Origin: a virus | Length of the DNA: 64,000 nucleotides | Virus record (IMG/VR): IMGVR_UViG_3300045988_107203 | Location: 15,075-79,074 of that record | Reading direction: 5' to 3' (one strand) | Part shown: in pieces, positions 1 through 64,000 of the stretch | Position numbering within the stretch: position 1 is the first letter of the stretch | How the letters are laid out: each line of letters begins with the position of its first letter | Made by a program: the position numbers and the translations under genes | Notes under the pieces: generated by a model | What the model was told of the DNA's origin: nothing | What the model saw: only the letters and a program-made list of their open reading frames with translations | Databases searched by the model: none

Positions 1-462
1 GTCAGTGGGTGCACGTCCCGCGTATGCTTTAGACTGAAGCTGACAAAACAGAGAGTTATTTTACATATTGGAGATAGATATACCTTTGCCCTTGCCGTTG
101 GCAATTAAAGGGCTGGTATTACTGCATGTACTACATTGGATAAATGTAGTTATGTTAGGTATGTTAGTACAGTTTGGAAAACATACCGTTGTACGCGGTT
201 TATCTCCAGACCGAAACGTGCCTTACTTGCCTGCACGTAAAATAGGACAAGGCTGTAGATTAAATTACAGGGTATAAACATGTAGCCTAACATGTAGGAA
301 CATGTTGTATCAAAACGCAAGGACACAATCGCCTTTATTTGTGGCTAAGTTGTGTAGCAGACGGAAAATATAATAACAACATAGTACGGGCCTGTACACA
401 AGAACTACGTACTAATTACGGGCTGTTGGTTGTAGCATAAAATTCGTATAGAATAGGAATGC

Positions 463-684
463 GTGTTCGGTCCGATTCCGGAGCAACCTCTAAATTATAA
501 ACAATATAATAACATGGGAAAGAAAGCAATGATCAACGCTTTAACTGAAGCGTTCAATAAATCTAAAAACAGTTGCGTAAAAATAACATTGCGTAACTAT
601 ATCGAGACGGTGGAAACACTTAGTGAAAATGAGTATAAAGAGGCGGAGAGTTTCTATATTGAAGCACTTAATAGATGGAGTTAA
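463..684 (+). CDS. hypothetical small protein (73 aa)
   Basis: ORF in track; lies in a largely non-coding AT-rich region; no recognisable motif. Confidence 0.3.
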   Translation: MFGPIPEQPLNYKQYNNMGKKAMINALTEAFNKSKNSCVKITLRNYIETVETLSENEYKEAESFYIEALNRWS

Positions 685-706
685 TCATAATTAAAGCATA
701 AAGAAA

Positions 707-913
707 ATGGAAAGGAAATTTAAATCTCATATGGTAGACGTCCGCGGTCTGTCCAGGAAAGAAGCTAAAGAAAAGCGAAAAAGAGCGTATCGTGAATTTA
801 TGTTGTATCGTGATCTCAAAGAAGCGTATCATGCCGATACAGGAAAGGACAAATGCAAACGCAAAGTCCATACATCACGAACATACGTGAAAGAAAACAT
901 AAACAGCATTTAA
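707..913 (+). CDS. hypothetical basic protein (68 aa, K/R-rich)
   Basis: ORF in track; followed by hairpin+T-run terminator at 921-957. Confidence 0.4.
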   Translation: MERKFKSHMVDVRGLSRKEAKEKRKRAYREFMLYRDLKEAYHADTGKDKCKRKVHTSRTYVKENINSI

Positions 914-920
914 ATAGGAA

Positions 921-957
921 TAGGGTTGTTTCGAATATCGGAGCAGCCCTATTTTTG
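921..957 (+). terminator. putative intrinsic terminator (AGGGTTG...CAGCCCT hairpin + TTTTTGT)
   Basis: inverted repeat followed by T-run directly after stop of 707-913. Confidence 0.4.
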
Positions 958-1018
958 TATCTTACTCTTTATATTCATGGGTAGGATATTCTGAGAGTGA
1001 ACGTCAGATGTGAGCCAT

Positions 1019-1110
1019 ATTGGTCTAAAACGAAACTAAAATAGGAGCTTTCGGATATAATTCCGGTATTTTGTCTATATCATGTCGTTAAAATTGGTCT
1101 AAAATGAAAC
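1019..1110. repeat. direct repeat ATTGGTCTAAAA(C/T)GAAACT x2 (1019-1037, 1092-1110)
   Basis: two near-identical 19-mers 73 bp apart in non-coding DNA; followed by GGCGG...CCGCC hairpin + T5 (1116-1165). Confidence 0.6.
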
Positions 1111-1443
1111 TTGAGGCGGTTTTCTGACCCAAAATAGGGTGTCGGATGCCGCCTTTTTCATCTCTATGGATTGAAAATTAGGCTTATTGTACTTTTCTTA
1201 AAAATAAGGTATGCTTGATTATCAATTAGTTAGGTTTTATGATACCCGTATTTTCGGGCACACTTATTGTAAATTTTTTATTTTATGTGGTGGTTTTTAT
1301 TAGTAGCTGACCTGTATTTTTTATCGGTTGGAGTAAGGTCTATGTTAGAGTACGGATCAGATCAGTATAATATTGTGATGGTTTTTTGCTTTTCGTTTTT
1401 GGCTTTGATTATAGGTCTGAATATCTATCTTGATAGGAGGAGC

Positions 1444-1578
1444 AGGCGGTAGGGCGTGGGCTGAAGTCTCTCTATTCTCTCTATGGAATGATATTATCTC
1501 CAAATCCCCCATATTCCATGCCAGAGTATAAGCTTGTAGCGCTCTCCGTATGCCGGTAGTGAGGCGGTAGGGCGTGGG
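1444..1578. repeat. 17-bp direct repeat AGGCGGTAGGGCGTGGG x2 (1444-1460, 1562-1578)
   Basis: exact 17-mer repeated 118 bp apart, unusually GC-rich for this genome. Confidence 0.7.
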
Positions 1579-1590
1579 TTCTATGCGGAA

Positions 1591-1688
1591 AGCCGGAGGA
1601 TTAGCGGGAGTTGGAGAGGGGGAGAGGGAGAGGGGGAGAGAGCGGGAGAGGGGGAGAGAGCGGGAGGGAGCGGGAGAGGGGGGAGGGC
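1591..1688. repeat. polypurine (GA/GGGAGA)n tract ~95 nt
   Basis: GGAGAGGGGGAGAGGGAGAGGGGGAGAGAGCGGGAGAGGGGGAGAGAGCGGGAGGGAGCGGGAGAGGGGGGAGGG; almost pure purine on + strand; generates spurious ORFs on both strands. Confidence 0.9.
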
Positions 1689-1696
1689 ACTCCCTT

Positions 1697-1864
1697 CCAA
1701 CAAAATCCAATAACTCCAATCCGACAAAATTTAACAACTCCCTTCCAACAAAATTCAATAGATAAGCGTTTTAAAACAACATTATGTAGTGTTTTCCCAC
1801 AAAATTAAGGATTACAGTGCTTTAAAACAGCAAAATGTGAGTTTATTCTACAAAATTCAATAGG
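1697..1864. repeat. iteron-like direct repeats (C)CAACAAAAT(T/C)CAATA x>=5
   Basis: copies at 1697-1712, 1721-1736, 1745-1760, 1796-1810, 1848-1864; candidate origin/packaging iterons. Confidence 0.6.
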
Positions 1865-2303
1865 TTGAGAGTTGAAAACTATATTCTATAGATTAGTAGT
1901 AATCGGAATGTATAACAATTAAAACATAAACAACATGAACGTATATGACTTTGCGCCTGACTTAGATTTGAGTAAGGAGGGAGAAGGTTCTATTTTTGGG
2001 GTGAAAGGGATAGAAGGCAGTGATGGTATAGTATATGCTAAGGTAGTTAGCTGTGTAGAAATTAGGGATTACAGTTGTGAGAGGTGTATTTTTTTTATGA
2101 TTATTATAAGGATAGATGTTTGTTATCGCGTAGTAATAGTTGTATAGATGGAGACTGGTGTTGTAGGTACGAACAGGCTGCCATAGAGGGGGAGTAGGCG
2201 GCGCCTTGGGCTAAGGCCTGCGGTTGTAGGTGGAACGTAGTTCGGAGCAGAGCCGGAACAGTTTATTGTGGAACTAAAAAAATAAAAAGGAGGAGATAGC
2301 GAT

Positions 2304-2384
2304 ATGAAAAAGGCATTTAAGATATTTTCTATTATGTTTGTCATAGAAATAGTGCTGATAGCTATTTTAGATGCTATGGCGTAA
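2304..2384 (+). CDS. 26-aa hydrophobic peptide MKKAFKIFSIMFVIEIVLIAILDAMA
   Basis: ATG preceded by strong SD AAAGGAGGAG; single TM-like helix; not in ORF track (<60 aa). Confidence 0.35.
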   Translation: MKKAFKIFSIMFVIEIVLIAILDAMA

Positions 2385-2428
2385 GTGAGAAAAATTTCTT
2401 CATTAATTTTCTTATGCTTTAGACAGAA

Positions 2429-2456
2429 TGCTCCCGTCTGCGAAGATCGGAGCATT
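2429..2456 (+). terminator. stable hairpin ATGCTCC(CG)-GUCUGCGAAGAU-(CG)GGAGCAT
   Basis: 7-9 bp stem; loop GTCTGCGAAGAT shared with terminator at 6957-6992; weak U tract after. Confidence 0.4.
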
Positions 2457-2463
2457 TGCTTTA

Positions 2464-2508
2464 TGGGATTCATGGTGCGGTAGGCTGGTTCGATTCCGGC
2501 GATCTCAC
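2464..2508 (+). ncRNA. tRNA-like minihelix A (7-bp acceptor-like stem + T-arm GCTGG-TTCGATT-CCGGC; no D/anticodon arms; no encoded CCA)
   Basis: TGGGATT(2464-2470) pairs with GATCTCA(2501-2507); canonical GGTTCGATTCC T-loop; 13-nt linker instead of D/anticodon arms; 3' tail CACAACATTAAAA shared with element B. Confidence 0.45.
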
Positions 2509-2748
2509 ACAACATTAAAATAGGGAAGAATATGTTAAAAGAAGAATTTGAAGAACTGATTAAAAGGGAGGTAAACGAAAATCAGTATAAAAACATAGAA
2601 ACGGCATACGAGGCTTTGCCAAAGCAAGAGAGATTGCCGTGCGATTAATAGGAGAGAGGGAAACAGTGGCATACACAGTAAAAGAAGGGCTGCCATTGTG
2701 GGAACAAGATAAAAAGTTTATAATAGAATTAATAAAGGAGGATAGAAA

Positions 2749-3090
2749 ATGAAAGACGGTATTGTATTGCATCCAGAGCATGGGTTGAATCCATCCATAG
2801 AACTATGCATAGTATGCGGTGAAGAGATGGGGATTGCTTTATTAGGGAATAACATCAAAGGGCAGGCGCCGCATCATATATGCACGGGAGAAATATGTGA
2901 CAACTGCAAAAAGATAATAGATGACGGAGGTTGTTTTATTATCGAAGTTGAGGATGGATCAGATCAAAAGAATCCGTATCGTACAGGAAGATATTGTGCG
3001 ATAAAGAAAGAGGTGGCAAAGAAGATATTTGGACAGGAGCATAATATTGTGTACATGGAAAAGTCTGCATACAGTCAAATAATACCATAA
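2749..3090 (+). CDS. Cys-rich zinc-ribbon protein (CxxC...CxxC), 113 aa
   Basis: SD AAGGAGG 8 nt upstream; CIVCGEE and CDNCKK motifs. Confidence 0.6.
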   Translation: MKDGIVLHPEHGLNPSIELCIVCGEEMGIALLGNNIKGQAPHHICTGEICDNCKKIIDDGGCFIIEVEDGSDQKNPYRTGRYCAIKKEVAKKIFGQEHNIVYMEKSAYSQIIP

Positions 3091-3104
3091 AAATAAAGAA
3101 GGAT

Positions 3105-3419
3105 ATGTTTACAAAAGAAGAGCGATTATTCATATGGAAAAAGGTATATGAGATGATTGATAGGTTAGAGGATGGGGAATACATATGTGTTGCGTTAAGA
3201 AATGTAGTGTTTATGTATTTCAAAACACATAAAAATATCTATGAGTTTCGTTCAGACGAAATGGTGAGAATATATTTCCCGGAATTGGAGGAGAAGATAA
3301 GTATGGCCACAGAACCAGAGGAAACAAGAACGTTTTATGGGTGGTTTGGTTGTCTTAGTCCAGAAACGAAGGAGGTAAGGCTGAATATTGTGAAAGATAT
3401 TATAAAAGAATTAGAATAG
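3105..3419 (+). CDS. hypothetical protein (104 aa)
   Basis: tiled ORF, no overlap. Confidence 0.55.
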   Translation: MFTKEERLFIWKKVYEMIDRLEDGEYICVALRNVVFMYFKTHKNIYEFRSDEMVRIYFPELEEKISMATEPEETRTFYGWFGCLSPETKEVRLNIVKDIIKELE

Positions 3420-3466
3420 TATTTTTGTTAATCTATTTTATTCATCAAATTAAGTTTTTGGGTTTT

Positions 3467-3496
3467 GGCATGTCGGTTCGTGAGGATAGGCATGCC
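3467..3496 (+). other. hairpin GGCATG-(loop with GGTTCGTGA)-CATGCC preceding tRNA-like element B
   Basis: 6-bp perfect stem; same position relative to minihelix as hairpin 2429-2456. Confidence 0.4.
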
Positions 3497-3514
3497 TATT
3501 TCTGCATCATAGAG

Positions 3515-3574
3515 GGGATGACGCGGCGTGCCGGTGTGTATGTGCCGGTCCTGGTTCGATTCTGGGCATCTCAC
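3515..3574 (+). ncRNA. tRNA-like minihelix B (6-bp acceptor-like stem + CCGG hairpin linker + T-arm CCTGG-TTCGATT-CTGGG)
   Basis: GGGATG(3515-3520) pairs CATCTC(3567-3572); GGTTCGATTC T-loop; tail CACAAACAATAAAA parallels element A; no D/anticodon arm, no CCA. Confidence 0.4.
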
Positions 3575-3599
3575 AAACAATAAAACAAAAAAGTTATGA

Positions 3600-3749
3600 G
3601 AATATATAAGAATGATATTATAAAGGCGTCAGCAATAAGCACCGGAGCCGACAGAGGCGTGTTGCTGTGTTCAATAACAGATTCAGGCTTTACGTCTATA
3701 GCGGGCGTAATATCGGCTGTTAAGAAGACAGGGCAAATATAATGTTTAA
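3600..3749 (+). CDS. possible small protein (49 aa) MRIYKNDIIKASAISTGADRGVLL...
   Basis: ATG-initiated ORF directly after minihelix B; below track threshold. Confidence 0.25.
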
Positions 3750-3810
3750 TTATCATCTGACACATAAATGGGATCAGTATTACCATTAAATAACATAAAA
3801 CAATAATAAT

Positions 3811-4065
3811 ATGACAGAGAATAGTATAGACGTAAATATCGTACCTGTAAAGAATGGTATGAAACGTGTTGTGGTATCATATTACCATTATTCACGCAAG
3901 GAGAAAGATCGCATGAGTTCCCAAACGGATTACGTTTGGGAAACAAAGAATGAAGAAATGTTTAAATACTTTGAGGCCAGGAGGACAAAAGTATTTTATA
4001 GTCAGATTCGTGCCATGTGTAGATTCTATGGCGAGAAAAATGTACGTAAATACAAAAAGTTATGA
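3811..4065 (+). CDS. hypothetical protein (84 aa)
   Basis: tiled ORF; ATGA overlap with next gene. Confidence 0.5.
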   Translation: MTENSIDVNIVPVKNGMKRVVVSYYHYSRKEKDRMSSQTDYVWETKNEEMFKYFEARRTKVFYSQIRAMCRFYGEKNVRKYKKL

Positions 4066-4871
4066 TATTAAAAACGACAACCAACGAGTTTTGTTTCATT
4101 AACGTAAGTTTCTACGAAACAATAGCAGATCCTCGTCATTTCTTTGAACAGGATTATGAAGAGATGCCAGAATATGAGGAGGAATCGGATTTTGATTTTG
4201 ATTCTTATTACAATAAGTTTATTCCTTTTGTACAGGAATGGGCGAATGAGGTGGGCGAACGCCTTTACGGATATGGCGTGAATAGTATAAAGGTAACATC
4301 GGTCGGATATCCGAAAGAATATAATTATGGTACTGATTGGATGAACGTAGAGGTAGAGTTTTGTGATGAATGGAGGCAAAAGATGTTATCTAACATTAGT
4401 AAGATTGTCAATGATGATAAATGCAAGAAGTATGCGGAGACTAATTACCGGTCGGTATCAGGATACATCTTTTTAGGGCCTGAAGATTTAAAGGAATTTG
4501 AAAAGGAAATAATAGAAAGAAAGTCGGATTCCGGATATGATGTAACAATATTATTAAATATGTATCTAACTTTGGCTTTTGTAAAAGAATTTGGATTTAA
4601 AGCCGGAGAAGCATGGAGTGAAATAACAGAATATGCTTACGGATGTTTATCGTATTCCGATTTTGCAACAACAGAGATGCTTATACCGGAAGGTTCGGAG
4701 CATTTATTCAAAGACATTTACACGGCAAAGGCCGACGAATTATATCATCATGTCCTGGATAAATTCGGATGGGCGTGGCGTGATCCGAAATATAAGTCAG
4801 AAACAGAATTATGCGCAATGCTAAAGTGGGCAAAAGAAAAAGGCTTGACCATTGAAGAGTTAAGTATTTAA
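4062..4871 (+). CDS. hypothetical acidic protein (269 aa)
   Basis: long ORF, start coupled to previous stop. Confidence 0.7.
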   Translation: MILKTTTNEFCFINVSFYETIADPRHFFEQDYEEMPEYEEESDFDFDSYYNKFIPFVQEWANEVGERLYGYGVNSIKVTSVGYPKEYNYGTDWMNVEVEFCDEWRQKMLSNISKIVNDDKCKKYAETNYRSVSGYIFLGPEDLKEFEKEIIERKSDSGYDVTILLNMYLTLAFVKEFGFKAGEAWSEITEYAYGCLSYSDFATTEMLIPEGSEHLFKDIYTAKADELYHHVLDKFGWAWRDPKYKSETELCAMLKWAKEKGLTIEELSI

Positions 4872-4931
4872 TTGTTAAACATAAGGCAGTAGTGGTGCGT
4901 GAGTATAGGTGCTGCCGTTAAAATATTTTAT

Positions 4932-5183
4932 AAGATGAAAAAAGAAGAGATTCAAACTATTTTATACACAATCAAAGAAGGAGACAGTATTAAGATCAAA
5001 GTACAAGACAAAAGTGAAGAGATAAGACTGCGGGATCATGTAAGAAGAGTACAGAAATACGGATACAGGTTTTGTTTGTCTCATTTGCATGATGGAATTT
5101 TCTATCTGGAGAAGTTAGAAGAAGGGGATAAGGATAAATACTATAGAGTAATAAACAGAGGAAATGGAAAGACCAGAGTATAA
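4932..5183 (+). CDS. hypothetical protein (~83 aa; track ORF 4899 starts at GTG)
   Basis: first ATG in frame at 4932; hairpin 4875-4907 precedes. Confidence 0.45.
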   Translation, partial: KMKKEEIQTILYTIKEGDSIKIKVQDKSEEIRLRDHVRRVQKYGYRFCLSHLHDGIFYLEKLEEGDKDKYYRVINRGNGKTRV

Positions 5184-5457
5184 CAAGCTACGTAAAATGG
5201 CTAAGACTACTCCAGGTCTGATAGTGGACGAGGCGCAAAACATGATGCGTGTATCGCTATACGATAATGGGGGACTTAAGAAGGTGGTAGTAGTAATGAA
5301 ATGCGATTCTTTTTTACAGTCAAAAAGTAACATAGAAAAGATAATGTTATTATCATCTTCTATAGAAGATAGAAAAAACAAGGAAAAAAATAAAACAAAA
5401 TCAGAAAATGAACAGAATAACAAAAATAAGAGAAGAAATAGGAGGAAAACAGGTTGA
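5164..5457 (+). CDS. hypothetical K/N-rich protein (97 aa)
   Basis: ORF in track; overlaps neighbours by 20-50 nt, start uncertain. Confidence 0.35.
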   Translation: MERPEYNKLRKMAKTTPGLIVDEAQNMMRVSLYDNGGLKKVVVVMKCDSFLQSKSNIEKIMLLSSSIEDRKNKEKNKTKSENEQNNKNKRRNRRKTG

Positions 5458-5791
5458 TTTGACCTTTTACGGGCGCTTTTGCAGCCTTATCGAAGGTGAT
5501 AGAAAGATAATACTAAGGGCGATAAAAAACGGTCATAAAAAAGGCGTAATCGGAGCTATTCAGCCTGGGAGACATGATAGAATTTGGACCACATGGTCTA
5601 TTGCTTTTGATGATCTGAAGGTGGGGAATACGGTAGAGTTCAGTACATCTGGAAAATACAATCCAGGTTTTCATTCTACAGAAAAGTATGTAGGATGTGT
5701 AGAATGGATAAAAGGATCGGAATGTGCGATAAAAACCGGCAATGGAATGGCGGTAGTATTAATTAAACACATAGAAAGGGTAGTAAAATGA
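5408..5791 (+). CDS. hypothetical protein (127 aa)
   Basis: tiled ORF. Confidence 0.5.
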   Translation: MNRITKIREEIGGKQVDLTFYGRFCSLIEGDRKIILRAIKNGHKKGVIGAIQPGRHDRIWTTWSIAFDDLKVGNTVEFSTSGKYNPGFHSTEKYVGCVEWIKGSECAIKTGNGMAVVLIKHIERVVK

Positions 5792-6072
5792 TGGATTTAA
5801 GGATGTTTATAAACCTATTTCAGGAGATTGAGGTAGAAAACTTGTTTAAAGCGTTAGATTTATGTATGGAATATGTAAGATTAGATTTACATGTGTTTAA
5901 TGTAGGAGCTCATGTAACGTGTTCATACAGCAATGATCTTGAATCTCTTTCACAGGCAGAAGGTTGTAATGTGAATATGATAATAGAGGTACCCTACTTA
6001 TTCGAAGCATTCATGGAATATGCTTCACCGGAAATGAAGTTGTATTATGAAAAACTAACAGAGATAGTATAA
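5788..6072 (+). CDS. hypothetical protein (94 aa)
   Basis: ATGA start/stop overlap. Confidence 0.55.
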   Translation: MMDLRMFINLFQEIEVENLFKALDLCMEYVRLDLHVFNVGAHVTCSYSNDLESLSQAEGCNVNMIIEVPYLFEAFMEYASPEMKLYYEKLTEIV

Positions 6073-6073
6073 T

Positions 6074-6547
6074 ATGAAAGAAGAAGTAGAACGGATAAAG
6101 AAGTTGGTAGGCATAGATCATAACAGATGGGAGCAACCTTGTACATGTGATAAATGTAAAAACATGTGTAAAGTTCCTTGTATTGGTACGCCAAAAGACA
6201 TAGAGGCTATCATAGATGCCGGATACGCTGACAGGTTAAAAGAAACAATGTGGATGGTAGGGTATCTTGCAGTGAAAGAAAAACCAATAGCGATGATCCA
6301 GCCAACAGAGAAAGACGGGTGGTGCGCATTCCGCCAGCCGGGCGGTCTCTGCGAGCTGCATGACCTCGGACTAAAGCCGACTGAAGGAGTTCTGGCTTCT
6401 TGTAAGGTGGTTGAAGAAGACGATATTCCGACATACGAAACATCCGTACTTAGAGCAGTAGCTCACGAGTGGGTTAAGGTGGAGAACTTTGGAAATGTAA
6501 TGAAGGTTGTTTTTAAATTTTTGCATGAAAATGAACGTGGAAAATAA
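6074..6547 (+). CDS. Cys-rich protein (CTCDKCKNMCKVPC..., 157 aa), possible metal-cluster protein
   Basis: cluster of 6 Cys in N-terminal 30 aa plus 3 more; no firm family. Confidence 0.55.
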   Translation: MKEEVERIKKLVGIDHNRWEQPCTCDKCKNMCKVPCIGTPKDIEAIIDAGYADRLKETMWMVGYLAVKEKPIAMIQPTEKDGWCAFRQPGGLCELHDLGLKPTEGVLASCKVVEEDDIPTYETSVLRAVAHEWVKVENFGNVMKVVFKFLHENERGK

Positions 6548-6935
6548 ATTAGACAAAGTGGCTAAGATCCTAAAAGAAAAAGGATTCGTAGTATATAGAA
6601 AGGGCGGGAAGGAGCCAGGTGTATTTTATGCCAAAGAAGGTGACAGCCGGATAGGATTCGTTTATCCAAACAACGGATATATATACGACAGGATAAAAAT
6701 GTGGTCTTTTTCAAGGGTGTATAAACCACATAAGAAAACCGGATCTTCGTGTTTAATGTGTGTCAGCGACGAATTTACTATAGAAAATGCGATTAAGAGC
6801 ATAGAAGATAGACTGTGGGTAAATTATATAAAAGACGGTAACAGAAAACGACCAGAAGAATATAAAAATATAAGAGAATTTGTTGGTAGCTTCACTAAAT
6901 TCTACAGCTCTGTAGAATTAGTTGAAGTAAAATAG
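6525..6935 (+). CDS. hypothetical protein (~136 aa)
   Basis: ATG at 6525 in frame with track ORF 6507 (TTG); followed by strong terminator. Confidence 0.6.
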   Translation: MKMNVENKLDKVAKILKEKGFVVYRKGGKEPGVFYAKEGDSRIGFVYPNNGYIYDRIKMWSFSRVYKPHKKTGSSCLMCVSDEFTIENAIKSIEDRLWVNYIKDGNRKRPEEYKNIREFVGSFTKFYSSVELVEVK

Positions 6936-6956
6936 TTTTCCATGTAAGTTAGTTAC

Positions 6957-6992
6957 CGGCACTGGTCTGCGAAGATAGGTGCCGTTTTTTTT
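6957..6992 (+). terminator. intrinsic terminator CGGCAC-UGGUCUGCGAAGAUA-GUGCCG + T8
   Basis: perfect 6-bp stem, GNRA-containing loop identical in core to 2437-2448, then TTTTTTTT. Confidence 0.75.
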
Positions 6993-7013
6993 ATTCAAGA
7001 AAGGAGGACAAAG

Positions 7014-7265
7014 ATGGAGAAAAGAGGCAAGAAGATGCCTTACGAGGTAGTCATACAGGAAAGAAAAAGAGTGGATTTGTACGGTAACGTAGTGTATTAT
7101 ATCCATTGGTTTGATAAATATGGGTACAATATCACAAACGAATGGAAATTCTGGAGCAAGGGTCCGAAAAAGAAATACGATAGAGTTAATCGTTATCTAA
7201 CGGATAGTTGGTTGAAGGAATACTGTGGGAATAACGATTTAAAGATAAGGAGAATAAAGGAATGA
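7014..7265 (+). CDS. hypothetical protein (83 aa)
   Basis: SD AAAGGAGG upstream; tiled. Confidence 0.6.
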   Translation: MEKRGKKMPYEVVIQERKRVDLYGNVVYYIHWFDKYGYNITNEWKFWSKGPKKKYDRVNRYLTDSWLKEYCGNNDLKIRRIKE

Positions 7266-7777
7266 AAAAGATAAAAGTAGACAAAGTGATATTATACTAT
7301 ATGGATCGGGTAGACCCTGACGGGAACCCATACCGGTTCTATGTGTATAAAGGAATGGCATCTGAAATAGAATACTTTTGCACGGAAGAGGCAGGTAATA
7401 TGACTATACCAATCGGAGAAGGAGAGTATGTCAAGATTGTACCAAAAGAAATAGAGAAAATACCGGTAAGGGGATATAGGAAGCTTACTGGAATATGGAA
7501 TCGTGAAACATGTAACGGAAAGGGATGGTATAGGCTTTTTAATTATTTCAAATACAAGCCGACCCTATGTTATTTTAAAAAAGCTGGACATGATGTAAAT
7601 GGGAATACAAGATACGAAATATCATTATTTAACAACATTATAAATGTGACAAGGTATTTCAATCTGTGGAGAATGAAGCCAGGAAAGTATGCTATGGTAA
7701 CAAACGAGTGTGGCGCCTTGGATGTTATAAAAGAAAAATTTGACAACATAAATATAGTGGAATATGGATCTGAATGA
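7262..7777 (+). CDS. hypothetical protein (171 aa)
   Basis: ATGA coupling. Confidence 0.6.
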   Translation: MKKIKVDKVILYYMDRVDPDGNPYRFYVYKGMASEIEYFCTEEAGNMTIPIGEGEYVKIVPKEIEKIPVRGYRKLTGIWNRETCNGKGWYRLFNYFKYKPTLCYFKKAGHDVNGNTRYEISLFNNIINVTRYFNLWRMKPGKYAMVTNECGALDVIKEKFDNINIVEYGSE

Positions 7778-8132
7778 ATTGTACAAAGAAATAGAAAAAG
7801 CGGAGGTTGATCTGAATGCAAAAAGATTAAAGTACATCAAAGAAGCATTAGCAGAAAACAATGGAATTATAAAGCTAAAATTTAAAGAGTTTAAAGAATT
7901 TAAAGAAACTAATGATGTATTTGACTTTGACGATCAGTTTCCGGTGATAATAGAAATTGCTGGGATTCCTATGTATTTAACGGAAGTGTATGTCAAAAAA
8001 AACGATTTTCGTATAGTTCTGCTGGATTATGATGATATGACTTTAGGTGATTATGATAATACAGGGGAAAATGAACAGGTTGCTTATTTTATTAACTATT
8101 GCTTAAATCAAGACAAAGATGGGAAAGAGTAG
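7764..8132 (+). CDS. hypothetical acidic protein (122 aa)
   Basis: tiled ORF. Confidence 0.55.
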   Translation: MDLNELYKEIEKAEVDLNAKRLKYIKEALAENNGIIKLKFKEFKEFKETNDVFDFDDQFPVIIEIAGIPMYLTEVYVKKNDFRIVLLDYDDMTLGDYDNTGENEQVAYFINYCLNQDKDGKE

Positions 8133-8307
8133 AAAAGATTATGAGAAGTATCTTAACTCCATATCTCCAGATAGAGACGATGAAGCATGGATTATTGGAG
8201 GAAGGAACAGATATTGCGGTAGAGAGAATTATGGCACTATGATCAAAAGGTATGATCCTATTGGTTTTAATGTAGGGTACAGGGAGTGGACGGGGCAGCC
8301 AGAGTAA
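8119..8307 (+). CDS. hypothetical protein (62 aa)
   Basis: tiled ORF; C-terminus reads into GC-rich element. Confidence 0.4.
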   Translation: MGKSRKDYEKYLNSISPDRDDEAWIIGGRNRYCGRENYGTMIKRYDPIGFNVGYREWTGQPE

Positions 8308-8360
8308 GGCGGAGCCTGCCATGCCATGAGGCCAGACTGGCTGTTCGTGGCATGGATTAT
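8285..8360. other. GC-rich structured intergenic element (CCATGCCA...TGGCATGG inverted repeat with nested GCCAG-A-CTGGC hairpin)
   Basis: GC content far above flanks; shares 12-mer GGGCAGCCAGAG with 17113-17124. Confidence 0.4.
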
Positions 8361-8390
8361 ACATTAATCAGATAGTGAACAACGAAAACA

Positions 8391-8681
8391 ATGTATAAAA
8401 TGGGAAACGAATTAAAACTTAACAGCGCAGAAGAAGCAGAAGTAATCTTAATAAGATTAACTCCAAAAGAGTATCCTATTGCGTACGCAAATAAGGTGAA
8501 ATGTTTAATGCTTTCAGGTCTTAGCAAGAAAGAAGCTGAGAGGATGGCGATGGAGCCAATAGATCTTGAACTGTATTATGAAGTAGGTGTAGGACTGATG
8601 GCGGTAGAATCTGGAGCGGTGGAAGCCGGAACAATATACAGTCCATATTCAGGGGAATTATATGACAATTCAAAAATTTAA
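8391..8681 (+). CDS. hypothetical protein (96 aa)
   Basis: tiled ORF. Confidence 0.55.
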   Translation: MYKMGNELKLNSAEEAEVILIRLTPKEYPIAYANKVKCLMLSGLSKKEAERMAMEPIDLELYYEVGVGLMAVESGAVEAGTIYSPYSGELYDNSKI

Positions 8682-8712
8682 TGAGGTAATTATATACCTA
8701 AAATAATAGTTT

Positions 8713-9027
8713 ATGACATTCAAAGAATTTATGAAAGAAGTAGGCTATGACCCGATAACTACCTTTTGGGAAGATTTCAGCATAGCCGACAAGTATGGTA
8801 TAGCAGGTGTCAAAGATACCTACAAACGTGCGTTTAGCGAATGGAAAGACGATTATAAGTTCTTTACAGAATTGACGCTGGTATTGAATCATAAAATCTG
8901 GCAGCATTATGAAAGCAATCGTGAACTGGCTGCATTGTATGACCGGTTGTGGCGGGAAGCCGACGAGTACGCTATGAGCAACTTTAAGGGAGAAGAGCTT
9001 GATTATTATTACAGAGTAACAGATTAG
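8713..9027 (+). CDS. hypothetical protein (104 aa)
   Basis: tiled ORF. Confidence 0.55.
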   Translation: MTFKEFMKEVGYDPITTFWEDFSIADKYGIAGVKDTYKRAFSEWKDDYKFFTELTLVLNHKIWQHYESNRELAALYDRLWREADEYAMSNFKGEELDYYYRVTD

Positions 9028-9030
9028 AAA

Positions 9031-9489
9031 GTGATTATGAAAAACACGATTGTAACAGATAACTTGATAATATTCAGCGACGGATTTGTTTGGAAAAGAT
9101 TGTCCAACGAAAAAGCCTATAAGATATGGGTGTCGGCAGAAAATGAAGATTTTGAGTTATACAAGGTGAGAGTAGATGATGAATCCGAGTCATTGATAGA
9201 GAGTCTTGAAGACTTGCAGGATGCCTTTAAACAGGGTCATTATGTATGTATAGAGGTAGGTAAGCTACCATATAGCATAGATTTGAATTATTTACGAAAT
9301 CTGCAAGAGATGTCGGTGATAGCCGTGGATGATCTAATGGGATTAAAAGAATGTAGCAGGGAAGAGGCATTTGCCATCATTCAAGAGTGGGCTAAAGAGT
9401 TTACGGAAAAATATGAAAATTATGATTTTAATGGTTCATACTATGATGTAATAGATGCATTTATTGATGAGAAGTTAAAAACTATTTAA
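9031..9489 (+). CDS. hypothetical acidic protein (152 aa)
   Basis: tiled ORF. Confidence 0.55.
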   Translation: MIMKNTIVTDNLIIFSDGFVWKRLSNEKAYKIWVSAENEDFELYKVRVDDESESLIESLEDLQDAFKQGHYVCIEVGKLPYSIDLNYLRNLQEMSVIAVDDLMGLKECSREEAFAIIQEWAKEFTEKYENYDFNGSYYDVIDAFIDEKLKTI

Positions 9490-9500
9490 AATACAAAGAC

Positions 9501-10301
9501 ATGGAAGACAGACTTATTACAACAAAAGAAGTAGGGAATTATCGTATAAAAATATACTACGATACCGACAGCGTATGTCCTTGCGAAAGTTGGGATATGG
9601 CAGCATGTTTCTTATGGGAATATAGCGATTCATCCCGACTGCAATATGTGTGCGATTGGAGAGAAGTATTTGGTAAATACGGAGATAGTCGACACTCGCT
9701 TATAGATGCGCTACATAAACTTATTAGTGAATATGTTGAATGGAAAGACTTGCTGAATTATTTTAAGAAAGGCAAGATTGACGGTTGTCGACTGAGATAT
9801 GATAACCATGATAAAATGTGGTATTATAAAGAAATTTTTAGCATTTCTCCATCAGATCTTTACACGTATGATTATACGTATGAATTTATAGAAGACTTAG
9901 GATGTGAAGAATTGATTCAGATTCTTTCAGACTTAGGCAAGGATATATTTGTCAAAGAATGGTCCACAACAGGATACAGTCAAGGGGATTATGTTAAAGG
10001 TATAGCTTTCTGTACAAAGGAGAGGTACACAAAAATGGTTAGTAATAATACTTCCGATTGGAAAACCCAAATTGACAAATTGATTGATGATGAAGTGAAA
10101 TCTATAGGTATGTGGATGTGGGGAGATGTAAAGGGGTACGTGCTTGAAAAGAAAGTGAAATTTGTCAAGAAATACAAAGATAAATCCAGGGAGGATGAAG
10201 AGGGAGAAGAATGGGAAGAGGTTGATTCCTGTTGGGGTTATTATATGGAAACAGACGAATTGATAGAAGAAATAATGAAAGAACATAATCTGAAAGAATA
10301 A
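9501..10301 (+). CDS. hypothetical protein (266 aa)
   Basis: long ORF. Confidence 0.65.
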   Translation: MEDRLITTKEVGNYRIKIYYDTDSVCPCESWDMAACFLWEYSDSSRLQYVCDWREVFGKYGDSRHSLIDALHKLISEYVEWKDLLNYFKKGKIDGCRLRYDNHDKMWYYKEIFSISPSDLYTYDYTYEFIEDLGCEELIQILSDLGKDIFVKEWSTTGYSQGDYVKGIAFCTKERYTKMVSNNTSDWKTQIDKLIDDEVKSIGMWMWGDVKGYVLEKKVKFVKKYKDKSREDEEGEEWEEVDSCWGYYMETDELIEEIMKEHNLKE

Positions 10302-10316
10302 GGAGATGGGGGGATC

Positions 10317-10629
10317 ATGAGGGTGTATTATCAGAAAGAACACCAAAGAATTACAAATAATACTGATTCAGGTCAACGGCTGATAGTGACGGACGCCATG
10401 GGAAGAATTTGATAAAGAAGAGATTTCGACGCATTGGTATTTCATTGTTGGCAAACCGGAATCGATAATAGATGAATTGATTAATTTGGAGATAGGGGAC
10501 ACAAACGTATTCTATCCACATACAAAGGAGAATAGACCTTGGGATATTGAAGAAATGGACTGGTATGATCTTAGAGAACATGCCAATACCATGAGTGATT
10601 TTATTCAGAAGTTATATAACTACATTTAA
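10317..10629 (+). CDS. frameshifted gene (~105 aa): MRVYYQKEHQRITNNTDSGQRLIVTDAMGRI* then +1 frame EEFDKEEISTHWYFIVGKPESIIDELINLEIGDTNVFYPHTKENRPWDIEEMDWYDLREHANTMSDFIQKLYNYI
   Basis: SD AAGGAGATGGGGGG before ATG 10317; frame ends UGA 10410-10412; protein-like +1 frame continues 10396-10629 with no start codon; junction AUU-UGA-U. Confidence 0.4.
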
Positions 10630-10638
10630 AAAATGCTT

Positions 10639-11113
10639 TATGAATGGAATAATATTTGAATTAGAAGAAAAGTCGAAATATACAGGGAGATACATGGATG
10701 GGGAAATCTCCTATAATAACACATCTATAGATTACACGAAAGAAATACGAGAATGTGACAGAAAGAGTGAGATCAAGGATTTATTAAATGACCCTTGTCT
10801 TGGTAAAATATTTGAAAAGGGGGAAGTTGATGATGAAATTATATATAATGGTAATATAGAAGATGTAAAAGAGGAATGGATGCGTGCTATACAAAATGGG
10901 GTAGATAAAATGAATGTTAACAAAGATATGAATGGGCATAATCTTATTTATGTAATAAAATATGGGATTTGCAGATACGCGTATCGTATTTGCATTGATT
11001 CATATCCGGGATATGTTGTAAAAGATCCAATAACACTAATAGAATGGGTTCAAGGTTTAAAGCCTGGAACCATCATTAAAATAAGAGGAATATTCATTTA
11101 TCATTTTTTATAA
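10639..11113 (+). CDS. hypothetical protein (~158 aa; track ORF 10595 starts at GTG inside previous gene)
   Basis: first ATG after stop of frameshifted gene. Confidence 0.55.
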
Positions 11114-11121
11114 CATATTTT

Positions 11122-11514
11122 ATGAAAACACAAGAAGAATACGCACTTGAAATTGACGAAATTGTTCGCCGGGATGTAGAGGACTGCCAGAGCGACTGGT
11201 TTAGGATTGACAAGGAAATATTTATGCAACCGGGAAACAAGGATAAGATATTTATTCTGGGAACCAGAAAAACCGGATGTGACTTAATAATATTAGGCGG
11301 TAGTAATTGCAATGAAATAACTATGAATAGAGTTTTCGGATGTCTTGGCAATGAAAACTTCTATGTATGTCAGCCACTTGATTTTTATAAATCGTTGCAT
11401 GAAATTAAGAAGGTAAATCCTTTGTATGCTTTCAAAGTGGCTACCGCTTATTTTAGAGAAAAAGGGATGATTCCGGTATTTGAAGATGCAATTTGTAAAC
11501 TGATAAAGCCATGA
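11122..11514 (+). CDS. hypothetical protein (130 aa)
   Basis: tiled ORF. Confidence 0.55.
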   Translation: MKTQEEYALEIDEIVRRDVEDCQSDWFRIDKEIFMQPGNKDKIFILGTRKTGCDLIILGGSNCNEITMNRVFGCLGNENFYVCQPLDFYKSLHEIKKVNPLYAFKVATAYFREKGMIPVFEDAICKLIKP

Positions 11515-11744
11515 TAGAAGTAATAAGATACAGACTGCCCTCTTATTGGGCTTGCCCGTTAATCAATGATGATTACACTGGATTAACGGATGAAGAATGT
11601 GAGGAAATCCAACGCTTCTTGGAAGCAGCAGAAGGTTATCCGGTAGATGTAGACTGGGGAACGCAGGGGTTTTACCGTTGTAATGACGCAGGAACACTTC
11701 CTGGAGAATGTGCAGATTTTATTTTTCATAAGTGTAATGATTAA
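11511..11744 (+). CDS. hypothetical Cys-containing acidic protein (77 aa)
   Basis: ATGA coupling. Confidence 0.5.
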   Translation: MIEVIRYRLPSYWACPLINDDYTGLTDEECEEIQRFLEAAEGYPVDVDWGTQGFYRCNDAGTLPGECADFIFHKCND

Positions 11745-11784
11745 ATTGAAATAATCAAGTTTGAACTTAAATAAAATACAAGAT

Positions 11785-12075
11785 ATGGAAAGATTGAATT
11801 TTGAAACATTGTTTCGTATCGTAAGATGGGATTACAACCGTTGCTTTAAGGATGAATCATTGGACAAGGATTTGTTCGTAGAAAAATACGGACGGGTAAT
11901 GGGTGAACATTATTATAACAAGTTTGTCCATGAATTTGACGGAAATATCCTGAAGATGGTTGGTTACTTCAGAGGTTCCGAAAAAGAGGGGCAAGTCTTC
12001 TGCGATATGATAACCGAACGTATTGAAAAATACGAAAAGAGAATGTCATATGATAAAGGTAAGTTAAACAATTAA
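11785..12075 (+). CDS. hypothetical protein (~96 aa)
   Basis: ATG at 11785 in frame of track ORF 11761. Confidence 0.5.
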   Translation: MERLNFETLFRIVRWDYNRCFKDESLDKDLFVEKYGRVMGEHYYNKFVHEFDGNILKMVGYFRGSEKEGQVFCDMITERIEKYEKRMSYDKGKLNN

Positions 12076-12087
12076 AAAGATATTTAT

Positions 12088-13149
12088 ATGAACAATTCAA
12101 CGGTCGCTCACTTGTGGGCTCATGAACAAGAAGAATCAGCATCAGGGAGCAATTTCTTCTTTGAAGGTACAAGTATTTATTCTTATGGGTATCACTTTGA
12201 AGTCGGGAGAATAGTAAAAAACAAACAAGGGAAGAAAGCATACCTGATAAATGAAGATTATTATTCTGCTACCACGAGCAAACATCAATGCTATGTTCGT
12301 AATGCGATACCAACTTGGGCAATGGTTTTCAGTGTAGGGGATAATATATCGGATACTGGTAATATGAGGTTTGTTGCCAGCAAACTGGAATCAATTAAGA
12401 AGTCTATTGAAAAATACAAAAGAGCTAAAACAGAATTATCTTATACAGATATTTGGGGCGCTTTTGGGAATATGATGGATTACATTCAGTTCTTTAACAT
12501 GGGAACTGCTAAGAGTATCCTTGAAAAGAGTGCTAATGATTGGCTTGGAACCAATCATGAATTATCCAAGAGCGAAGATAGTATCAAGCGTAAGCACGTA
12601 CATGAATTAAAACGCATCTTTCAAATTTTATTGGATCATCAAGGATTAAAAGTGTTAGGGACCGTAAATGTGATTGTTGATGAAGTTTGCGGGGAAGGTA
12701 CATGGATTAAGTATTCAGAAAGATCTGAAAGATGGAGAAAGGGTGAGGAAGAAAGAGAAAGAATAAAATTAGAGAGATTAAGAAAGGAAGAAGAAGCCCG
12801 TTACAAGGATTTTGATGAAAAACTGGAAGAGTGGAAGTCAGGAGAAATCAATTTCTTGAATACACCTTTCTATATTCCTGGTGAAAAACCTAACGCCTGG
12901 ATCCGTATAAAAGGAAATATTATTGAGACAAGTAAACAGATAAAGATTGGAGTAGCAGAAGCCAGAAAACTGTGGCGGGCTGTGTCGGCAATGCACCGGG
13001 GCGCCGAGTTTCGGCACGGTCTGGTGGAGGACATCACCGGTCACCAGTGGAGTCTAAATCGGTACGAAAACGATTTGCTAACCGCTGGATGTCATAGGAT
13101 AGCATATAACGAAATGGAGAGAATAGCAAAACAACTGGGATGGGTTTAA
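12088..13149 (+). CDS. hypothetical protein with central coiled-coil (353 aa)
   Basis: long ORF; charged ERERIKLERLRKEEEARYK segment. Confidence 0.65.
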   Translation: MNNSTVAHLWAHEQEESASGSNFFFEGTSIYSYGYHFEVGRIVKNKQGKKAYLINEDYYSATTSKHQCYVRNAIPTWAMVFSVGDNISDTGNMRFVASKLESIKKSIEKYKRAKTELSYTDIWGAFGNMMDYIQFFNMGTAKSILEKSANDWLGTNHELSKSEDSIKRKHVHELKRIFQILLDHQGLKVLGTVNVIVDEVCGEGTWIKYSERSERWRKGEEERERIKLERLRKEEEARYKDFDEKLEEWKSGEINFLNTPFYIPGEKPNAWIRIKGNIIETSKQIKIGVAEARKLWRAVSAMHRGAEFRHGLVEDITGHQWSLNRYENDLLTAGCHRIAYNEMERIAKQLGWV

Positions 13150-13928
13150 GTAACCCATCTTATTTTATAACAACTAAAAACAAGAAAAATATGGAAAATC
13201 CAATTATTGTTCCGTTTGATTTAAATACGGCGAGAAAAATTAAAAGCGGAGAAATAGAAGGTTCGGTATTAATTGATAATATTGAAATAGAATTTGTATA
13301 TGAGTCGAAAGACTGTGCAGGTCCTTATAATTTGCTTTTTGTAAAAAAAGATGGATATGGGATAAGTGCTATATATGCCAACACGGAAGGTTGTACTATT
13401 GGCGGCACCACTCTGGAATTGAAAGTAGAGACTGGAGCGTATTTTAAGAAAGGAGATGTATTAACAAGCACTAATGGATATCAATTCATATATGATGGAA
13501 TTATTACCAAAGGGGTAATGGGATGTATATGCGGAATGGCATCATTTGGAGATATTGGGTTTGATTGCAAATTATGGACTGATGTGTATGACGGATATAA
13601 AAAACGGCATGTAAGAAAGGCTATAGAGGAAGAGAAGAAATTTTTAGCAGAAAAGATTATAAAAGCCGAAGACAGTAGAAAGGTAGATATAATAAAACGA
13701 TATTTAAGTGAATATGAGTATCTATTAGATGAGATGCCGAAACACGACCTCAAACCATTTGAACGAGTGCTGGTGAGAAGAACTAACCAAGAGAGGTGGA
13801 AATTGCATCTATTTTCCAGAGAATCAGTAGGAGATAATAAATACGAATGCTTAGGAGGGGTAGGATTTAGTCAGTGTATCCCATACGAAGGGAACGAACA
13901 TCTTTTAGGAACCAATAAAAACAAATAA
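13140..13928 (+). CDS. hypothetical protein, tandem paralog 1 (262 aa)
   Basis: shares N-terminal (I)PFDL(N/E)TA(R/K)KI..GEI.G and C-terminal KPF(E/D)(R/K)VLVR...W(K/H)(L/I)(H/S)LF(S/A)RE...YEC..G...CIP(Y/F)EGN..LL(G/E)T with 13933-14949. Confidence 0.65.
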   Translation: MGLSNPSYFITTKNKKNMENPIIVPFDLNTARKIKSGEIEGSVLIDNIEIEFVYESKDCAGPYNLLFVKKDGYGISAIYANTEGCTIGGTTLELKVETGAYFKKGDVLTSTNGYQFIYDGIITKGVMGCICGMASFGDIGFDCKLWTDVYDGYKKRHVRKAIEEEKKFLAEKIIKAEDSRKVDIIKRYLSEYEYLLDEMPKHDLKPFERVLVRRTNQERWKLHLFSRESVGDNKYECLGGVGFSQCIPYEGNEHLLGTNKNK

Positions 13929-13932
13929 GATT

Positions 13933-14949
13933 ATGGAATATAAAATGGCAACAATCCCGTTTGATTTAGAAACGGCGAAAAAAATAAACATAGGGGAAAT
14001 AGCAGGTCGGATTGTGACAGAGAAAGGACGAAATAGAGCAGAAATAGTATATGAAGACAATTCGTCAAGTTGTCCGTTATTGGTTGTAATTCATTCGATT
14101 ACTGTATCAGCGGATTGGTTTTCTGCTACAGGAAAAGCACTTAGCAGCGAAAATCGCCTCCTTCTTGAAGTTCCAGAATATATTACATTTAAAGATGGAG
14201 AGGTGTTAAGCAACGAAGATGGAAGTTTTATTTTTATTTTAAATATACATGGGAAATATTTAACATCTTTTTATGCGAGTCTTGCAGCGGGAGTAGGTCT
14301 TAATATATCGGATAATTTTTCTGCATGTAATAACGAAATAGAACGCTATAGACTTGCAACAGATTCGGAAAAACAGAAGATGATTAAAGCGTTAAAGAAA
14401 AGTGAAAATCCTAAAGCAAAAGAATATCTGAAACGCTTTTTCGGGATTAAAGAAAGGCCGAAATATGATTTTAAGCCGTTTGACAAAGTGCTGGTAAGAG
14501 ACGAGGACGATAAAGAATGGCATATCAGCTTGTTTGCAAGGGAAATTGTGGACGATTCTGATGGATTGCCTTATAAATATGAATGTTCCAATGGAACATT
14601 ATGGGATTATTGCATTCCTTTTGAGGGCAATGGATGTCTTTTAGAAACTGCTGAAAATCCAGAAAAAGAAGGGGTGCAGCATGGAGACTGGGTGAGATGT
14701 ACTCAATGTGGAGCACAAATGCTTCTTCCACGTGGAGCTGACCAATGTCCAGAATGTTATGGATACGACACGTTGGTGTGGGTAGATGAAGATAGGCAAG
14801 AAATGGACACTAAGCATCTGGATTGCCTTGCTCCAATGCGCAAATTGGAGCTACAAGAATATTTGTCTCAAGATGTTTTGGCGATAGAGCATAGCGAATA
14901 TTATAAACAATTGATAGGGGAGGATGAATGGTGTGAAGAAGAAATATAA
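13933..14949 (+). CDS. hypothetical protein, tandem paralog 2 with C-terminal Zn-ribbon extension (338 aa)
   Basis: paralog of 13140-13928 plus CTQCG...CPECYG tail. Confidence 0.65.
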   Translation: MEYKMATIPFDLETAKKINIGEIAGRIVTEKGRNRAEIVYEDNSSSCPLLVVIHSITVSADWFSATGKALSSENRLLLEVPEYITFKDGEVLSNEDGSFIFILNIHGKYLTSFYASLAAGVGLNISDNFSACNNEIERYRLATDSEKQKMIKALKKSENPKAKEYLKRFFGIKERPKYDFKPFDKVLVRDEDDKEWHISLFAREIVDDSDGLPYKYECSNGTLWDYCIPFEGNGCLLETAENPEKEGVQHGDWVRCTQCGAQMLLPRGADQCPECYGYDTLVWVDEDRQEMDTKHLDCLAPMRKLELQEYLSQDVLAIEHSEYYKQLIGEDEWCEEEI

Positions 14950-14983
14950 TAAAGAGTATCATTATTAAAACAATAGAGAAATT

Positions 14984-15238
14984 ATGAACGAGGATATTTT
15001 AAGCAATATGTTTGGGTGTGATACATATTGCATATGTGACAGTTCTTCAAATAGGTACTGTTTTATTGGGCCTATTGAATGTAACGGGAAGTTAATAGAA
15101 GAGTTTAGGAAGGGAATAATAGTAAAATTGAAATATGTGGAAAAGAGGGTTCTGGATACATTCAAAGAAAATGGGGTTGATCTGGATAACTATACCCACT
15201 GTGTTATAGTAAAGCGGAATTTTTATCTCGCATGGTGA
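14984..15238 (+). CDS. hypothetical Cys-rich protein (84 aa)
   Basis: tiled ORF. Confidence 0.45.
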   Translation: MNEDILSNMFGCDTYCICDSSSNRYCFIGPIECNGKLIEEFRKGIIVKLKYVEKRVLDTFKENGVDLDNYTHCVIVKRNFYLAW

Positions 15239-15247
15239 AAGTAAAAT

Positions 15248-15919
15248 ATGAATGATATGAACAATTTTATAATAGATACTCCAGATAATTTCTGGCAAAT
15301 AAGATGGCTTGACAAATATATGGAAGGTCACAAGGGGTTCATAGCTGGTGGATGTTTTAAGAATATCCTTTCCGGAGAAAGAGTAAAAGATATTGATATT
15401 TTCTTTGAAAGCGAAGACGATTTTCAGGAAGCTGTTGATTTGTTCAATGATGAAAAACATCAGAAAGAAGGATGGAAATTTAAGTACAGGAATGAGAAGG
15501 TATGCGCATTCCAGAAAGAGGGAGAAAAGGTATGGGTAGAGTTCATAGAGTCAGAGTTCGGAAAGCCTGAAGAGATTCTCAGGAGCTTCGACTTTACTGT
15601 GGCAAAAATGGCTTACTACAAGGAGCCTAAATACGAAGAAGAGGAAGATGATTATTTTCCATTCTCATCTGCAAGTATAGTAGCATACGAGTACAAACTA
15701 CTCTACCATGAGAAATTCTTTGAACATCTTCATATGAAGAGGCTGGTCATTGATGAAAATATTCCTTTTCCAGTAAGCACATGGGAGCGCTCATATCGGT
15801 ATAAAGGATATGGTTACAATATGTGCCGGGAGACAAAGAAAAAACTTCTACAGGCTATTAAAGGTGTAAACGTAGAGGAGGAAGATGTATCTTTGTACAC
15901 TACTGGAGGATGGGATTAA
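15248..15919 (+). CDS. minimal nucleotidyltransferase, Pol-beta superfamily; head motif resembles class-II CCA/poly(A) NTases
   Basis: FIAGGCFKNILSGERVKDIDIFF aligns to GGxVRDxLLGxxxxDxD head motif (E. coli CCA: [23 protein letters not shown]); only 223 aa. Confidence 0.45.
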   Translation: MNDMNNFIIDTPDNFWQIRWLDKYMEGHKGFIAGGCFKNILSGERVKDIDIFFESEDDFQEAVDLFNDEKHQKEGWKFKYRNEKVCAFQKEGEKVWVEFIESEFGKPEEILRSFDFTVAKMAYYKEPKYEEEEDDYFPFSSASIVAYEYKLLYHEKFFEHLHMKRLVIDENIPFPVSTWERSYRYKGYGYNMCRETKKKLLQAIKGVNVEEEDVSLYTTGGWD

Positions 15920-16377
15920 CCTATAAAACAAAATTGCTTATGAAAACATTAGAACAACTTAAAGGATTAGCATCAAAATGTTTAGACGGTGGAGATTTTA
16001 ACAGACTGGCTAAATTTATCCCATATAACATGATAAAGGATTTCGGTATGGAGCCGAATGAAGAATATGATAACGAGGAAAAGTGGAACAGTACTGTAGT
16101 TGAATTTACCAGAGAAAATGTCCTGAAACAGCTTGAAGAAGACGTGAGATTCGGTTTTGAAAAGGCATTAAATCAGAGAGGAATATCAGCCAGTTTGATG
16201 TTTGAATGTGTGATGATGTGGAACTACATTCTGGAAGAAGGTCTTGAAGGCTGGGGTGAGGATGATTATGCATTTTATGGACTCCCTCTATTTAAAGCTA
16301 CGGCTGTAAAATATGGATGGGACAATCCGATAGGGGAAGACAGTGGGAGAGAAAGAAAATATGATTCACAATATTAA
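15910..16377 (+). CDS. hypothetical acidic protein (155 aa)
   Basis: overlapping start with previous gene. Confidence 0.5.
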   Translation: MGLTYKTKLLMKTLEQLKGLASKCLDGGDFNRLAKFIPYNMIKDFGMEPNEEYDNEEKWNSTVVEFTRENVLKQLEEDVRFGFEKALNQRGISASLMFECVMMWNYILEEGLEGWGEDDYAFYGLPLFKATAVKYGWDNPIGEDSGRERKYDSQY

Positions 16378-16509
16378 ATCGGTATATTATGAGCACAAGT
16401 AAAGAATACAAGGCAGTAAGGAACTGTATATTGAATGAACTTCACCTTACCAAAGAAGATATAATAAAAAAACATAGAGCCATTATTGGAAAAACTCGTA
16501 AAACAGTGT

Positions 16510-17202
16510 ATGCTTAATACATACGGAGGAAACAATCAGATAGAAAACTGGATCAGATGTATGGTAGCAGATGAGCTTAAACAAAGAGATTATGATTTTG
16601 TAAGAAGAATATGTAAGGAGGTTATAAAAGATCATGTGTTGAATGGGTTGAACATAATTGTAAGTCCCAAAAATGAAAGATGCGTATGTGAAAACAGAGT
16701 ACCATCAAGAAAAGATGGTTTGTATCTAATCTACGGAAATGGACACGCTGAGCCGTTTACCGGCGATAACTCCAAAGATTGTGTACGATACATTGGGTTG
16801 AAGCACAGATACATGTCATTTGCAATCTCACTGACGGAGCATGATATCGTACAATTGCTTGACGATGATAGCCGTGAAGAATCCGGAAGTGGGACATATT
16901 ACGAACGTGAATGTGATGCGCTGTTTGACATTGACGGACGCGGCAATACGGAACGCCTTGTAGCCAGAAATCCAAAATTGAGAAATCTGCTGGAAGATGG
17001 CGAGTATATACCATCTCTTGGTCAATTAAATTTAATGGCCCATTATATGGACGAACTAAACAAAGCATTCGCTTATGTTTCGGCATCTCCCCCTCTCCTC
17101 GTCGTGGTATTGATCCAGTACCGAGGGCAGCCAGAGCTGCGCATGGCACGTGAACTTCTCCAATGGCAGCACGCTCAGCAACAACAAGTACGGCAGTCTT
17201 AG
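16510..17202 (+). CDS. hypothetical protein (~230 aa as ORF; real C-terminus probably near 17090)
   Basis: ATG at 16510; last ~35 codons read into GC-rich low-complexity DNA (SPPLLVVVLIQYRGQPELRMARELLQWQHAQQQQ). Confidence 0.45.
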   Translation: MLNTYGGNNQIENWIRCMVADELKQRDYDFVRRICKEVIKDHVLNGLNIIVSPKNERCVCENRVPSRKDGLYLIYGNGHAEPFTGDNSKDCVRYIGLKHRYMSFAISLTEHDIVQLLDDDSREESGSGTYYERECDALFDIDGRGNTERLVARNPKLRNLLEDGEYIPSLGQLNLMAHYMDELNKAFAYVSASPPLLVVVLIQYRGQPELRMARELLQWQHAQQQQVRQS

Positions 17203-17245
17203 GGTTCGGGCGGTGGCAGCATTCACTTTTAAACTTTAATCTTTT

Positions 17246-17272
17246 GGTGCGCTCCTTTTGGAGCGTGCCTTT
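17246..17272 (+). terminator. hairpin GGTGCGCTCC-TTTT-GGAGCGTGCC + TTTAAAAA
   Basis: near-perfect inverted repeat at end of GC-rich islet. Confidence 0.4.
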
Positions 17273-17318
17273 AAAAATCAACATTACACAGAGAAGGCAA
17301 TAAAAAAAAGAAATCAAG

Positions 17319-17504
17319 ATGGGACAAGTTAAAGGTTTTAATGACATAATTGCTGATTATTTGAAACAACGAGCAGAAGAAGAGAAGAAAATAGCCCGTG
17401 AAGCGGCTATCAAACGGTTAGCCGAAGAGCAATACCAATTGCTCAAAAAGAAGCCGGCGAAAAAGAAAGCAGATACAAATGTCCAACAAATGAGCCTGTT
17501 TTGA
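17319..17504 (+). CDS. small K/E-rich protein (61 aa)
   Basis: immediately precedes PcfJ-like gene. Confidence 0.4.
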   Translation: MGQVKGFNDIIADYLKQRAEEEKKIAREAAIKRLAEEQYQLLKKKPAKKKADTNVQQMSLF

Positions 17505-17505
17505 T

Positions 17506-18825
17506 ATGAAGTCGAGAACGAAATTGGAAAAGCTGGTGACGGAGTTAAGCGGAAAACTGCCTGCCATCACGAAGGAACAGGAAGACTGGGCCAAAGAGCA
17601 TCTGTTTGACCATTTTGCCTACAAATGTAAGGATGAGCTATGGTGTTCCGAATGTGGTAAGATGTGGATCAATACGAGTAAAGATAAATTGGGCGACAAA
17701 ATCGAATGCCCTTATTGCCATCATCAATTGGACGTAAAGGTCAGCCGGAAGCAGAAGATCCGTGAAGAGGCGTATATGTCCATCCTGCAGGTGAAAGGCG
17801 GGTTCCAGGTGATCCGGCATATACTATGTTGGAAAAATATTCGGAAGGAAACTTCTCCGGTGTGTTATGATTTTACAGAAGTGGTTCAAGAGTGGATTCG
17901 TGAAGACGGAAAACGTACGATCATAGCCCGACCGATGAACATGGGAGGTAACGGATGGATATATGGTGAACCTCTCAGTATCAAAGGAGAATATGGAAGT
18001 AGCCCCTATAACTATTACGGTGATTTATATGCGATACATGGAGAGCTTTATCCAAGGAAAGAATTACTGCCGGAATTAAAAAAACGGGGACTGAATCGAC
18101 GGTTCCCAGATGTAACCCCGTCGAAATTGATACGTGATTTATTGAAAGGTGGTAACGATTCGGAATTGTGTCTGAAGACCGGGCAAATCTCCATGCTGAA
18201 GCATATGTATAGAAACGGCTTCTATCACCTTCGCTATAAACCGTCGTTCAACATCTGCAACCGTAACCATTATATTATCAAGGATGCGTCCATGTGGGAA
18301 GATTATATGTCTTTGCTGTCTTACTTTGGTAAGGATATGCGTAACGCCCACTATGTCTGCCCTAAGAACCTGAAAACTGCACATGATAAACTACTAAAGA
18401 TAAAACAGGTACGTGAAGCCAAGTTGAGACAGGAAAGAGATCGAGCACAATCTATCAGTAAGCGTGAAAAGTTAATGAAGGATATAGCCGGCTTCTACGA
18501 GCGGATGGAAAAGTTCTTCGGATTGAGAATCGAAGAAGAGGATATAATCATCCGCCCTTTGGAAAGTGTCACCCAGTTTTATCAGGAAGGTAAGGTCATG
18601 CACCATTGCGTATATCAGAACGGATACTACAGACGGCCGGAATGCCTGATATTATCGGCAAAGGACACGGCTGGAAAACGATTGGAGACGATAGAGGTAA
18701 ACTTGAATACACTGGATATCGTCCAGTCCCGATCCTTCTGTAACGGCGTAAGCGAGTATCACGATCAGATAGTAAAACTGGTGAAAAAGAATATAAATCT
18801 GATTCGTCGTAAAATGATTGCATAA
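17506..18825 (+). CDS. PcfJ-like protein (439 aa)
   Basis: N-terminal CxxC...CPYC zinc ribbon; C-terminal MHHCVYQNGYY...FCNGVSEYH resembling PcfJ-like family (pCF10 PcfJ); local GC content higher than flanks. Confidence 0.45.
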   Translation: MKSRTKLEKLVTELSGKLPAITKEQEDWAKEHLFDHFAYKCKDELWCSECGKMWINTSKDKLGDKIECPYCHHQLDVKVSRKQKIREEAYMSILQVKGGFQVIRHILCWKNIRKETSPVCYDFTEVVQEWIREDGKRTIIARPMNMGGNGWIYGEPLSIKGEYGSSPYNYYGDLYAIHGELYPRKELLPELKKRGLNRRFPDVTPSKLIRDLLKGGNDSELCLKTGQISMLKHMYRNGFYHLRYKPSFNICNRNHYIIKDASMWEDYMSLLSYFGKDMRNAHYVCPKNLKTAHDKLLKIKQVREAKLRQERDRAQSISKREKLMKDIAGFYERMEKFFGLRIEEEDIIIRPLESVTQFYQEGKVMHHCVYQNGYYRRPECLILSAKDTAGKRLETIEVNLNTLDIVQSRSFCNGVSEYHDQIVKLVKKNINLIRRKMIA

Positions 18826-18837
18826 ATAAAGTAAACT

Positions 18838-19122
18838 ATGAGGTACGCATTAAGAAAGCAGGATAAGATTGCGGCTGCAATAGGTGATGATTATTTGAAA
18901 AATCATATCCTCAAAAGTCTTGATAGTTTCTTCCGAAAGAGCAATGATGAATGTATAATCAGTTCTGTTGAATTGGACACCTATCAAACCGAATCAGGAG
19001 AAAGTTATGCCGTGTTAAGAGTTAATGACCTTGCAGATGATAACGCAATGTTGGAGTTTGCGGTAATTGGGAAAGAGTTCGATGTTTTAAAACTTGCCTT
19101 TTTAGGCAGAATGAAAGGATAG
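18838..19122 (+). CDS. hypothetical protein (94 aa)
   Basis: tiled ORF. Confidence 0.5.
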   Translation: MRYALRKQDKIAAAIGDDYLKNHILKSLDSFFRKSNDECIISSVELDTYQTESGESYAVLRVNDLADDNAMLEFAVIGKEFDVLKLAFLGRMKG

Positions 19123-19126
19123 AACA

Positions 19127-19456
19127 ATGAAAATAAGCAAGAAAGTTCTCAAGGGGATTAAGTCAGAGGCACTTCGATTGAAACAGATATACGAAGCCCC
19201 GAACCCCGAAGTTGATAAAATTATTTCCGAATTACGTGAGGAAGCAAAGGGGAAGCCGGAAAACATGAGCAAGGATGAAGAAATTGCCTACATCCTCGGA
19301 AATGCTGACGAAAGGCATTGCAGCGAATGTGTACACTACGAGGCTTGCCCGAACTGTCAGATGTACTGCAAAGCTCTGCAACGGAGAATAACAGCAAGGA
19401 AATCTGCCAAGAACTGCAAGTATTACAAATCATTTATCAAGGAGGTAAAGAAATGA
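19127..19456 (+). CDS. hypothetical Cys-rich protein (109 aa; CSECVHYEACPNCQMYC)
   Basis: tiled ORF. Confidence 0.5.
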   Translation: MKISKKVLKGIKSEALRLKQIYEAPNPEVDKIISELREEAKGKPENMSKDEEIAYILGNADERHCSECVHYEACPNCQMYCKALQRRITARKSAKNCKYYKSFIKEVKK

Positions 19457-19884
19457 CAAAAATAAAATTGAATTGGGCATACGCAAAAGGCGAATTTGAC
19501 ACCGATACATTGAAACTGATATGTATTCCGGCAAGAGGGAAGCGTGTGTTGGGTCCCGATGAATTGGACGCAGAACTTTGTATCAAAGATGGCATGAACT
19601 ACCAAATAGCAGAAATCCATTTGGGAGATGTGGAAAGTTCCAATGTCCTTTGCAATGAGATAGCAAGGCGATGGAATGAGTTTAATTCACGGACTAATAT
19701 TAACTCAGTATGGCATGATGTGAAAGAATGCCCGGAAAGGAAAAGGGAATATCTTACTCAATGTAAGAATGACAGATTTAACGTAATCTCTGATTCAATG
19801 GATTGGGATAATTTTTATAAAAAAGCCGAAATTATCCGTTGGGCATACATTGAAGATTTGATACCGAAAGGAGGCAAGGAATGA
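19455..19884 (+). CDS. hypothetical protein, WHD..E.P / RWAYIEDLIP family member 1 (~143 aa)
   Basis: SD AAGGAGG before ATG 19455 (track ORF 19318 is an upstream extension); shares SVWHDVKECP and IIRWAYIEDLIP with 20162-20497. Confidence 0.55.
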
Positions 19885-20162
19885 TTAAGATAATACTTCA
19901 AATGGCCTGTTCTCTCTTATTTATATCCGCACTTACATCAGGCGTATCAATCCAATTTAAGCCGTTTCATATATCGTTTGCTTATCCATTTTTCGGATTA
20001 GGAATGGTATTGATCACTATAGGCTTTGCCTTGTGTGTTGGGTCGTTTTACTACAAAGGTATTAAGGATAGTGGATATGAAGAAGGTTATAGTAAGGGCT
20101 TTGACACTGGGACCGAATATGTTATTGACTTAATTAAAGACAAAGAGAAAGGAGATGAATAA
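19881..20162 (+). CDS. small membrane protein (2 TM, 93 aa)
   Basis: hydrophobic helices; ATGA coupling. Confidence 0.55.
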   Translation: MIKIILQMACSLLFISALTSGVSIQFKPFHISFAYPFFGLGMVLITIGFALCVGSFYYKGIKDSGYEEGYSKGFDTGTEYVIDLIKDKEKGDE

Positions 20163-20497
20163 TGAAACGAGAAGATATTGAAAAAGCAGCAAAAGATTAT
20201 ACCATAGGTAAAACACATTTTCGGAGAAGCGTTCTCAAAGAAGTGGATGCAGACGATTATGTTTTACGCAAGGATAATTGCTATGAAGACTTCATGGCAG
20301 GTGCAGAATGGAGCATCAGCAGCGCGTGGCATGATGCAAGCGAAACACCACAACACAGTGGAATGTTGATTGCTATTAAACAAGATGGAACTCCTATTGT
20401 CTGTGGGCCAAATAACTCTAATTGGGAAATAGCTGTTAGAATTTTCCATATCGTAAGATGGGCCTACATCGAAAATTTACTGCCTATTACATGTTGA
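20162..20497 (+). CDS. hypothetical protein, RWAYIE(N)LLP family member 2 (111 aa)
   Basis: SAWHDASETP and IVRWAYIENLLP motifs paralogous to 19455-19884. Confidence 0.55.
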   Translation: MKREDIEKAAKDYTIGKTHFRRSVLKEVDADDYVLRKDNCYEDFMAGAEWSISSAWHDASETPQHSGMLIAIKQDGTPIVCGPNNSNWEIAVRIFHIVRWAYIENLLPITC

Positions 20498-20518
20498 ATA
20501 ATATATTTTCACGAGATC

Positions 20519-20734
20519 ATGACCGACAGAGAGTTTCTTGAAGAAAACAATAAAATGCTAAAGGAAATTCTAAGTTTTGTGAGAAAAGTTGATTCTGTTG
20601 AATACAGGGATCATCAAGACTTTATGGAATTTCTGAGAAATGTGGCAGCCGATATATGGGTGGAATATACGGAGCCTAAACAAAGAAGTAAGTTATTTAA
20701 TTTAATGAATAAAAAAAATGAAAACAGTTTTTGA
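20519..20734 (+). CDS. hypothetical protein (71 aa)
   Basis: tiled ORF. Confidence 0.45.
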   Translation: MTDREFLEENNKMLKEILSFVRKVDSVEYRDHQDFMEFLRNVAADIWVEYTEPKQRSKLFNLMNKKNENSF

Positions 20735-20903
20735 TTTAAGCAGAGATGAGATTGTGGCATTGACAGACGAAGAGATAAGTCTGTATATAGACAAAGAGCT
20801 TGTTGGTAAGGGTATTCCAATTGAAGCTAAAAACTGGAATATAAAGAACAAAAAAGAAGTCGTGTATCCAAGAACTGGAGTTCCAGTATTTATGATTATT
20901 TAA
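20718..20903 (+). CDS. hypothetical protein (61 aa)
   Basis: tiled ORF. Confidence 0.4.
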   Translation: MKTVFDLSRDEIVALTDEEISLYIDKELVGKGIPIEAKNWNIKNKKEVVYPRTGVPVFMII

Positions 20904-20929
20904 CCAACAAAACCACCATACTTTAGAAG

Positions 20930-22235
20930 ATGGATGAATTGGTTTGATTAATTTTGAATCAAAATTACAGATAAAAAAATGATTTCATACAAATACAACA
21001 TCTATCATTCCAAGAAAACGAAGTATCTCGACAAAATGCTTCGAGAATGTTGTTTTGTATGGAATCATGCTTTAGCTCTACAACGTAGATACTACAAACT
21101 GTTTGGAAAATATATCTCAGTTAGTAAAATGAAAAAGCATTTTGCAAAAAGGATAAAAAGAAATCTTCTTCATTCCCAAACAGTGCAAGAAATACTTGAA
21201 CGTCTTGATGAATCTTATAATCGTTTCTTCAAGAAATTGGCTAAACGACCTCCTAAGTTTAAATCACCGGAGAAATTCAATTCTTTTGTATTCAAACAAG
21301 GTGGGTTTACCCTGAATGGTAATTGTTTAACAATTAACAAAGGGAAGAAACGATTTAGATTTTCATACAGTAGAGTCTACGAAGGTAATGTTAAACAAAT
21401 TAGAATAGTTAGAGAAACCTGTTCACGTTTTAGTTTGATTATAGTTACAGATCATAATCTAACAAACTCTTATAGAAAGACACATGATGGTGCATCTATC
21501 GGATTGGATTTTGGCCTGAAAACTTATCTAACTAAAAGTGATGGGAACAAAATTGATTCTCCATTATTCTTTAAACAATATCAAAACAAGATTAGAAAAC
21601 TAAACAAACGGCTTTCTAATGCAAAGAAAGGATCCAACAATAGAAGAAGGAGACTGTTTGAACTACAACAAGCGTATCGTAAAATAAACGATCTTCGATC
21701 GGATTTTCAATGGGGATTAGCTCATGATTTGTGTAAACAATATGATTATATTTTTATTGAAGATCTAAACATTGAAGGAATGAAACGTTTGTGGGGAAAG
21801 AAAGTTTCTGATCTCAGTCATTCTTCTTTTATTGATAAACTAATGTATGTTGCCTCAAAGTATGGAGTGATAGTACACAAGATTGACAAATGGTATCCTT
21901 CTTCCAAAACTTGTGAATGTGGCTGCATTAATAAAGGACTGTCGTTACGCGACCGCACGTGGGTATGCCCGGCGTGCGGTCGCGTAACGACCGTGACATT
22001 CTTGCAGCCCGTAATATACTTCGGAAGGGCATTTCCGAATTGGAGAGCAAGAGTAATTCCAGCGATATTAATATCGGGGTTTCTTGCGTTTGTATCCAAG
22101 AATCCCATTTGCTTTAGCGATGGGAGTGTGTCATCTAATAATGAGATGATGATGATGGACGTTTTGCAGTGGTGTTCTGAAAGATTTAAAAATAGTATAG
22201 AGAAAGGAAAGAAATCAACTAATTAAATATTAATA
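20930..22235 (+). mobile_element. IS200/IS605-family (IS1341-like) element carrying tnpB only
   Basis: TnpB ORF; candidate left-end hairpin TTGATTAATTTTGAATCAA at 20944-20962; palindrome CGATATTAATATCG at 22058-22071 near 3' end where an omegaRNA would lie; no Y1 tnpA seen. Confidence 0.6.
20979..22117 (+). pseudogene. tnpB: TnpB (RNA-guided RuvC-like nuclease), near full length but frameshifted between zinc finger and RuvC-III
   Basis: RuvC-I IGLDFGLKTY, RuvC-II FIEDLNIEGM, ZnF CECGC...CPACGR in track frame; RuvC-III NDRDILAARNILRKG only in the -1 frame (MPGVRSRNDRD...LL* ending 22117); track ORF tail 22000-22226 is not TnpB-like. Confidence 0.8.
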
Positions 22236-22237
22236 CA

Positions 22238-22708
22238 ATGAATCGCTGGTTTGAAATTACGGTAAAAGCCGAGATTGATAATATCGAGAACGGCAAAAAA
22301 AAGAAAGTAACTGAAAAGTATTTGGTGGATGCCTTGTCTTATACAGAGGCAGAATCAAGATCGTTGGAGATCTTTAAGGATTTGTACAATTCTTTCGAGG
22401 TTGTAAAAATTAACCCTATTAAAGTGTCAGAAATCTTTTTCAACGGAGAAGCTGAGTACTGGTATAAGTGCAAGGTGAATTACATTACACTGGATGAAAA
22501 GAAAGGTAAAGAAAAGAAAACGCCATGCTATATGTATGTCCAAGCCGGCAATCCTAAAGACGCCGAAGCTGTGTTGACTAAAGGTATGCAGGGTACGTTG
22601 GGAGACTGGAATTGCGAGTCTATTGCTGAAACAAAGATCATTGAAGTGTTTAAATACGATCTGCAAAAAGGTGTAGAAAAATTGGGAGAAAAGAAAACTG
22701 ATGAGTGA
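22238..22708 (+). CDS. DUF4494-like protein (156 aa)
   Basis: MNRWFEITVKAEI...KYLVDALSYTEAESRS...YWYKCKVNYITLDE matches recalled Bacteroidota DUF4494 pattern. Confidence 0.55.
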   Translation: MNRWFEITVKAEIDNIENGKKKKVTEKYLVDALSYTEAESRSLEIFKDLYNSFEVVKINPIKVSEIFFNGEAEYWYKCKVNYITLDEKKGKEKKTPCYMYVQAGNPKDAEAVLTKGMQGTLGDWNCESIAETKIIEVFKYDLQKGVEKLGEKKTDE

Positions 22709-22931
22709 TGTTGTTTCCCGTGTAGCACTTGCGACGGCAATTGTATTATTGGTAGTAGCAGGTGCTACTTTGTTGATAGTGATTAAGACCGAAGAAGTAC
22801 CGAGATGGTTAATGAACTTACCATATACGTTATCTTTAACGGCAGTATCCTTTTCAATTATATCACTTGTATTGAAATATAGAGAGTGGAAAAGAAATTG
22901 TACGTCTGCGAAAGATGCGGACGAAAAGTGA
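22701..22931 (+). CDS. small membrane protein (2 TM, 76 aa)
   Basis: two hydrophobic helices. Confidence 0.5.
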   Translation: MSDVVSRVALATAIVLLVVAGATLLIVIKTEEVPRWLMNLPYTLSLTAVSFSIISLVLKYREWKRNCTSAKDADEK

Positions 22932-23404
22932 TGATAAGAAGTCATGGCTTATGCCAGGCTTGCAGGAGTAAAGAGTTGACTCCGAAGAAAAAAGACAGAA
23001 TTACATCCATTAAAAACAGCAGCAAGAAGAAAAAGTTAGAGAACCCGGATTTATCCGGGTTTTTTCGTCTTATGCTGGAAGAGTTAAATAATAGTCGGAT
23101 GTCTATGACCGGTAAGGCTATTCATTTTCCTACAGTATGTAACGTCTGTCACATACTTCCGAAAAGGATATATAAGTCAGTTGCTACTTGCAGGGATAAT
23201 ATAGTTTTCCTTCATGAATCGGAGCATACGGTATTCGACATGTATCTTGACCGGATGGAATTTGATAAACTTGAAACAGAATTTCCTTTTGTGTGGAAGT
23301 ATGCGGTAAAGAAGGTACTGGATATGGAAAGCAGAGGAATGATCAAGGAAAGAGGTAGGTTGATTATTGAAATAATTGATAGGTATGATAGAAGAAAAGA
23401 TTAA
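22886..23404 (+). CDS. zinc-ribbon protein, possibly HNH-like (172 aa)
   Basis: CERCGR...CQAC and CNVCHILPK...H motifs; GTG start. Confidence 0.45.
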   Translation: MEKKLYVCERCGRKVMIRSHGLCQACRSKELTPKKKDRITSIKNSSKKKKLENPDLSGFFRLMLEELNNSRMSMTGKAIHFPTVCNVCHILPKRIYKSVATCRDNIVFLHESEHTVFDMYLDRMEFDKLETEFPFVWKYAVKKVLDMESRGMIKERGRLIIEIIDRYDRRKD

Positions 23405-24704
23405 AATATTAATAGATTTAGGGTTTGTACCTATGGTGAAAGGAGAGGGAAATACGTTGTTTAGAATGAACGATGTTGTGATGTCGGTGTCAGATCCTAA
23501 CCAAACACCAGAGCAGTTGAAGAAGGAGGTTATGTCTTTAATAAAGAACAGAGACATAGCAGAAAGAGGCGGACAGGTTCCAGTAGTTAAAGAGCCGGCG
23601 CCTGAGCCAGAGCCGGTCCAGGGAGAGGAACCGGAAGCTCCGGCGGAGGAAGCCGCTCCTAACCCTGGAGAAGAAGATTCGAATCCGTTTACAGAAAATC
23701 AGGAAACATTAGAGCCGTTTTATATCTGTGATGAGTTAAAGAAGATTGAGACCCCCAAATTCGTAAGATTGACATTAGACGATAATCGTTTTTATGTAAG
23801 AAAGATGGATGATGGGACGGCTAAGATATATGCTTCGGTAACAACCTTAATCAAAGATGGGTATGTGGACGATAAGACAGCACTTCAGGAATGGAAGCAA
23901 GAGATAAAGATGCTTGGTCGCAATCCAGAAGAGGTGGCGCAGTATGAAGCCGATAAGGGAACGATCATGCACTACTTATACGGATTGTACCTAACAGGTA
24001 GAGATATGGTCTTAAATCGAAGCTTTGTGGTTAAGACAGTGCAAGAAGGTAAGCTGAAGATATCTAAGAAAAATCTTGATCGGTTCTTTAATAGCATAGA
24101 TGATCTTGACGATATGATTGTCAGAGTTATGAAGTTTGCCAAGTTTTGTTCGGAATATAAGGTTAAACCGATGATGATTGAAAGAATATTATCATTAGAA
24201 GATTATTTGGTAGCTACGCCGATAGATGCGATGGTTAAAATGACATTCAAATACAAAGAAGAAGGTTATTTTGGAGCCGTGTATCAAAGGGCCACAGGGC
24301 AGTTTAAGAAAGGTGATCCGAAGAAGGAGGTAAGAGAAGTGGAGAAGGAAGAAGTGGTTATTCTCGACTTTAAATCAGGGGGAATATGGGAATCATACGC
24401 ATTTCAATTAGAAGCTGAAAGAAGAATGGTTAAAGCATGGTATGGGATTGATGCACGTATTATGAACTTTTCTCCAAAAAGCACGAGTAGCAAAGGATAT
24501 ACGCTGAAAGAATGGACAGAAGACAGTATAGCACTTGAAAAGGCGGACTGCGTATTCCAACAAGGTATGTTGAATCACCTTAGAAAAGATAAGAAGTTCA
24601 AAGTGAGAAAAGGAGTATTAAATATCAATAAACCATACAATGAAGAGGATCATACGGTTGTATATGATATTGCAGAGGAAATGTCTAAAAGATTCGTAAT
24701 ATGA
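23376..24704 (+). CDS. hypothetical protein with Pro/Glu-rich linker; possible PD-(D/E)XK nuclease core (442 aa)
   Basis: PEPEPVQGEEPEAPAEEAAP linker; PIDAMV ... VILDFKSGG resembles motif II/III of RecB-like nucleases (weak). Confidence 0.5.
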   Translation: MIGMIEEKIKILIDLGFVPMVKGEGNTLFRMNDVVMSVSDPNQTPEQLKKEVMSLIKNRDIAERGGQVPVVKEPAPEPEPVQGEEPEAPAEEAAPNPGEEDSNPFTENQETLEPFYICDELKKIETPKFVRLTLDDNRFYVRKMDDGTAKIYASVTTLIKDGYVDDKTALQEWKQEIKMLGRNPEEVAQYEADKGTIMHYLYGLYLTGRDMVLNRSFVVKTVQEGKLKISKKNLDRFFNSIDDLDDMIVRVMKFAKFCSEYKVKPMMIERILSLEDYLVATPIDAMVKMTFKYKEEGYFGAVYQRATGQFKKGDPKKEVREVEKEEVVILDFKSGGIWESYAFQLEAERRMVKAWYGIDARIMNFSPKSTSSKGYTLKEWTEDSIALEKADCVFQQGMLNHLRKDKKFKVRKGVLNINKPYNEEDHTVVYDIAEEMSKRFVI

Positions 24705-24934
24705 GTGATATTGTTATTCCTAAAGGAGATTATGTGGAAATTGTAAAACCGATATGTATCAATCCTTTTGGTGGTTATTTTATTAACATCAAAAGGGGGT
24801 CAAGATTAAGATTATCGAAAGATTTGAAAATAGGGGATAAGTATGCAATATGCATACTCATATCTTATGAGAAATATGGCAAGAATGTTAATGTAACAAT
24901 GCCTATACTGGTTAGAAACACAAGAAGAGTATGA
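24701..24934 (+). CDS. hypothetical protein (77 aa)
   Basis: ATGA coupling. Confidence 0.5.
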   Translation: MSDIVIPKGDYVEIVKPICINPFGGYFINIKRGSRLRLSKDLKIGDKYAICILISYEKYGKNVNVTMPILVRNTRRV

Positions 24935-25281
24935 AGAGAAAAATTAGAAGAACAGGAGAGATAATAGACGTAATCACCTTTAGTAGCTCAACTACAAGAA
25001 GCGACCATGACAGAATACAGTTCTATGGTGATAATGGGAATGTGATAAGTGAGAGTTTAAATTTTTATCTCGATACCCTTCCTGTAAATGACGAAAACAA
25101 AGATGTAGACTGGGAACAACGTAGATTCGATCTTGTTAAGGCTTATTCTATTGAGTTTGTTAAAGCACAAAATAGAAAAGGTGAAATAGATTGCGGAGTA
25201 TATGTACCAGATGTGGTGTCATGGTCTATAACTATAGCAGATAGAATAATAGAGGCAATGAGGGGAATTAAAAATGCTTGA
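24931..25281 (+). CDS. hypothetical protein (116 aa)
   Basis: ATGA coupling. Confidence 0.5.
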   Translation: MKRKIRRTGEIIDVITFSSSTTRSDHDRIQFYGDNGNVISESLNFYLDTLPVNDENKDVDWEQRRFDLVKAYSIEFVKAQNRKGEIDCGVYVPDVVSWSITIADRIIEAMRGIKNA

Positions 25282-26287
25282 TTTTAGAAAATACGAAAAC
25301 GTACCTCGGTTTCAACTTGACCGCAGACCTGGCAGGAGCCGACTAAAGCTGACCTGCCCGGCTTGCGGGAAAAGCCGGTGCCTCACTCCTTATATTGATG
25401 TGGCAACAGGTCGGGTAGTTGGAAATGAGTTCGGGAGATGCGATCATGAACGGACTTGCGGTTATGATAAACGACCTACCGGCAAGGATGTAGGTGACAA
25501 AGATCTTTGGATTTCGGGAAATAAGTGTATAAGAGCTTATCGTCCTCCTGTAAATCCTGACGTTGTAAATTACATACCTTTTAGCGAGTTTGAGAGGACT
25601 GTAGTTCCAGATGATAGAAATACTGTATTTAGGTTTTTATCGTCTCTATGGGGAAAAGAAAGGGTATCTGACGTGTTTAGAAGATATCATGTCGGAACAA
25701 TGGACTTATGGGGATGGAAAGGGTGTTGTATATTCTGGCAGATAGATAAAGATTTTGTATGTAGAACCGGCAAGATCATGGACTTTTATATAAAAACCGA
25801 CGGCCAGGGGAATGAGATTGATGTAAAAAGAGTGAAGGAAAAAGACGGTGACAATGAGCGGCCTCATGTTATGTTTTATCACTCGTTGCATGCAAGAGAC
25901 TTCTTGTTTAGACAATGCCTGTTCGGAGAGCATCTTCTAAGCCAGTATCCGGATAAGGTGGTTAATCTGGTGGAATCAGAAAAGACGGCTATTATATGCG
26001 CTGTGAATAAACCAGATGAGTTATTTGTAGCTACCGGTGGGTTGCAGAATCTAAGGCCGGAAGTGATAGATGTCTTAAAAGATAGAAAGACTGTAGCTTT
26101 TCCGGACAAAGGACAAGCATTTGAGACATGGAGTAAAAAGATAGATGGGATGATGATGAAGTCAAGGATAAAAGTATCGGACTATCTTCAAAATGTTGAA
26201 AATGTAGGAGACGGAGATGATGTGGCAGATTTGATAATCAATAACAAGGTAAAAGAAAAACAGTATGAGCCTGGACGTTTATATTAA
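25274..26287 (+). CDS. primase-like protein: N-terminal Zn finger + Toprim-like C-terminal region (337 aa)
   Basis: CPACG...CDHERTCGYDKRP zinc-binding motif; VNLVESEKTAIICAV...VAFPDKG region Toprim-like (acidic motif imperfect); two genes upstream of DnaB-like helicase. Confidence 0.4.
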   Translation: MLDFRKYENVPRFQLDRRPGRSRLKLTCPACGKSRCLTPYIDVATGRVVGNEFGRCDHERTCGYDKRPTGKDVGDKDLWISGNKCIRAYRPPVNPDVVNYIPFSEFERTVVPDDRNTVFRFLSSLWGKERVSDVFRRYHVGTMDLWGWKGCCIFWQIDKDFVCRTGKIMDFYIKTDGQGNEIDVKRVKEKDGDNERPHVMFYHSLHARDFLFRQCLFGEHLLSQYPDKVVNLVESEKTAIICAVNKPDELFVATGGLQNLRPEVIDVLKDRKTVAFPDKGQAFETWSKKIDGMMMKSRIKVSDYLQNVENVGDGDDVADLIINNKVKEKQYEPGRLY

Positions 26288-26618
26288 AAGTAAGAAGAAA
26301 GAAGAGGATCGTGAATGGGTTGCGAACATCACCCACAACATGAACAAGATGGCACAAAGAATATTCGTATCAGAAAATAAAGAAACGCTGTACGATTATG
26401 TTTGGAGACCAGAAGAATTGGGTAGGGAAATAGATACCAATGAGATGAAGAATGTACTTACAAAAGGTATATGTATTATGATCTCCAAGAGAAAAAGTCT
26501 TTTGAAATACGAGCCAGAAAATGGATGGGGGTCTTATGATTCATTTCTTAAGTTTCTTATCAAATACAAAGAGGCGTGTGAAGATCATCCGGGTTATATA
26601 ATTGAAGCAAGTAGATAA
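26265..26618 (+). CDS. hypothetical protein (117 aa)
   Basis: tiled ORF. Confidence 0.5.
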   Translation: MSLDVYIKSKKKEEDREWVANITHNMNKMAQRIFVSENKETLYDYVWRPEELGREIDTNEMKNVLTKGICIMISKRKSLLKYEPENGWGSYDSFLKFLIKYKEACEDHPGYIIEASR

Positions 26619-26880
26619 CAACATGGAAAATTATAAAAATACTTTAAATGAGGTAGTGGTGATCGAATCGTCACCAGAAACGTATTTTGTTTACGCTATT
26701 CGTAATGCTATTCGTATCTCTAAATGTGCGTATCCGACAGCCAAGAAAGTAATTTTCAAAAGAGAGGACGTAGAGGTAGAGATCTCGGAAATGGAAACTG
26801 AAAACAGTTTGTATGAAAAGTTTAAAGAAAAACAAAAGAATAGGGTATGGAACTTAATGAGCGCCAACAACGGGTTTTAA
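26602..26880 (+). CDS. hypothetical protein (92 aa)
   Basis: tiled ORF. Confidence 0.5.
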   Translation: MKQVDNNMENYKNTLNEVVVIESSPETYFVYAIRNAIRISKCAYPTAKKVIFKREDVEVEISEMETENSLYEKFKEKQKNRVWNLMSANNGF

Positions 26881-27413
26881 GAGGCGAAATTTGTCCTTAT
26901 TGCGGAAGAGAGACTGAGCTGGTAAATGCCGATAAAATATATAGCAGAAAAGGCTTAGGGATGGTTATGATGTGTAAACCATGCAACGCTTATGTCGGTG
27001 TTCATGAATCAGGGCCGAATAAGGGAAAAGCTAAAGGCCGGCTTGCGGGGCCATCACTGAGATCTCTTAAGATAAGAGTCCATGCCGAACTTGACAGACT
27101 ATGGTCTACGCCGGAGGAACGGGAAAGGATGTATAAAGATTTATCTGAATTTCTCTCTATACCGGAAGAATACACACATATAGGTATGTTTGGCGAGAAG
27201 ACGATGGGAAAAGTATTTCAATTCTGTCATGTAAACAAAGAGCGATCAGGTTCGAGAATAGAATGGCATAAACCTGGAGATAAGTGCCCTAATAAAAACA
27301 ATCAAATAGTGTCAGGAAGTAGCGCATGTAGAGGATGTCCTGAGTATCTCCATGATGAGAAAGACGGGTATGTCTGGTGTGATCCTGATATGAGTTACGG
27401 CAGGTTGAAATAG
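26847..27413 (+). CDS. DUF3268-like zinc-ribbon protein (188 aa)
   Basis: CPYCG...LVNADKIY...MMCKPCNAYVGVH N-terminal pattern; extra C-terminal Cys cluster. Confidence 0.45.
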   Translation: MELNERQQRVLRGEICPYCGRETELVNADKIYSRKGLGMVMMCKPCNAYVGVHESGPNKGKAKGRLAGPSLRSLKIRVHAELDRLWSTPEERERMYKDLSEFLSIPEEYTHIGMFGEKTMGKVFQFCHVNKERSGSRIEWHKPGDKCPNKNNQIVSGSSACRGCPEYLHDEKDGYVWCDPDMSYGRLK

Positions 27414-27465
27414 GGCGAGAATTGCCTATCTTTGTGCTATTATCAATCAAAAAAAATGTAAGAAG

Positions 27466-27744
27466 ATGGGCAGATCAACAGAGTACTACAGGACTCATCC
27501 CGAAGCCAGGAAGAAAAAGGCTAAAAAAGACAAGGAGATAAATGCCAGACCGGAACAGAAAGCCAAACGCCGGGAGCTTGGTCGTAAAAACTACGAAACG
27601 GACAAGAAGAAGGGCAAGGGCTGGAGGAAAGGCAAGGATTGTTCTCATACCAAGAACGGTCTTAAGTATAAATCAGTAAAAGCTAATAGGGGATCCAAGT
27701 CGGATACGAAAGGTGACAAAAATGCAAGAGGAGATAGCAAATAG
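27466..27744 (+). CDS. highly basic Lys-rich protein (92 aa), possible nucleic-acid binding
   Basis: ~35% K/R. Confidence 0.5.
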   Translation: MGRSTEYYRTHPEARKKKAKKDKEINARPEQKAKRRELGRKNYETDKKKGKGWRKGKDCSHTKNGLKYKSVKANRGSKSDTKGDKNARGDSK

Positions 27745-28846
27745 GATAGATATAAGAAGGATATTCAAGACCTCTAAACAAGTTATGGAAGAGGCGTATG
27801 AGAATATCTTGAAATACAGGCGGGGAGAGCTTATCCCCGCTAAAACCGGATACGATTATATTGATGAGGCTTTGCTTGGAGGTATTTTCCCTCAGCATGC
27901 TATTGCCATAGGAGCCCGGCCATCTGTAGGTAAATCGTATGTGGCCCAAAAGATATTGGAAAATGTGATGAATCCGATGATCAACCCGCAAGCAGAAGAT
28001 TATTTTCTTGTTAATTGCGAGTTCGAAATGAATCCTCAAGATCTTCTTCTTCGTAGAATGAGCCAGGATATGAAAAAGAGGGCTCCTGAAATATTAAGAA
28101 GGCAAGATTCTAATACGGTAGAAGAGATGAGGATGTTTGAAATCCTTCAAGGTGAAATCAGAAATAACATAATATACATCGATGCTCCGTGTACGGTAAA
28201 AGAGTTTGAGGCGGCTGTGTATCATATAGCTACCAAACACAAAGATAAACGTCTTATAATATTTAAAGTCGATCATATTGCTTTGATAAAAAGAATGGGG
28301 TTAGATTCTAAGTCGGCTATAGATGATTTGGTGGCGGTTATGAACGAAGCTAAATTAGTATATAAAAACATATTTTTCCTCATCATATCCCAATTCAACA
28401 GAGAGATAGAAGGAAGGATAAAAAGCCCACAAGAGCAGCCTCCGCGTCTTTCTGATTTTTACCAGTCTGATACGCTGGGTCAGTTATGTACGTTAATGAT
28501 AGGTTTGCACAATCCTCGTAGGTACGGGCTGGATAAGTATATGATATTTGGGAAAGATTGGTATCAGACTCTTGATAGGTTTAAAACTGAAAACAAAACA
28601 TCATTCAGGACAGCCGGACTGGTGTTTCATCATATACTGAAGGTAAGGCAAGTTAGTATGGAAGAGCTTACTAATACAATCCACCCGGAGATCCTGCCAG
28701 GGCATGGATGGATGTACGGGGAGGGCGGGACGAAGTTCGTGAACCCCAACCAGCCGCCGACTCCGCCCAAGCTCTATACCGTGGAAGACGTTACAGACAA
28801 TCAGGAACAAGAACAAGAGACAAAGGAAGAACAGTCATTGTATTAA
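27713..28846 (+). CDS. DnaB-like replicative helicase (C-terminal RecA-fold domain), 377 aa
   Basis: Walker A GARPSVGKS; Walker B-like IIFKVDHIALI; SQFNRE motif. Confidence 0.65.
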   Translation: MTKMQEEIANRIDIRRIFKTSKQVMEEAYENILKYRRGELIPAKTGYDYIDEALLGGIFPQHAIAIGARPSVGKSYVAQKILENVMNPMINPQAEDYFLVNCEFEMNPQDLLLRRMSQDMKKRAPEILRRQDSNTVEEMRMFEILQGEIRNNIIYIDAPCTVKEFEAAVYHIATKHKDKRLIIFKVDHIALIKRMGLDSKSAIDDLVAVMNEAKLVYKNIFFLIISQFNREIEGRIKSPQEQPPRLSDFYQSDTLGQLCTLMIGLHNPRRYGLDKYMIFGKDWYQTLDRFKTENKTSFRTAGLVFHHILKVRQVSMEELTNTIHPEILPGHGWMYGEGGTKFVNPNQPPTPPKLYTVEDVTDNQEQEQETKEEQSLY

Positions 28847-28861
28847 AAAAAAATAAGAACC

Positions 28862-29464
28862 ATGAGACTAACAGTAGAAGAAAACGAATACCTGATAAGT
28901 AAGTTCCTTTTGGTTCTTACTGAGTTTGCAGGGGATAAAAGAGAGATGTTTTTAATCAACTCCATACATGATAAGGCGGTGGCGGATATGAATTATCGTC
29001 TTCCGTCTTTAATAAGCAGAGAACGTAAAAGACGAGTTATTGAGCTCCTTAAAGAAGGAACCAGAATAATCAAGGACTTTTCTGGTTATGCAGGTGATAT
29101 GGGTATGATTAACGAATACGATCGTCTAAAGAAAGAAATAGGAACCGTCCAAGACCAGCTTGGTGACGTAGAAGGTCAACTTCGGGCAGCAGGAGAAGTT
29201 ATTAAAAAAGAACTTGATATGATTGCTGACCGAATAAAAGAAGATCTTCTTGACCGGGAGCTGGCTAAGAGTAATGCCGAAGCTGAAAGAAAAGCCAAAG
29301 TAGATCCGAGATATGAAGTAGCTTTAGGTGATTATAAGGAGATGCTGGAAGTGATTTTTACAACCAGAAACAAGTATTCTACGGTAGATTCTGTACATGA
29401 TGATCTTCGTCAGTCGGTATCTACTGGTAGAAATTCGATTATTAAAGAAGGGTACAACAGTTAA
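28862..29464 (+). CDS. hypothetical coiled-coil protein (200 aa)
   Basis: tiled ORF. Confidence 0.55.
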   Translation: MRLTVEENEYLISKFLLVLTEFAGDKREMFLINSIHDKAVADMNYRLPSLISRERKRRVIELLKEGTRIIKDFSGYAGDMGMINEYDRLKKEIGTVQDQLGDVEGQLRAAGEVIKKELDMIADRIKEDLLDRELAKSNAEAERKAKVDPRYEVALGDYKEMLEVIFTTRNKYSTVDSVHDDLRQSVSTGRNSIIKEGYNS

Positions 29465-29479
29465 AAACAAGGAGGGAAT

Positions 29480-29686
29480 ATGGAAAAGAAGGAATTTAAA
29501 GTAGGAGAAGTGTTTGATGCCGGACTTGTAAGATTAAAATGCGTGGAAGCTACGGCACCGGATTCAGGATGTGAAGGATGTATATTTAATTACTTTACAT
29601 GCGGGGCAGTGGATGTGATTGCAGGTCCGTGTAATCACGCAGAGAGAGAGGATAATAGGGATGTTATTTTTATTAAAGCTGATTAG
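29480..29686 (+). CDS. small Cys-containing protein (68 aa)
   Basis: SD AAGGAGGG upstream. Confidence 0.5.
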   Translation: MEKKEFKVGEVFDAGLVRLKCVEATAPDSGCEGCIFNYFTCGAVDVIAGPCNHAEREDNRDVIFIKAD

Positions 29687-29688
29687 GC

Positions 29689-30402
29689 ATGTACATCAAT
29701 TTCAGACAACTTGCAGCATCAGACATGACGCCTAATGACCTTGCCAATCTTCTTGCCATAAGACAGAAGGACACGGTTATGATCGAAGCCATGCCAGAAG
29801 AAGATGCTGGGAGATATATAGAGCTTGGCTTGGTTGAGAAATTAAAATCAGGCGTGATGAGATTAACCAACAAAGGAACGTCTTTTGTGAATTATATAGA
29901 GACACCGGAAATGACAGACGAGGTTCTGGAAACGTTGAAGATTATGATAGGGATGTACGAATCATATTCAAAAGACATAGGTGTCAGCAGAAAAGAAGCG
30001 GAATCCAGATTGTGTTGGTTTATGGGTAATACTTCATTTAAGAAAGAGGTCATACTTCAGGTAACAGAATCTTATATAGCAGAGTCAGGAGATTACACAA
30101 TGAGCTTATGTAACTTCATATGGAAACCGCCTTCTCAGGCTTTTTCAGTCCATATGAACCTTAAAAATTCAAAGCTCTTTGACTTAATAGCTGAAAAATT
30201 TAAGATCGCTACCGAGCCTTATTTGGAGTCTAAGAAGAATAAGGAAATGGATTGGTTGTTTGCCGTATCTAAATTGCCTACGCCGCCGGCTAAAGGCAAT
30301 CCGGATTATTTGTTTACCGGAAGTTCTGAAACAGACAAAGAGAGATTGAAAAACATAAAAACATACTTATTTAACAAAATTAGAAAGCAATGGAAAAAGT
30401 AG
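29689..30402 (+). CDS. hypothetical protein (237 aa), first gene of ACP-NfeD-flotillin operon
   Basis: stop overlaps ACP start. Confidence 0.6.
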   Translation: MYINFRQLAASDMTPNDLANLLAIRQKDTVMIEAMPEEDAGRYIELGLVEKLKSGVMRLTNKGTSFVNYIETPEMTDEVLETLKIMIGMYESYSKDIGVSRKEAESRLCWFMGNTSFKKEVILQVTESYIAESGDYTMSLCNFIWKPPSQAFSVHMNLKNSKLFDLIAEKFKIATEPYLESKKNKEMDWLFAVSKLPTPPAKGNPDYLFTGSSETDKERLKNIKTYLFNKIRKQWKK

Positions 30403-30641
30403 AAATCAGAAAGATTATAGAGGATATAATTATTACTCAGTTTCTTAATTCGGAAATGGATATAGTTCATGAAGAAGATGTGACGTTTAAAGAACTTGGA
30501 TTAGATTCTCTTGATCAAATTGAACTGGAAATGATGGTGGAACAAAAATTCAATATTGTTATTATTGATTATGATATGGAGACCATCAAAGATATGACTG
30601 ATCTTGTTTACAAAATAATAACAGAAGGATATGGGAAGTGA
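30390..30641 (+). CDS. acyl carrier protein-like (83 aa)
   Basis: LGLDSLDQIELEMMVEQKFNIVI matches ACP phosphopantetheine-attachment motif (DSL); length typical. Confidence 0.7.
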   Translation: MEKVEIRKIIEDIIITQFLNSEMDIVHEEDVTFKELGLDSLDQIELEMMVEQKFNIVIIDYDMETIKDMTDLVYKIITEGYGK

Positions 30642-31125
30642 CATAATTTTATGCATGGCTTTAATAGCGTCATTTGCTTTTGTTATACAGTTTTTGTTGT
30701 CGATATTAGGATCTGATCTGGATACGGATATTGACATTGACAGTGCTTCTGATTTAAGCATGTCTTTGTCGGACATCATATCATTCAAGGGCATAACACA
30801 TTTTATTCTTGGATATAGCTGGACCACATACTTTTCGGGTTCCCATTTAGTAGGGGTTGTGATAGGGTCGTTTTTCTTTATCGTTTTGTTTTACGTATAT
30901 AAGTTACTTCTTAAGTTAAAGCAAGAAATGGTGTACGAATGTCCGGAAGATTTAAATGGCAGAGAAGTGGAGATAGTGTTTAGATCAGGGAAGAATCATT
31001 ATATGGTAAATATTTCGAAAAATGGAAGACAAGAGCAAATGAGAGTAAGATGCTTGTCTGGGAAAACCTACAAAAACGGCGACAAGGCGAATATAAAATA
31101 TGAAGAAGGAGAATTAAGTATCTAA
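30631..31125 (+). CDS. NfeD/YuaF-like membrane protein (N-terminal TM helices + C-terminal OB-fold), 164 aa
   Basis: 3 hydrophobic helices then soluble beta-rich tail; immediately upstream of flotillin as in yuaF-floT operons. Confidence 0.6.
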   Translation: MGSDIILCMALIASFAFVIQFLLSILGSDLDTDIDIDSASDLSMSLSDIISFKGITHFILGYSWTTYFSGSHLVGVVIGSFFFIVLFYVYKLLLKLKQEMVYECPEDLNGREVEIVFRSGKNHYMVNISKNGRQEQMRVRCLSGKTYKNGDKANIKYEEGELSI

Positions 31126-31157
31126 TTCTTTTTATCAACAATTAAATTTTAAAAGTT

Positions 31158-32858
31158 ATGACAACAATCATGTACGTGTCAGCTATCTTAGCTGTAGTGA
31201 TTATTTTGACAATCATCGGAGTCTTATCAAGGTATCGTAGATGTAAGCCTAATCAGGTCTTGGTCGTTTATGGTAAGACAGGTGGGGAAAAGAAATCGGC
31301 GAAATTATATCATGGTGGAGCGGCATTTGTCTTGCCTATTATTCAAAGCTATGATGTTTTGTCAATGGAGCCTATGCAAATAGATTGCAAGCTTACCGGT
31401 GCTTTGTCATCTCAGAATATTAGAGTAGATGTACCTACGACTATTACAGTAGCTATCAGTACAAATCCAGAAATCATGCAAAATGCGGCAGAAAGACTTT
31501 TGGGGATGGATACCGAATCTACTGAAAATCTTATTACGGACATCGTTTACGGTCAGATGCGTTTGATTATTGCTGAAATGACAATCGAAAAACTTAATTC
31601 TGACAGGGATGAGTTTTTGGATAAGGCAAGAAAGAACATTGATAACGAACTTAACAAGTTAGGTCTTTACCTCCTGAACATCAACATCAGTGACATCAGA
31701 GACGAAGCCGGTTATATTATGAACCTTGGTAAGGAAGCTGAAAGTAGGGCTCTGAACGAGGCACAGGCTAATATTGAAGAACAGGAGAAGCTGGGTGCTA
31801 TTAAGATTGCTGTACAGCAGAAGGAGAAAGAAACAGCTGTGGCTAATACCAAAAAAGAACAAGAGATTCAAATTGCTTGTACTGAAAAAGAAAAGGAAAC
31901 GATAGTAGCTGAAACGAAGAAAGAAAAAGAAATAGCCTTGGCTTTAACCGATAAAGAGAAACAGATCGGCGTAGCTCAAGCAGATAGAGACAGGGCTGCG
32001 GTTATCGCAAAAACTTTAACCGACAAGGAATCGGCGATTGTAAGATCTAAGGCAGAACTTGAAGTAAATAAAGCCGAGGCTGAAAGGATGGAAGAAGTCG
32101 GAAAAAATAAGGCTGAAGCTGACAAGGAAGCAGCTATAGCAATACAAGACTCTGAAGCTCAGATTAAGAAGGCTGAGGCTGAGAAAAATGCGTCTATAGG
32201 ATACAACAATGCCCAGAAGGAGGTTGCTGTATCGGTATCAGAATTACAGATCATCAAAGCTCAATCAGAGAAGAAGGCCGGAGAAGAAAAAGTTAAATCG
32301 GAAGCGGCTGTAAAAACGGCAAAAGAACTTGCTGATAAAGAAGTGGAAGAAGCTAAGGCTAAGAAAGTTCAGGCTGCGCTTAAGGCTGAAAAGATTGTGC
32401 CGGCTGAAACCCAGAAGGAAGAGGCTATCTTGCAAGCTGATGCTGAGGCAGAGAAGATCAAACGCCGGGCTGAGGCAGAGGCAGCAGCACATTTGGCAAA
32501 AGCTGAGGCAGAGGCAAAAGCTATTCAGATGAAGCTGGAGGCAGAAGCCGAAGGTAAGAAAAAGTCGTTAATGGCAGAAGCCGACGGATTTAAGGCTATG
32601 GTGGAAGCGGCAGAATCCAATCCTCAGATAGCCATCCAGTACAAGATGGTTAATCAGTGGAAAGAAATTGCTGGAGAACAGGTTAAGGCATTTGAGCACA
32701 TTAACCTCGGAAATATCACGGTATTTGACGGCGGTCAGAACAGTACCGGTAATTTCCTTAACAATGTTGTTAAGACCGTCGCTCCGGCATTGGGAGTCAT
32801 TGATCAGCTTCCGATTGCAGATACTTTAAAGAAGCTAAAAGGAGATGACAAAAAATAA
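31158..32858 (+). CDS. flotillin (FloT/YuaG-like SPFH/band-7 protein), 566 aa
   Basis: N-terminal TM helix; SPFH motifs GGAAFVLPIIQS and ISDIRDEAGYIMNLGK match B. subtilis FloT GGGTFVLPVFQQ / IKDVRDKNGYLESLGK; long EA-rich coiled coil; C-terminal ITVFDGG. Confidence 0.85.
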   Translation: MTTIMYVSAILAVVIILTIIGVLSRYRRCKPNQVLVVYGKTGGEKKSAKLYHGGAAFVLPIIQSYDVLSMEPMQIDCKLTGALSSQNIRVDVPTTITVAISTNPEIMQNAAERLLGMDTESTENLITDIVYGQMRLIIAEMTIEKLNSDRDEFLDKARKNIDNELNKLGLYLLNINISDIRDEAGYIMNLGKEAESRALNEAQANIEEQEKLGAIKIAVQQKEKETAVANTKKEQEIQIACTEKEKETIVAETKKEKEIALALTDKEKQIGVAQADRDRAAVIAKTLTDKESAIVRSKAELEVNKAEAERMEEVGKNKAEADKEAAIAIQDSEAQIKKAEAEKNASIGYNNAQKEVAVSVSELQIIKAQSEKKAGEEKVKSEAAVKTAKELADKEVEEAKAKKVQAALKAEKIVPAETQKEEAILQADAEAEKIKRRAEAEAAAHLAKAEAEAKAIQMKLEAEAEGKKKSLMAEADGFKAMVEAAESNPQIAIQYKMVNQWKEIAGEQVKAFEHINLGNITVFDGGQNSTGNFLNNVVKTVAPALGVIDQLPIADTLKKLKGDDKK

Positions 32859-32865
32859 ATACAAT

Positions 32866-32887
32866 GGCCCAAGGTTACACTTGGGCC
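32866..32887 (+). terminator. hairpin GGCCCAAG-GTTACAC-TTGGGCC after flotillin
   Basis: 7-bp perfect stem 8 nt after stop; U tract weak. Confidence 0.4.
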
Positions 32888-32918
32888 TAATTGAAGAAAT
32901 AAAAGCAGCATTCATAGA

Positions 32919-32934
32919 TTTCCTGCCGGCAGGA
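32919..32934. promoter_or_regulatory. perfect 16-bp palindrome TTCCTGCCGGCAGGAA
   Basis: exact dyad symmetry in 520-bp intergenic region; candidate operator. Confidence 0.35.
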
Positions 32935-33275
32935 ACAGTGCTTTACTAATTACGATATTTTTAACATGGATTTTGGACAAGATTTAGAACCAGAAGAACT
33001 GACCAATCATTATGATCAGTGTTATAACCCCAAATAGTATTAAACCAATATAATTCTATTATAAAAGTTTAATACATCTCTTTAAGAGATCGGGTTATTA
33101 GCCTAAGCCTTGAAACAAAGGCTACGTTATTTAAGAATAGATAGTTACCTACGGATGTTTGCCCAAGTCTGTAGCTCTAAGGTAAGTGATTAAACAGTTC
33201 TGGTATTCAGGAACAGTGTTGCTTATTCAAAACCTCAAATAACATTGGCGATGGGTACTTACAGGAGAAATCCTG

Positions 33276-33337
33276 ACTTATCCCTAACGGGATTTACATC
33301 TACCAAGGAGACCGAAAGGTCTCCGAGGGGATGTATT
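33276..33337 (+). other. structured element: TCCC-TAAC-GGGA, ACATC...GATGT enclosing GGAGACC-GAAA-GGTCTCC GNRA hairpin
   Basis: nested perfect stems; possible terminator or small RNA. Confidence 0.4.
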
Positions 33338-33381
33338 AAAACATACGAATAGCTTTAAATATATTTAATAGAATATGGGAT

Positions 33382-33729
33382 ATGGAATTGATTTTGAAAC
33401 AGAAGAAGAGGAGGATGAAGAGTATGACTGACGAGGAATTTGTATTGGATAATAAGAAAAAGGTTGTTGTAAGAAAAAGAATATCTTATTTAAACAAAGG
33501 TGATAAAGTATGGATCGTGTCTTCCGACGGGTATCTGCTACACACGGACGTAGTTAGAGCCGAACGGGGCCGATCTTATGTGGATATAGACGGGATACTG
33601 TATTGGAAACGAGGATTGGATGGTAAACATCGTAATCGTAATAACTACATGCAGTTTGCCATGACACCAGAAGACGGTAAGAAGTATGTCGTATATTACC
33701 CGGAAGGATTTAAAGACGATAGCTTATGA
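33382..33729 (+). CDS. hypothetical protein (115 aa)
   Basis: tiled ORF. Confidence 0.55.
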   Translation: MELILKQKKRRMKSMTDEEFVLDNKKKVVVRKRISYLNKGDKVWIVSSDGYLLHTDVVRAERGRSYVDIDGILYWKRGLDGKHRNRNNYMQFAMTPEDGKKYVVYYPEGFKDDSL

Positions 33730-34745
33730 TGGTCCCAGAAACGCATTTGCTATATAAGGAGTTTAATGGCGTGAAACGTCTTGCCATATCTTATTCCCAG
33801 ATAGATACGTTTCTTACTTGTCCAATGAAATGGTATAAGACTTACGTAGAGGGTAAAAGGTCTACAGAAAAACAAGAAGCTACGTCTTATGGTACGGTTA
33901 TCCATAAGACACTGGAATACTTCTTCAAAAACGGAAGACAGCCTTCTGGTAAAGACCTTGGAGAAGCAATAAGTTACTATGCTTACCAAGAAGACATACC
34001 TTGGCAATCACCGGAAAATATGATGATAGCCATGAAACAATCTGGGGAGCTTCTTGCTTGGATTGTGGATCTGTTTAAAAAAGACGGGAATGGGTTTATG
34101 ATAGCTGATAGTGATCTTAATCCCTGTGAGAAACTTATCAGGCACGGCGCCATAGTTGGAGTCGAAGAAGATTTTGTGCTGCCGTACCGTCTTCCTAAGC
34201 CTGTTGATATAAATGGAGTAATTCATACTCATGTGTACATAGTAGGATCGGTAGACCTTCATCTGGCTATAAAGAGCAAGAACGTAGTTCACCATTATGT
34301 CATAGATTGGAAATCAGGGAATAAGGTTTTTGATTCTAAGAAACTGGAGACAAATTTACAACATCCTATATATTCGTTTTACATCTATAGAAAATATGGT
34401 GGGGTTCTACCAGATATGAACATCTATTTCTTTACCAGGACCAGGCAGTACCAAAAGGTTAAAGTAGATGAAGATCGTAAAACAAAATCTATAGAGATGC
34501 TAAATAACACTTTATCCAAAATGTATGATTTTGAAGATAATAGTGTAAAAACATTTCAGGCATACATCCAGGGAGTAGAAGGAGCCAGGTATAGCAAGCG
34601 GCGTGCCACTCTAAGCCAGCCTGTTCCGCAAAACAAGCTACCCTGCCCGTCGGCACTGTGTTATTATTGTGACTTTGGATTACATAACAAAAACGAATGC
34701 CCTTTCTCTTCGGATTGGGATCCGTCTAAAAAGATAAAGCGATGA
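33726..34745 (+). CDS. Cas4-like / RecB-family PD-(D/E)XK exonuclease with Cys cluster (339 aa)
   Basis: N-terminal TCPMKWY Cys; motif II GSVDLHL; motif III YVIDWKSGNK; C-terminal CPSALCYYC...ECPF (Fe-S-type triad). Confidence 0.65.
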   Translation: MMVPETHLLYKEFNGVKRLAISYSQIDTFLTCPMKWYKTYVEGKRSTEKQEATSYGTVIHKTLEYFFKNGRQPSGKDLGEAISYYAYQEDIPWQSPENMMIAMKQSGELLAWIVDLFKKDGNGFMIADSDLNPCEKLIRHGAIVGVEEDFVLPYRLPKPVDINGVIHTHVYIVGSVDLHLAIKSKNVVHHYVIDWKSGNKVFDSKKLETNLQHPIYSFYIYRKYGGVLPDMNIYFFTRTRQYQKVKVDEDRKTKSIEMLNNTLSKMYDFEDNSVKTFQAYIQGVEGARYSKRRATLSQPVPQNKLPCPSALCYYCDFGLHNKNECPFSSDWDPSKKIKR

Positions 34746-34915
34746 AATACGAGGACGTTCAAAAGTTAAGAACAAAATACCGGCAAGATCCGGAAGTTAT
34801 AAACGTAGAATACATGAGAGACGTTGCTGTAAGATCCGGGAATTTTAAGAAAGCATTTGAGCTTCAGGAAAGACTGGAGAATATATGGTTTAACTACTTA
34901 AAGGGAGTCCAATGA
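34742..34915 (+). CDS. small protein (57 aa) MKYEDVQKLRTKYRQDPEVINVEYMRDVAVRSGNFKKAFELQERLENIWFNYLKGVQ
   Basis: ATGA overlap at both ends (34742-34745, 34912-34915); below track threshold. Confidence 0.5.
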   Translation: MKYEDVQKLRTKYRQDPEVINVEYMRDVAVRSGNFKKAFELQERLENIWFNYLKGVQ

Positions 34916-35235
34916 AAGAAGATCTAATATGTGGAGTAGCGATCCTTTTGTATTTAGTTTTATTATACTTGCTCACGACAACTTTCATAAAAACATGTAG
35001 AGCAGTAGATCGTTATAAGATGAAGAAGAAAACTGACAAAATCAAAGTAGGTCAAAGATACGAACATAAGAACTACTTTGAGGATCCATTTGAAAGAGGC
35101 AAGCATGTGATTAAGATATTAGACATAAAAGAAGGGTACGCTCTATATGAGTACGAAGAAAAACTATATATACGTTCTTCTGTGAGTCTTGAAGATATTG
35201 TTAAAAAATATATTTTAATTACTGATATAGAATAA
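34912..35235 (+). CDS. small membrane-anchored protein (107 aa)
   Basis: N-terminal TM helix. Confidence 0.5.
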   Translation: MKEDLICGVAILLYLVLLYLLTTTFIKTCRAVDRYKMKKKTDKIKVGQRYEHKNYFEDPFERGKHVIKILDIKEGYALYEYEEKLYIRSSVSLEDIVKKYILITDIE

Positions 35236-35241
35236 GGGGTT

Positions 35242-35628
35242 ATGGAAAAGAAAGTCACAATCAAAGAAGGGATGGGTATTTTTTACAAAAATGCAGGAAA
35301 AGGTATATGGGTCTATATTGGACTTTTTGGAAATAAAGTGCTATCCATTTTAAAAAACAAAGGTGTTATTGCATGCGAAAACGATGCTGAATATTGCGTG
35401 TTGATGGATGGAGAAGATCATTTTATAAGTATAGCAAAAGACATGAGTCACGACTATTGTTGTGAGTACGTTGTAGAAAGAGCAGAAGCCTACAGAGACT
35501 ACCCATCCAAAGGTGCTACATGCAGTGTATGCCTGTTTGAAGATAATGAGAATAAAGCAAGGGAGATGTTGAAAGAGGCGATAATAGAACTTTCAAAAAA
35601 TAATATAATAGATTGTGATGGGCTTTGA
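35242..35628 (+). CDS. hypothetical Cys-rich protein (128 aa)
   Basis: tiled ORF. Confidence 0.5.
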   Translation: MEKKVTIKEGMGIFYKNAGKGIWVYIGLFGNKVLSILKNKGVIACENDAEYCVLMDGEDHFISIAKDMSHDYCCEYVVERAEAYRDYPSKGATCSVCLFEDNENKAREMLKEAIIELSKNNIIDCDGL

Positions 35629-37039
35629 ACTTAGACCTTACCAGAAAGAGGCAGTAGATGCCGGGCTTAAGTTTCTTACAGGAAGATCTGAGAAGCCTGG
35701 CATAATCGTAGCTCCATGCGGATGTGGAAAGAGCCTTCTGATATCCAAGATAGCACATGAAATAAATAGACCGACATTAGTATTACAGCCCTCAAAAGAG
35801 ATTCTGGAGCAGAATTATGCAAAAGCCGTATCATTCGGTTCTAAACCTACTATATATTCTGCTTCATGTGGTATAAAGGAGCTGTCGGCTATGACTTATG
35901 CAACATTAAAGAGCATAAAGAAAGATGTAGCGAGGTTGAAGGATATAGGGATAGATACCTTATTGATAGACGAATGTCATTCAGGATATTCTCCTGAGGA
36001 AGGTTCTGAATTTATGGAGTTTATGAGCGAGTTTCCAGAGGCGAAGGTGCTGGGCTTCACCGCCACCCCCTGCCGCCTCCGAACCTACAGTTCCATGCTG
36101 GAAGGAAACTATAGCAAGCTCAATATGCTGACGAAAGACGAGCATAATTTCTTCAAGAAAATAGTTCATGTGACTCAAATACAAGAACTAACCTCTCAAG
36201 GGTTTTGGTGTCCACTTAAGTACGAACGATGGTCGTTTGATGAATCGGCTCTGATGTTAAACAGTACCGGAGCTGAATACACCAACGAATCTATTAAAGA
36301 AAGTATTGTAAGAAATGGCTTAAACAACTCTATCTACAAGCGCCTTCTTCAACTTATGAACGAACGTAAAGCCATTTTGGTTTGCATGGATTCTATCGAA
36401 TCATGTAATAGAATATCAGAGTTTATGAATGCCAAGATGGGAGCCATAACCGGTGTCGTAACATCGCTAACAACCAAAAAGAAAAGAGAACAAATTATAT
36501 CAGATTTCAAAGAAGGTAAGTTGAAGGTGGTTTTTAATTATTCAACGCTTGCTACCGGATTTGATTTTCCTGAACTTGATTGTGTGATGTTTGGTCGACC
36601 GACTTTCTCATATTCAACGTATTACCAAATATTAGGCCGCGCCGTCCGCATCCATCCTGACAAGAAAGAGGCACTGATAGTTGATTGCTGCGACAACATG
36701 AGGCGTTTCGGTCGGATAGAAGACTTGACAATCGAGCAATTCCCTTCTAAGGGCTGGTGTATGTTTGCCGGAGATCAACTTCTGTCCAATATAAGGATGG
36801 GTGATATTATTACCAAAGACGAGATCCTTCGCCGGGCAGCCTCGCTTAAATCTGTGAACGGAGATGGTAGGAGAGAAGACGATCTTGACAGTATAATAAT
36901 GTGGTTTGGAAAATATGAAGGAATTAGATTCAAGGACATACCAGTGTCGTATTTTAGGTTTTTGGCTGAGAATATGGCGGTAAAACCGGGAGATAGGAAA
37001 GAAAAGATTGTAGAATATTATAATAGGATAAAAGCATGA
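35615..37039 (+). CDS. SF2 DEAD/DEAH-box helicase with C-terminal DUF3820-like domain (474 aa)
   Basis: Q motif YQKEAV; Walker A APCGCGKS; DECH; TAT (GFTATPCR); motif VI QILGRAVR; C-terminal FGKYEGIRFKDIPVSYFRFL. Confidence 0.8.
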   Translation: MMGFELRPYQKEAVDAGLKFLTGRSEKPGIIVAPCGCGKSLLISKIAHEINRPTLVLQPSKEILEQNYAKAVSFGSKPTIYSASCGIKELSAMTYATLKSIKKDVARLKDIGIDTLLIDECHSGYSPEEGSEFMEFMSEFPEAKVLGFTATPCRLRTYSSMLEGNYSKLNMLTKDEHNFFKKIVHVTQIQELTSQGFWCPLKYERWSFDESALMLNSTGAEYTNESIKESIVRNGLNNSIYKRLLQLMNERKAILVCMDSIESCNRISEFMNAKMGAITGVVTSLTTKKKREQIISDFKEGKLKVVFNYSTLATGFDFPELDCVMFGRPTFSYSTYYQILGRAVRIHPDKKEALIVDCCDNMRRFGRIEDLTIEQFPSKGWCMFAGDQLLSNIRMGDIITKDEILRRAASLKSVNGDGRREDDLDSIIMWFGKYEGIRFKDIPVSYFRFLAENMAVKPGDRKEKIVEYYNRIKA

Positions 37040-37392
37040 ACAACAAGAGAAGAAAGAAAATATCAGATGTTATTAACAATGTAAATAAGTATAAAACAGA
37101 TTTTGAATACATCAAATCAAAGTTATCGGAGTTGAAGGACAATATAAATTCAGCCAAGGATGATGTTGATATGATTTTAGACGAAGAGACTGAGGCGAGA
37201 GATAATATACCTGAATCGTTACAAGACTCAGAAAGATATTGGGAATCAGATCAGGCTGTAACTTATATGGAGGAGGTGGTTAATGACATGGAAGGTATTA
37301 TAAATGATTTAGATGATGTGATTTCAACCATAGATGGGAGCATTAAAACTATAAATGGTTCTATTAAAGTAAATTTGGAAGGAATAATATAA
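37036..37392 (+). CDS. hypothetical acidic protein (118 aa)
   Basis: ATGA coupling. Confidence 0.5.
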   Translation: MNNKRRKKISDVINNVNKYKTDFEYIKSKLSELKDNINSAKDDVDMILDEETEARDNIPESLQDSERYWESDQAVTYMEEVVNDMEGIINDLDDVISTIDGSIKTINGSIKVNLEGII

Positions 37393-37698
37393 ATGGAAAC
37401 AAATGAATTAAGGGAAATACTTAAATTGTATGGTCTTCAACATGATGTTGTTATCAACAAGAGTTCAAGAAGGTATTCTATTATCTTAGATAATAACATA
37501 ATAGGAACCAATCACGACAAAGAGAGGGTGGTTGTGTTCCGTTCTATACCGGAAGGGAAAAACACATTCTGCATGGAGCGAGATAGGTTCTACACGGAGT
37601 TTGAAGAAGCTTTTGATGACGATAAAGCCATAGAAGCCGTAAGACAATATTTTGAAAACAATAAAACAGAAAGTCATGAACGAAAACGAAGTATTTAG
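37393..37698 (+). CDS. hypothetical protein (101 aa)
   Basis: tiled ORF. Confidence 0.5.
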   Translation: METNELREILKLYGLQHDVVINKSSRRYSIILDNNIIGTNHDKERVVVFRSIPEGKNTFCMERDRFYTEFEEAFDDDKAIEAVRQYFENNKTESHERKRSI

Positions 37699-38017
37699 AT
37701 TAAAGGGCAGAATAGCTATATCCAACCTATCACGTGAGGACAAGGATATGATAAATAGCATCCTTGATGGTATCAACAAAAAGGATGAAGAGGAAAAAGG
37801 ATATGTCTATACCGTGAGAGTAAAACTAAACAACGGAAAGGTTGTATATGCTACTTTATTTTTTAAAAGCAAGACCGGTCCTACATTTGAAGACTTAAAG
37901 AGGGAGCTTGATGATGTGGGAGTTAAAAATGACGATTATAGCAATAACGGCACAATCATCATTAACCGCATTGTTATGAGCGGAGAAGAATTTGATCGCT
38001 TTATAGGCGAAGAATAA
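37676..38017 (+). CDS. hypothetical protein (~113 aa)
   Basis: ATG 37676 in frame of track ORF 37652. Confidence 0.5.
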   Translation: MNENEVFRLKGRIAISNLSREDKDMINSILDGINKKDEEEKGYVYTVRVKLNNGKVVYATLFFKSKTGPTFEDLKRELDDVGVKNDDYSNNGTIIINRIVMSGEEFDRFIGEE

Positions 38018-38066
38018 AATAATGGGCTATATTATTATACTAATTGATTAAAACAACGATAAAACG

Positions 38067-38633
38067 ATGGAAAAGATGGACAATAATACTAAAAACATCC
38101 TTTATCCAAAAGGATCTATTTTTCGTACATTGAAAGATGATAAAATAGATAAAAGTACTATAATGTACAAAGGATCTATAGTAGTTGCAGTAACAAATAT
38201 AAAAGAAAATGACAAGTTTGCTGAAGTTTGTTACAATGGAAACACAATTATTATAGAAACAGATATTATGGAACTTGTTCTTGTAGGAGATCCAGAAAAA
38301 AGTACTTCAATAAAATCAGTGAAAAATGACATCATTGACGACAAACTACGATGGGATTTGCTTCCGATGGAAGAGATTGAGGACATTGTAAAAGTCTATC
38401 ATGCCGGAGCCAAGAAATATGGGCCTAATAATTGGCAGAATCTTGACAATGGCTTTGAACGGTATCGTGCGGCGGCTGCCAGGCATATAATGGCATACCT
38501 GAAAGGAGAGAGAACGGATAAAGAGACGAACGTGCACCATTTAGCTGCGGCTGCATGGAATGTGATAACTATGTTGTGGTATGATAAACACGGAAAAGGA
38601 TTAATACCATTAAATAAGGAGGAAAAGAAATGA
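38067..38633 (+). CDS. protein with dATP/dGTP pyrophosphohydrolase-like (PF18909-type) domain (188 aa)
   Basis: WDLLPMEEIEDIVKVYHAGAKKYGPNNWQN...RYRAAAARHIMAYLKGERTDKETNVHHLAAAAWNVITMLWY matches recalled W-LP...GA-KY--NW...RH...GE--D-E-G--HL domain pattern. Confidence 0.5.
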   Translation: MEKMDNNTKNILYPKGSIFRTLKDDKIDKSTIMYKGSIVVAVTNIKENDKFAEVCYNGNTIIIETDIMELVLVGDPEKSTSIKSVKNDIIDDKLRWDLLPMEEIEDIVKVYHAGAKKYGPNNWQNLDNGFERYRAAAARHIMAYLKGERTDKETNVHHLAAAAWNVITMLWYDKHGKGLIPLNKEEKK

Positions 38634-38938
38634 CAAAAAAACAAATGATTCAACTGTTAGACGACGAGCTTGATGCAATAAACAAACATAGAAGTAATAT
38701 TGAAAGAATTAAAAAGGAATATTTCGATTCTGTTTATGGGTTAAAGAATGGAGATAAAGTGAGTGTTCTTTACAAACGTTCGAAAGAGCCTCTTGTTGAT
38801 TTCTTTAAGAACGTGCAAATCACAAATACTGGAACAGTTATATTTACAATCCAGAAAGCTAATAAAGAAGGAAGACCTGGAAGAGGATCTTATTTGGTGT
38901 ATGAAGACGATTTGAGCGAAATCAAAAAAGTAGAATAA
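38630..38938 (+). CDS. hypothetical protein (102 aa)
   Basis: ATGA coupling. Confidence 0.5.
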   Translation: MTKKQMIQLLDDELDAINKHRSNIERIKKEYFDSVYGLKNGDKVSVLYKRSKEPLVDFFKNVQITNTGTVIFTIQKANKEGRPGRGSYLVYEDDLSEIKKVE

Positions 38939-38939
38939 C

Positions 38940-39470
38940 ATGATTAGAGCAAGATTTTACATTAGAAAGGATGACTGTGACAATGATTACCGTCCAGTCA
39001 AATGGCCTATAAAATATCCATATTGGTGTAGTGCAGAATCCAGTAATTCATTTGTATTGGTGGCGTATGCTGAAGATGAAGACAGCATAAAAGAACTGTG
39101 GCCGGAGGCGTATGATATTAATGTCTTAGAAAAAGATACCGAGATTAGATTCACATTAAGATTTCCTAAACCAGAATGGTATGAATTGTACGAAAGGGAA
39201 TTAGAAGAATGTGATAGGTTTATATGGATTACAGATGCGTGCATGAGAGACGGTGTAATAAGAAAAGTAAAAGCTAAAATAGAAGAGTATGGTGGTCTTT
39301 TGTTAGCCGACATTCCTGATAGGATCACTCCTTATGAAATAGGAAGGGATGCTTTTGAGAGCAAAGAAGAAGCTTTAAAACATGCAGAGAAACGGAGAAC
39401 GTACCTGATCGAATTGACTAAGAAACAATTGAATGAACTTGAAAATCTAAAATTTAAATGCGATGATTAA
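38940..39470 (+). CDS. hypothetical protein (176 aa)
   Basis: tiled ORF. Confidence 0.55.
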   Translation: MIRARFYIRKDDCDNDYRPVKWPIKYPYWCSAESSNSFVLVAYAEDEDSIKELWPEAYDINVLEKDTEIRFTLRFPKPEWYELYERELEECDRFIWITDACMRDGVIRKVKAKIEEYGGLLLADIPDRITPYEIGRDAFESKEEALKHAEKRRTYLIELTKKQLNELENLKFKCDD

Positions 39471-40176
39471 CTACGCGGCAAAAGCCAGAAAAGCTTATTT
39501 GATAAACAATTTCGATAAGATTCTTAACAGCCTCAACACGCTTCATTCGACGGTTGAAACCATGACGTTGTTCGTAAACGACCAGGCTTATAATTACATT
39601 CTTAAGCTGAAGGAAGTGATTAAGGGTGGTCCTATGTACAAACATAATGTCAAACGATTTTTGAATGATATGGACAAAGAGATAAAGAGGTACAATGCTT
39701 CTATCTACTACATAAATAAAGAGCGTAGTGGGGTTATAGCTGATATAACACAAGCGATGGAAGATTGCCTCATGCCATACATAGACGACCTGGCCGGCGC
39801 TATAAGGGCAGCCGTGTGGTCGAGGGGTGTGTCCGAGGAGCGGACGGAAGCGGCGGTACTGTCCCTAATCGTATCCTCCTTGGCTACGACATCAGGCAGA
39901 CTTATCTCAGGTGGATATCAGATCATGAAAAAAATGGGTGGAGGTCAAGGTGGTAATCCATTTACGTTTATGAGCATTGATAAGATAAGACACTTATCTA
40001 CATCATTGTCTGATGCTATTACCGGTGGAGAAATAGCTCCTGAAGAAAAAGAAGCCAATAACATAACTAAGGCAATGGATGTTTTTATTGAGAAAATGTC
40101 TGATTCGGATATTGTCGATAAGGTGATCAGCATACTCGAAGAGGCAGAATCTAAAAATAAGGAGGAGCGATCGTGA
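39463..40176 (+). CDS. hypothetical protein (237 aa)
   Basis: tiled ORF. Confidence 0.55.
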   Translation: MINYAAKARKAYLINNFDKILNSLNTLHSTVETMTLFVNDQAYNYILKLKEVIKGGPMYKHNVKRFLNDMDKEIKRYNASIYYINKERSGVIADITQAMEDCLMPYIDDLAGAIRAAVWSRGVSEERTEAAVLSLIVSSLATTSGRLISGGYQIMKKMGGGQGGNPFTFMSIDKIRHLSTSLSDAITGGEIAPEEKEANNITKAMDVFIEKMSDSDIVDKVISILEEAESKNKEERS

Positions 40177-40364
40177 ATTATTTGGATGGGTATGTAGAAG
40201 AGATTCTTTCCGAGCCGTACTATGATGATTACGGTTCTGGTATTTTTAGGTGGTGGGTGAAAGTGTCTTACATTTGCGAAGGCATAGGAGCTGTCACTAC
40301 CTTAATGTTTGATACGAGAGAAGAAGCAGAGGCAGTAAAACCAGGTTACAAATTTTTATGTTGA
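40173..40364 (+). CDS. hypothetical protein (63 aa)
   Basis: ATGA coupling. Confidence 0.45.
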   Translation: MNYLDGYVEEILSEPYYDDYGSGIFRWWVKVSYICEGIGAVTTLMFDTREEAEAVKPGYKFLC

Positions 40365-40371
40365 AAATAAT

Positions 40372-40608
40372 ATGAAGTATTTTGTTTTATTGATGGCACT
40401 TGTGTTATCATCATGTTCGCATGATGATAGTCGGGTTAATAACGGATGGGTTATATATGATCTACGTCCTTTAGAAGATGGATGTATAATGTATTATGGT
40501 GAAGACGAAGGAATTTCAATATTTTATAATAATAGGCTTATAAAATTCGTTGGATACCAAGGGGAATACAATATAGGAGATTCTATTAAAATCGTAAAAG
40601 TAAAATAA
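40372..40608 (+). CDS. lipoprotein (78 aa) with Bacteroidota-type signal MKYFVLLMALVLSSC-SHDD
   Basis: signal peptide, lipobox Cys followed by acidic export-signal-like residues. Confidence 0.55.
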   Translation: MKYFVLLMALVLSSCSHDDSRVNNGWVIYDLRPLEDGCIMYYGEDEGISIFYNNRLIKFVGYQGEYNIGDSIKIVKVK

Positions 40609-40609
40609 T

Positions 40610-40807
40610 ATGGAAAAGAATTTAAAACCTGTATGTCCAAAATGTGGCACCCCTCACCAGCCTCATTCTCCGCACACGATGGATGCAGATGGATTTGAAA
40701 GGAGTGAGATAAGAACTGTCATGAAAGACAGGGGATGGTGCTACGAATGCTCTTTTGGCAAAATATGTACGACAAGCACAAAGACGATCCAGGATGGGTT
40801 AGGATAG
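40610..40807 (+). CDS. small zinc-ribbon protein (65 aa)
   Basis: CPKCG...CYEC. Confidence 0.5.
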   Translation: MEKNLKPVCPKCGTPHQPHSPHTMDADGFERSEIRTVMKDRGWCYECSFGKICTTSTKTIQDGLG

Positions 40808-41097
40808 ACGGTGAAAGCTGGGTGCTTAAGCCTATGGTAGAAAACGTACCAAGAGGATGGAATAGCCTTGGATGTGGCGGAAGAAAAATGTATGTCAATA
40901 TCGAAGGAAAAGGCATTGTTGTATCAAATAACTGCTGGTGCCAAGGTGATGTTTCGGACGCATTCAAGGATCTGATGCCTGATAATGCTACTTGGGCTAC
41001 GAAGGAGGAATTTGACAAAGCTCCTGTAGTCGGACATATCATAGAAGGTATTGGTTTAGTTTTCACAGATAGGGGAGATCATGAAGTTAATGCTTAG
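40765..41097 (+). CDS. hypothetical protein (~110 aa)
   Basis: internal ATG of track ORF 40735; last plus-strand gene before strand switch. Confidence 0.45.
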   Translation: MYDKHKDDPGWVRIDGESWVLKPMVENVPRGWNSLGCGGRKMYVNIEGKGIVVSNNCWCQGDVSDAFKDLMPDNATWATKEEFDKAPVVGHIIEGIGLVFTDRGDHEVNA

Positions 41098-41121
41098 AAA
41101 CTTAGGTGATTATATACCAAT

Positions 41122-41565
41122 TTACACCAGTACATTTTGACGCTTCACCGTTCCTACCAACGTAGGCAACTCCACGTCCCCTTCCCGGTTCACCACCGGT
41201 GTCTTGTTAATATTTTCTTGGGTTAGAAGATTCTGTTTTTCTAACCCAAATCTTTTAATGTTATTCGCTGCAAGTAAATCACGATCATTGACGGCGCCAC
41301 ATTCAGGACAAGTCCAAATACGATCCGATAATTTAAGATCACGATGAATATACCCACATCCGCACATCTTAGAACTTGGCTCGAATCTTCCGATCCGAAT
41401 TAAATTAACACCGCGCCAATCTGATTTATATTGCAGCATCCTAAAGAACTCGCTCCATGATGCAGAAGCAATTCTCTTAGCAAGGCAATGATTTTTTTAA
41501 CATGCCTCCTACATTAAGATCTTCGATGATAATAGTTTGGTTCTCACTTATATTCCTCTTAGAAT
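41122..41565 (-). pseudogene. tnpB: TnpB C-terminal remnant (RuvC-II, zinc finger, RuvC-III) with homopolymer frameshift
   Basis: ORF 41122-41439 has ...RFEPSSKMCGCG...CPECGAVNDRDLLAANNI; upstream in a different frame IEDLNVGGM (RuvC-II, 41501-41527) and KNHCLAKRIASASWSEF; frames joined across T7 run at 41492-41498 (6 or 9 would be in frame); no N-terminal half. Confidence 0.75.
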
Positions 41566-41830
41566 AGTTGAAAGGAAATTAACTAATGGAGAGGTAGAAT
41601 ATTGGTGCCAATATCAAAACATTTTTGGGAAATGGAAAAACAGGATAAAATACGATATGTTTGGCATGGTGTGTTGAGGCTGTTTTTTTTATTCATTCGA
41701 AGATGCGTATGAATTTAATTATGGTAAGAACAAAGAAGAAAAGGTAAAGGTAGTGGACTCTTGTTACAAGAAAAGATGGTAACTACAACAGTCCCCAACC
41801 ATACAATAGGCGTACGGTTGGGGACTGTTG

Positions 41831-42421
41831 TCATATCGTAAAATTAAGTGTTTTTTTTAATATCAGATATTCAGTATGAACTTTACTTCCGCCATCATCT
41901 ATCAAGTCCAAATTAATATAAGCTGTATATGATACATGATGATCACCAGAAGCAAGACGTTTCATTTCTGATAAGAACATAGAATTTAAACCTTGGCCAG
42001 ACCATGATTCTGGATATGGCAAAGGTGTAAAGTCGGCATCTGTACATCTTATAGTCCAAGTAAGATTAGGATCTGCCCTAACTATTCTATCATGAGGTCC
42101 ATCAATTACAAGGTCTGGCATCTCATATTGGTAACTATCATAATTAAGGACAATAGGATCACCAAAGTTTACACCGTATATAGCAGCAGGTGGAGTAAAG
42201 CTTGTTATTAAAAAGGTTCTATTAATCCTATTGGTTGTTCTTAGCGTAAACCCATCAGGTGCTATCACACTTACTCTAAATCCATAATAAGGAGAGGTTG
42301 TTAAAGCAATAGCAAGAGCTACCGAATCCTGTTCAAGCAATTCCTCTGTCGTATCAACCCTATTATCGATCTCTTGCCTATCTTCCATTGGAACACCGCC
42401 TTGGACACTTATGGAATCCAA
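41831..42421 (-). CDS. hypothetical protein (196 aa), probably virion-associated
   Basis: long ORF in minus-strand block. Confidence 0.55.
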   Translation of the reverse strand: MDSISVQGGVPMEDRQEIDNRVDTTEELLEQDSVALAIALTTSPYYGFRVSVIAPDGFTLRTTNRINRTFLITSFTPPAAIYGVNFGDPIVLNYDSYQYEMPDLVIDGPHDRIVRADPNLTWTIRCTDADFTPLPYPESWSGQGLNSMFLSEMKRLASGDHHVSYTAYINLDLIDDGGSKVHTEYLILKKTLNFTI

Positions 42422-42571
42422 CCGTTCTTTTTTAGACAGAAAGATAAATTGCCCGCCCTGTGGAATGGTGCCTACTTTCTTTCCTTCTACGATTACCCCC
42501 CCCCTATACAGTTACTAACTATTTTATACTCATATAGTTTAGCATTATTTTCAAATCTTCTTCTCATAATT

Positions 42572-43276
42572 TCATAAAATTAATTCAGTAAAAGGACGGA
42601 CATAACGTGAACTACCCCTTGAACCTGTATCCAAATGATCTCCTTGGATGTTTATATCATAATACCACGAATAGGTAAATTGTGTAGATTGAGTGGATGT
42701 CCACATTTTATTACTCATTATCGTACCTCCTACCATTAAAAGGCATTCGTTTATTTCATTCGCATACAATGATATCAAAAAAAACTCTCCGGCGCCACCT
42801 ACATATCCATTTTGACCATTTTTAAATAAATAGCTATTAGCTTTATTAAAAGCGTAATCTGTATTACTGGTATCATATTCAAGATACGCATTCTGATTTT
42901 CACGCCCCCAATAATCCTTTTTAATAGTTCCCATATGAGAACTATCTTGTGCAAATATATTGTCTATTTTTCCATCCTTACCCCAACGAAATGTGCCAAT
43001 ATATTCGGTGGCTATAACAAAACACACTTTATCTACAAGAGCTATTCCATTGCATAGATCATTGGAATATCCTCTATTAGACCAATTTTCTTTTGTATAT
43101 AATCCTCCATCTACATGTTGGATGTATATGCCTTTATTGATTATAAGCGAGGGATTTACCCCCATCCCTATTTGAAATCTTCGTCTCATGATTTTTGTTT
43201 GCAAGATAGCAATAATTGACAACATAAAAGAAACCGGTTCCCTATCATCTCTGACTGAGAACCGGTAAGAAAACAA
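42572..43276 (-). CDS. DUF1566 (Lcl C-terminal)-like domain protein, putative tail fibre/receptor-binding (234 aa)
   Basis: EFFLISLYANE...MWTSTQ...SRYVRPF resembles DUF1566 E-L--L / WSST / vRcVR pattern. Confidence 0.45.
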   Translation of the reverse strand: MFSYRFSVRDDREPVSFMLSIIAILQTKIMRRRFQIGMGVNPSLIINKGIYIQHVDGGLYTKENWSNRGYSNDLCNGIALVDKVCFVIATEYIGTFRWGKDGKIDNIFAQDSSHMGTIKKDYWGRENQNAYLEYDTSNTDYAFNKANSYLFKNGQNGYVGGAGEFFLISLYANEINECLLMVGGTIMSNKMWTSTQSTQFTYSWYYDINIQGDHLDTGSRGSSRYVRPFTELIL

Positions 43277-43402
43277 TTTCAGAAAAAATTAAACCTACAT
43301 AATCTTTCAAGTAAGAACAAAAAACGTACAATCTACTCTTTGACGATGCTAATATAACATATTGGAATCATACAAAAACAATGCAAGTCCGATATTCTTC
43401 GT

Positions 43403-46400
43403 CTACTTGTAGCTAACATCATCGTCCCCTTCCGAATCAGGAGTAGCGCCGATGAAGAACATCATTGACTTGTTGTTCGTCTGCTGCCACCAATTATAGG
43501 CGCGCGCTACGTCTTCCGGCGTCTTGATATTATACCATTGTTTGATAAACGTCTGTTTGGCGAGTTGCCTAAATAACTTAGACTCTCCCTTGTATGTACC
43601 GGATGTTACTTTATCAAGTGAATAATTCCTAAGATCGGTAAGATCCTTCAGCTTCCGTCCCATAACAAACGGGTCGTTAATGATATCTACAACGTTAAGC
43701 TCCATAATAAACGGCATCTGTGAAGCTATTTCGTTTATGGTTCTGAATCCTACATAGGATCCGAATTGAGTAAGCCAACTTTCTTCGTTTTCATCATCAT
43801 CACGCCATCCGGCAAGAAGCATAGATACGGCTTGCATGATAAGAAACGTGCCGGCATAGACACTGAGACGTTTGAGATTGGTTTTCTCTACCTCATTCAT
43901 ATTGTCTTTATTTTCGTTCCAGGCATCTATGATGTTTTTCATACCAGACTCGGAAGCTAAGCTAAATGTTTTGGCTATCATATTCTTTAACGTAATTGAC
44001 AACCCTTCCTCTTCTTGCATTGTCTGGAAATTGAAGCCACGTCTTTTCCACAGACGTTGAGCCGCCAGCACCAACCATCCTCGGTGGGCGGTCATGAACC
44101 TGGCTATCCAGTTGCGCGATGCGGCAGTTCGGTTTTCTTCATTCAAAGATCCGTTACATATCTGCGACAAGCTACGAACTTGATTTCTGGTTATAGCCAT
44201 CTGGGTTTCAACTTCCTCAACAGTAACACCCGATCCTGGCTTTACAACCACCTTCCCATCCACGACGTCTACTATACTCCATAAAGTACGATCTTTTAAT
44301 GCATTCCATTCTCTTTTTATGGTACTCTGTTCTTTATTACGTTCTTTTTCCATCTTGAAATCTTGGAACGTGTAGAACCGGCCTTTGTAATAACGAACAT
44401 TGTCCATAGTAGCAATCATAACCTGCGGATCAAGAGGGTAGTTCAGGATTTCCATAAAAGCATACATAGGCGAACGCATTAAGGTCCTGGCCACTCTATT
44501 ATATCCGGCACCATACATACGATTTCGGATATTGAATATCCCCATTCTCTCACCTATGACATATAATTTGCTTTTCCTATCTATGTCTCCGGTTTCTGCT
44601 ATACAAGATGGAGCAAGGCGTGAAAATTCAGCCGATGCGTATTTAAGGGAGTCTTTGCTTATATACTGTCCTACGGCAGATTCCATGATGAGGTTGATAT
44701 GACCTGTCAGGGCGCCGGTAGCTGCCACAAACGGGGACAGCGCCAGGTTCATGACCGACATAAATCTTTCAACGGCCATCATTATCCTGGTAAGGTCTAC
44801 TGTGTATCCACCGATGTTTACCGTCAGTTTTTTGGTGTTCATCCTAATGCCATAATAATGATCGTTGAAGAAGTCCCTGAACATCTGATATGCTTGGGTT
44901 GCTTCAGCCTTCTTACCGCCTTCAAATTGTTTATTCAGTAACATCTGCTCCAGTCCTTGGGCAAGCTCTATAGACTTCTGCTTTTCGTTATATAACGATG
45001 ACTGCATCATAAGCATCGAATAAGAGTAGCCAAAATCGTGAGATACATCATCTTGGTTCTCCAACTCATATATGTAGTATTTAGGTATAGACCTAAGCCT
45101 GTCTTCCGGATCATACACTTCTCCTTGCCTGGTTTTACCATATAGAGAATCGTCTACTCTGTCCAGGCACAGATCTGATACAAAATTACGAACCGTATTT
45201 TTGAAGTTAATACCCAATCCTTCTATACGTTCTATATCTTGTTTTGATATCTGTGGAATAGCATACAAATTGGGACTCTGCTCTTTGTATAGATCAAGGG
45301 ATTGTCTTTTTATTTCCTTGAGTTTTTGAATCATATTCCACTGCTCTACGTTTTTAGTAGCAACTTCATTACCGTCAGCATCATACTTGATACCAAAGTC
45401 ATTGAAATAAGATTCATCACGATACAGGCTTTTCTTAGGCATTCGATGACCATACCCATGATCTTTTACATAATCAGGATTACGGCCGTTATTTTCGGCT
45501 TCAGATTCAGCCACCCATGCCCTTGCAGGATCGAAAGACAGGTACGATATGTTCATGCCATAATCTTGGGTGGATGTACCGTTTTGCACGTCCTTAACCA
45601 TCTGCGCCACATCTATCTCACCTCGACCTATTTTGTCGATCATAGCCGCATATCCGGTAGGCGCCATGCGTTTATAGTAGGAAAAGACCTGGCCCCTGGC
45701 AAATTCATTAACAATAGCATTAGCTTCTTCTACACCCTCTTCTCTTGTATTATTTAAAAACAAGCTGGCCATCTTAGCATTAACAGCATTCCTAAAATCT
45801 CTACCGTCTAATTCTTTGCTTATACCAAGCTTTTCTGACAGGTAGTTGGTTTCAGATACGGTAAACAGATATCGGTTATCAGCAGCCTTAAACAGCTTAT
45901 CCCTTAAAGCCTGAATCCTTTTTGCTTTCTTCGCCGTAGTATGACGTTGTACGAACTTCCATTCCACTTCCTTGGAGTCAGCAAGAGCATTTAAATAAGA
46001 CTGATTTACTTCGTTTTCGGCCTTACTGCTTTTAGTAAGGTACTTATCAATATCTTCAAGACCCACCATCTTAGCATAATCTATTAAGATAGCGTAATCG
46101 GCTTCAATAGCTTCAGATGCGGCCCTAAAAGCATCTCTTTCAGATGAGGTAAATGTTGCTTCGTTAATCTCTCCGATATCAGCCACATCGCGATTGTTTC
46201 CGATTATTTCCTTGATAATGGCCTTATTTTTTTCTATATCTTTCACAATCGAATCCACGTCAGTCGCATCTCTATCGCTTGTCGTAGAACTAATGATATC
46301 ATGCGCCATTTTAAGATACGAAGCCTTGTTATTTGATTCGGTACGTGCCGACTGTTCTGATTCTACGTCATTCCAAAACCGATCATTAAATGACAGGTGA

Positions 46401-49400
46401 CCTCCCAACATAAGTGTCTTCAGCGCAGCTTCTCCTCCAGACTCGCTCTGAATCGTTCTTAATTTTTGCAAAAACGATTCTGATACGGCATTAGTGGCAT
46501 TATTTGATTCTTTTCTCCAAACTTCATTTATAGCTTGTATTTCTTTGGCCATCTTAAGTTGGTCGCCGGTTTTTTCCACTCTCCTGGTTCCTACATATAT
46601 GTATTCTGAAGCTGCTTCTTTACGTTGTTTACGAAGCAGTCCTTCTTCTTCGTAATTGCTGCTTTTAAAATAGGCAACTTCATCAAAATTACCACCGCTA
46701 TCAATAAAAGGCTGCCTCAGTATCCGTTTTTGCCTGGATAGAGCATTAAGGTATTCTTTGGTTGTTTGAGAAACTGGATGCCCTAATTCTTCTTCAGCCT
46801 TTTTGTATATGGATTCCATTCTTGTGGCATAACTTTCACTAAATTCCAGTTCCGAATTTTCAGCATCCCACTTTTCCATCTGTTCCGTATAGATCTTTTC
46901 CTGCTCGATGGTAAAAATATCGGTATTAACCCTATCAGACGATGGTTTGAATTTAGCGTTTTCAGTAACCGTATTTCCATCCTTGTCAACTACTTCTCTT
47001 TTAAATACGTAATTACGGTTATTGTCAACCACATCACCAATTTCTTCTTCTGATATCTCTATGTTCATGGCAGTCGCAAACGCTCGCATCTGCGCCAGCT
47101 TCTTATTACGATCGTATTTAGCCATATCAAGAGCACTACGAAGGTAATTAGAAGTTTTGCCGTCTACTTTCTGAAGCAGTTTTTCAAATTCAGATTTGTT
47201 AAAACCATGCTTTTTAGCATATGCCAGGAAGTCGGATATGGCGGGCTGGGCATTCACCATCGCATTGTAATTGTCTTTGGCAATCATAGCTCCAAGAGCG
47301 TTATTGAACGGGCTGGAGGAATGTTCTAATATACCGAACCACCTACTTATCCAAGAAACATCGTGTTGAACCTTGTCGAAAAATTCTTTTACTCTCTTTA
47401 CCTTATCTGCCGGCACATGAAGTTCGTTCATTAACTTATCAAGCAACGTACTTTCATCAAGGTCTTGTACTGATTTAATATCAGACTGAATACCATTGAT
47501 GTCGGCAATGACGGTATTGATCCTATTTGTATAATCCTGCTTTTCACGTTCATCAAATTCGGTACTTCTGTTACGGATATATCCTCGAAGATCGTTCATG
47601 ATCGGAAGAACCTGATTGTTGATAATATCTACGTTCTTTCGATCATTGGTATTGAAGTGAAGCTTACCGTCTTTGGTATCACCATGAAGGATGGTGTTCA
47701 CCGCATTACTTAAGTATCTGACCTGAGCTTCGGCTGTGGAGATCATGCTGTTCATGGCAGCCGCCATCTCATTCTTGTCTATTTCGGTCTCTACCTTATT
47801 TATCTTATCTTCTATGGTCTTAAGCTGAGCAAGGGTCATAGACGTAGTTACAGCCCTATCAGAGCTTATCTGACGTAAGTCTCTTAATGTTTTTCTTAGT
47901 GATCTGATCTTGGACTCAAGAAACTTGTTCTTGTTCATAGAAGAAAGGGAGTATAATGTAAAGTCATTATCCTTTAACAGAGAAGTGTCAAATCCTTTAT
48001 CTATGTCAGTAATGGCAAGATCACGAATGTTTTTAATAACGTTATTCAAATCTTGTCTTTGGGTTGATAAAGCTGATTTAAGCCAGCTTACGATTCCAGA
48101 GAAAAGCTGCCGGACGCGCCCCAGGAAGGAGGTGGGCTCTACCGGAGCCTGTGCTGTGCCGGTCTGCATCTCCCTGGCGAGGATCTTTCCAAGAATTTCT
48201 CTCCTAACAGCATTATCAAGCTCAGCTCCTTCATATACCTTACCGTATGTATTATAATACTGACCTGCATACTGGTTCCACTCTTCCGTACCTTCCACAT
48301 CTTGCAGAACAGCCTCAACAGCATTCTGATCTCTGTATGCCTCTACAAGGAAGTGGGCTGTTTCTTCTACTAAATCAGATAAAGTAGCATCTTCACCAAC
48401 TGCTATTACGTTATTAGCAATATCCGCCAATGCCTTAGCAGAAGGTTCGTGCCCGTATTTGGCTTGGTACTTCTCTATATAGTCGGTCATACCTATGACA
48501 CTAACGCCAAGCGTTTTCAGTATCTCGACAATAGAATTTCGTTGGTCACGTTCCTGCCTGCTATAATCTGATACGATCTTAGCTTTAGTATCAGCATAAA
48601 GATCGTTATCTTCTAATATGAATGAAACTACAAGCGCATCAAAATGATCGTACTTGGCGTCCAATTCATTGTATCTTCCTGACTTAAGATCGTTCTTTAT
48701 CTGTTCCCTACTAACCCTTTCCGTTCCTCCGGTGGCGAGTCTCATAGTTACCTTACTGTTATCCGACGAGCTTATGGTTATCATACCTTGGTCGTTCATG
48801 GAAACATCGGAACCAAAATGATTACGGAGCTCGGTGTATGATAAGGCTGAATTGAAAAGTCTAATTTGTCCTGTATAACCTTCTCCTGTAAGATAATAGC
48901 TTCTTGTTTCAGAATCGAATATCTTAGATCCTGATAAAAGACCTTTCTTTATAAGGTAGTTAATTATCCCGCCTTTTGTTGATAAAGAAGTAGAAGCAGA
49001 AGCGGTCATGACCGGTATAAAAGACTTGGGATTATTAAGAACATACTTTCCAGCCTTGTAAGTAATGTCTGCCACTCCATCCACGGTAGATTCTTGAACG
49101 ATGCCTGATAAGAATCCTATTCTGATATCATTCCCGCCAGAGCGAAGAGCTTCTCCGTAATCTTCAAATAATTGATTACGATCATTCATAAAAAACAAAC
49201 GAGGTTCTCCAGTCTGATACGTTACACCCACAGGATTAGAATCTGTTTCTGGTAGCTCTTCTGGACTAAATATCTTAAGACCGTCTTTTATAACCATATA
49301 ATTAACATCATTATCCTGTACCATAGATACGGGAGTGAAGTCCGAAGATATAGCATCTTGTAGATACTGCCCTGAGTCTATTCCTGGTTCTTCCGGCACG

Positions 49401-49825
49401 GAGATACTTGACGGAACCATAGCATCCACCAACATAATATTATCACCCAGATCTTGGCTATAAAATCCAAAGCCTGATTCTTGAATCCCATAAGGTGCAT
49501 CTGATTTCGACACAAGAATAGGGTTGCTCATCTTAGAAGCCTTATCCAGCACCCTTTCTCTATAGGTCTCTGGAATAAGGCCGATGTTAGATTTTACCTT
49601 ATTGTAAGCCTGTTTGTTGATAGGCACATTCCTTCTCCAGTCACCAAAAGCCTTTAAGAACTTGTTGGAAAATACGGTTTTAAAAACAGTAGTAGCCCGT
49701 TCCCTGTTCTCCATAAGAGGAATAGATGCTATTTTATCAAATAACATAGACCTATCCCCTGATCTGGTAGAGACAGAAACAACTTTCTTTTTATTATCTC
49801 TTTTAATAATACACGTTGATGCCAT
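43403..49825 (-). CDS. giant virion-type protein (2140 aa), function unknown
   Basis: single uninterrupted ORF of 6.4 kb; no RNAP DxDGD or other catalytic motif recognised by eye. Confidence 0.85.
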   Translation of the reverse strand: MASTCIIKRDNKKKVVSVSTRSGDRSMLFDKIASIPLMENRERATTVFKTVFSNKFLKAFGDWRRNVPINKQAYNKVKSNIGLIPETYRERVLDKASKMSNPILVSKSDAPYGIQESGFGFYSQDLGDNIMLVDAMVPSSISVPEEPGIDSGQYLQDAISSDFTPVSMVQDNDVNYMVIKDGLKIFSPEELPETDSNPVGVTYQTGEPRLFFMNDRNQLFEDYGEALRSGGNDIRIGFLSGIVQESTVDGVADITYKAGKYVLNNPKSFIPVMTASASTSLSTKGGIINYLIKKGLLSGSKIFDSETRSYYLTGEGYTGQIRLFNSALSYTELRNHFGSDVSMNDQGMITISSSDNSKVTMRLATGGTERVSREQIKNDLKSGRYNELDAKYDHFDALVVSFILEDNDLYADTKAKIVSDYSRQERDQRNSIVEILKTLGVSVIGMTDYIEKYQAKYGHEPSAKALADIANNVIAVGEDATLSDLVEETAHFLVEAYRDQNAVEAVLQDVEGTEEWNQYAGQYYNTYGKVYEGAELDNAVRREILGKILAREMQTGTAQAPVEPTSFLGRVRQLFSGIVSWLKSALSTQRQDLNNVIKNIRDLAITDIDKGFDTSLLKDNDFTLYSLSSMNKNKFLESKIRSLRKTLRDLRQISSDRAVTTSMTLAQLKTIEDKINKVETEIDKNEMAAAMNSMISTAEAQVRYLSNAVNTILHGDTKDGKLHFNTNDRKNVDIINNQVLPIMNDLRGYIRNRSTEFDEREKQDYTNRINTVIADINGIQSDIKSVQDLDESTLLDKLMNELHVPADKVKRVKEFFDKVQHDVSWISRWFGILEHSSSPFNNALGAMIAKDNYNAMVNAQPAISDFLAYAKKHGFNKSEFEKLLQKVDGKTSNYLRSALDMAKYDRNKKLAQMRAFATAMNIEISEEEIGDVVDNNRNYVFKREVVDKDGNTVTENAKFKPSSDRVNTDIFTIEQEKIYTEQMEKWDAENSELEFSESYATRMESIYKKAEEELGHPVSQTTKEYLNALSRQKRILRQPFIDSGGNFDEVAYFKSSNYEEEGLLRKQRKEAASEYIYVGTRRVEKTGDQLKMAKEIQAINEVWRKESNNATNAVSESFLQKLRTIQSESGGEAALKTLMLGGHLSFNDRFWNDVESEQSARTESNNKASYLKMAHDIISSTTSDRDATDVDSIVKDIEKNKAIIKEIIGNNRDVADIGEINEATFTSSERDAFRAASEAIEADYAILIDYAKMVGLEDIDKYLTKSSKAENEVNQSYLNALADSKEVEWKFVQRHTTAKKAKRIQALRDKLFKAADNRYLFTVSETNYLSEKLGISKELDGRDFRNAVNAKMASLFLNNTREEGVEEANAIVNEFARGQVFSYYKRMAPTGYAAMIDKIGRGEIDVAQMVKDVQNGTSTQDYGMNISYLSFDPARAWVAESEAENNGRNPDYVKDHGYGHRMPKKSLYRDESYFNDFGIKYDADGNEVATKNVEQWNMIQKLKEIKRQSLDLYKEQSPNLYAIPQISKQDIERIEGLGINFKNTVRNFVSDLCLDRVDDSLYGKTRQGEVYDPEDRLRSIPKYYIYELENQDDVSHDFGYSYSMLMMQSSLYNEKQKSIELAQGLEQMLLNKQFEGGKKAEATQAYQMFRDFFNDHYYGIRMNTKKLTVNIGGYTVDLTRIMMAVERFMSVMNLALSPFVAATGALTGHINLIMESAVGQYISKDSLKYASAEFSRLAPSCIAETGDIDRKSKLYVIGERMGIFNIRNRMYGAGYNRVARTLMRSPMYAFMEILNYPLDPQVMIATMDNVRYYKGRFYTFQDFKMEKERNKEQSTIKREWNALKDRTLWSIVDVVDGKVVVKPGSGVTVEEVETQMAITRNQVRSLSQICNGSLNEENRTAASRNWIARFMTAHRGWLVLAAQRLWKRRGFNFQTMQEEEGLSITLKNMIAKTFSLASESGMKNIIDAWNENKDNMNEVEKTNLKRLSVYAGTFLIMQAVSMLLAGWRDDDENEESWLTQFGSYVGFRTINEIASQMPFIMELNVVDIINDPFVMGRKLKDLTDLRNYSLDKVTSGTYKGESKLFRQLAKQTFIKQWYNIKTPEDVARAYNWWQQTNNKSMMFFIGATPDSEGDDDVSYK

Positions 49826-49883
49826 AATAAAACATTTTTGTTATGTGACAAAGGTAGCTAAAAATCAAGCATGTCATAAAAAA

Positions 49884-49917
49884 TTAAGCCATCTAACTTC
49901 TCAGTCTGATGGCTTAA
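49884..49917 (-). terminator. intrinsic terminator (10-bp perfect stem TTAAGCCATC/GATGGCTTAA + T6 on minus strand)
   Basis: perfect inverted repeat followed on minus strand by TTTTTTATGA; sits between small-gene islet and giant gene start. Confidence 0.65.
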
Positions 49918-49966
49918 AAATAATATGAAAAAAAATTATAATCTGACGCAAATCGTCAAGTTCAAC

Positions 49967-50287
49967 TTATGTATGTATGTAACCATCTCGGTGAATATAC
50001 CTTCCCGATTCAAAGCGCTCAATATCTTCAGGGCAAATAGGGCCCGAATCTTCTCTCCTGGCTTCAAACCAAAGCCCCGGCTTACGGAGCCGGCAGGTTA
50101 TGACGTATTTAAAGCAGTTGTGAGTAAAATGGAATACGGAGCCTACTGGGAAATACCTGGTAGTTTGAAACACTATTCTTTTTCGTTTAGTATCAAACAC
50201 TATATCTCCTACTACCTTAGTCACGTAATAGCTTATGCCATTTAACGTTTCATCTGTCTGCGGTATCCAATAATAACCTCGTGCCAT
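49967..50287 (-). CDS. hypothetical protein (106 aa)
   Basis: tiled minus-strand ORF. Confidence 0.5.
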   Translation of the reverse strand: MARGYYWIPQTDETLNGISYYVTKVVGDIVFDTKRKRIVFQTTRYFPVGSVFHFTHNCFKYVITCRLRKPGLWFEARREDSGPICPEDIERFESGRYIHRDGYIHT

Positions 50288-50315
50288 GCCACAAATATAA
50301 AAAAAATCGGATAAC

Positions 50316-50627
50316 TTACGTACCCGACTTTATTATTTGTTTAAATAGTCCAATTTCATCTATTTTTACATGACCGCTTTGCATACGACCATTATTAGGA
50401 TTGTAAAGAAAATTGAAACTACTTTCTTTTTCCTGTCTTTCAAAAGAACTGATATCCTTTCCTCTACGGGCTCTTTCAAAAGCTTTCTTGAACAACTTAC
50501 CTCTAAAGGTATTGACGAGGATCTTGGTAGCGTTATTGCCGGCTTTTACCATTGTTTTCCTTGTCTGGTCCTCCGAGACAAGGAAAACATACGATGCTGC
50601 TGCTTGTATGTCTTGTTTAGTAATCAT
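50316..50627 (-). CDS. hypothetical protein (103 aa)
   Basis: tiled minus-strand ORF. Confidence 0.5.
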   Translation of the reverse strand: MITKQDIQAAASYVFLVSEDQTRKTMVKAGNNATKILVNTFRGKLFKKAFERARRGKDISSFERQEKESSFNFLYNPNNGRMQSGHVKIDEIGLFKQIIKSGT

Positions 50628-50974
50628 ATGATAAACATTTCTTTCAGAATACTGATCTTTATTCCGTATATCAATTTCATCTCATCTCTATCATATACGT
50701 CAAAAAAGGATTCACTGGGGTCCTTTGGATTTACGTTCAATTGAATTATGCAATTACCAGTATAAACCTTAAGCCTATAATTATCGGAGTATATATTCTG
50801 CATGATTTCAAATGTCTCAATTAAATTTTCAACAAGTGCTCTGTTAAATGAAAAAGATTCTTTACCATCACCTTTAAATGTGATATGATCTAAATCCCTG
50901 TTGTCAAATTCATACTCTAATTGATTGCCGTCCATCATATCATAAAATATTGACTTTCTGATTATAAATCCCAT
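50624..50974 (-). CDS. hypothetical protein (116 aa)
   Basis: ATGA coupling. Confidence 0.5.
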   Translation of the reverse strand: MGFIIRKSIFYDMMDGNQLEYEFDNRDLDHITFKGDGKESFSFNRALVENLIETFEIMQNIYSDNYRLKVYTGNCIIQLNVNPKDPSESFFDVYDRDEMKLIYGIKISILKEMFII

Positions 50975-50991
50975 ATTGTTTTATTTTTTAG

Positions 50992-51297
50992 TTAATACAA
51001 ATCTTCTGAATACAACTGTTCTCTAATGGCATTCCTATCTACCACCATCTCCTGATTATTGTTTCTAACAAGTTCAGACGCTTCCTCTCTTGTTAAAAAC
51101 CGGTTCTTGCTTGTCAAAAATCCTTGAACACTGCGGTTTTTATGAGCTATACCGTATGCCGCAAGTTGCGATATTATGGAACAGTGTCTCAATCCACAAA
51201 ATACGGTTCCAGATGGTATATTTACTGGACCGTGAGGCTTGTTCTTGTAATCTTGAACCCAGATAGCTGCGCATATAACAATTTCCTTATCACACAT
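50992..51297 (-). CDS. hypothetical protein (101 aa)
   Basis: tiled ORF. Confidence 0.5.
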   Translation of the reverse strand: MCDKEIVICAAIWVQDYKNKPHGPVNIPSGTVFCGLRHCSIISQLAAYGIAHKNRSVQGFLTSKNRFLTREEASELVRNNNQEMVVDRNAIREQLYSEDLY

Positions 51298-51300
51298 AAA

Positions 51301-51591
51301 TCAATAATTTAAAATACCATTTTTACCAATATGCTTCTTTTCTTCTTCAGTAGGCCATTCCTTCTTGAAATTACCATGCCACGTTCCAGGAACTACCACC
51401 AATTCGTCCCCCTTACTATATTCAATAGCGGCACATTCAGAACAAAGAGGCTTGCCTTCATATCCCTTTAGCGACTTATCGTAAATACGATTCTTACAAG
51501 GTCTTATAAGAGCCCAGTAATATGATGTGGCTGTATTATCTATACAGCCACACTTTGAACATACAAACAAACTCATTTCGTAATCTCCCAA
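51301..51591 (-). CDS. zinc-ribbon protein (96 aa; CSKCGC...CSEC)
   Basis: two CxxC pairs. Confidence 0.5.
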   Translation of the reverse strand: MGDYEMSLFVCSKCGCIDNTATSYYWALIRPCKNRIYDKSLKGYEGKPLCSECAAIEYSKGDELVVVPGTWHGNFKKEWPTEEEKKHIGKNGILNY

Positions 51592-52337
51592 TCATTCGAC
51601 GATATATCTTCTATACTTGGGTTCCACGATGTCAGCCTCCGTGTTTCTTCATTTATAATTATGATCAATGACTTTTCCATATGAATTGAGCTAACACCAC
51701 TTCTTCTAAAAGCATCAAGATGTTCATTTTTCCATCCACGTCTTTTGATCATATTACCACCTTTCAGGAATTTAAAAGCTTCTTCAAATGTTAAACCTGA
51801 CTTCTTTTGATTAAGATACTGTTCAAGTCTGTCGGCAGCTTCATTTGGTGTATGGCCATCGTATTCGAAAGCGGTTTCTCTTTCAGGAACATCAAACAAA
51901 TCCCAGTATTTGCTTTCATAGTGATTAGATACCTGACCGGTAGGTAGGATCGCCATCACAATAAACCAATCATCAGAACCGAAGCATTTTTCTCCGTCAC
52001 TGTGCTTTCTTGATTTGCAAACTTCAACCTGTCCGTTTCTGGCTAATAGATTAAAGAAGGCGGCGTTATACAACATGCGGTACCGATACAATTCATTGAA
52101 AGTATGGTATCCATCAGAAACCTCTCCCATGTCTCCAGGTTCTGCTTCAGGTTCAGGATGATTCGGGTAGTGGTAGTCTACTGATGCCTCTAACACGGAC
52201 TTTACGTGTTCCATTACCCTCGTAGCATCATCATGTTTAAAAAAATGCTTAATTCCTTCAACGAATTTAATATCTTCGTTGATTGCTGATTCGAACTCTT
52301 CTTTAGTCATTACCCTGACTGAATCTTTTAATTCCAT
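51573..52337 (-). CDS. protein with C-terminal DUF2829 (Tad2-like) domain (254 aa)
   Basis: C-terminus LTFEEAFKFLKGGNMIKRRGWKNEHL...SWNPSIEDISSNDWEI matches DUF2829 pattern FGEAlealKqGkkvaRkGW...W-pSq-D-la-DWEiv. Confidence 0.55.
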   Translation of the reverse strand: MELKDSVRVMTKEEFESAINEDIKFVEGIKHFFKHDDATRVMEHVKSVLEASVDYHYPNHPEPEAEPGDMGEVSDGYHTFNELYRYRMLYNAAFFNLLARNGQVEVCKSRKHSDGEKCFGSDDWFIVMAILPTGQVSNHYESKYWDLFDVPERETAFEYDGHTPNEAADRLEQYLNQKKSGLTFEEAFKFLKGGNMIKRRGWKNEHLDAFRRSGVSSIHMEKSLIIIINEETRRLTSWNPSIEDISSNDWEITK

Positions 52338-52567
52338 TATTTGTAATATTTTAATTGTTCTGAAATCCTATATTTACTTATATCATCGCACAAGTTACAC
52401 CCTCCTGTACATCCACAAATCAAACAATACGAGTCTCTTTCTGTCTTCGATTTGGATTGAAAATCTCTTACGGCTTTAATCCAGATAGGAGAAATAATCT
52501 TACCGGAAAATACAGGTACATCTAAGATTAATGTTTCCATTATTTTGGCAAAATATTCATATAACAT
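52337..52567 (-). CDS. small Cys-rich protein (76 aa; CLICGCTGGCNLC)
   Basis: tiled ORF. Confidence 0.45.
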   Translation of the reverse strand: MLYEYFAKIMETLILDVPVFSGKIISPIWIKAVRDFQSKSKTERDSYCLICGCTGGCNLCDDISKYRISEQLKYYK

Positions 52568-52755
52568 GGCACATCTACCACATCTCTTCTACGAAGTTCC
52601 TTATCAAAATAAGAAACTATATAAGTGTTTTTACCTTCGTGATCAGGTCTGGGATCAAAGCATTCAAAAACGAATCTTGTTCTACCTTCAAGATGACCAA
52701 ACATGAAAACAAATTCGCCACCGTATCTTTTATTAGCCAATTCTTCTACAGTCAT
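52540..52755 (-). CDS. hypothetical protein (71 aa)
   Basis: tiled ORF. Confidence 0.45.
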   Translation of the reverse strand: MTVEELANKRYGGEFVFMFGHLEGRTRFVFECFDPRPDHEGKNTYIVSYFDKELRRRDVVDVPCYMNILPK

Positions 52756-52979
52756 AACCTATCCCCTCCTAATCCTGAATTGATGCTAACATACTTAACA
52801 CGGACATCATTTCCACGTCCAAGCTGACCCCATCCGGGCGATGGCGTTCCCTTAGCCGGAGCAGGGACAGCCCTAAGCCGAGACCAGTCCTGCTTTTGCC
52901 TCATGGCTTCAGCCTCTTTATAATACCGGTTGCACAGTTCTTGATCTTCGTAACCAACGTAATCTTCCTTATTTTCCAT
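52752..52979 (-). CDS. hypothetical protein (75 aa)
   Basis: ATGA coupling. Confidence 0.45.
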   Translation of the reverse strand: MENKEDYVGYEDQELCNRYYKEAEAMRQKQDWSRLRAVPAPAKGTPSPGWGQLGRGNDVRVKYVSINSGLGGDRL

Positions 52980-53048
52980 ATAGAATAGTTTTTCAACAAA
53001 TGTACGACATTCATAAATTAATTAGATTTAAAATAAAACAATATGAAT

Positions 53049-53084
53049 TAAAATAAAAACCCGATACGTTAAAATCGCATCGGG
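53049..53084 (-). terminator. hairpin CCCGATGCG...CGTATCGGG + T-rich tail on minus strand
   Basis: inverted repeat followed (minus strand) by TTTTTATTTTA. Confidence 0.5.
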
Positions 53085-53447
53085 CCTGGTATTGAAAAAA
53101 AATAGGTTCAGATCTTGGGTAAAGATTCGAGCCAATTTTTAACATCTTTATATTTAGGGTCTTTGTCTATTCTATCTTTCAGTTCATGCAATGCTGAGTC
53201 CATAACCGTATTCGGTACGCCAATCAACTCTCCTATTAAATACAATGGGGTTTTATTCGATTTAGATTCGTGTGCTATATTCATGTCAAAAAAAAGTTAT
53301 GTGAAACAAACCGGCCACGGGTATTCTATTGCCCGCCGACCGGTATAATATTTTTATTCCTTTTTTTCCAAACGGGAAAAACGGGAATGCGGGAATCATA
53401 TTTTTTACTATGGCTCCCGCACCACCGGAAGGACCTGGATCTGGATC

Positions 53448-53741
53448 TCAGGTCAGATCCTTCCAGTTTATTTTTTCGCCGAGGTAATCTTGCACGGCAA
53501 GCCATCTTATAAAGGCTACTCCTTCGGGAGCATCCGGATCATCCAAATACATTAACGTAGCTTTCACCAACTCGTTCTCACATTTGAAGACCTTCGGAAA
53601 ACCATCCGAATAGTACATTGCAAAGACATATTGGACATCGCCCCATGTCGCTTTATCCGGCTTCTTCGCTCCGCACTTTTCAAAAATATCTTTTATTTCC
53701 GGCTGCTTCCAGATCCTCTTGGATCCATCGACGTTGACCAT
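53448..53741 (-). CDS. hypothetical protein (97 aa)
   Basis: ORF in track. Confidence 0.45.
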   Translation of the reverse strand: MVNVDGSKRIWKQPEIKDIFEKCGAKKPDKATWGDVQYVFAMYYSDGFPKVFKCENELVKATLMYLDDPDAPEGVAFIRWLAVQDYLGEKINWKDLT

Positions 53742-53819
53742 CTTCTTTACCGCCTCATCAGCGAGAGCATTAGAAAAATGGTAGCCGTAAGTATCTACAT
53801 ATTTCTGATAAGCTGGATC

Positions 53820-54558
53820 CTCTGCGTCTGCTCCTCAATAAGAACGACCTCTGCCACGTCCGCGACCTCTACGCATCTGAGGTCCGTCACCGTAGTATCT
53901 GTCGTCTCCATTTGTACCACTGATTTACTGATTTCATAACCCGTCCGTTTATAATGAAAGAATTAACTACATTACTAATACATGAACATAAATTATTCAA
54001 TCCTAAATCAATCGAAAGAAAATTGTCTTTATCTAAACCAAGATCAGCTTCCTTTCTTTCATAAACTACCTCTACTACATAACAGGTAGCTTGAGGTATG
54101 ATTCTAACTTGTTTTAATTCATCTTTCTTTACATTTGTTTTGATTGATTCGATCACGTTTTTAACAAAATGAATATGATTATCATCTTTTATCCTGCAAT
54201 CACAGTTAGTAAAAACAACCATGTTTTGTTTCTTACCTCGTTTGTATGAAGGTAGATGAGGACGATGATTACCATATTTTGAAGGATTCTTTTCAAAATC
54301 TTTCTTTAATCTCATCCAGGATTTTATATTTTTAAATACCTGTTTAATCACCTGCTGTGAAACATGATTAGGCAAATTCCTGAAATCGAATTGGTTTTCT
54401 TTGCAAAGTTTGTTTGATAAATCAAATTCCTTTAAATAGTTACCAGAAAATATTTCTTGACGGATATTGTAAAGAACATAATTGTACAACAAACCTGATT
54501 TGAGGCAAATATCCTCAAAACGGTTGTCTTTAACTATATGTCTTTCAACTAATCTCAT
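53820..54558 (-). pseudogene. tnpB: TnpB N-terminal remnant (HTH-like region + RuvC-I), truncated/frameshifted
   Basis: ORF 53887-54558: NRFEDICLKSGLLYNYVLYNIRQ, RuvC-I LSIDLGLNNL; after stop a +1 frame gives GPQMRRGRGRGRGRSY (cf. GSNNRRRR of intact TnpB) then ends; RuvC-II/ZnF/RuvC-III absent here. Confidence 0.7.
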
Positions 54559-55221
54559 TTGAATGATTTATGATATGAATATAATCATTTTTAATAAGAT
54601 GAGCAAAATATTACACCATCTCGTCGTTCATTGTTTCTGGAACAAAAATAGGAACAGGATCTTAAATAGCAAATATTTTAATACTTCTTAAAACAAACCA
54701 GAGCCCGCATCACTGCGAGCCCTGATCTCTAAACTAATACCATGAAAAACTTAAATCTAAAAACTAAAGAACACACAAATGTATGAAAATGTATGGTTTT
54801 CACAAAGAATCTGTATCCTGTTCTTTTGTGTGATTCAAGACATGGGATATAGTTCTGATACTTAATCCGGTTTGATTTTGTATCAGATTATAAATATAGG
54901 ATTTTGAAACTACAGTTCTTAATTGACCTAAATCATTCATAATGTTTTTATACATAAGATGAATGCTGTTGTTACGTTTGATGGTACTGATTCTCATTTC
55001 CTACTGTTATTAGTTACGTTCGGTTCTTACTTTTTCCTTATTTCCATAATCCCTTCCTGAAACTAATATTGCAAACTTAATAAAAATAATTCATAAACAA
55101 TGAAAATCTAACTTTTCTTGTATGTTATTGATATACGTACATATATGAGAAAAGTGAGACTTTCACAAGCCTCACTTCCCAAATTATAACTATGAAAAAA
55201 CTATATATATGTATACAAAAA

Positions 55222-57480
55222 TTACCTGCATTCCAATTTATTAAGATCATCCAATTCAGACTTGCTTACGGTTATATCTTGCGTCAAGCCAGATCTGTTT
55301 TGGTATGGAGCGTAATCAGTTTCTACCGTCTTAGCCTTCTGAGTAGAATCGTATTTCACCTCCGATTCGGTTCCTGTCAGATTTTGGTAGATAGAGCCGG
55401 AACTACTCTCGCTTACTTTAGACCATATCTTATTACCTACTCTTATAAAATTATCATAAATACCTTCGGCTGTTATAACACCATCTTGCTCTACGATATT
55501 AGGGCCCGATTTTTCTTTTAACAGATACGGGTGCCTGGTGTAAAAATAGTGTTCAAAATCATTCCCGGCATACGAAGAGTCATACTTCTCCAAATAAAAC
55601 AATTCTGATAAAGAAGGGTCGGTACTGGTCATGCTATAATCAAACAACATCAACCTGTCTTTTCCAGATAAAGATAATTCTATTGATTTCAAAATATCAG
55701 GATCATCAGAAATAAGGCCCAAAGATGGACCAGGTTTGAAGTCAAGATACTTATAGGCATTATCATATAATTTTGTTTTATGGAGTTTGTTGTCAAGGTA
55801 AGATTGGTATAAATCGAATAAGGATAATGGGTTTTCGCTATCTTGTTTTTTGTTCATGTATCGACTATACTCCCGATCCACATCCACGTAAGGAACGTCA
55901 AGTACCTCCGGGTGCCCAAACGCCATCCTGGTCATTATCATGTCCTCTGTGTTCTGAGAATCCATGAACGATCTGACGTATTTTTTAATGGAATCCATGA
56001 GCGTATTATTATCTACGTTCCGTACTTTCTCTTTATCCAAAACGCCGTTCTTAAAACAAGATTCAGGATATATTTTAGTAGAAAAATGAGTTAGGTTGTG
56101 CTTGGCTAACACTGTTGATATTTGATACATCTCGTTAAGATCATCTTTGCTGATCCTTTGATATAGATTATCTCCTACCTTAAGCAATGAATGTTTCTCA
56201 AATGCCTCTACTGGGTCTATATCGGATTCAGAATAAACGATATTCAAATTATTCATATACTCCGGTAATAATCCAAAATAATAATCTGTGCTATCACCAA
56301 GAACATCATCTATAGAAGATGCCAGCGTTGGAGCATAATTTACATCATTATGCCTGGCCACATAAATATCAAGATCCAGCATCAAATTATCTATCTTATT
56401 CAAAGATTCTTCTGTGCCATCATAAGTTTCCGATGTCCCTATTATATCTATGCCAAACCACGTACAAGCCTCTTCTATATCCCATATCATGCTTCTTAAA
56501 TCGGATTCGGTGTCGGCATTAACCCTATGTAAATAAGCTGATATACGAGCTCTTAGGAACTCTATTTTGCCAGGATTGTAATAAGACAGATCTTGTAGCT
56601 TAGACAAGGATCTTCTCTTGCCTTCTACCACATCATCCCCTTCTATGTTTATTACCGGAATCTTATTCGTAGATGAAAACTCATCAAACATAGATTCGGC
56701 AAATTCTTTATCAGAAACGAATTTCTCAACCAGTTCAGGATATGAGTTTCTCAACGATTCAAAAGCAGATGAAAATTCAGAAAAGTTTTTTATGCCAGCT
56801 ACTGTTTTACGCATAGCATAATAAAGCTCAGAAGGATTATATGGTACTTTTTTACCAAATTGGTTAAACACTCCCTCCTTGTAAACAATAGGACCATACT
56901 GATAGTCAATAGACATAAAATAATTATCTTTTTCCCTATCATGTTCGTTAATAGAAGAATCTATTAACTTTCTCATGGAAGTCGAAACCTCGTTTAAAAC
57001 AGAAGGATCGGATAAAATACGACTTATTTCTGTTTCATCATACAAACCGGATCTCCTTAATTTCTGCTCATTCAGTATCAAACTGCCATCTACATAAAAA
57101 TCGAAGAGAATAGCATTAGACAATGAAGACGCATTGAAAAAATAATGAGTAGACAAAAGGAAATCCCTTACATCCTTAACATCCTGAGCCGTTAAAGGAT
57201 CAGCAAAATAAGTCTGACGCTTCATATACGACAGCACATCTTCTAAAAGAGGTTCGCCATTGGGATCGGTGTTAAATATCTCCCCTGGAGCCGGGTTATT
57301 CCAATGACCGTAATACGACAAAAAACCAGGAGTGTAAGCCTTAGCCCATACCTGAAGAGCCCGCTCGCTGTTTCCTAATACTTTTAAAGCACTTTCGTAA
57401 AGAACGGAAGGCTCCCCGTTAGGAGCCTTAACCCGTTTTATTTCATTTTCCTTTTTTTCTATCTGACATTTGACACCCAT
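55222..57480 (-). CDS. large virion-type protein (752-759 aa), unknown function
   Basis: track ORF begins at TTG 57501; first ATG at 57480. Confidence 0.75.
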   Translation of the reverse strand: MGVKCQIEKKENEIKRVKAPNGEPSVLYESALKVLGNSERALQVWAKAYTPGFLSYYGHWNNPAPGEIFNTDPNGEPLLEDVLSYMKRQTYFADPLTAQDVKDVRDFLLSTHYFFNASSLSNAILFDFYVDGSLILNEQKLRRSGLYDETEISRILSDPSVLNEVSTSMRKLIDSSINEHDREKDNYFMSIDYQYGPIVYKEGVFNQFGKKVPYNPSELYYAMRKTVAGIKNFSEFSSAFESLRNSYPELVEKFVSDKEFAESMFDEFSSTNKIPVINIEGDDVVEGKRRSLSKLQDLSYYNPGKIEFLRARISAYLHRVNADTESDLRSMIWDIEEACTWFGIDIIGTSETYDGTEESLNKIDNLMLDLDIYVARHNDVNYAPTLASSIDDVLGDSTDYYFGLLPEYMNNLNIVYSESDIDPVEAFEKHSLLKVGDNLYQRISKDDLNEMYQISTVLAKHNLTHFSTKIYPESCFKNGVLDKEKVRNVDNNTLMDSIKKYVRSFMDSQNTEDMIMTRMAFGHPEVLDVPYVDVDREYSRYMNKKQDSENPLSLFDLYQSYLDNKLHKTKLYDNAYKYLDFKPGPSLGLISDDPDILKSIELSLSGKDRLMLFDYSMTSTDPSLSELFYLEKYDSSYAGNDFEHYFYTRHPYLLKEKSGPNIVEQDGVITAEGIYDNFIRVGNKIWSKVSESSSGSIYQNLTGTESEVKYDSTQKAKTVETDYAPYQNRSGLTQDITVSKSELDDLNKLECR

Positions 57481-57507
57481 AGTGATTAACTTTTTTTGCA
57501 AAGTTAA

Positions 57508-58047
57508 TTATAAAACCGACTTATACAATGACGGATCCCAAACTCCTTCTATATAAATCTCTGGGAAACTCAAACTGCCATCACGAAGAGTGGTAACTTT
57601 CAAACTGGGAATGTTAAAAACAGTGCTAACATCACTAAACTCACCATTCAACTTAATAGCATTTCCACTATTATCAGCTTCATAATAATAATAACAATAA
57701 TTTTCATTAAGACTCGGATCATATTCGTACCAATATGTTAGATCTTGCATATGGTCTTCTATATTACCAATTTTATTTCCACCTAATATAAAAATACCAT
57801 TATTGCTATGATGATAAACCGTAGATTCATAACTACCATAATTCCAGTCACTATTAAACACTATATCACTGACATCGGAATCATGATCTTTTAATACAGG
57901 CCCTATATGTATATGAATTTTATTAAACTGACATACATAAGGTCTTTTTCCTCCAAGCCTTTTTATATCCTCATTAGATAACTTATTATAACATCCTCCC
58001 ACGAAATTATCCGCAGCATTAAAAAATCTCCTTCTCATACTCAACAC
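57508..58047 (-). CDS. hypothetical protein (179 aa)
   Basis: stop overlaps... start overlaps end of upstream giant gene (58041-58047). Confidence 0.6.
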   Translation of the reverse strand: MLSMRRRFFNAADNFVGGCYNKLSNEDIKRLGGKRPYVCQFNKIHIHIGPVLKDHDSDVSDIVFNSDWNYGSYESTVYHHSNNGIFILGGNKIGNIEDHMQDLTYWYEYDPSLNENYCYYYYEADNSGNAIKLNGEFSDVSTVFNIPSLKVTTLRDGSLSFPEIYIEGVWDPSLYKSVL

Positions 58048-61000
58048 TCCTTATTTAACTCATTTATCGAATCCGAATTATCAGAACCTTCTACGAGATT
58101 CTTATTCCTATCTATCTCTTCCTGGCTCATATTACTTATCATATTTTGTATTTTTCTACCAGATTGAGATAAAGAGCGGATGAATGCACTGGAACTTATC
58201 TTAACTCCAAGATCCGGTTTTGCCCTAAACGCTTCACCGGTACTGATATTATACAAATCATACACACCTGAGTTCATATAGAATTTATATATCCAGTTTC
58301 CACCAGCTTTTTTGTACCCTAATTTGGTTAACTCGACTACACTCATACCAAATTTAATGCCATTACGACCCATTATCTTCTCCGGTATAGGTTCTACCTT
58401 AGCCGGAACAGATGTATATGCTTCATCGCCGCCGTACAGGAAATAAGGGGTTGTCACCCTTGATATGTGAGTAAGCGACTCTTCGGATATACGAGGTTCG
58501 TCTTTTTCTATTTCTCCTTTTGTAGATCCAGGTAATTCGACATTTCTTTCAACTTCGACATTTGTTCTGGATTGTCCTTTGCCTTCTCCATCTCCCTTTT
58601 TATCGCCATCTTCCTCAGTGCGTACTGCACCGCCTTCTGCACTTCCTTCTTTTCCATCATTTAAAATATTATCTGATTCTGACTCTATAGACTCCACGAC
58701 AGCATCATACTCTGGTATGCCGCTAAGGAAATCTGCTACGTTATTCAAAAACTCTATTTTTTCCTCGTTTGTCATATCAAGGCTTTCCACTGGCTCCCAT
58801 ATGGCAGGCAAGTTGTTTGATTTTATTGCAGTAGAAACATCTTCTATAGTTTGGTTATCCACCGTAGGCAAAACTTTAGAAACCAAACTATTGATATCAG
58901 ATTCCATTTTTTCTACTTCCTCTTTTGTGCCATATTCTTTTAGGGTATCCATGCCATTGACTCTAAGAGAATAATTCAAAGCCTTGCTCGGAACAAAATT
59001 AATATATTTCAAAAAGTTTTTCAACTCTGATATAATTTGTTCGTCAGATCTTGGCCCAACATAATCAACCACCACCTGATCTGTTTGAGAACGAAGCCAA
59101 GAAACGTATTCTTCTAAAGTCTTACCACCTTTACTGGAAGGAGTGGATATTTTATCACCTACTGTTCCTTTAGGTTCTAATCCCATTTCCTCCTTAAGGC
59201 TTTTAGGATTACCTCTCTCACGAAGAAACCTCAAATCACCTCCTACAATCTTCCTTGCTATAAAATCAAAAATATTAGCATAAGACGGCAATCCTTCTTT
59301 TTCTATATGAGATTCTATTTCGTTTAACATAAGAGAGAAGTTTTTCCTGGAGGTACGCTTCTTGCCAGGTAAAGACTGCGTAGCTTGTGCCGCAGGAGCT
59401 GGTTGAGCCGGTGGCGCCGGCTGAGTCCCCCGGACAGCTCCTTCCTCTGGCATTTCCTCTTCATAAACATCCACATCTTCTTTAGAAGTAACGGTCTTAC
59501 CCTCATCAGAGAAAGGAAGATCATCCTCTATAAGTGATTTAGGCCTGGAAGATGATTTACCAAACTGGATCCTGATCTTAGGAGCAACAAACATCTCACC
59601 TTCGAAATCTATTCCAGATTCTACTTCAGACGTCACAATGTCTTTCACGCTCCTACTTCCATCTTCTACCCACTTAACAACATCAGGAACCGTAGATAAT
59701 TTCTCTATAGCCTCACGAGCTTTTCTAAGCCCTGAAATAGGATTCAAATACGATACTTGATACGAAGCCGGATCAAGGTCTAACTTGGTTAGATACGCAT
59801 TAAGATCTTGTATATCATCTTGACCCATCTGTAGCAATTCAGAATCACCAGATTCAAGCAGCATATCTATAAAAGACATCCATTTCTGCCCTTCCTCTGA
59901 TTCTACAGAACGTAGGCTAACTGGGAAAAGATAATTAAGACCGTTTTTACCTTTGATGACAACTACCGGAACTCTTACATTTTTGTAATTATTCCCCTTG
60001 TCATTTAATATAGAATAAGCAAATGGGAAGCCTGTGTATTTAGATCCGTTCTTAAGCACGACTTTGCCATTTAATACATATCCGACATCAGATACTTTTT
60101 CAGCACCTTTTTCGGTAATAGGGAGATTTTCTACCTGGCCATATCCTTGACCGTTCACCTTCATGTTAAACACCGGTCTTCCGGGAAGGGTCTGGGCAAC
60201 AACATGCGTGCCGACGCCGATGGTAGCCGACCGGCCGGCGTCCTTCTTCCACTTGTTGAAAGCCGTTCTTCTTATCTTACTTATACCATCTATGCCTCCT
60301 GTATCAGCTTTTACAACAGAAACGAATCTGTTCCCACTCATAACCTTAATAACCATATTGGATACCAGCTTATTTTCAGCAGATTCTATTTTATTTCTAT
60401 CGCCGGACTGAACAGCGTTATTGTATTCGGTAAAAAGAGACTGATTATAGGTATCATTTACATCTATTTCGAGATTCACCTTATCTCCTTTTTTCAAAGA
60501 AGATAATGCTTCCTGATCTATTTTATCTACTTCATTCTCTCCGAATCCGACACCTGTTCTGTACGGAACCAACTCATCTGAATCAAGACGCTTATAAACC
60601 AAAGAATATGAATTACCCACGTCCTGAATAGACACGTCTGTGTAGCGATTAAGAACACGAGCCGATTCTTTATCTATAGACCATCTCGCATGATAAGGTA
60701 ATTCCATTATAGTAGCCGTTTCTCCACCTATGTTAAGAGAATACCTTTTAGTACCATTAGCGTTCGTTTCAGAGCTTATTTGAATAGGAACCAATGATTT
60801 TATAGAAGATATAAATTTATCGGCTCTAAGACCCGCAATTTCATACCTTTCGTTGCCATCGTTGGATATTCTTCTAACCATCAACGTCTCTGGATTCTGG
60901 GCACTATCTATGTTAGCTCCCGGCGTATTATCGGATTCGTCTAACTCATTTACAAGAGAATCTATATTAGCATCATCCTCCCCAAAATTACTTAACGTAG

Positions 61001-64000
61001 ATTCGGAAATACGACCTTTATCAATAATCCTGTTTTGTTCGATATAAGGAAGGAGATCTGTGATGTTTCCAACTTGGCCAAGATCTTCTATGGTAAATAC
61101 CGAATCAGCAAGCTTATCTTCATCAACTTTCTCCCCTTTGTCCCGTCTGTTCATTATATCCACATACGAAGAAATAGCATCATCAAGTTCCTGCCTTTGA
61201 TCTGGTTCCAAATTTGATTTAGCCATATCAATAATGATATTATTATCCTCATACACAGATCGAGGTTCAGTAAGTCTCTTAACTTTATCTGATAAATCTT
61301 TTATCATCTTAGCCGGACTATCACCAAGATTTGATATATAATCATCAATATCCTGTTTATACTTTTCATATATCTCCTTCTCCCTTGGAGATAAAAGATC
61401 TTGATTACCTGTATATATCTTATCTACGATACGTTCTTTAACCTCTATAGGTGCAGACAAAAGATCTTCCATTGCCGACTCATAATCAAAATCAGACAAT
61501 ATATCTTCTTTCGGCTTCTGAGTTATACCATCGTTTAGATGACCAAATACTTTCATGGTAAATGCTTCATCTGAATTTATTTCTCCATTATTCAGAAGCT
61601 CATCTATTTTTTCATCCAAACTGATATTATTATCCTCTGTCTGGTAAAAACGATCACTTTCTATAGATTTAGTATTAGAAGATACCATATCATTTAAGAA
61701 CTTAGAAAATAAAGAAAAATCATGTCTCATGAATTTCTTATCCTGTATGGAGTTCATAAATGACCGTAAAACCTTATATTGGGTAATGGCTTGCTGGTAT
61801 TTCACCACCATATTTCTTAAATCCTCTGCTTCTTTCTTCCCTTTATTATTCTCAATATAAGTACTTAAAGAAGCTACAGAGTCATAAGCTTTCAATATAT
61901 CTTCAGCAGTTATTGTTTCGGATTTAAACAACTCAAAAGCTAATACTCCAGGATCAAAAGAATAAAATACTTCTTTATAACTACTAAGAAGATCTTCTGA
62001 CAACCTTCTATATTCCTTATTAAGATTATCGTATTTAATAGTTTTTTGTTTTATAGCCTCTGCTTCGATATCATTGCCATCCTCTACTCTTCTTGGAGTT
62101 GTAGCCAACCTTTCTATTTCAGCATTCAGATCATTGATCTCATTACGCAATTCCCTTAACTGATTAGCTGTATCAAAAGCTTGACTTGATAATGAATAAA
62201 ACGTATTTATATCATCAAACAAATTATTGTCATTTACATAATCAGCAATATCATTTGATGCTTCCATTGCCATATCCTCTGCATCCAACCCCTTAAACAC
62301 AGCATTAGCAACATTAGATCGATAAAGATCAGATGAAGTCTCAGCAGTAATAGCCTCAGCAAAAGAAGAAGCTTTTTTATAATTGGCTAACTTCTTATCA
62401 AAATCTTTTATAATATCTTCCTTGTATTTTTTAACAGTTTCTTCATCTACTTTCATTTCAGAAGCCAACTCACTTTCGTCAAGGCTTTTAACCATTGACC
62501 TGAAATTGTTAGCCGTATCCTCTAACATTCCCATTCTGTCAGATAATTCAAATTTAGAATAATAATCTGATTCAGGATCATTCATTTGAGCATTAAATTC
62601 GGCTAAATTTCGCATAGAGTCTTTTACAGATTGAGAAGTAAAAGCATTATTACTATTAAATTTCTCAACATCAGTATTAATAGTACGCTCTTTATTTCTC
62701 CTTTCATATAAACCAAAAGCACCATTTCTGGCTCCAAATAAACCACCAATCAGGGCTCCTATGCCAATCTCTTTCAATCCTTCTTTGGTTGTAAATTGTT
62801 CAGCTATGGCCTTAGAAAAAGAATCAACTATAGAAGACGTAGCATCAAGATACGTCTTATCATATCTTGATCTAATAAAATCTTCCCCCATGCGCTGAGC
62901 AACACCTTGCATGCCTTCCTCCCATACACCTTCAGATATGGGTCTTTTAGATACATTCCAAACAGTAGCTAAGGATTTCTGGAATAAATTTGCTTTTATC
63001 GTCTGTAATCTTCCAGCATCACCCGCTACCTTCTTAGTCCCTAATCCAAACAAATAGCGATCTACAAAACTCTTTGATCCCCTATATGTGTTTGATACAC
63101 CCTTTAATCCAGGTATGTATTTAGAAGCAAAACCAGTGTCTACTCCAAGATATTTTCCCAGAAGAAGATAATTGGATAATCCAACTATACCCATATTAGC
63201 TAAAAATATGCTATTTGCCGTATCGGAAATAGAACTCTTAAATTCAGCCATCTCAGACTGATTAGGATTCCGACCATACATATTTTTAAAATATTCCTTG
63301 TATTTACTTTCAGAGTCTTTCATGAAGGACTGAGCCTCCACGGCAGACTCCCAGCCGGCGCCCACGAACGTATTTACTCCTACCTTGGCCATATTACCTA
63401 TAGCCCTGCCGTACATCGCTCCTGCTCTATACGCTCCAAAAGCTGATTTTACAGCACTTGTCGCAATCTTAGACGCCGCCATCTTTCCGGCCACTCTCAT
63501 CCCTACTTTAGCGCCAACAGCTCCAAGACTTGACACGCCCATCCCACCTGTAAGGTAGGCAGACAGAATAGCTCCTGTCGTAAACGATAGACCATTTCCA
63601 ATAACATCATTAAAAATAAAATTTGCAGTTCCAAGACTCTGCAAAAATCCCATATCACGCTCTTCTCTTGTATAATAATGAGGAAGAGAGTGGTTTATTC
63701 TTTCATCTATATCATTTATGGTCCGTGTAAAATCATTGTCAAATGCAGAAGATAACGTACCAGTCTTTATAAGATTATACGCAGCCGGGATAATACCTAC
63801 TACTCCTGATACACCATATAATGCTGTTTTTGTGACAAGTTTCCCTATACCATTAACAGCCTTATTCCAAGTAGTTTGCCTTCTTCCGTAATAATCTTCA
63901 TTATCCCTTCCTGGCATATAACTTTTAAACTTTGCAAGACCGATGTTCCCATCGGATAAAAAGTCATATGCTTCATCTAACTTAATAGTTCTTCCTTTAC
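58041..64000 (-). CDS. giant virion-type protein (>1958 aa; reading frame still open at window edge, 5'-partial possible)
   Basis: frame has no stop between ATG at 63917 and position 64000; Gly/Ala-rich N-terminal region, acidic coiled-coil middle, Pro/Ala/Gln linker. Confidence 0.85.
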   Translation of the reverse strand, partial: KGRTIKLDEAYDFLSDGNIGLAKFKSYMPGRDNEDYYGRRQTTWNKAVNGIGKLVTKTALYGVSGVVGIIPAAYNLIKTGTLSSAFDNDFTRTINDIDERINHSLPHYYTREERDMGFLQSLGTANFIFNDVIGNGLSFTTGAILSAYLTGGMGVSSLGAVGAKVGMRVAGKMAASKIATSAVKSAFGAYRAGAMYGRAIGNMAKVGVNTFVGAGWESAVEAQSFMKDSESKYKEYFKNMYGRNPNQSEMAEFKSSISDTANSIFLANMGIVGLSNYLLLGKYLGVDTGFASKYIPGLKGVSNTYRGSKSFVDRYLFGLGTKKVAGDAGRLQTIKANLFQKSLATVWNVSKRPISEGVWEEGMQGVAQRMGEDFIRSRYDKTYLDATSSIVDSFSKAIAEQFTTKEGLKEIGIGALIGGLFGARNGAFGLYERRNKERTINTDVEKFNSNNAFTSQSVKDSMRNLAEFNAQMNDPESDYYSKFELSDRMGMLEDTANNFRSMVKSLDESELASEMKVDEETVKKYKEDIIKDFDKKLANYKKASSFAEAITAETSSDLYRSNVANAVFKGLDAEDMAMEASNDIADYVNDNNLFDDINTFYSLSSQAFDTANQLRELRNEINDLNAEIERLATTPRRVEDGNDIEAEAIKQKTIKYDNLNKEYRRLSEDLLSSYKEVFYSFDPGVLAFELFKSETITAEDILKAYDSVASLSTYIENNKGKKEAEDLRNMVVKYQQAITQYKVLRSFMNSIQDKKFMRHDFSLFSKFLNDMVSSNTKSIESDRFYQTEDNNISLDEKIDELLNNGEINSDEAFTMKVFGHLNDGITQKPKEDILSDFDYESAMEDLLSAPIEVKERIVDKIYTGNQDLLSPREKEIYEKYKQDIDDYISNLGDSPAKMIKDLSDKVKRLTEPRSVYEDNNIIIDMAKSNLEPDQRQELDDAISSYVDIMNRRDKGEKVDEDKLADSVFTIEDLGQVGNITDLLPYIEQNRIIDKGRISESTLSNFGEDDANIDSLVNELDESDNTPGANIDSAQNPETLMVRRISNDGNERYEIAGLRADKFISSIKSLVPIQISSETNANGTKRYSLNIGGETATIMELPYHARWSIDKESARVLNRYTDVSIQDVGNSYSLVYKRLDSDELVPYRTGVGFGENEVDKIDQEALSSLKKGDKVNLEIDVNDTYNQSLFTEYNNAVQSGDRNKIESAENKLVSNMVIKVMSGNRFVSVVKADTGGIDGISKIRRTAFNKWKKDAGRSATIGVGTHVVAQTLPGRPVFNMKVNGQGYGQVENLPITEKGAEKVSDVGYVLNGKVVLKNGSKYTGFPFAYSILNDKGNNYKNVRVPVVVIKGKNGLNYLFPVSLRSVESEEGQKWMSFIDMLLESGDSELLQMGQDDIQDLNAYLTKLDLDPASYQVSYLNPISGLRKAREAIEKLSTVPDVVKWVEDGSRSVKDIVTSEVESGIDFEGEMFVAPKIRIQFGKSSSRPKSLIEDDLPFSDEGKTVTSKEDVDVYEEEMPEEGAVRGTQPAPPAQPAPAAQATQSLPGKKRTSRKNFSLMLNEIESHIEKEGLPSYANIFDFIARKIVGGDLRFLRERGNPKSLKEEMGLEPKGTVGDKISTPSSKGGKTLEEYVSWLRSQTDQVVVDYVGPRSDEQIISELKNFLKYINFVPSKALNYSLRVNGMDTLKEYGTKEEVEKMESDINSLVSKVLPTVDNQTIEDVSTAIKSNNLPAIWEPVESLDMTNEEKIEFLNNVADFLSGIPEYDAVVESIESESDNILNDGKEGSAEGGAVRTEEDGDKKGDGEGKGQSRTNVEVERNVELPGSTKGEIEKDEPRISEESLTHISRVTTPYFLYGGDEAYTSVPAKVEPIPEKIMGRNGIKFGMSVVELTKLGYKKAGGNWIYKFYMNSGVYDLYNISTGEAFRAKPDLGVKISSSAFIRSLSQSGRKIQNMISNMSQEEIDRNKNLVEGSDNSDSINELNKEC

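Follow-up and report, generated by a model that had tools for sequence, protein, structure and literature searches.

Remnants of two different TnpB elements flank a block of ordinary backbone in a human-gut phage genome

Two pieces of tnpB genes lie 12.3 kb apart in a viral genome, the one encoding the N-terminal part of the protein upstream of the one encoding the C-terminal part, with a giant gene between them. Are they the halves of one element driven apart, or what is left of two elements? The window (the whole stretch of DNA that was analysed) comprises 64,000 nucleotides of the IMG/VR record IMGVR_UViG_3300045988_107203. An initial annotation correctly placed both fragments on the minus strand in N-to-C order. 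It proposed either a single IS605-family element split by about 12 kb of acquired or rearranged DNA or two independently decayed copies. We found that the second reading is almost certainly the right one: two unrelated TnpB elements inserted independently into a ~150-kb csAssE-Sib-type human-gut phage, and each was later cut by its own deletion. The same-strand, N-then-C arrangement is a coincidence. The two families are designated N-type and C-type below.

The N fragment and its surroundings consist of the following features.

53912-54617, minus strand: N-type TnpB remnant, made up of the left end (54559-54617) and tnpB codons 1-215 (54558-53912)
53887-54558, minus strand: open reading frame (ORF) of 223 codons, i.e., 215 TnpB codons, a hybrid codon and 7 out-of-frame codons, followed by a stop
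53911-53912, no strand: deletion junction, with 3125 bp lost in comparison with the contig L002
53835-53911, minus strand: tail of a truncated 122-aa phage gene, its last 25 codons and stop (..GDDRYYGDGPQMRRGRGRGRGRSY*), homologous to csAssE-Sib L001 15688-15764
54618-54620, minus strand: GAT, a target or TAM-like trinucleotide directly 5' of the left end

The translation from 54558 to 53890 has a partial match to the Pfam domain OrfB_IS605 (residues 177-215, profile positions 15-53 of 120) that covers the RuvC-I motif SIDLG and scores 26.2 bits, under the cut-off of 30.5. The homology to TnpB is seen from L002, a near-identical phage contig that contains a complete intact element with the same left junction. 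The fragment is 100% identical to the first 215 residues of its 395-aa protein, which scores 62.3 bits against OrfB_IS605 and 32.3 bits against TNB. The DNA of the remnant is likewise 100% identical to positions 1-709 of the L002 element. As the fragment ends at codon 215, it has only RuvC-I of the RuvC triad, and the right end and the guide-RNA region are missing along with RuvC-II and RuvC-III. The initial annotation rightly described an N-terminal TnpB part through RuvC-I but extended it over 53820-54558. The TnpB part stops at 53912, and the stretch 53835-53911, taken for TnpB, belongs to the truncated phage gene.

Window and L002 align collinearly as far as position 6647 of L002 and resume at 9773, with L002 6648-9772 missing. 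Gone with this segment are the right end and tnpB codons 216-395, as well as three genes (354, 137 and 164 aa) and ~97 codons from the start of the 122-aa gene. Similarity at the breakpoints is weak (TACAAT and TACTAT).

The bounds of the N-type element, including the placement of its left end at 54617, were derived by comparison of 80 IMG/VR loci. The complete element is about 1288 bp (~1.29 kb) long, and the 395-aa TnpB is its sole product. Full-length homologues carry IIIGLNKEWK, HEESYTSK and NADINGAIGIARK and end in NPVRLNIL. Glycine (in IIIGLNKEWK) replaces the canonical RuvC-II glutamate, and RuvC-III has the form NADxN (NADING); the downstream glutamate of HEESYTSK is a candidate alternative RuvC-II residue. 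Comparison of motifs and Pfam domains found neither a zinc finger nor an HTH_OrfB_IS605 domain in the complete relatives. The ends are short, asymmetric and not inverted repeats (13 of 40 positions match). At different insertion sites every flank ends in GAT and the target is not duplicated. In the locus L005 the insertion lies exactly between TTTTTAGAT and TTAAG (after ..AGAT), and the same sequence is unbroken in the window. Thus the N-type element has the characters of IS200/IS605 elements: it lacks terminal inverted repeats (TIRs), does not duplicate its target and inserts 3' of a short fixed motif. For the N fragment the designation IS605-family stands. By inspection, no tnpA adjoins any N-type copy examined, and no Y1 TnpA was seen in the window or the flanks. 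The element resembles the IS1341 group of IS200/IS605 (non-autonomous, TnpB as sole product) in its lone tnpB, asymmetric ends and precise insertion 3' of ..GAT; the target of ISDra2 is TTGAT (PMC13565253). It differs from the IS1341 group and the well-studied ISDra2 TnpB by the E-to-G change in RuvC-II and the lack of a zinc finger, and all that the window retains is a dead 5' piece. By its motifs, the N-type TnpB can be placed near the "derived" or RIIr-5-like clades, which are characterized by a rearranged RuvC-II and NADxN (Altae-Tran et al. 2023, PMC10691335).

The C fragment belongs to a different family. Its features are as follows.

41105-41561, minus strand: C-type TnpB remnant, codons ~257-402 (RuvC-II glutamate, zinc finger, RuvC-III) and the right end
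41122-41124, minus strand: C-type tnpB stop codon, within the remnant
41492-41498, minus strand: A7 homopolymer (T7 on the plus strand), frame-shifting; A6 is the in-frame state
41551-41561, minus strand: 5' junction of the deletion, within an imperfect direct repeat of 11 nt
41105-41128, minus strand: right TIR, plus strand GGTGATTATATACCAATTTACACC; the sole copy of this repeat in the window
41097-41104, minus strand: right-hand copy of an 8-bp target duplication, TAAGTTTC

The segment from 41561 to 41125 encodes ..SENQTIIIEDLN..CGCG..CPECG..NDRDLLAANNI.. and scores 69.9 bits against the Pfam domain Cas12f1-like_TNB, with a cut-off of 26.3. Homology and motifs (IIIEDLN, CGCG..CPECG, NDRD) identify it as TnpB. 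It is not a complete protein in one frame: a start codon is lacking, the first of the 402 codons to be retained is about codon 257, and A7 shifts the frame. RuvC-II, the zinc finger and RuvC-III had been recognized in it from the outset, within bounds (41122-41565) that are here corrected to 41105-41561; the frameshift at T7 was also anticipated, and with A6 the frame is open again. A6 is the state in L082, L083 and L165, A5 that in L164 and L166. Apart from this run, L165, which stems from a different sample, agrees with the window at 100% across the fragment and its junction. Hence the run length is either polymorphic or an assembly error.

The C-type remnant and positions 876-1332 of the complete element in L083 are 98.3% identical. 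A complete C-type element is about 1332 bp (~1.33 kb) long and encodes a canonical TnpB of 402 aa; full-length homologues start with MIKGYKYRL.. (HTH_OrfB_IS605) and have IIIEDLN, a CxxC..CxxC zinc finger and NDRD. At the 5' junction of the window copy the direct repeat reads AAGAGGAATAT in the backbone and AAGAGGATAGT in tnpB, and about 888 bp are gone, comprising the left end with 12 bp of its flank and the first 256 tnpB codons. In L164 the upstream flank of the window is followed by GAAACAAGTTTC and then by a full-length C-type element with its tnpB broken at the A5 frameshift; CAAGTTTC stands directly before its left end. In csAssE-Sib, where the site is empty, a single copy, TAGATTCC, is present, and comparison of the genomes found no trace of the remnant there. 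L107 has a complete C-type element with an intact 402-aa ORF, and L082 has a 929-bp remnant with a different upstream deletion; both share the right-end flank with the window. Among the genomes compared, none has a complete C-type element with both flanks of the window, the left flank coming from L164 and the right from L107 and L082. The 5' deletion ends just 12 bp outside the left end, which the 11-nt patch of similarity explains but does not prove.

The interval between the remnants contains, besides small genes, two features of interest.

41562-53911, no strand: the 12.3-kb interval, native backbone, neither cargo nor insertion
43403-49825: 2140-aa ORF (the giant gene)
51573-52337: WDGH and Tad2-like (DUF2829) protein

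Both genes had been reported by the initial annotation; as for the DUF1566-like fibre gene it also listed, neither of the two ORFs adjoining the giant gene has a DUF1566 match in Pfam. csAssE-Sib runs collinear with the interval (90-97% identity) except in one replaced patch of 0.7 kb at 41837-42545, and it has neither remnant.

These data decide between one element and two. The idea that a single ancestral element was split by the acquisition or rearrangement of ~12 kb draws on the common strand, the N-then-C order and the lack of overlap between the fragments, which leave a gap of ~38 residues in N-type numbering and 47 in C-type numbering (not ~25, as first thought). However, two random breakpoints would give a non-overlapping gap of at most 47 residues in about 1 case in 10 by our estimate. 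The fragments match different TnpB clades: their complete relatives are only 21.6% identical and differ in motifs and domain sets. In close relatives a full-length counterpart occupies the site of each fragment (intact in L002 for N; intact in L107 and frameshifted in L164 for C). Both findings that the initial annotation had named as speaking against a split, different subfamilies and separate complete elements, were thus made. The intervening 12 kb is syntenic backbone in a phage without the fragments. Moreover, L002 and L082 come from one contig, so a complete N-type element coexists there with a truncated C-type element. We consider that the split element has practically no chance of being correct. 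Different elements at separate sites, each with its own deletion, mean that transposons have decayed here in the ordinary way; no single gene was driven apart by 12 kb.

Could the truncations be artefacts of assembly, such as chimeric joins or collapsed repeats? The window does come from an assembly of metagenomic type, and the A-run differs among assemblies. Nevertheless, the identical 223-aa truncated protein is found with the same neighbours on 5 contigs, of which the three displayed represent three different samples; L165 reproduces the C-fragment junction; and L163 has an additional nested deletion at the N-fragment locus. An artefact is very improbable. Somewhat less so, but still unlikely, is the retention of one or both remnants for a function, either as an orphan guide RNA used in trans by the C-type TnpB of a co-infecting phage or, for the 223-aa protein, as an RNA or DNA binder. 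The intact guide-RNA scaffold and right end described below, the N-fragment ORF that is open and unchanged across samples, and the recurrence of 5'-truncated C-type copies in IMG/VR (L082, L096, L100, L110, L114, L122, L139, L145) agree with such a role. Against it, truncation points vary by locus, the N-fragment locus is still eroding in L163, and the window encodes no cognate C-type TnpB.

For the independent decay of two elements we infer the following order of events. The N-type element would have inserted directly after GAT at 54618-54620. An illegitimate deletion of 3125 bp would then have removed its 3' 45% together with ~3.5 downstream phage genes, leaving the left end and codons 1-215 and no nuclease centre, guide RNA or right end. 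The C-type element would have inserted 12.3 kb away with an 8-bp target duplication, and a deletion of ~888 bp between the imperfect 11-nt repeats may have taken its left end and codons 1-256, sparing the right end, the final 146 codons and a guide-RNA scaffold that is still intact. Both remnants would now be unable to cut DNA or to move.

The ends of the C-type family are not those of IS605-family elements. C-type elements have 26-bp TIRs that begin with GGTGATTAT and match at 20-23 of 26 positions in close copies; in L107, which is more divergent, 18 positions match. Perfect, AT-rich 8-bp duplications flank 22 distinct insertions. Elements of IS200/IS605 have neither TIRs nor target duplications. 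The 3' end of C-type tnpB lies less than 20 bp from the transposon end. The same ends bound small non-coding units of 183-452 bp, units of 2.8-3.5 kb that carry an IS1595-family DDE transposase (PF12762) with passenger genes, and a second, unrelated TnpB (RuvC-II E to G). In L217, L254 and L259 the C-type TIRs are the longest inverted repeats and enclose a 307-309-aa protein that scores 145-154 bits against PF12762. With TIRs and an 8-bp duplication common to transposase-bearing elements, C-type elements have the characters of non-autonomous IS1595 derivatives and are probably mobilised in trans by an IS1595-type transposase. They are similar to IS1595 insertion sequences and their MITEs in TIRs, AT-rich 8-bp duplications and small non-coding units, and differ in having TnpB and a guide RNA in place of the transposase. 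The ISNwi1 subgroup ends in ggnnatTAT with 8-bp repeats, which the ends here may resemble. A literature search on the IS1595 and ISNwi1 end consensus and on csAssE-Sib returned nothing usable.

The remaining feature of the C-type remnant is a putative RNA.

41113-41249, minus strand: scaffold like a guide RNA (omega RNA) that overlaps the 3' end of tnpB and borders on the transposon end; five helices intact in the window

In an alignment of 21 C-type members, 35 pairs in 5 helices are paired in 98.6% of cells, with 9 compensatory pairs; slid controls give 30-46%. Rfam has no match for the C-fragment region, so the scaffold was established from covariation. A conserved structured RNA at the 3' end of tnpB, as predicted here from the alignment, is what characterizes an omega RNA. 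As the right TIR is where this RNA ends, the guide would begin with the duplicated 8 bp, a role that would fall to TAAGTTTC at 41097-41104 in the window. The trinucleotide AAA, TAM-like, occurs exactly 8 nt upstream of the left end in 13 of 31 flanks (5% in the background). Short non-coding copies show a similar TAA-N8-TTA pattern, and hence the upstream AAA may simply reflect the target preference of the transposase.

TnpBs that are associated with DDE transposases or are solo with symmetrical ends are described by Altae-Tran et al. (PMC10691335), and the C-type is like them in having TIRs and ends that match transposase-bearing elements. IS630 is the only DDE family named in the main text of that paper. 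The C-type differs from those TnpBs by its IS1595-family PF12762 partner, 8-bp duplications, a "typical" TnpB with DRD and zinc finger, and occurrence in phage contigs only. It is possible, although we hold this only tentatively, that the C-type is undescribed (a judgement made apart from the branches DDE-1 to DDE-5 of the same source): a canonical TnpB and its guide RNA as the sole cargo of a non-autonomous IS1595-type element circulating only among large gut phages. If so, DDE-type transposition and RNA-guided homing would be coupled in a manner not seen in IS605 elements.

Our scan, which included bacterial and archaeal genomes, found the C-type family only in phage contigs; the sole match in prokaryotic genomes was a Streptomyces hit with 34% identity. 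A protein search with the C fragment returned only proteins of at most 246 aa, which suggested a natural "mini-TnpB" family. This idea was rejected because most IMG/VR copies carry intact 402-aa genes; the short matches are fragments or have miscalled starts. Most IMG/VR copies of the N-type are likewise intact, and copies of both families occupy many different sites, which indicates that both are active elsewhere.

Both remnants are comparable with TldRs, domesticated nuclease-dead TnpBs (PMC10705468), in that they are phage-borne ORFs which derive from TnpB and lack nuclease activity. TldRs, however, have full-length folds with RuvC inactivated by point mutations or trimmed and a conserved guide RNA (PMC10705468), whereas in the window fragments half of the protein is missing, and the point of truncation varies from genome to genome. 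The locus is a well-resolved case of transposon erosion in a phage, with junctions defined to the base and full-length counterparts in sister genomes. A false lead is also removed, since there is neither a gene split by captured DNA nor a composite transposon around the giant gene, and the giant-gene block is ordinary phage backbone. A TnpB family with IS1595-type instead of IS605-type ends bears on the movement of RNA-guided nucleases between transposon superfamilies.

At least three TnpB families are present in the phage clade, as is an IscB-type guide RNA. The further tnpB copy in the window at 20979-22117, regarded as intact, has a frameshift between CPACG and NDRD. A last feature lies beyond the N fragment.

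54695-54728, minus strand: GC-rich 15-bp stem-loop followed by a T-rich tract (-24.9 kcal/mol, z = -4.9)

The hairpin noted near 54701-54723 is thus real, but it is not the IS left end: it lies 78 bp outside that end, in backbone shared with csAssE-Sib (the homologous block 54618-57515). Probably it terminates the upstream 65-aa gene; a simple scan for terminators did not pick it out.

The initial annotation described two TnpB fragments on the minus strand of the window and read them as a single element split by about 12 kb, with two separately decayed copies as the alternative. Its description of both fragments is essentially correct according to ORF translations, Pfam, and a tblastn/blastn census.

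53912-54617 (-): N fragment, 5' part of an N-type TnpB element
41105-41561 (-): C fragment, 3' part of a C-type TnpB element

The N fragment ORF (minus strand, 54558->53890) opens with 215 TnpB codons that end just beyond the RuvC-I motif 'SIDLG', and then continues out of frame to a stop; Pfam gives a partial OrfB_IS605 match. The C fragment (minus strand, 41561->41125) translates as '..SENQTIIIEDLNVGGMLK / NHCLAK..CGCGYIH..CPECGAVNDRDLLAANNI..RQNVLV*', spanning RuvC-II, a CxxC..CxxC zinc finger, and RuvC-III, and has a full Cas12f1-like_TNB match (69.9 bits). The homopolymer break claimed for its frame was also seen: an A7 run at 41492-41498 disrupts the frame, and A6 restores it.

The two fragments come from different TnpB families. 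The N fragment has many homologues; those that are complete measure 395-396 aa, and their C-terminal half reads 'IIIGLNKEWK..HEESYTSK..NADINGAIGIARK..NPVRLNIL'. In these proteins the canonical RuvC-II glutamate is replaced by glycine, the zinc finger is missing, and RuvC-III carries an NADxN motif; Altae-Tran et al. 2023 (PMC10691335) report such a motif pattern for "derived", or RuvC-II-rearranged, TnpBs. For the C fragment, complete relatives are 402 aa long and of the canonical DRD/zinc-finger type, and they begin with an HTH_OrfB_IS605 domain ('MIKGYKYRL..'). This family was seen in phage contigs only; a scan of 185,579 bacterial and archaeal species genomes gave no close relative of its TnpB. 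Complete N-type and C-type proteins are 21.6% identical. In their joint alignment the N fragment ends at N-type residue 215 (C-type 210) and the C fragment starts at C-type residue 257 (N-type 254), so about 38-47 residues are unrepresented, instead of the roughly 25 first proposed.

In related phages, a full-length element occupies the site of each fragment (compared loci and contigs are designated by L-handles). In L002 (IMGVR_UViG_3300045988_091011) the left junction is the same as in the window, and the gene is complete (395 aa). The window is 100% identical to L002 over element positions 1-709, then lacks L002 6648-9772 (3125 bp) and resumes inside a 122-aa gene. The deleted stretch comprises codons 216-395 of tnpB, the right end, genes for proteins of 354, 137, and 164 aa, and ~97 codons at the start of the 122-aa gene. 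The breakpoints have only TACAAT / TACTAT in common. At the C site, L164 (Logan ERR11027293) contains the upstream flank of the window (43539-41550, 94%), then 12 bp (GAAACAAGTTTC), and then the whole element (1332 bp), in which an A5 frameshift splits tnpB. The right-end flank of the window recurs in L107, where the C-type element is complete and its 402-aa ORF intact, and in L082, where another upstream deletion has left a C-type remnant of 929 bp. At the C fragment junction, 11 nt are similar between the backbone (AAGAGGAATAT) and tnpB (AAGAGGATAGT), which is what a microhomology-mediated deletion of ~888 bp would leave.

The truncated arrangement of both fragments is real. The truncated 223-aa ORF of the N fragment recurs exactly, with the same neighbour genes, in five contigs, and the three shown are from three different samples. 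L165 comes from another sample and matches window 40012-42351 at 100%, the one difference being an A6 run. The run is A6 also in L082 and L083, and A5 in L164 and L166. Such variation among otherwise near-identical assemblies means either that the run is hypervariable or that the same kind of assembly error recurs, and the A7 of the window is accordingly either a polymorphism or an assembly error; it has no consequence, because the C fragment already lacks 256 codons. In L163 (10001-10936, Logan ERR11570713), from another sample, the N fragment locus is eroding further: an additional deletion of ~180 bp has produced an in-frame fusion of TnpB residues 1-203 with the DUF7841 gene downstream, and the product is 311 aa long.

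The window is part of a human-gut phage genome of ~150 kb, whose relative csAssE-Sib (OR575929.1) is 96% identical over 85% of window 40.5-55.5 kb.

Base-level comparison of the window with csAssE-Sib
38924-41100 and 41550-41836: flanks of the C fragment, enclosing a 449-bp stretch absent from csAssE-Sib, i.e., the C fragment
42546-53911: interval block, collinear with csAssE-Sib, 90-97% identity
53912-54617 (-): N fragment, in place of 3.4 kb of csAssE-Sib
54618-57515: block beyond the N fragment, collinear with csAssE-Sib again

Splitting of one element by ~12 kb is contradicted by the different families and motifs of the fragments and by the separate full-length elements that relatives carry at each site, the two kinds of finding that the annotation itself had listed as refuting it. 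Moreover, L002 and L082 are taken from the same contig, so one genome holds a complete N-type element alongside a truncated C-type remnant. The 12 kb between the fragments is, judging from its collinearity with csAssE-Sib, native backbone, and csAssE-Sib contains neither fragment. What favours a split gene is the same-strand, N-then-C, non-overlapping layout. This layout is a coincidence; local genes all run in the same direction, and the gap size alone is, by rough estimate, about a 1-in-10 coincidence. The alternative of two independently decayed copies holds: one fragment is a 3'-truncated copy of one element, and the other a 5'-truncated copy of an unrelated one.

The interval does contain the 2140-aa gene and the Tad2-like gene reported earlier. 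The latter (51573-52337, minus strand) encodes a 254-aa protein with a WDGH domain (125 bits) and a C-terminal Tad2-like (DUF2829) domain, the label being the Pfam family name (Thoeris anti-defense 2-like). Stand-alone Tad2 proteins are shorter. In another phage of the clade, a complete C-type element (L083 5113-6444, 98% identical) lies within the same interval, where it takes the place of ~250 bp (relative to csAssE-Sib, L001 13056-13308) equivalent to window 50992-51297, which holds a 101-aa gene. Matching flanks are absent from many of the element copies. In csAssE-Sib (L168, 45751-47816), a diversity-generating retroelement with VR/TR repeats and a reverse transcriptase adjoins a putative tail-fibre gene, according to the record annotation.

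Besides the two fragments, the census revealed a single TnpB locus in the window, 20979-22117, of a third family (31% identity to C-type). Previously called intact, this copy (20979-22226, plus strand) is frameshifted between the zinc-finger CPACG and RuvC-III NDRD, and its long ORF runs on into unrelated sequence; the frameshift may stem from a sequencing error or from genuine decay. Rfam identifies a HEARO RNA, which guides IscB-type nucleases, at 33024-33262 (plus strand; 111 bits, gathering score 83), so the window also has an IscB-type element.

Unlike classical IS605, the C-type element has inverted-repeat ends and target duplications. The ends (window 41105-41128; L085, L086, L102, L111, L116, L217, L254, L259, and others) are 26-bp inverted repeats, left GGTAATTATATACAATTTTACACC and right ..GGTGTAAATTGGTATATAATCACC, with 20-23 of 26 positions matching in closely related copies; in L107, which has diverged further, 18 of 26 match. 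Across the loci compared, 22 distinct insertions are flanked by perfect AT-rich target duplications of 8 bp. At the window site, CAAGTTTC precedes the left end in L164 and TAAGTTTC follows the right end in the window; the empty csAssE-Sib site has a single copy, TAGATTCC.

Other units bounded by the same inverted repeats
183-452 bp: non-coding units
1344-1347 bp: units with a different, unrelated RuvC-II E->G TnpB (L102 1760-3106)
2.8-3.5 kb: transposase units (L217, L254, L259)

The transposase units encode a 307-309-aa IS1595-family DDE transposase (PF12762, 145-154 bits) and carry passenger ORFs. Because the C-type element shares their inverted repeats, it is best read as a non-autonomous IS1595-type transposon with TnpB and its guide RNA as cargo. 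Other TnpBs that have DDE partners and symmetrical ends have been described (PMC10691335), and the main text of that paper does not name an IS1595 partner. The window contains no IS1595-type transposase and no second copy of the inverted repeat. Among these results, only the IS1595-type ends merit a further look.

When the 3'-terminal 240 nt of 21 C-type family members are aligned, they give an RNA scaffold of five helices (35 pairs, 98.6% of cells paired) with compensatory changes in 9 pairs; slid controls pair at only 30-46%. The scaffold ends at the right inverted repeat; in position and form it is what one would expect for a guide (omega) RNA of TnpB, although no Rfam model covers it. The window copy (41113-41249) is intact, and the adjoining flank would supply the guide. 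Its function is doubtful, since the window has no cognate TnpB.

Comparison of 80 N-type loci placed the left end of the N-type element at window 54617, with a conserved GAT (54618-54620) immediately outside. The right end in L002 lies ~40 bp beyond the stop codon. In L005, an N-type element is inserted precisely after TTTTTAGAT without duplication, at a point that is uninterrupted in the window. Such insertion is like that of IS200/IS605 (PMC4810608, PMC13565253). The GC-rich hairpin noted where the left end of the IS would be does exist as a strong stem-loop:

54695-54728: GC-rich stem-loop, -24.9 kcal/mol, z = -4.9

But 78 bp separate it from the end of the element; it belongs to sequence that csAssE-Sib also has, and most likely terminates the upstream 65-aa gene. 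Phages differ in which GAT site the N-type copy occupies, with three such sites in a stretch of ~140 bp (L002 5821-5870 and 7223-7270; L005/L028 ~5935; window 54618-54790). L002 also repeats 48 bp of the hairpin region in diverged form (86%) directly 3' of its N-type element, and it lacks the antirepressor gene. Together these observations suggest that recombination between N-type copies exchanged their flanks.
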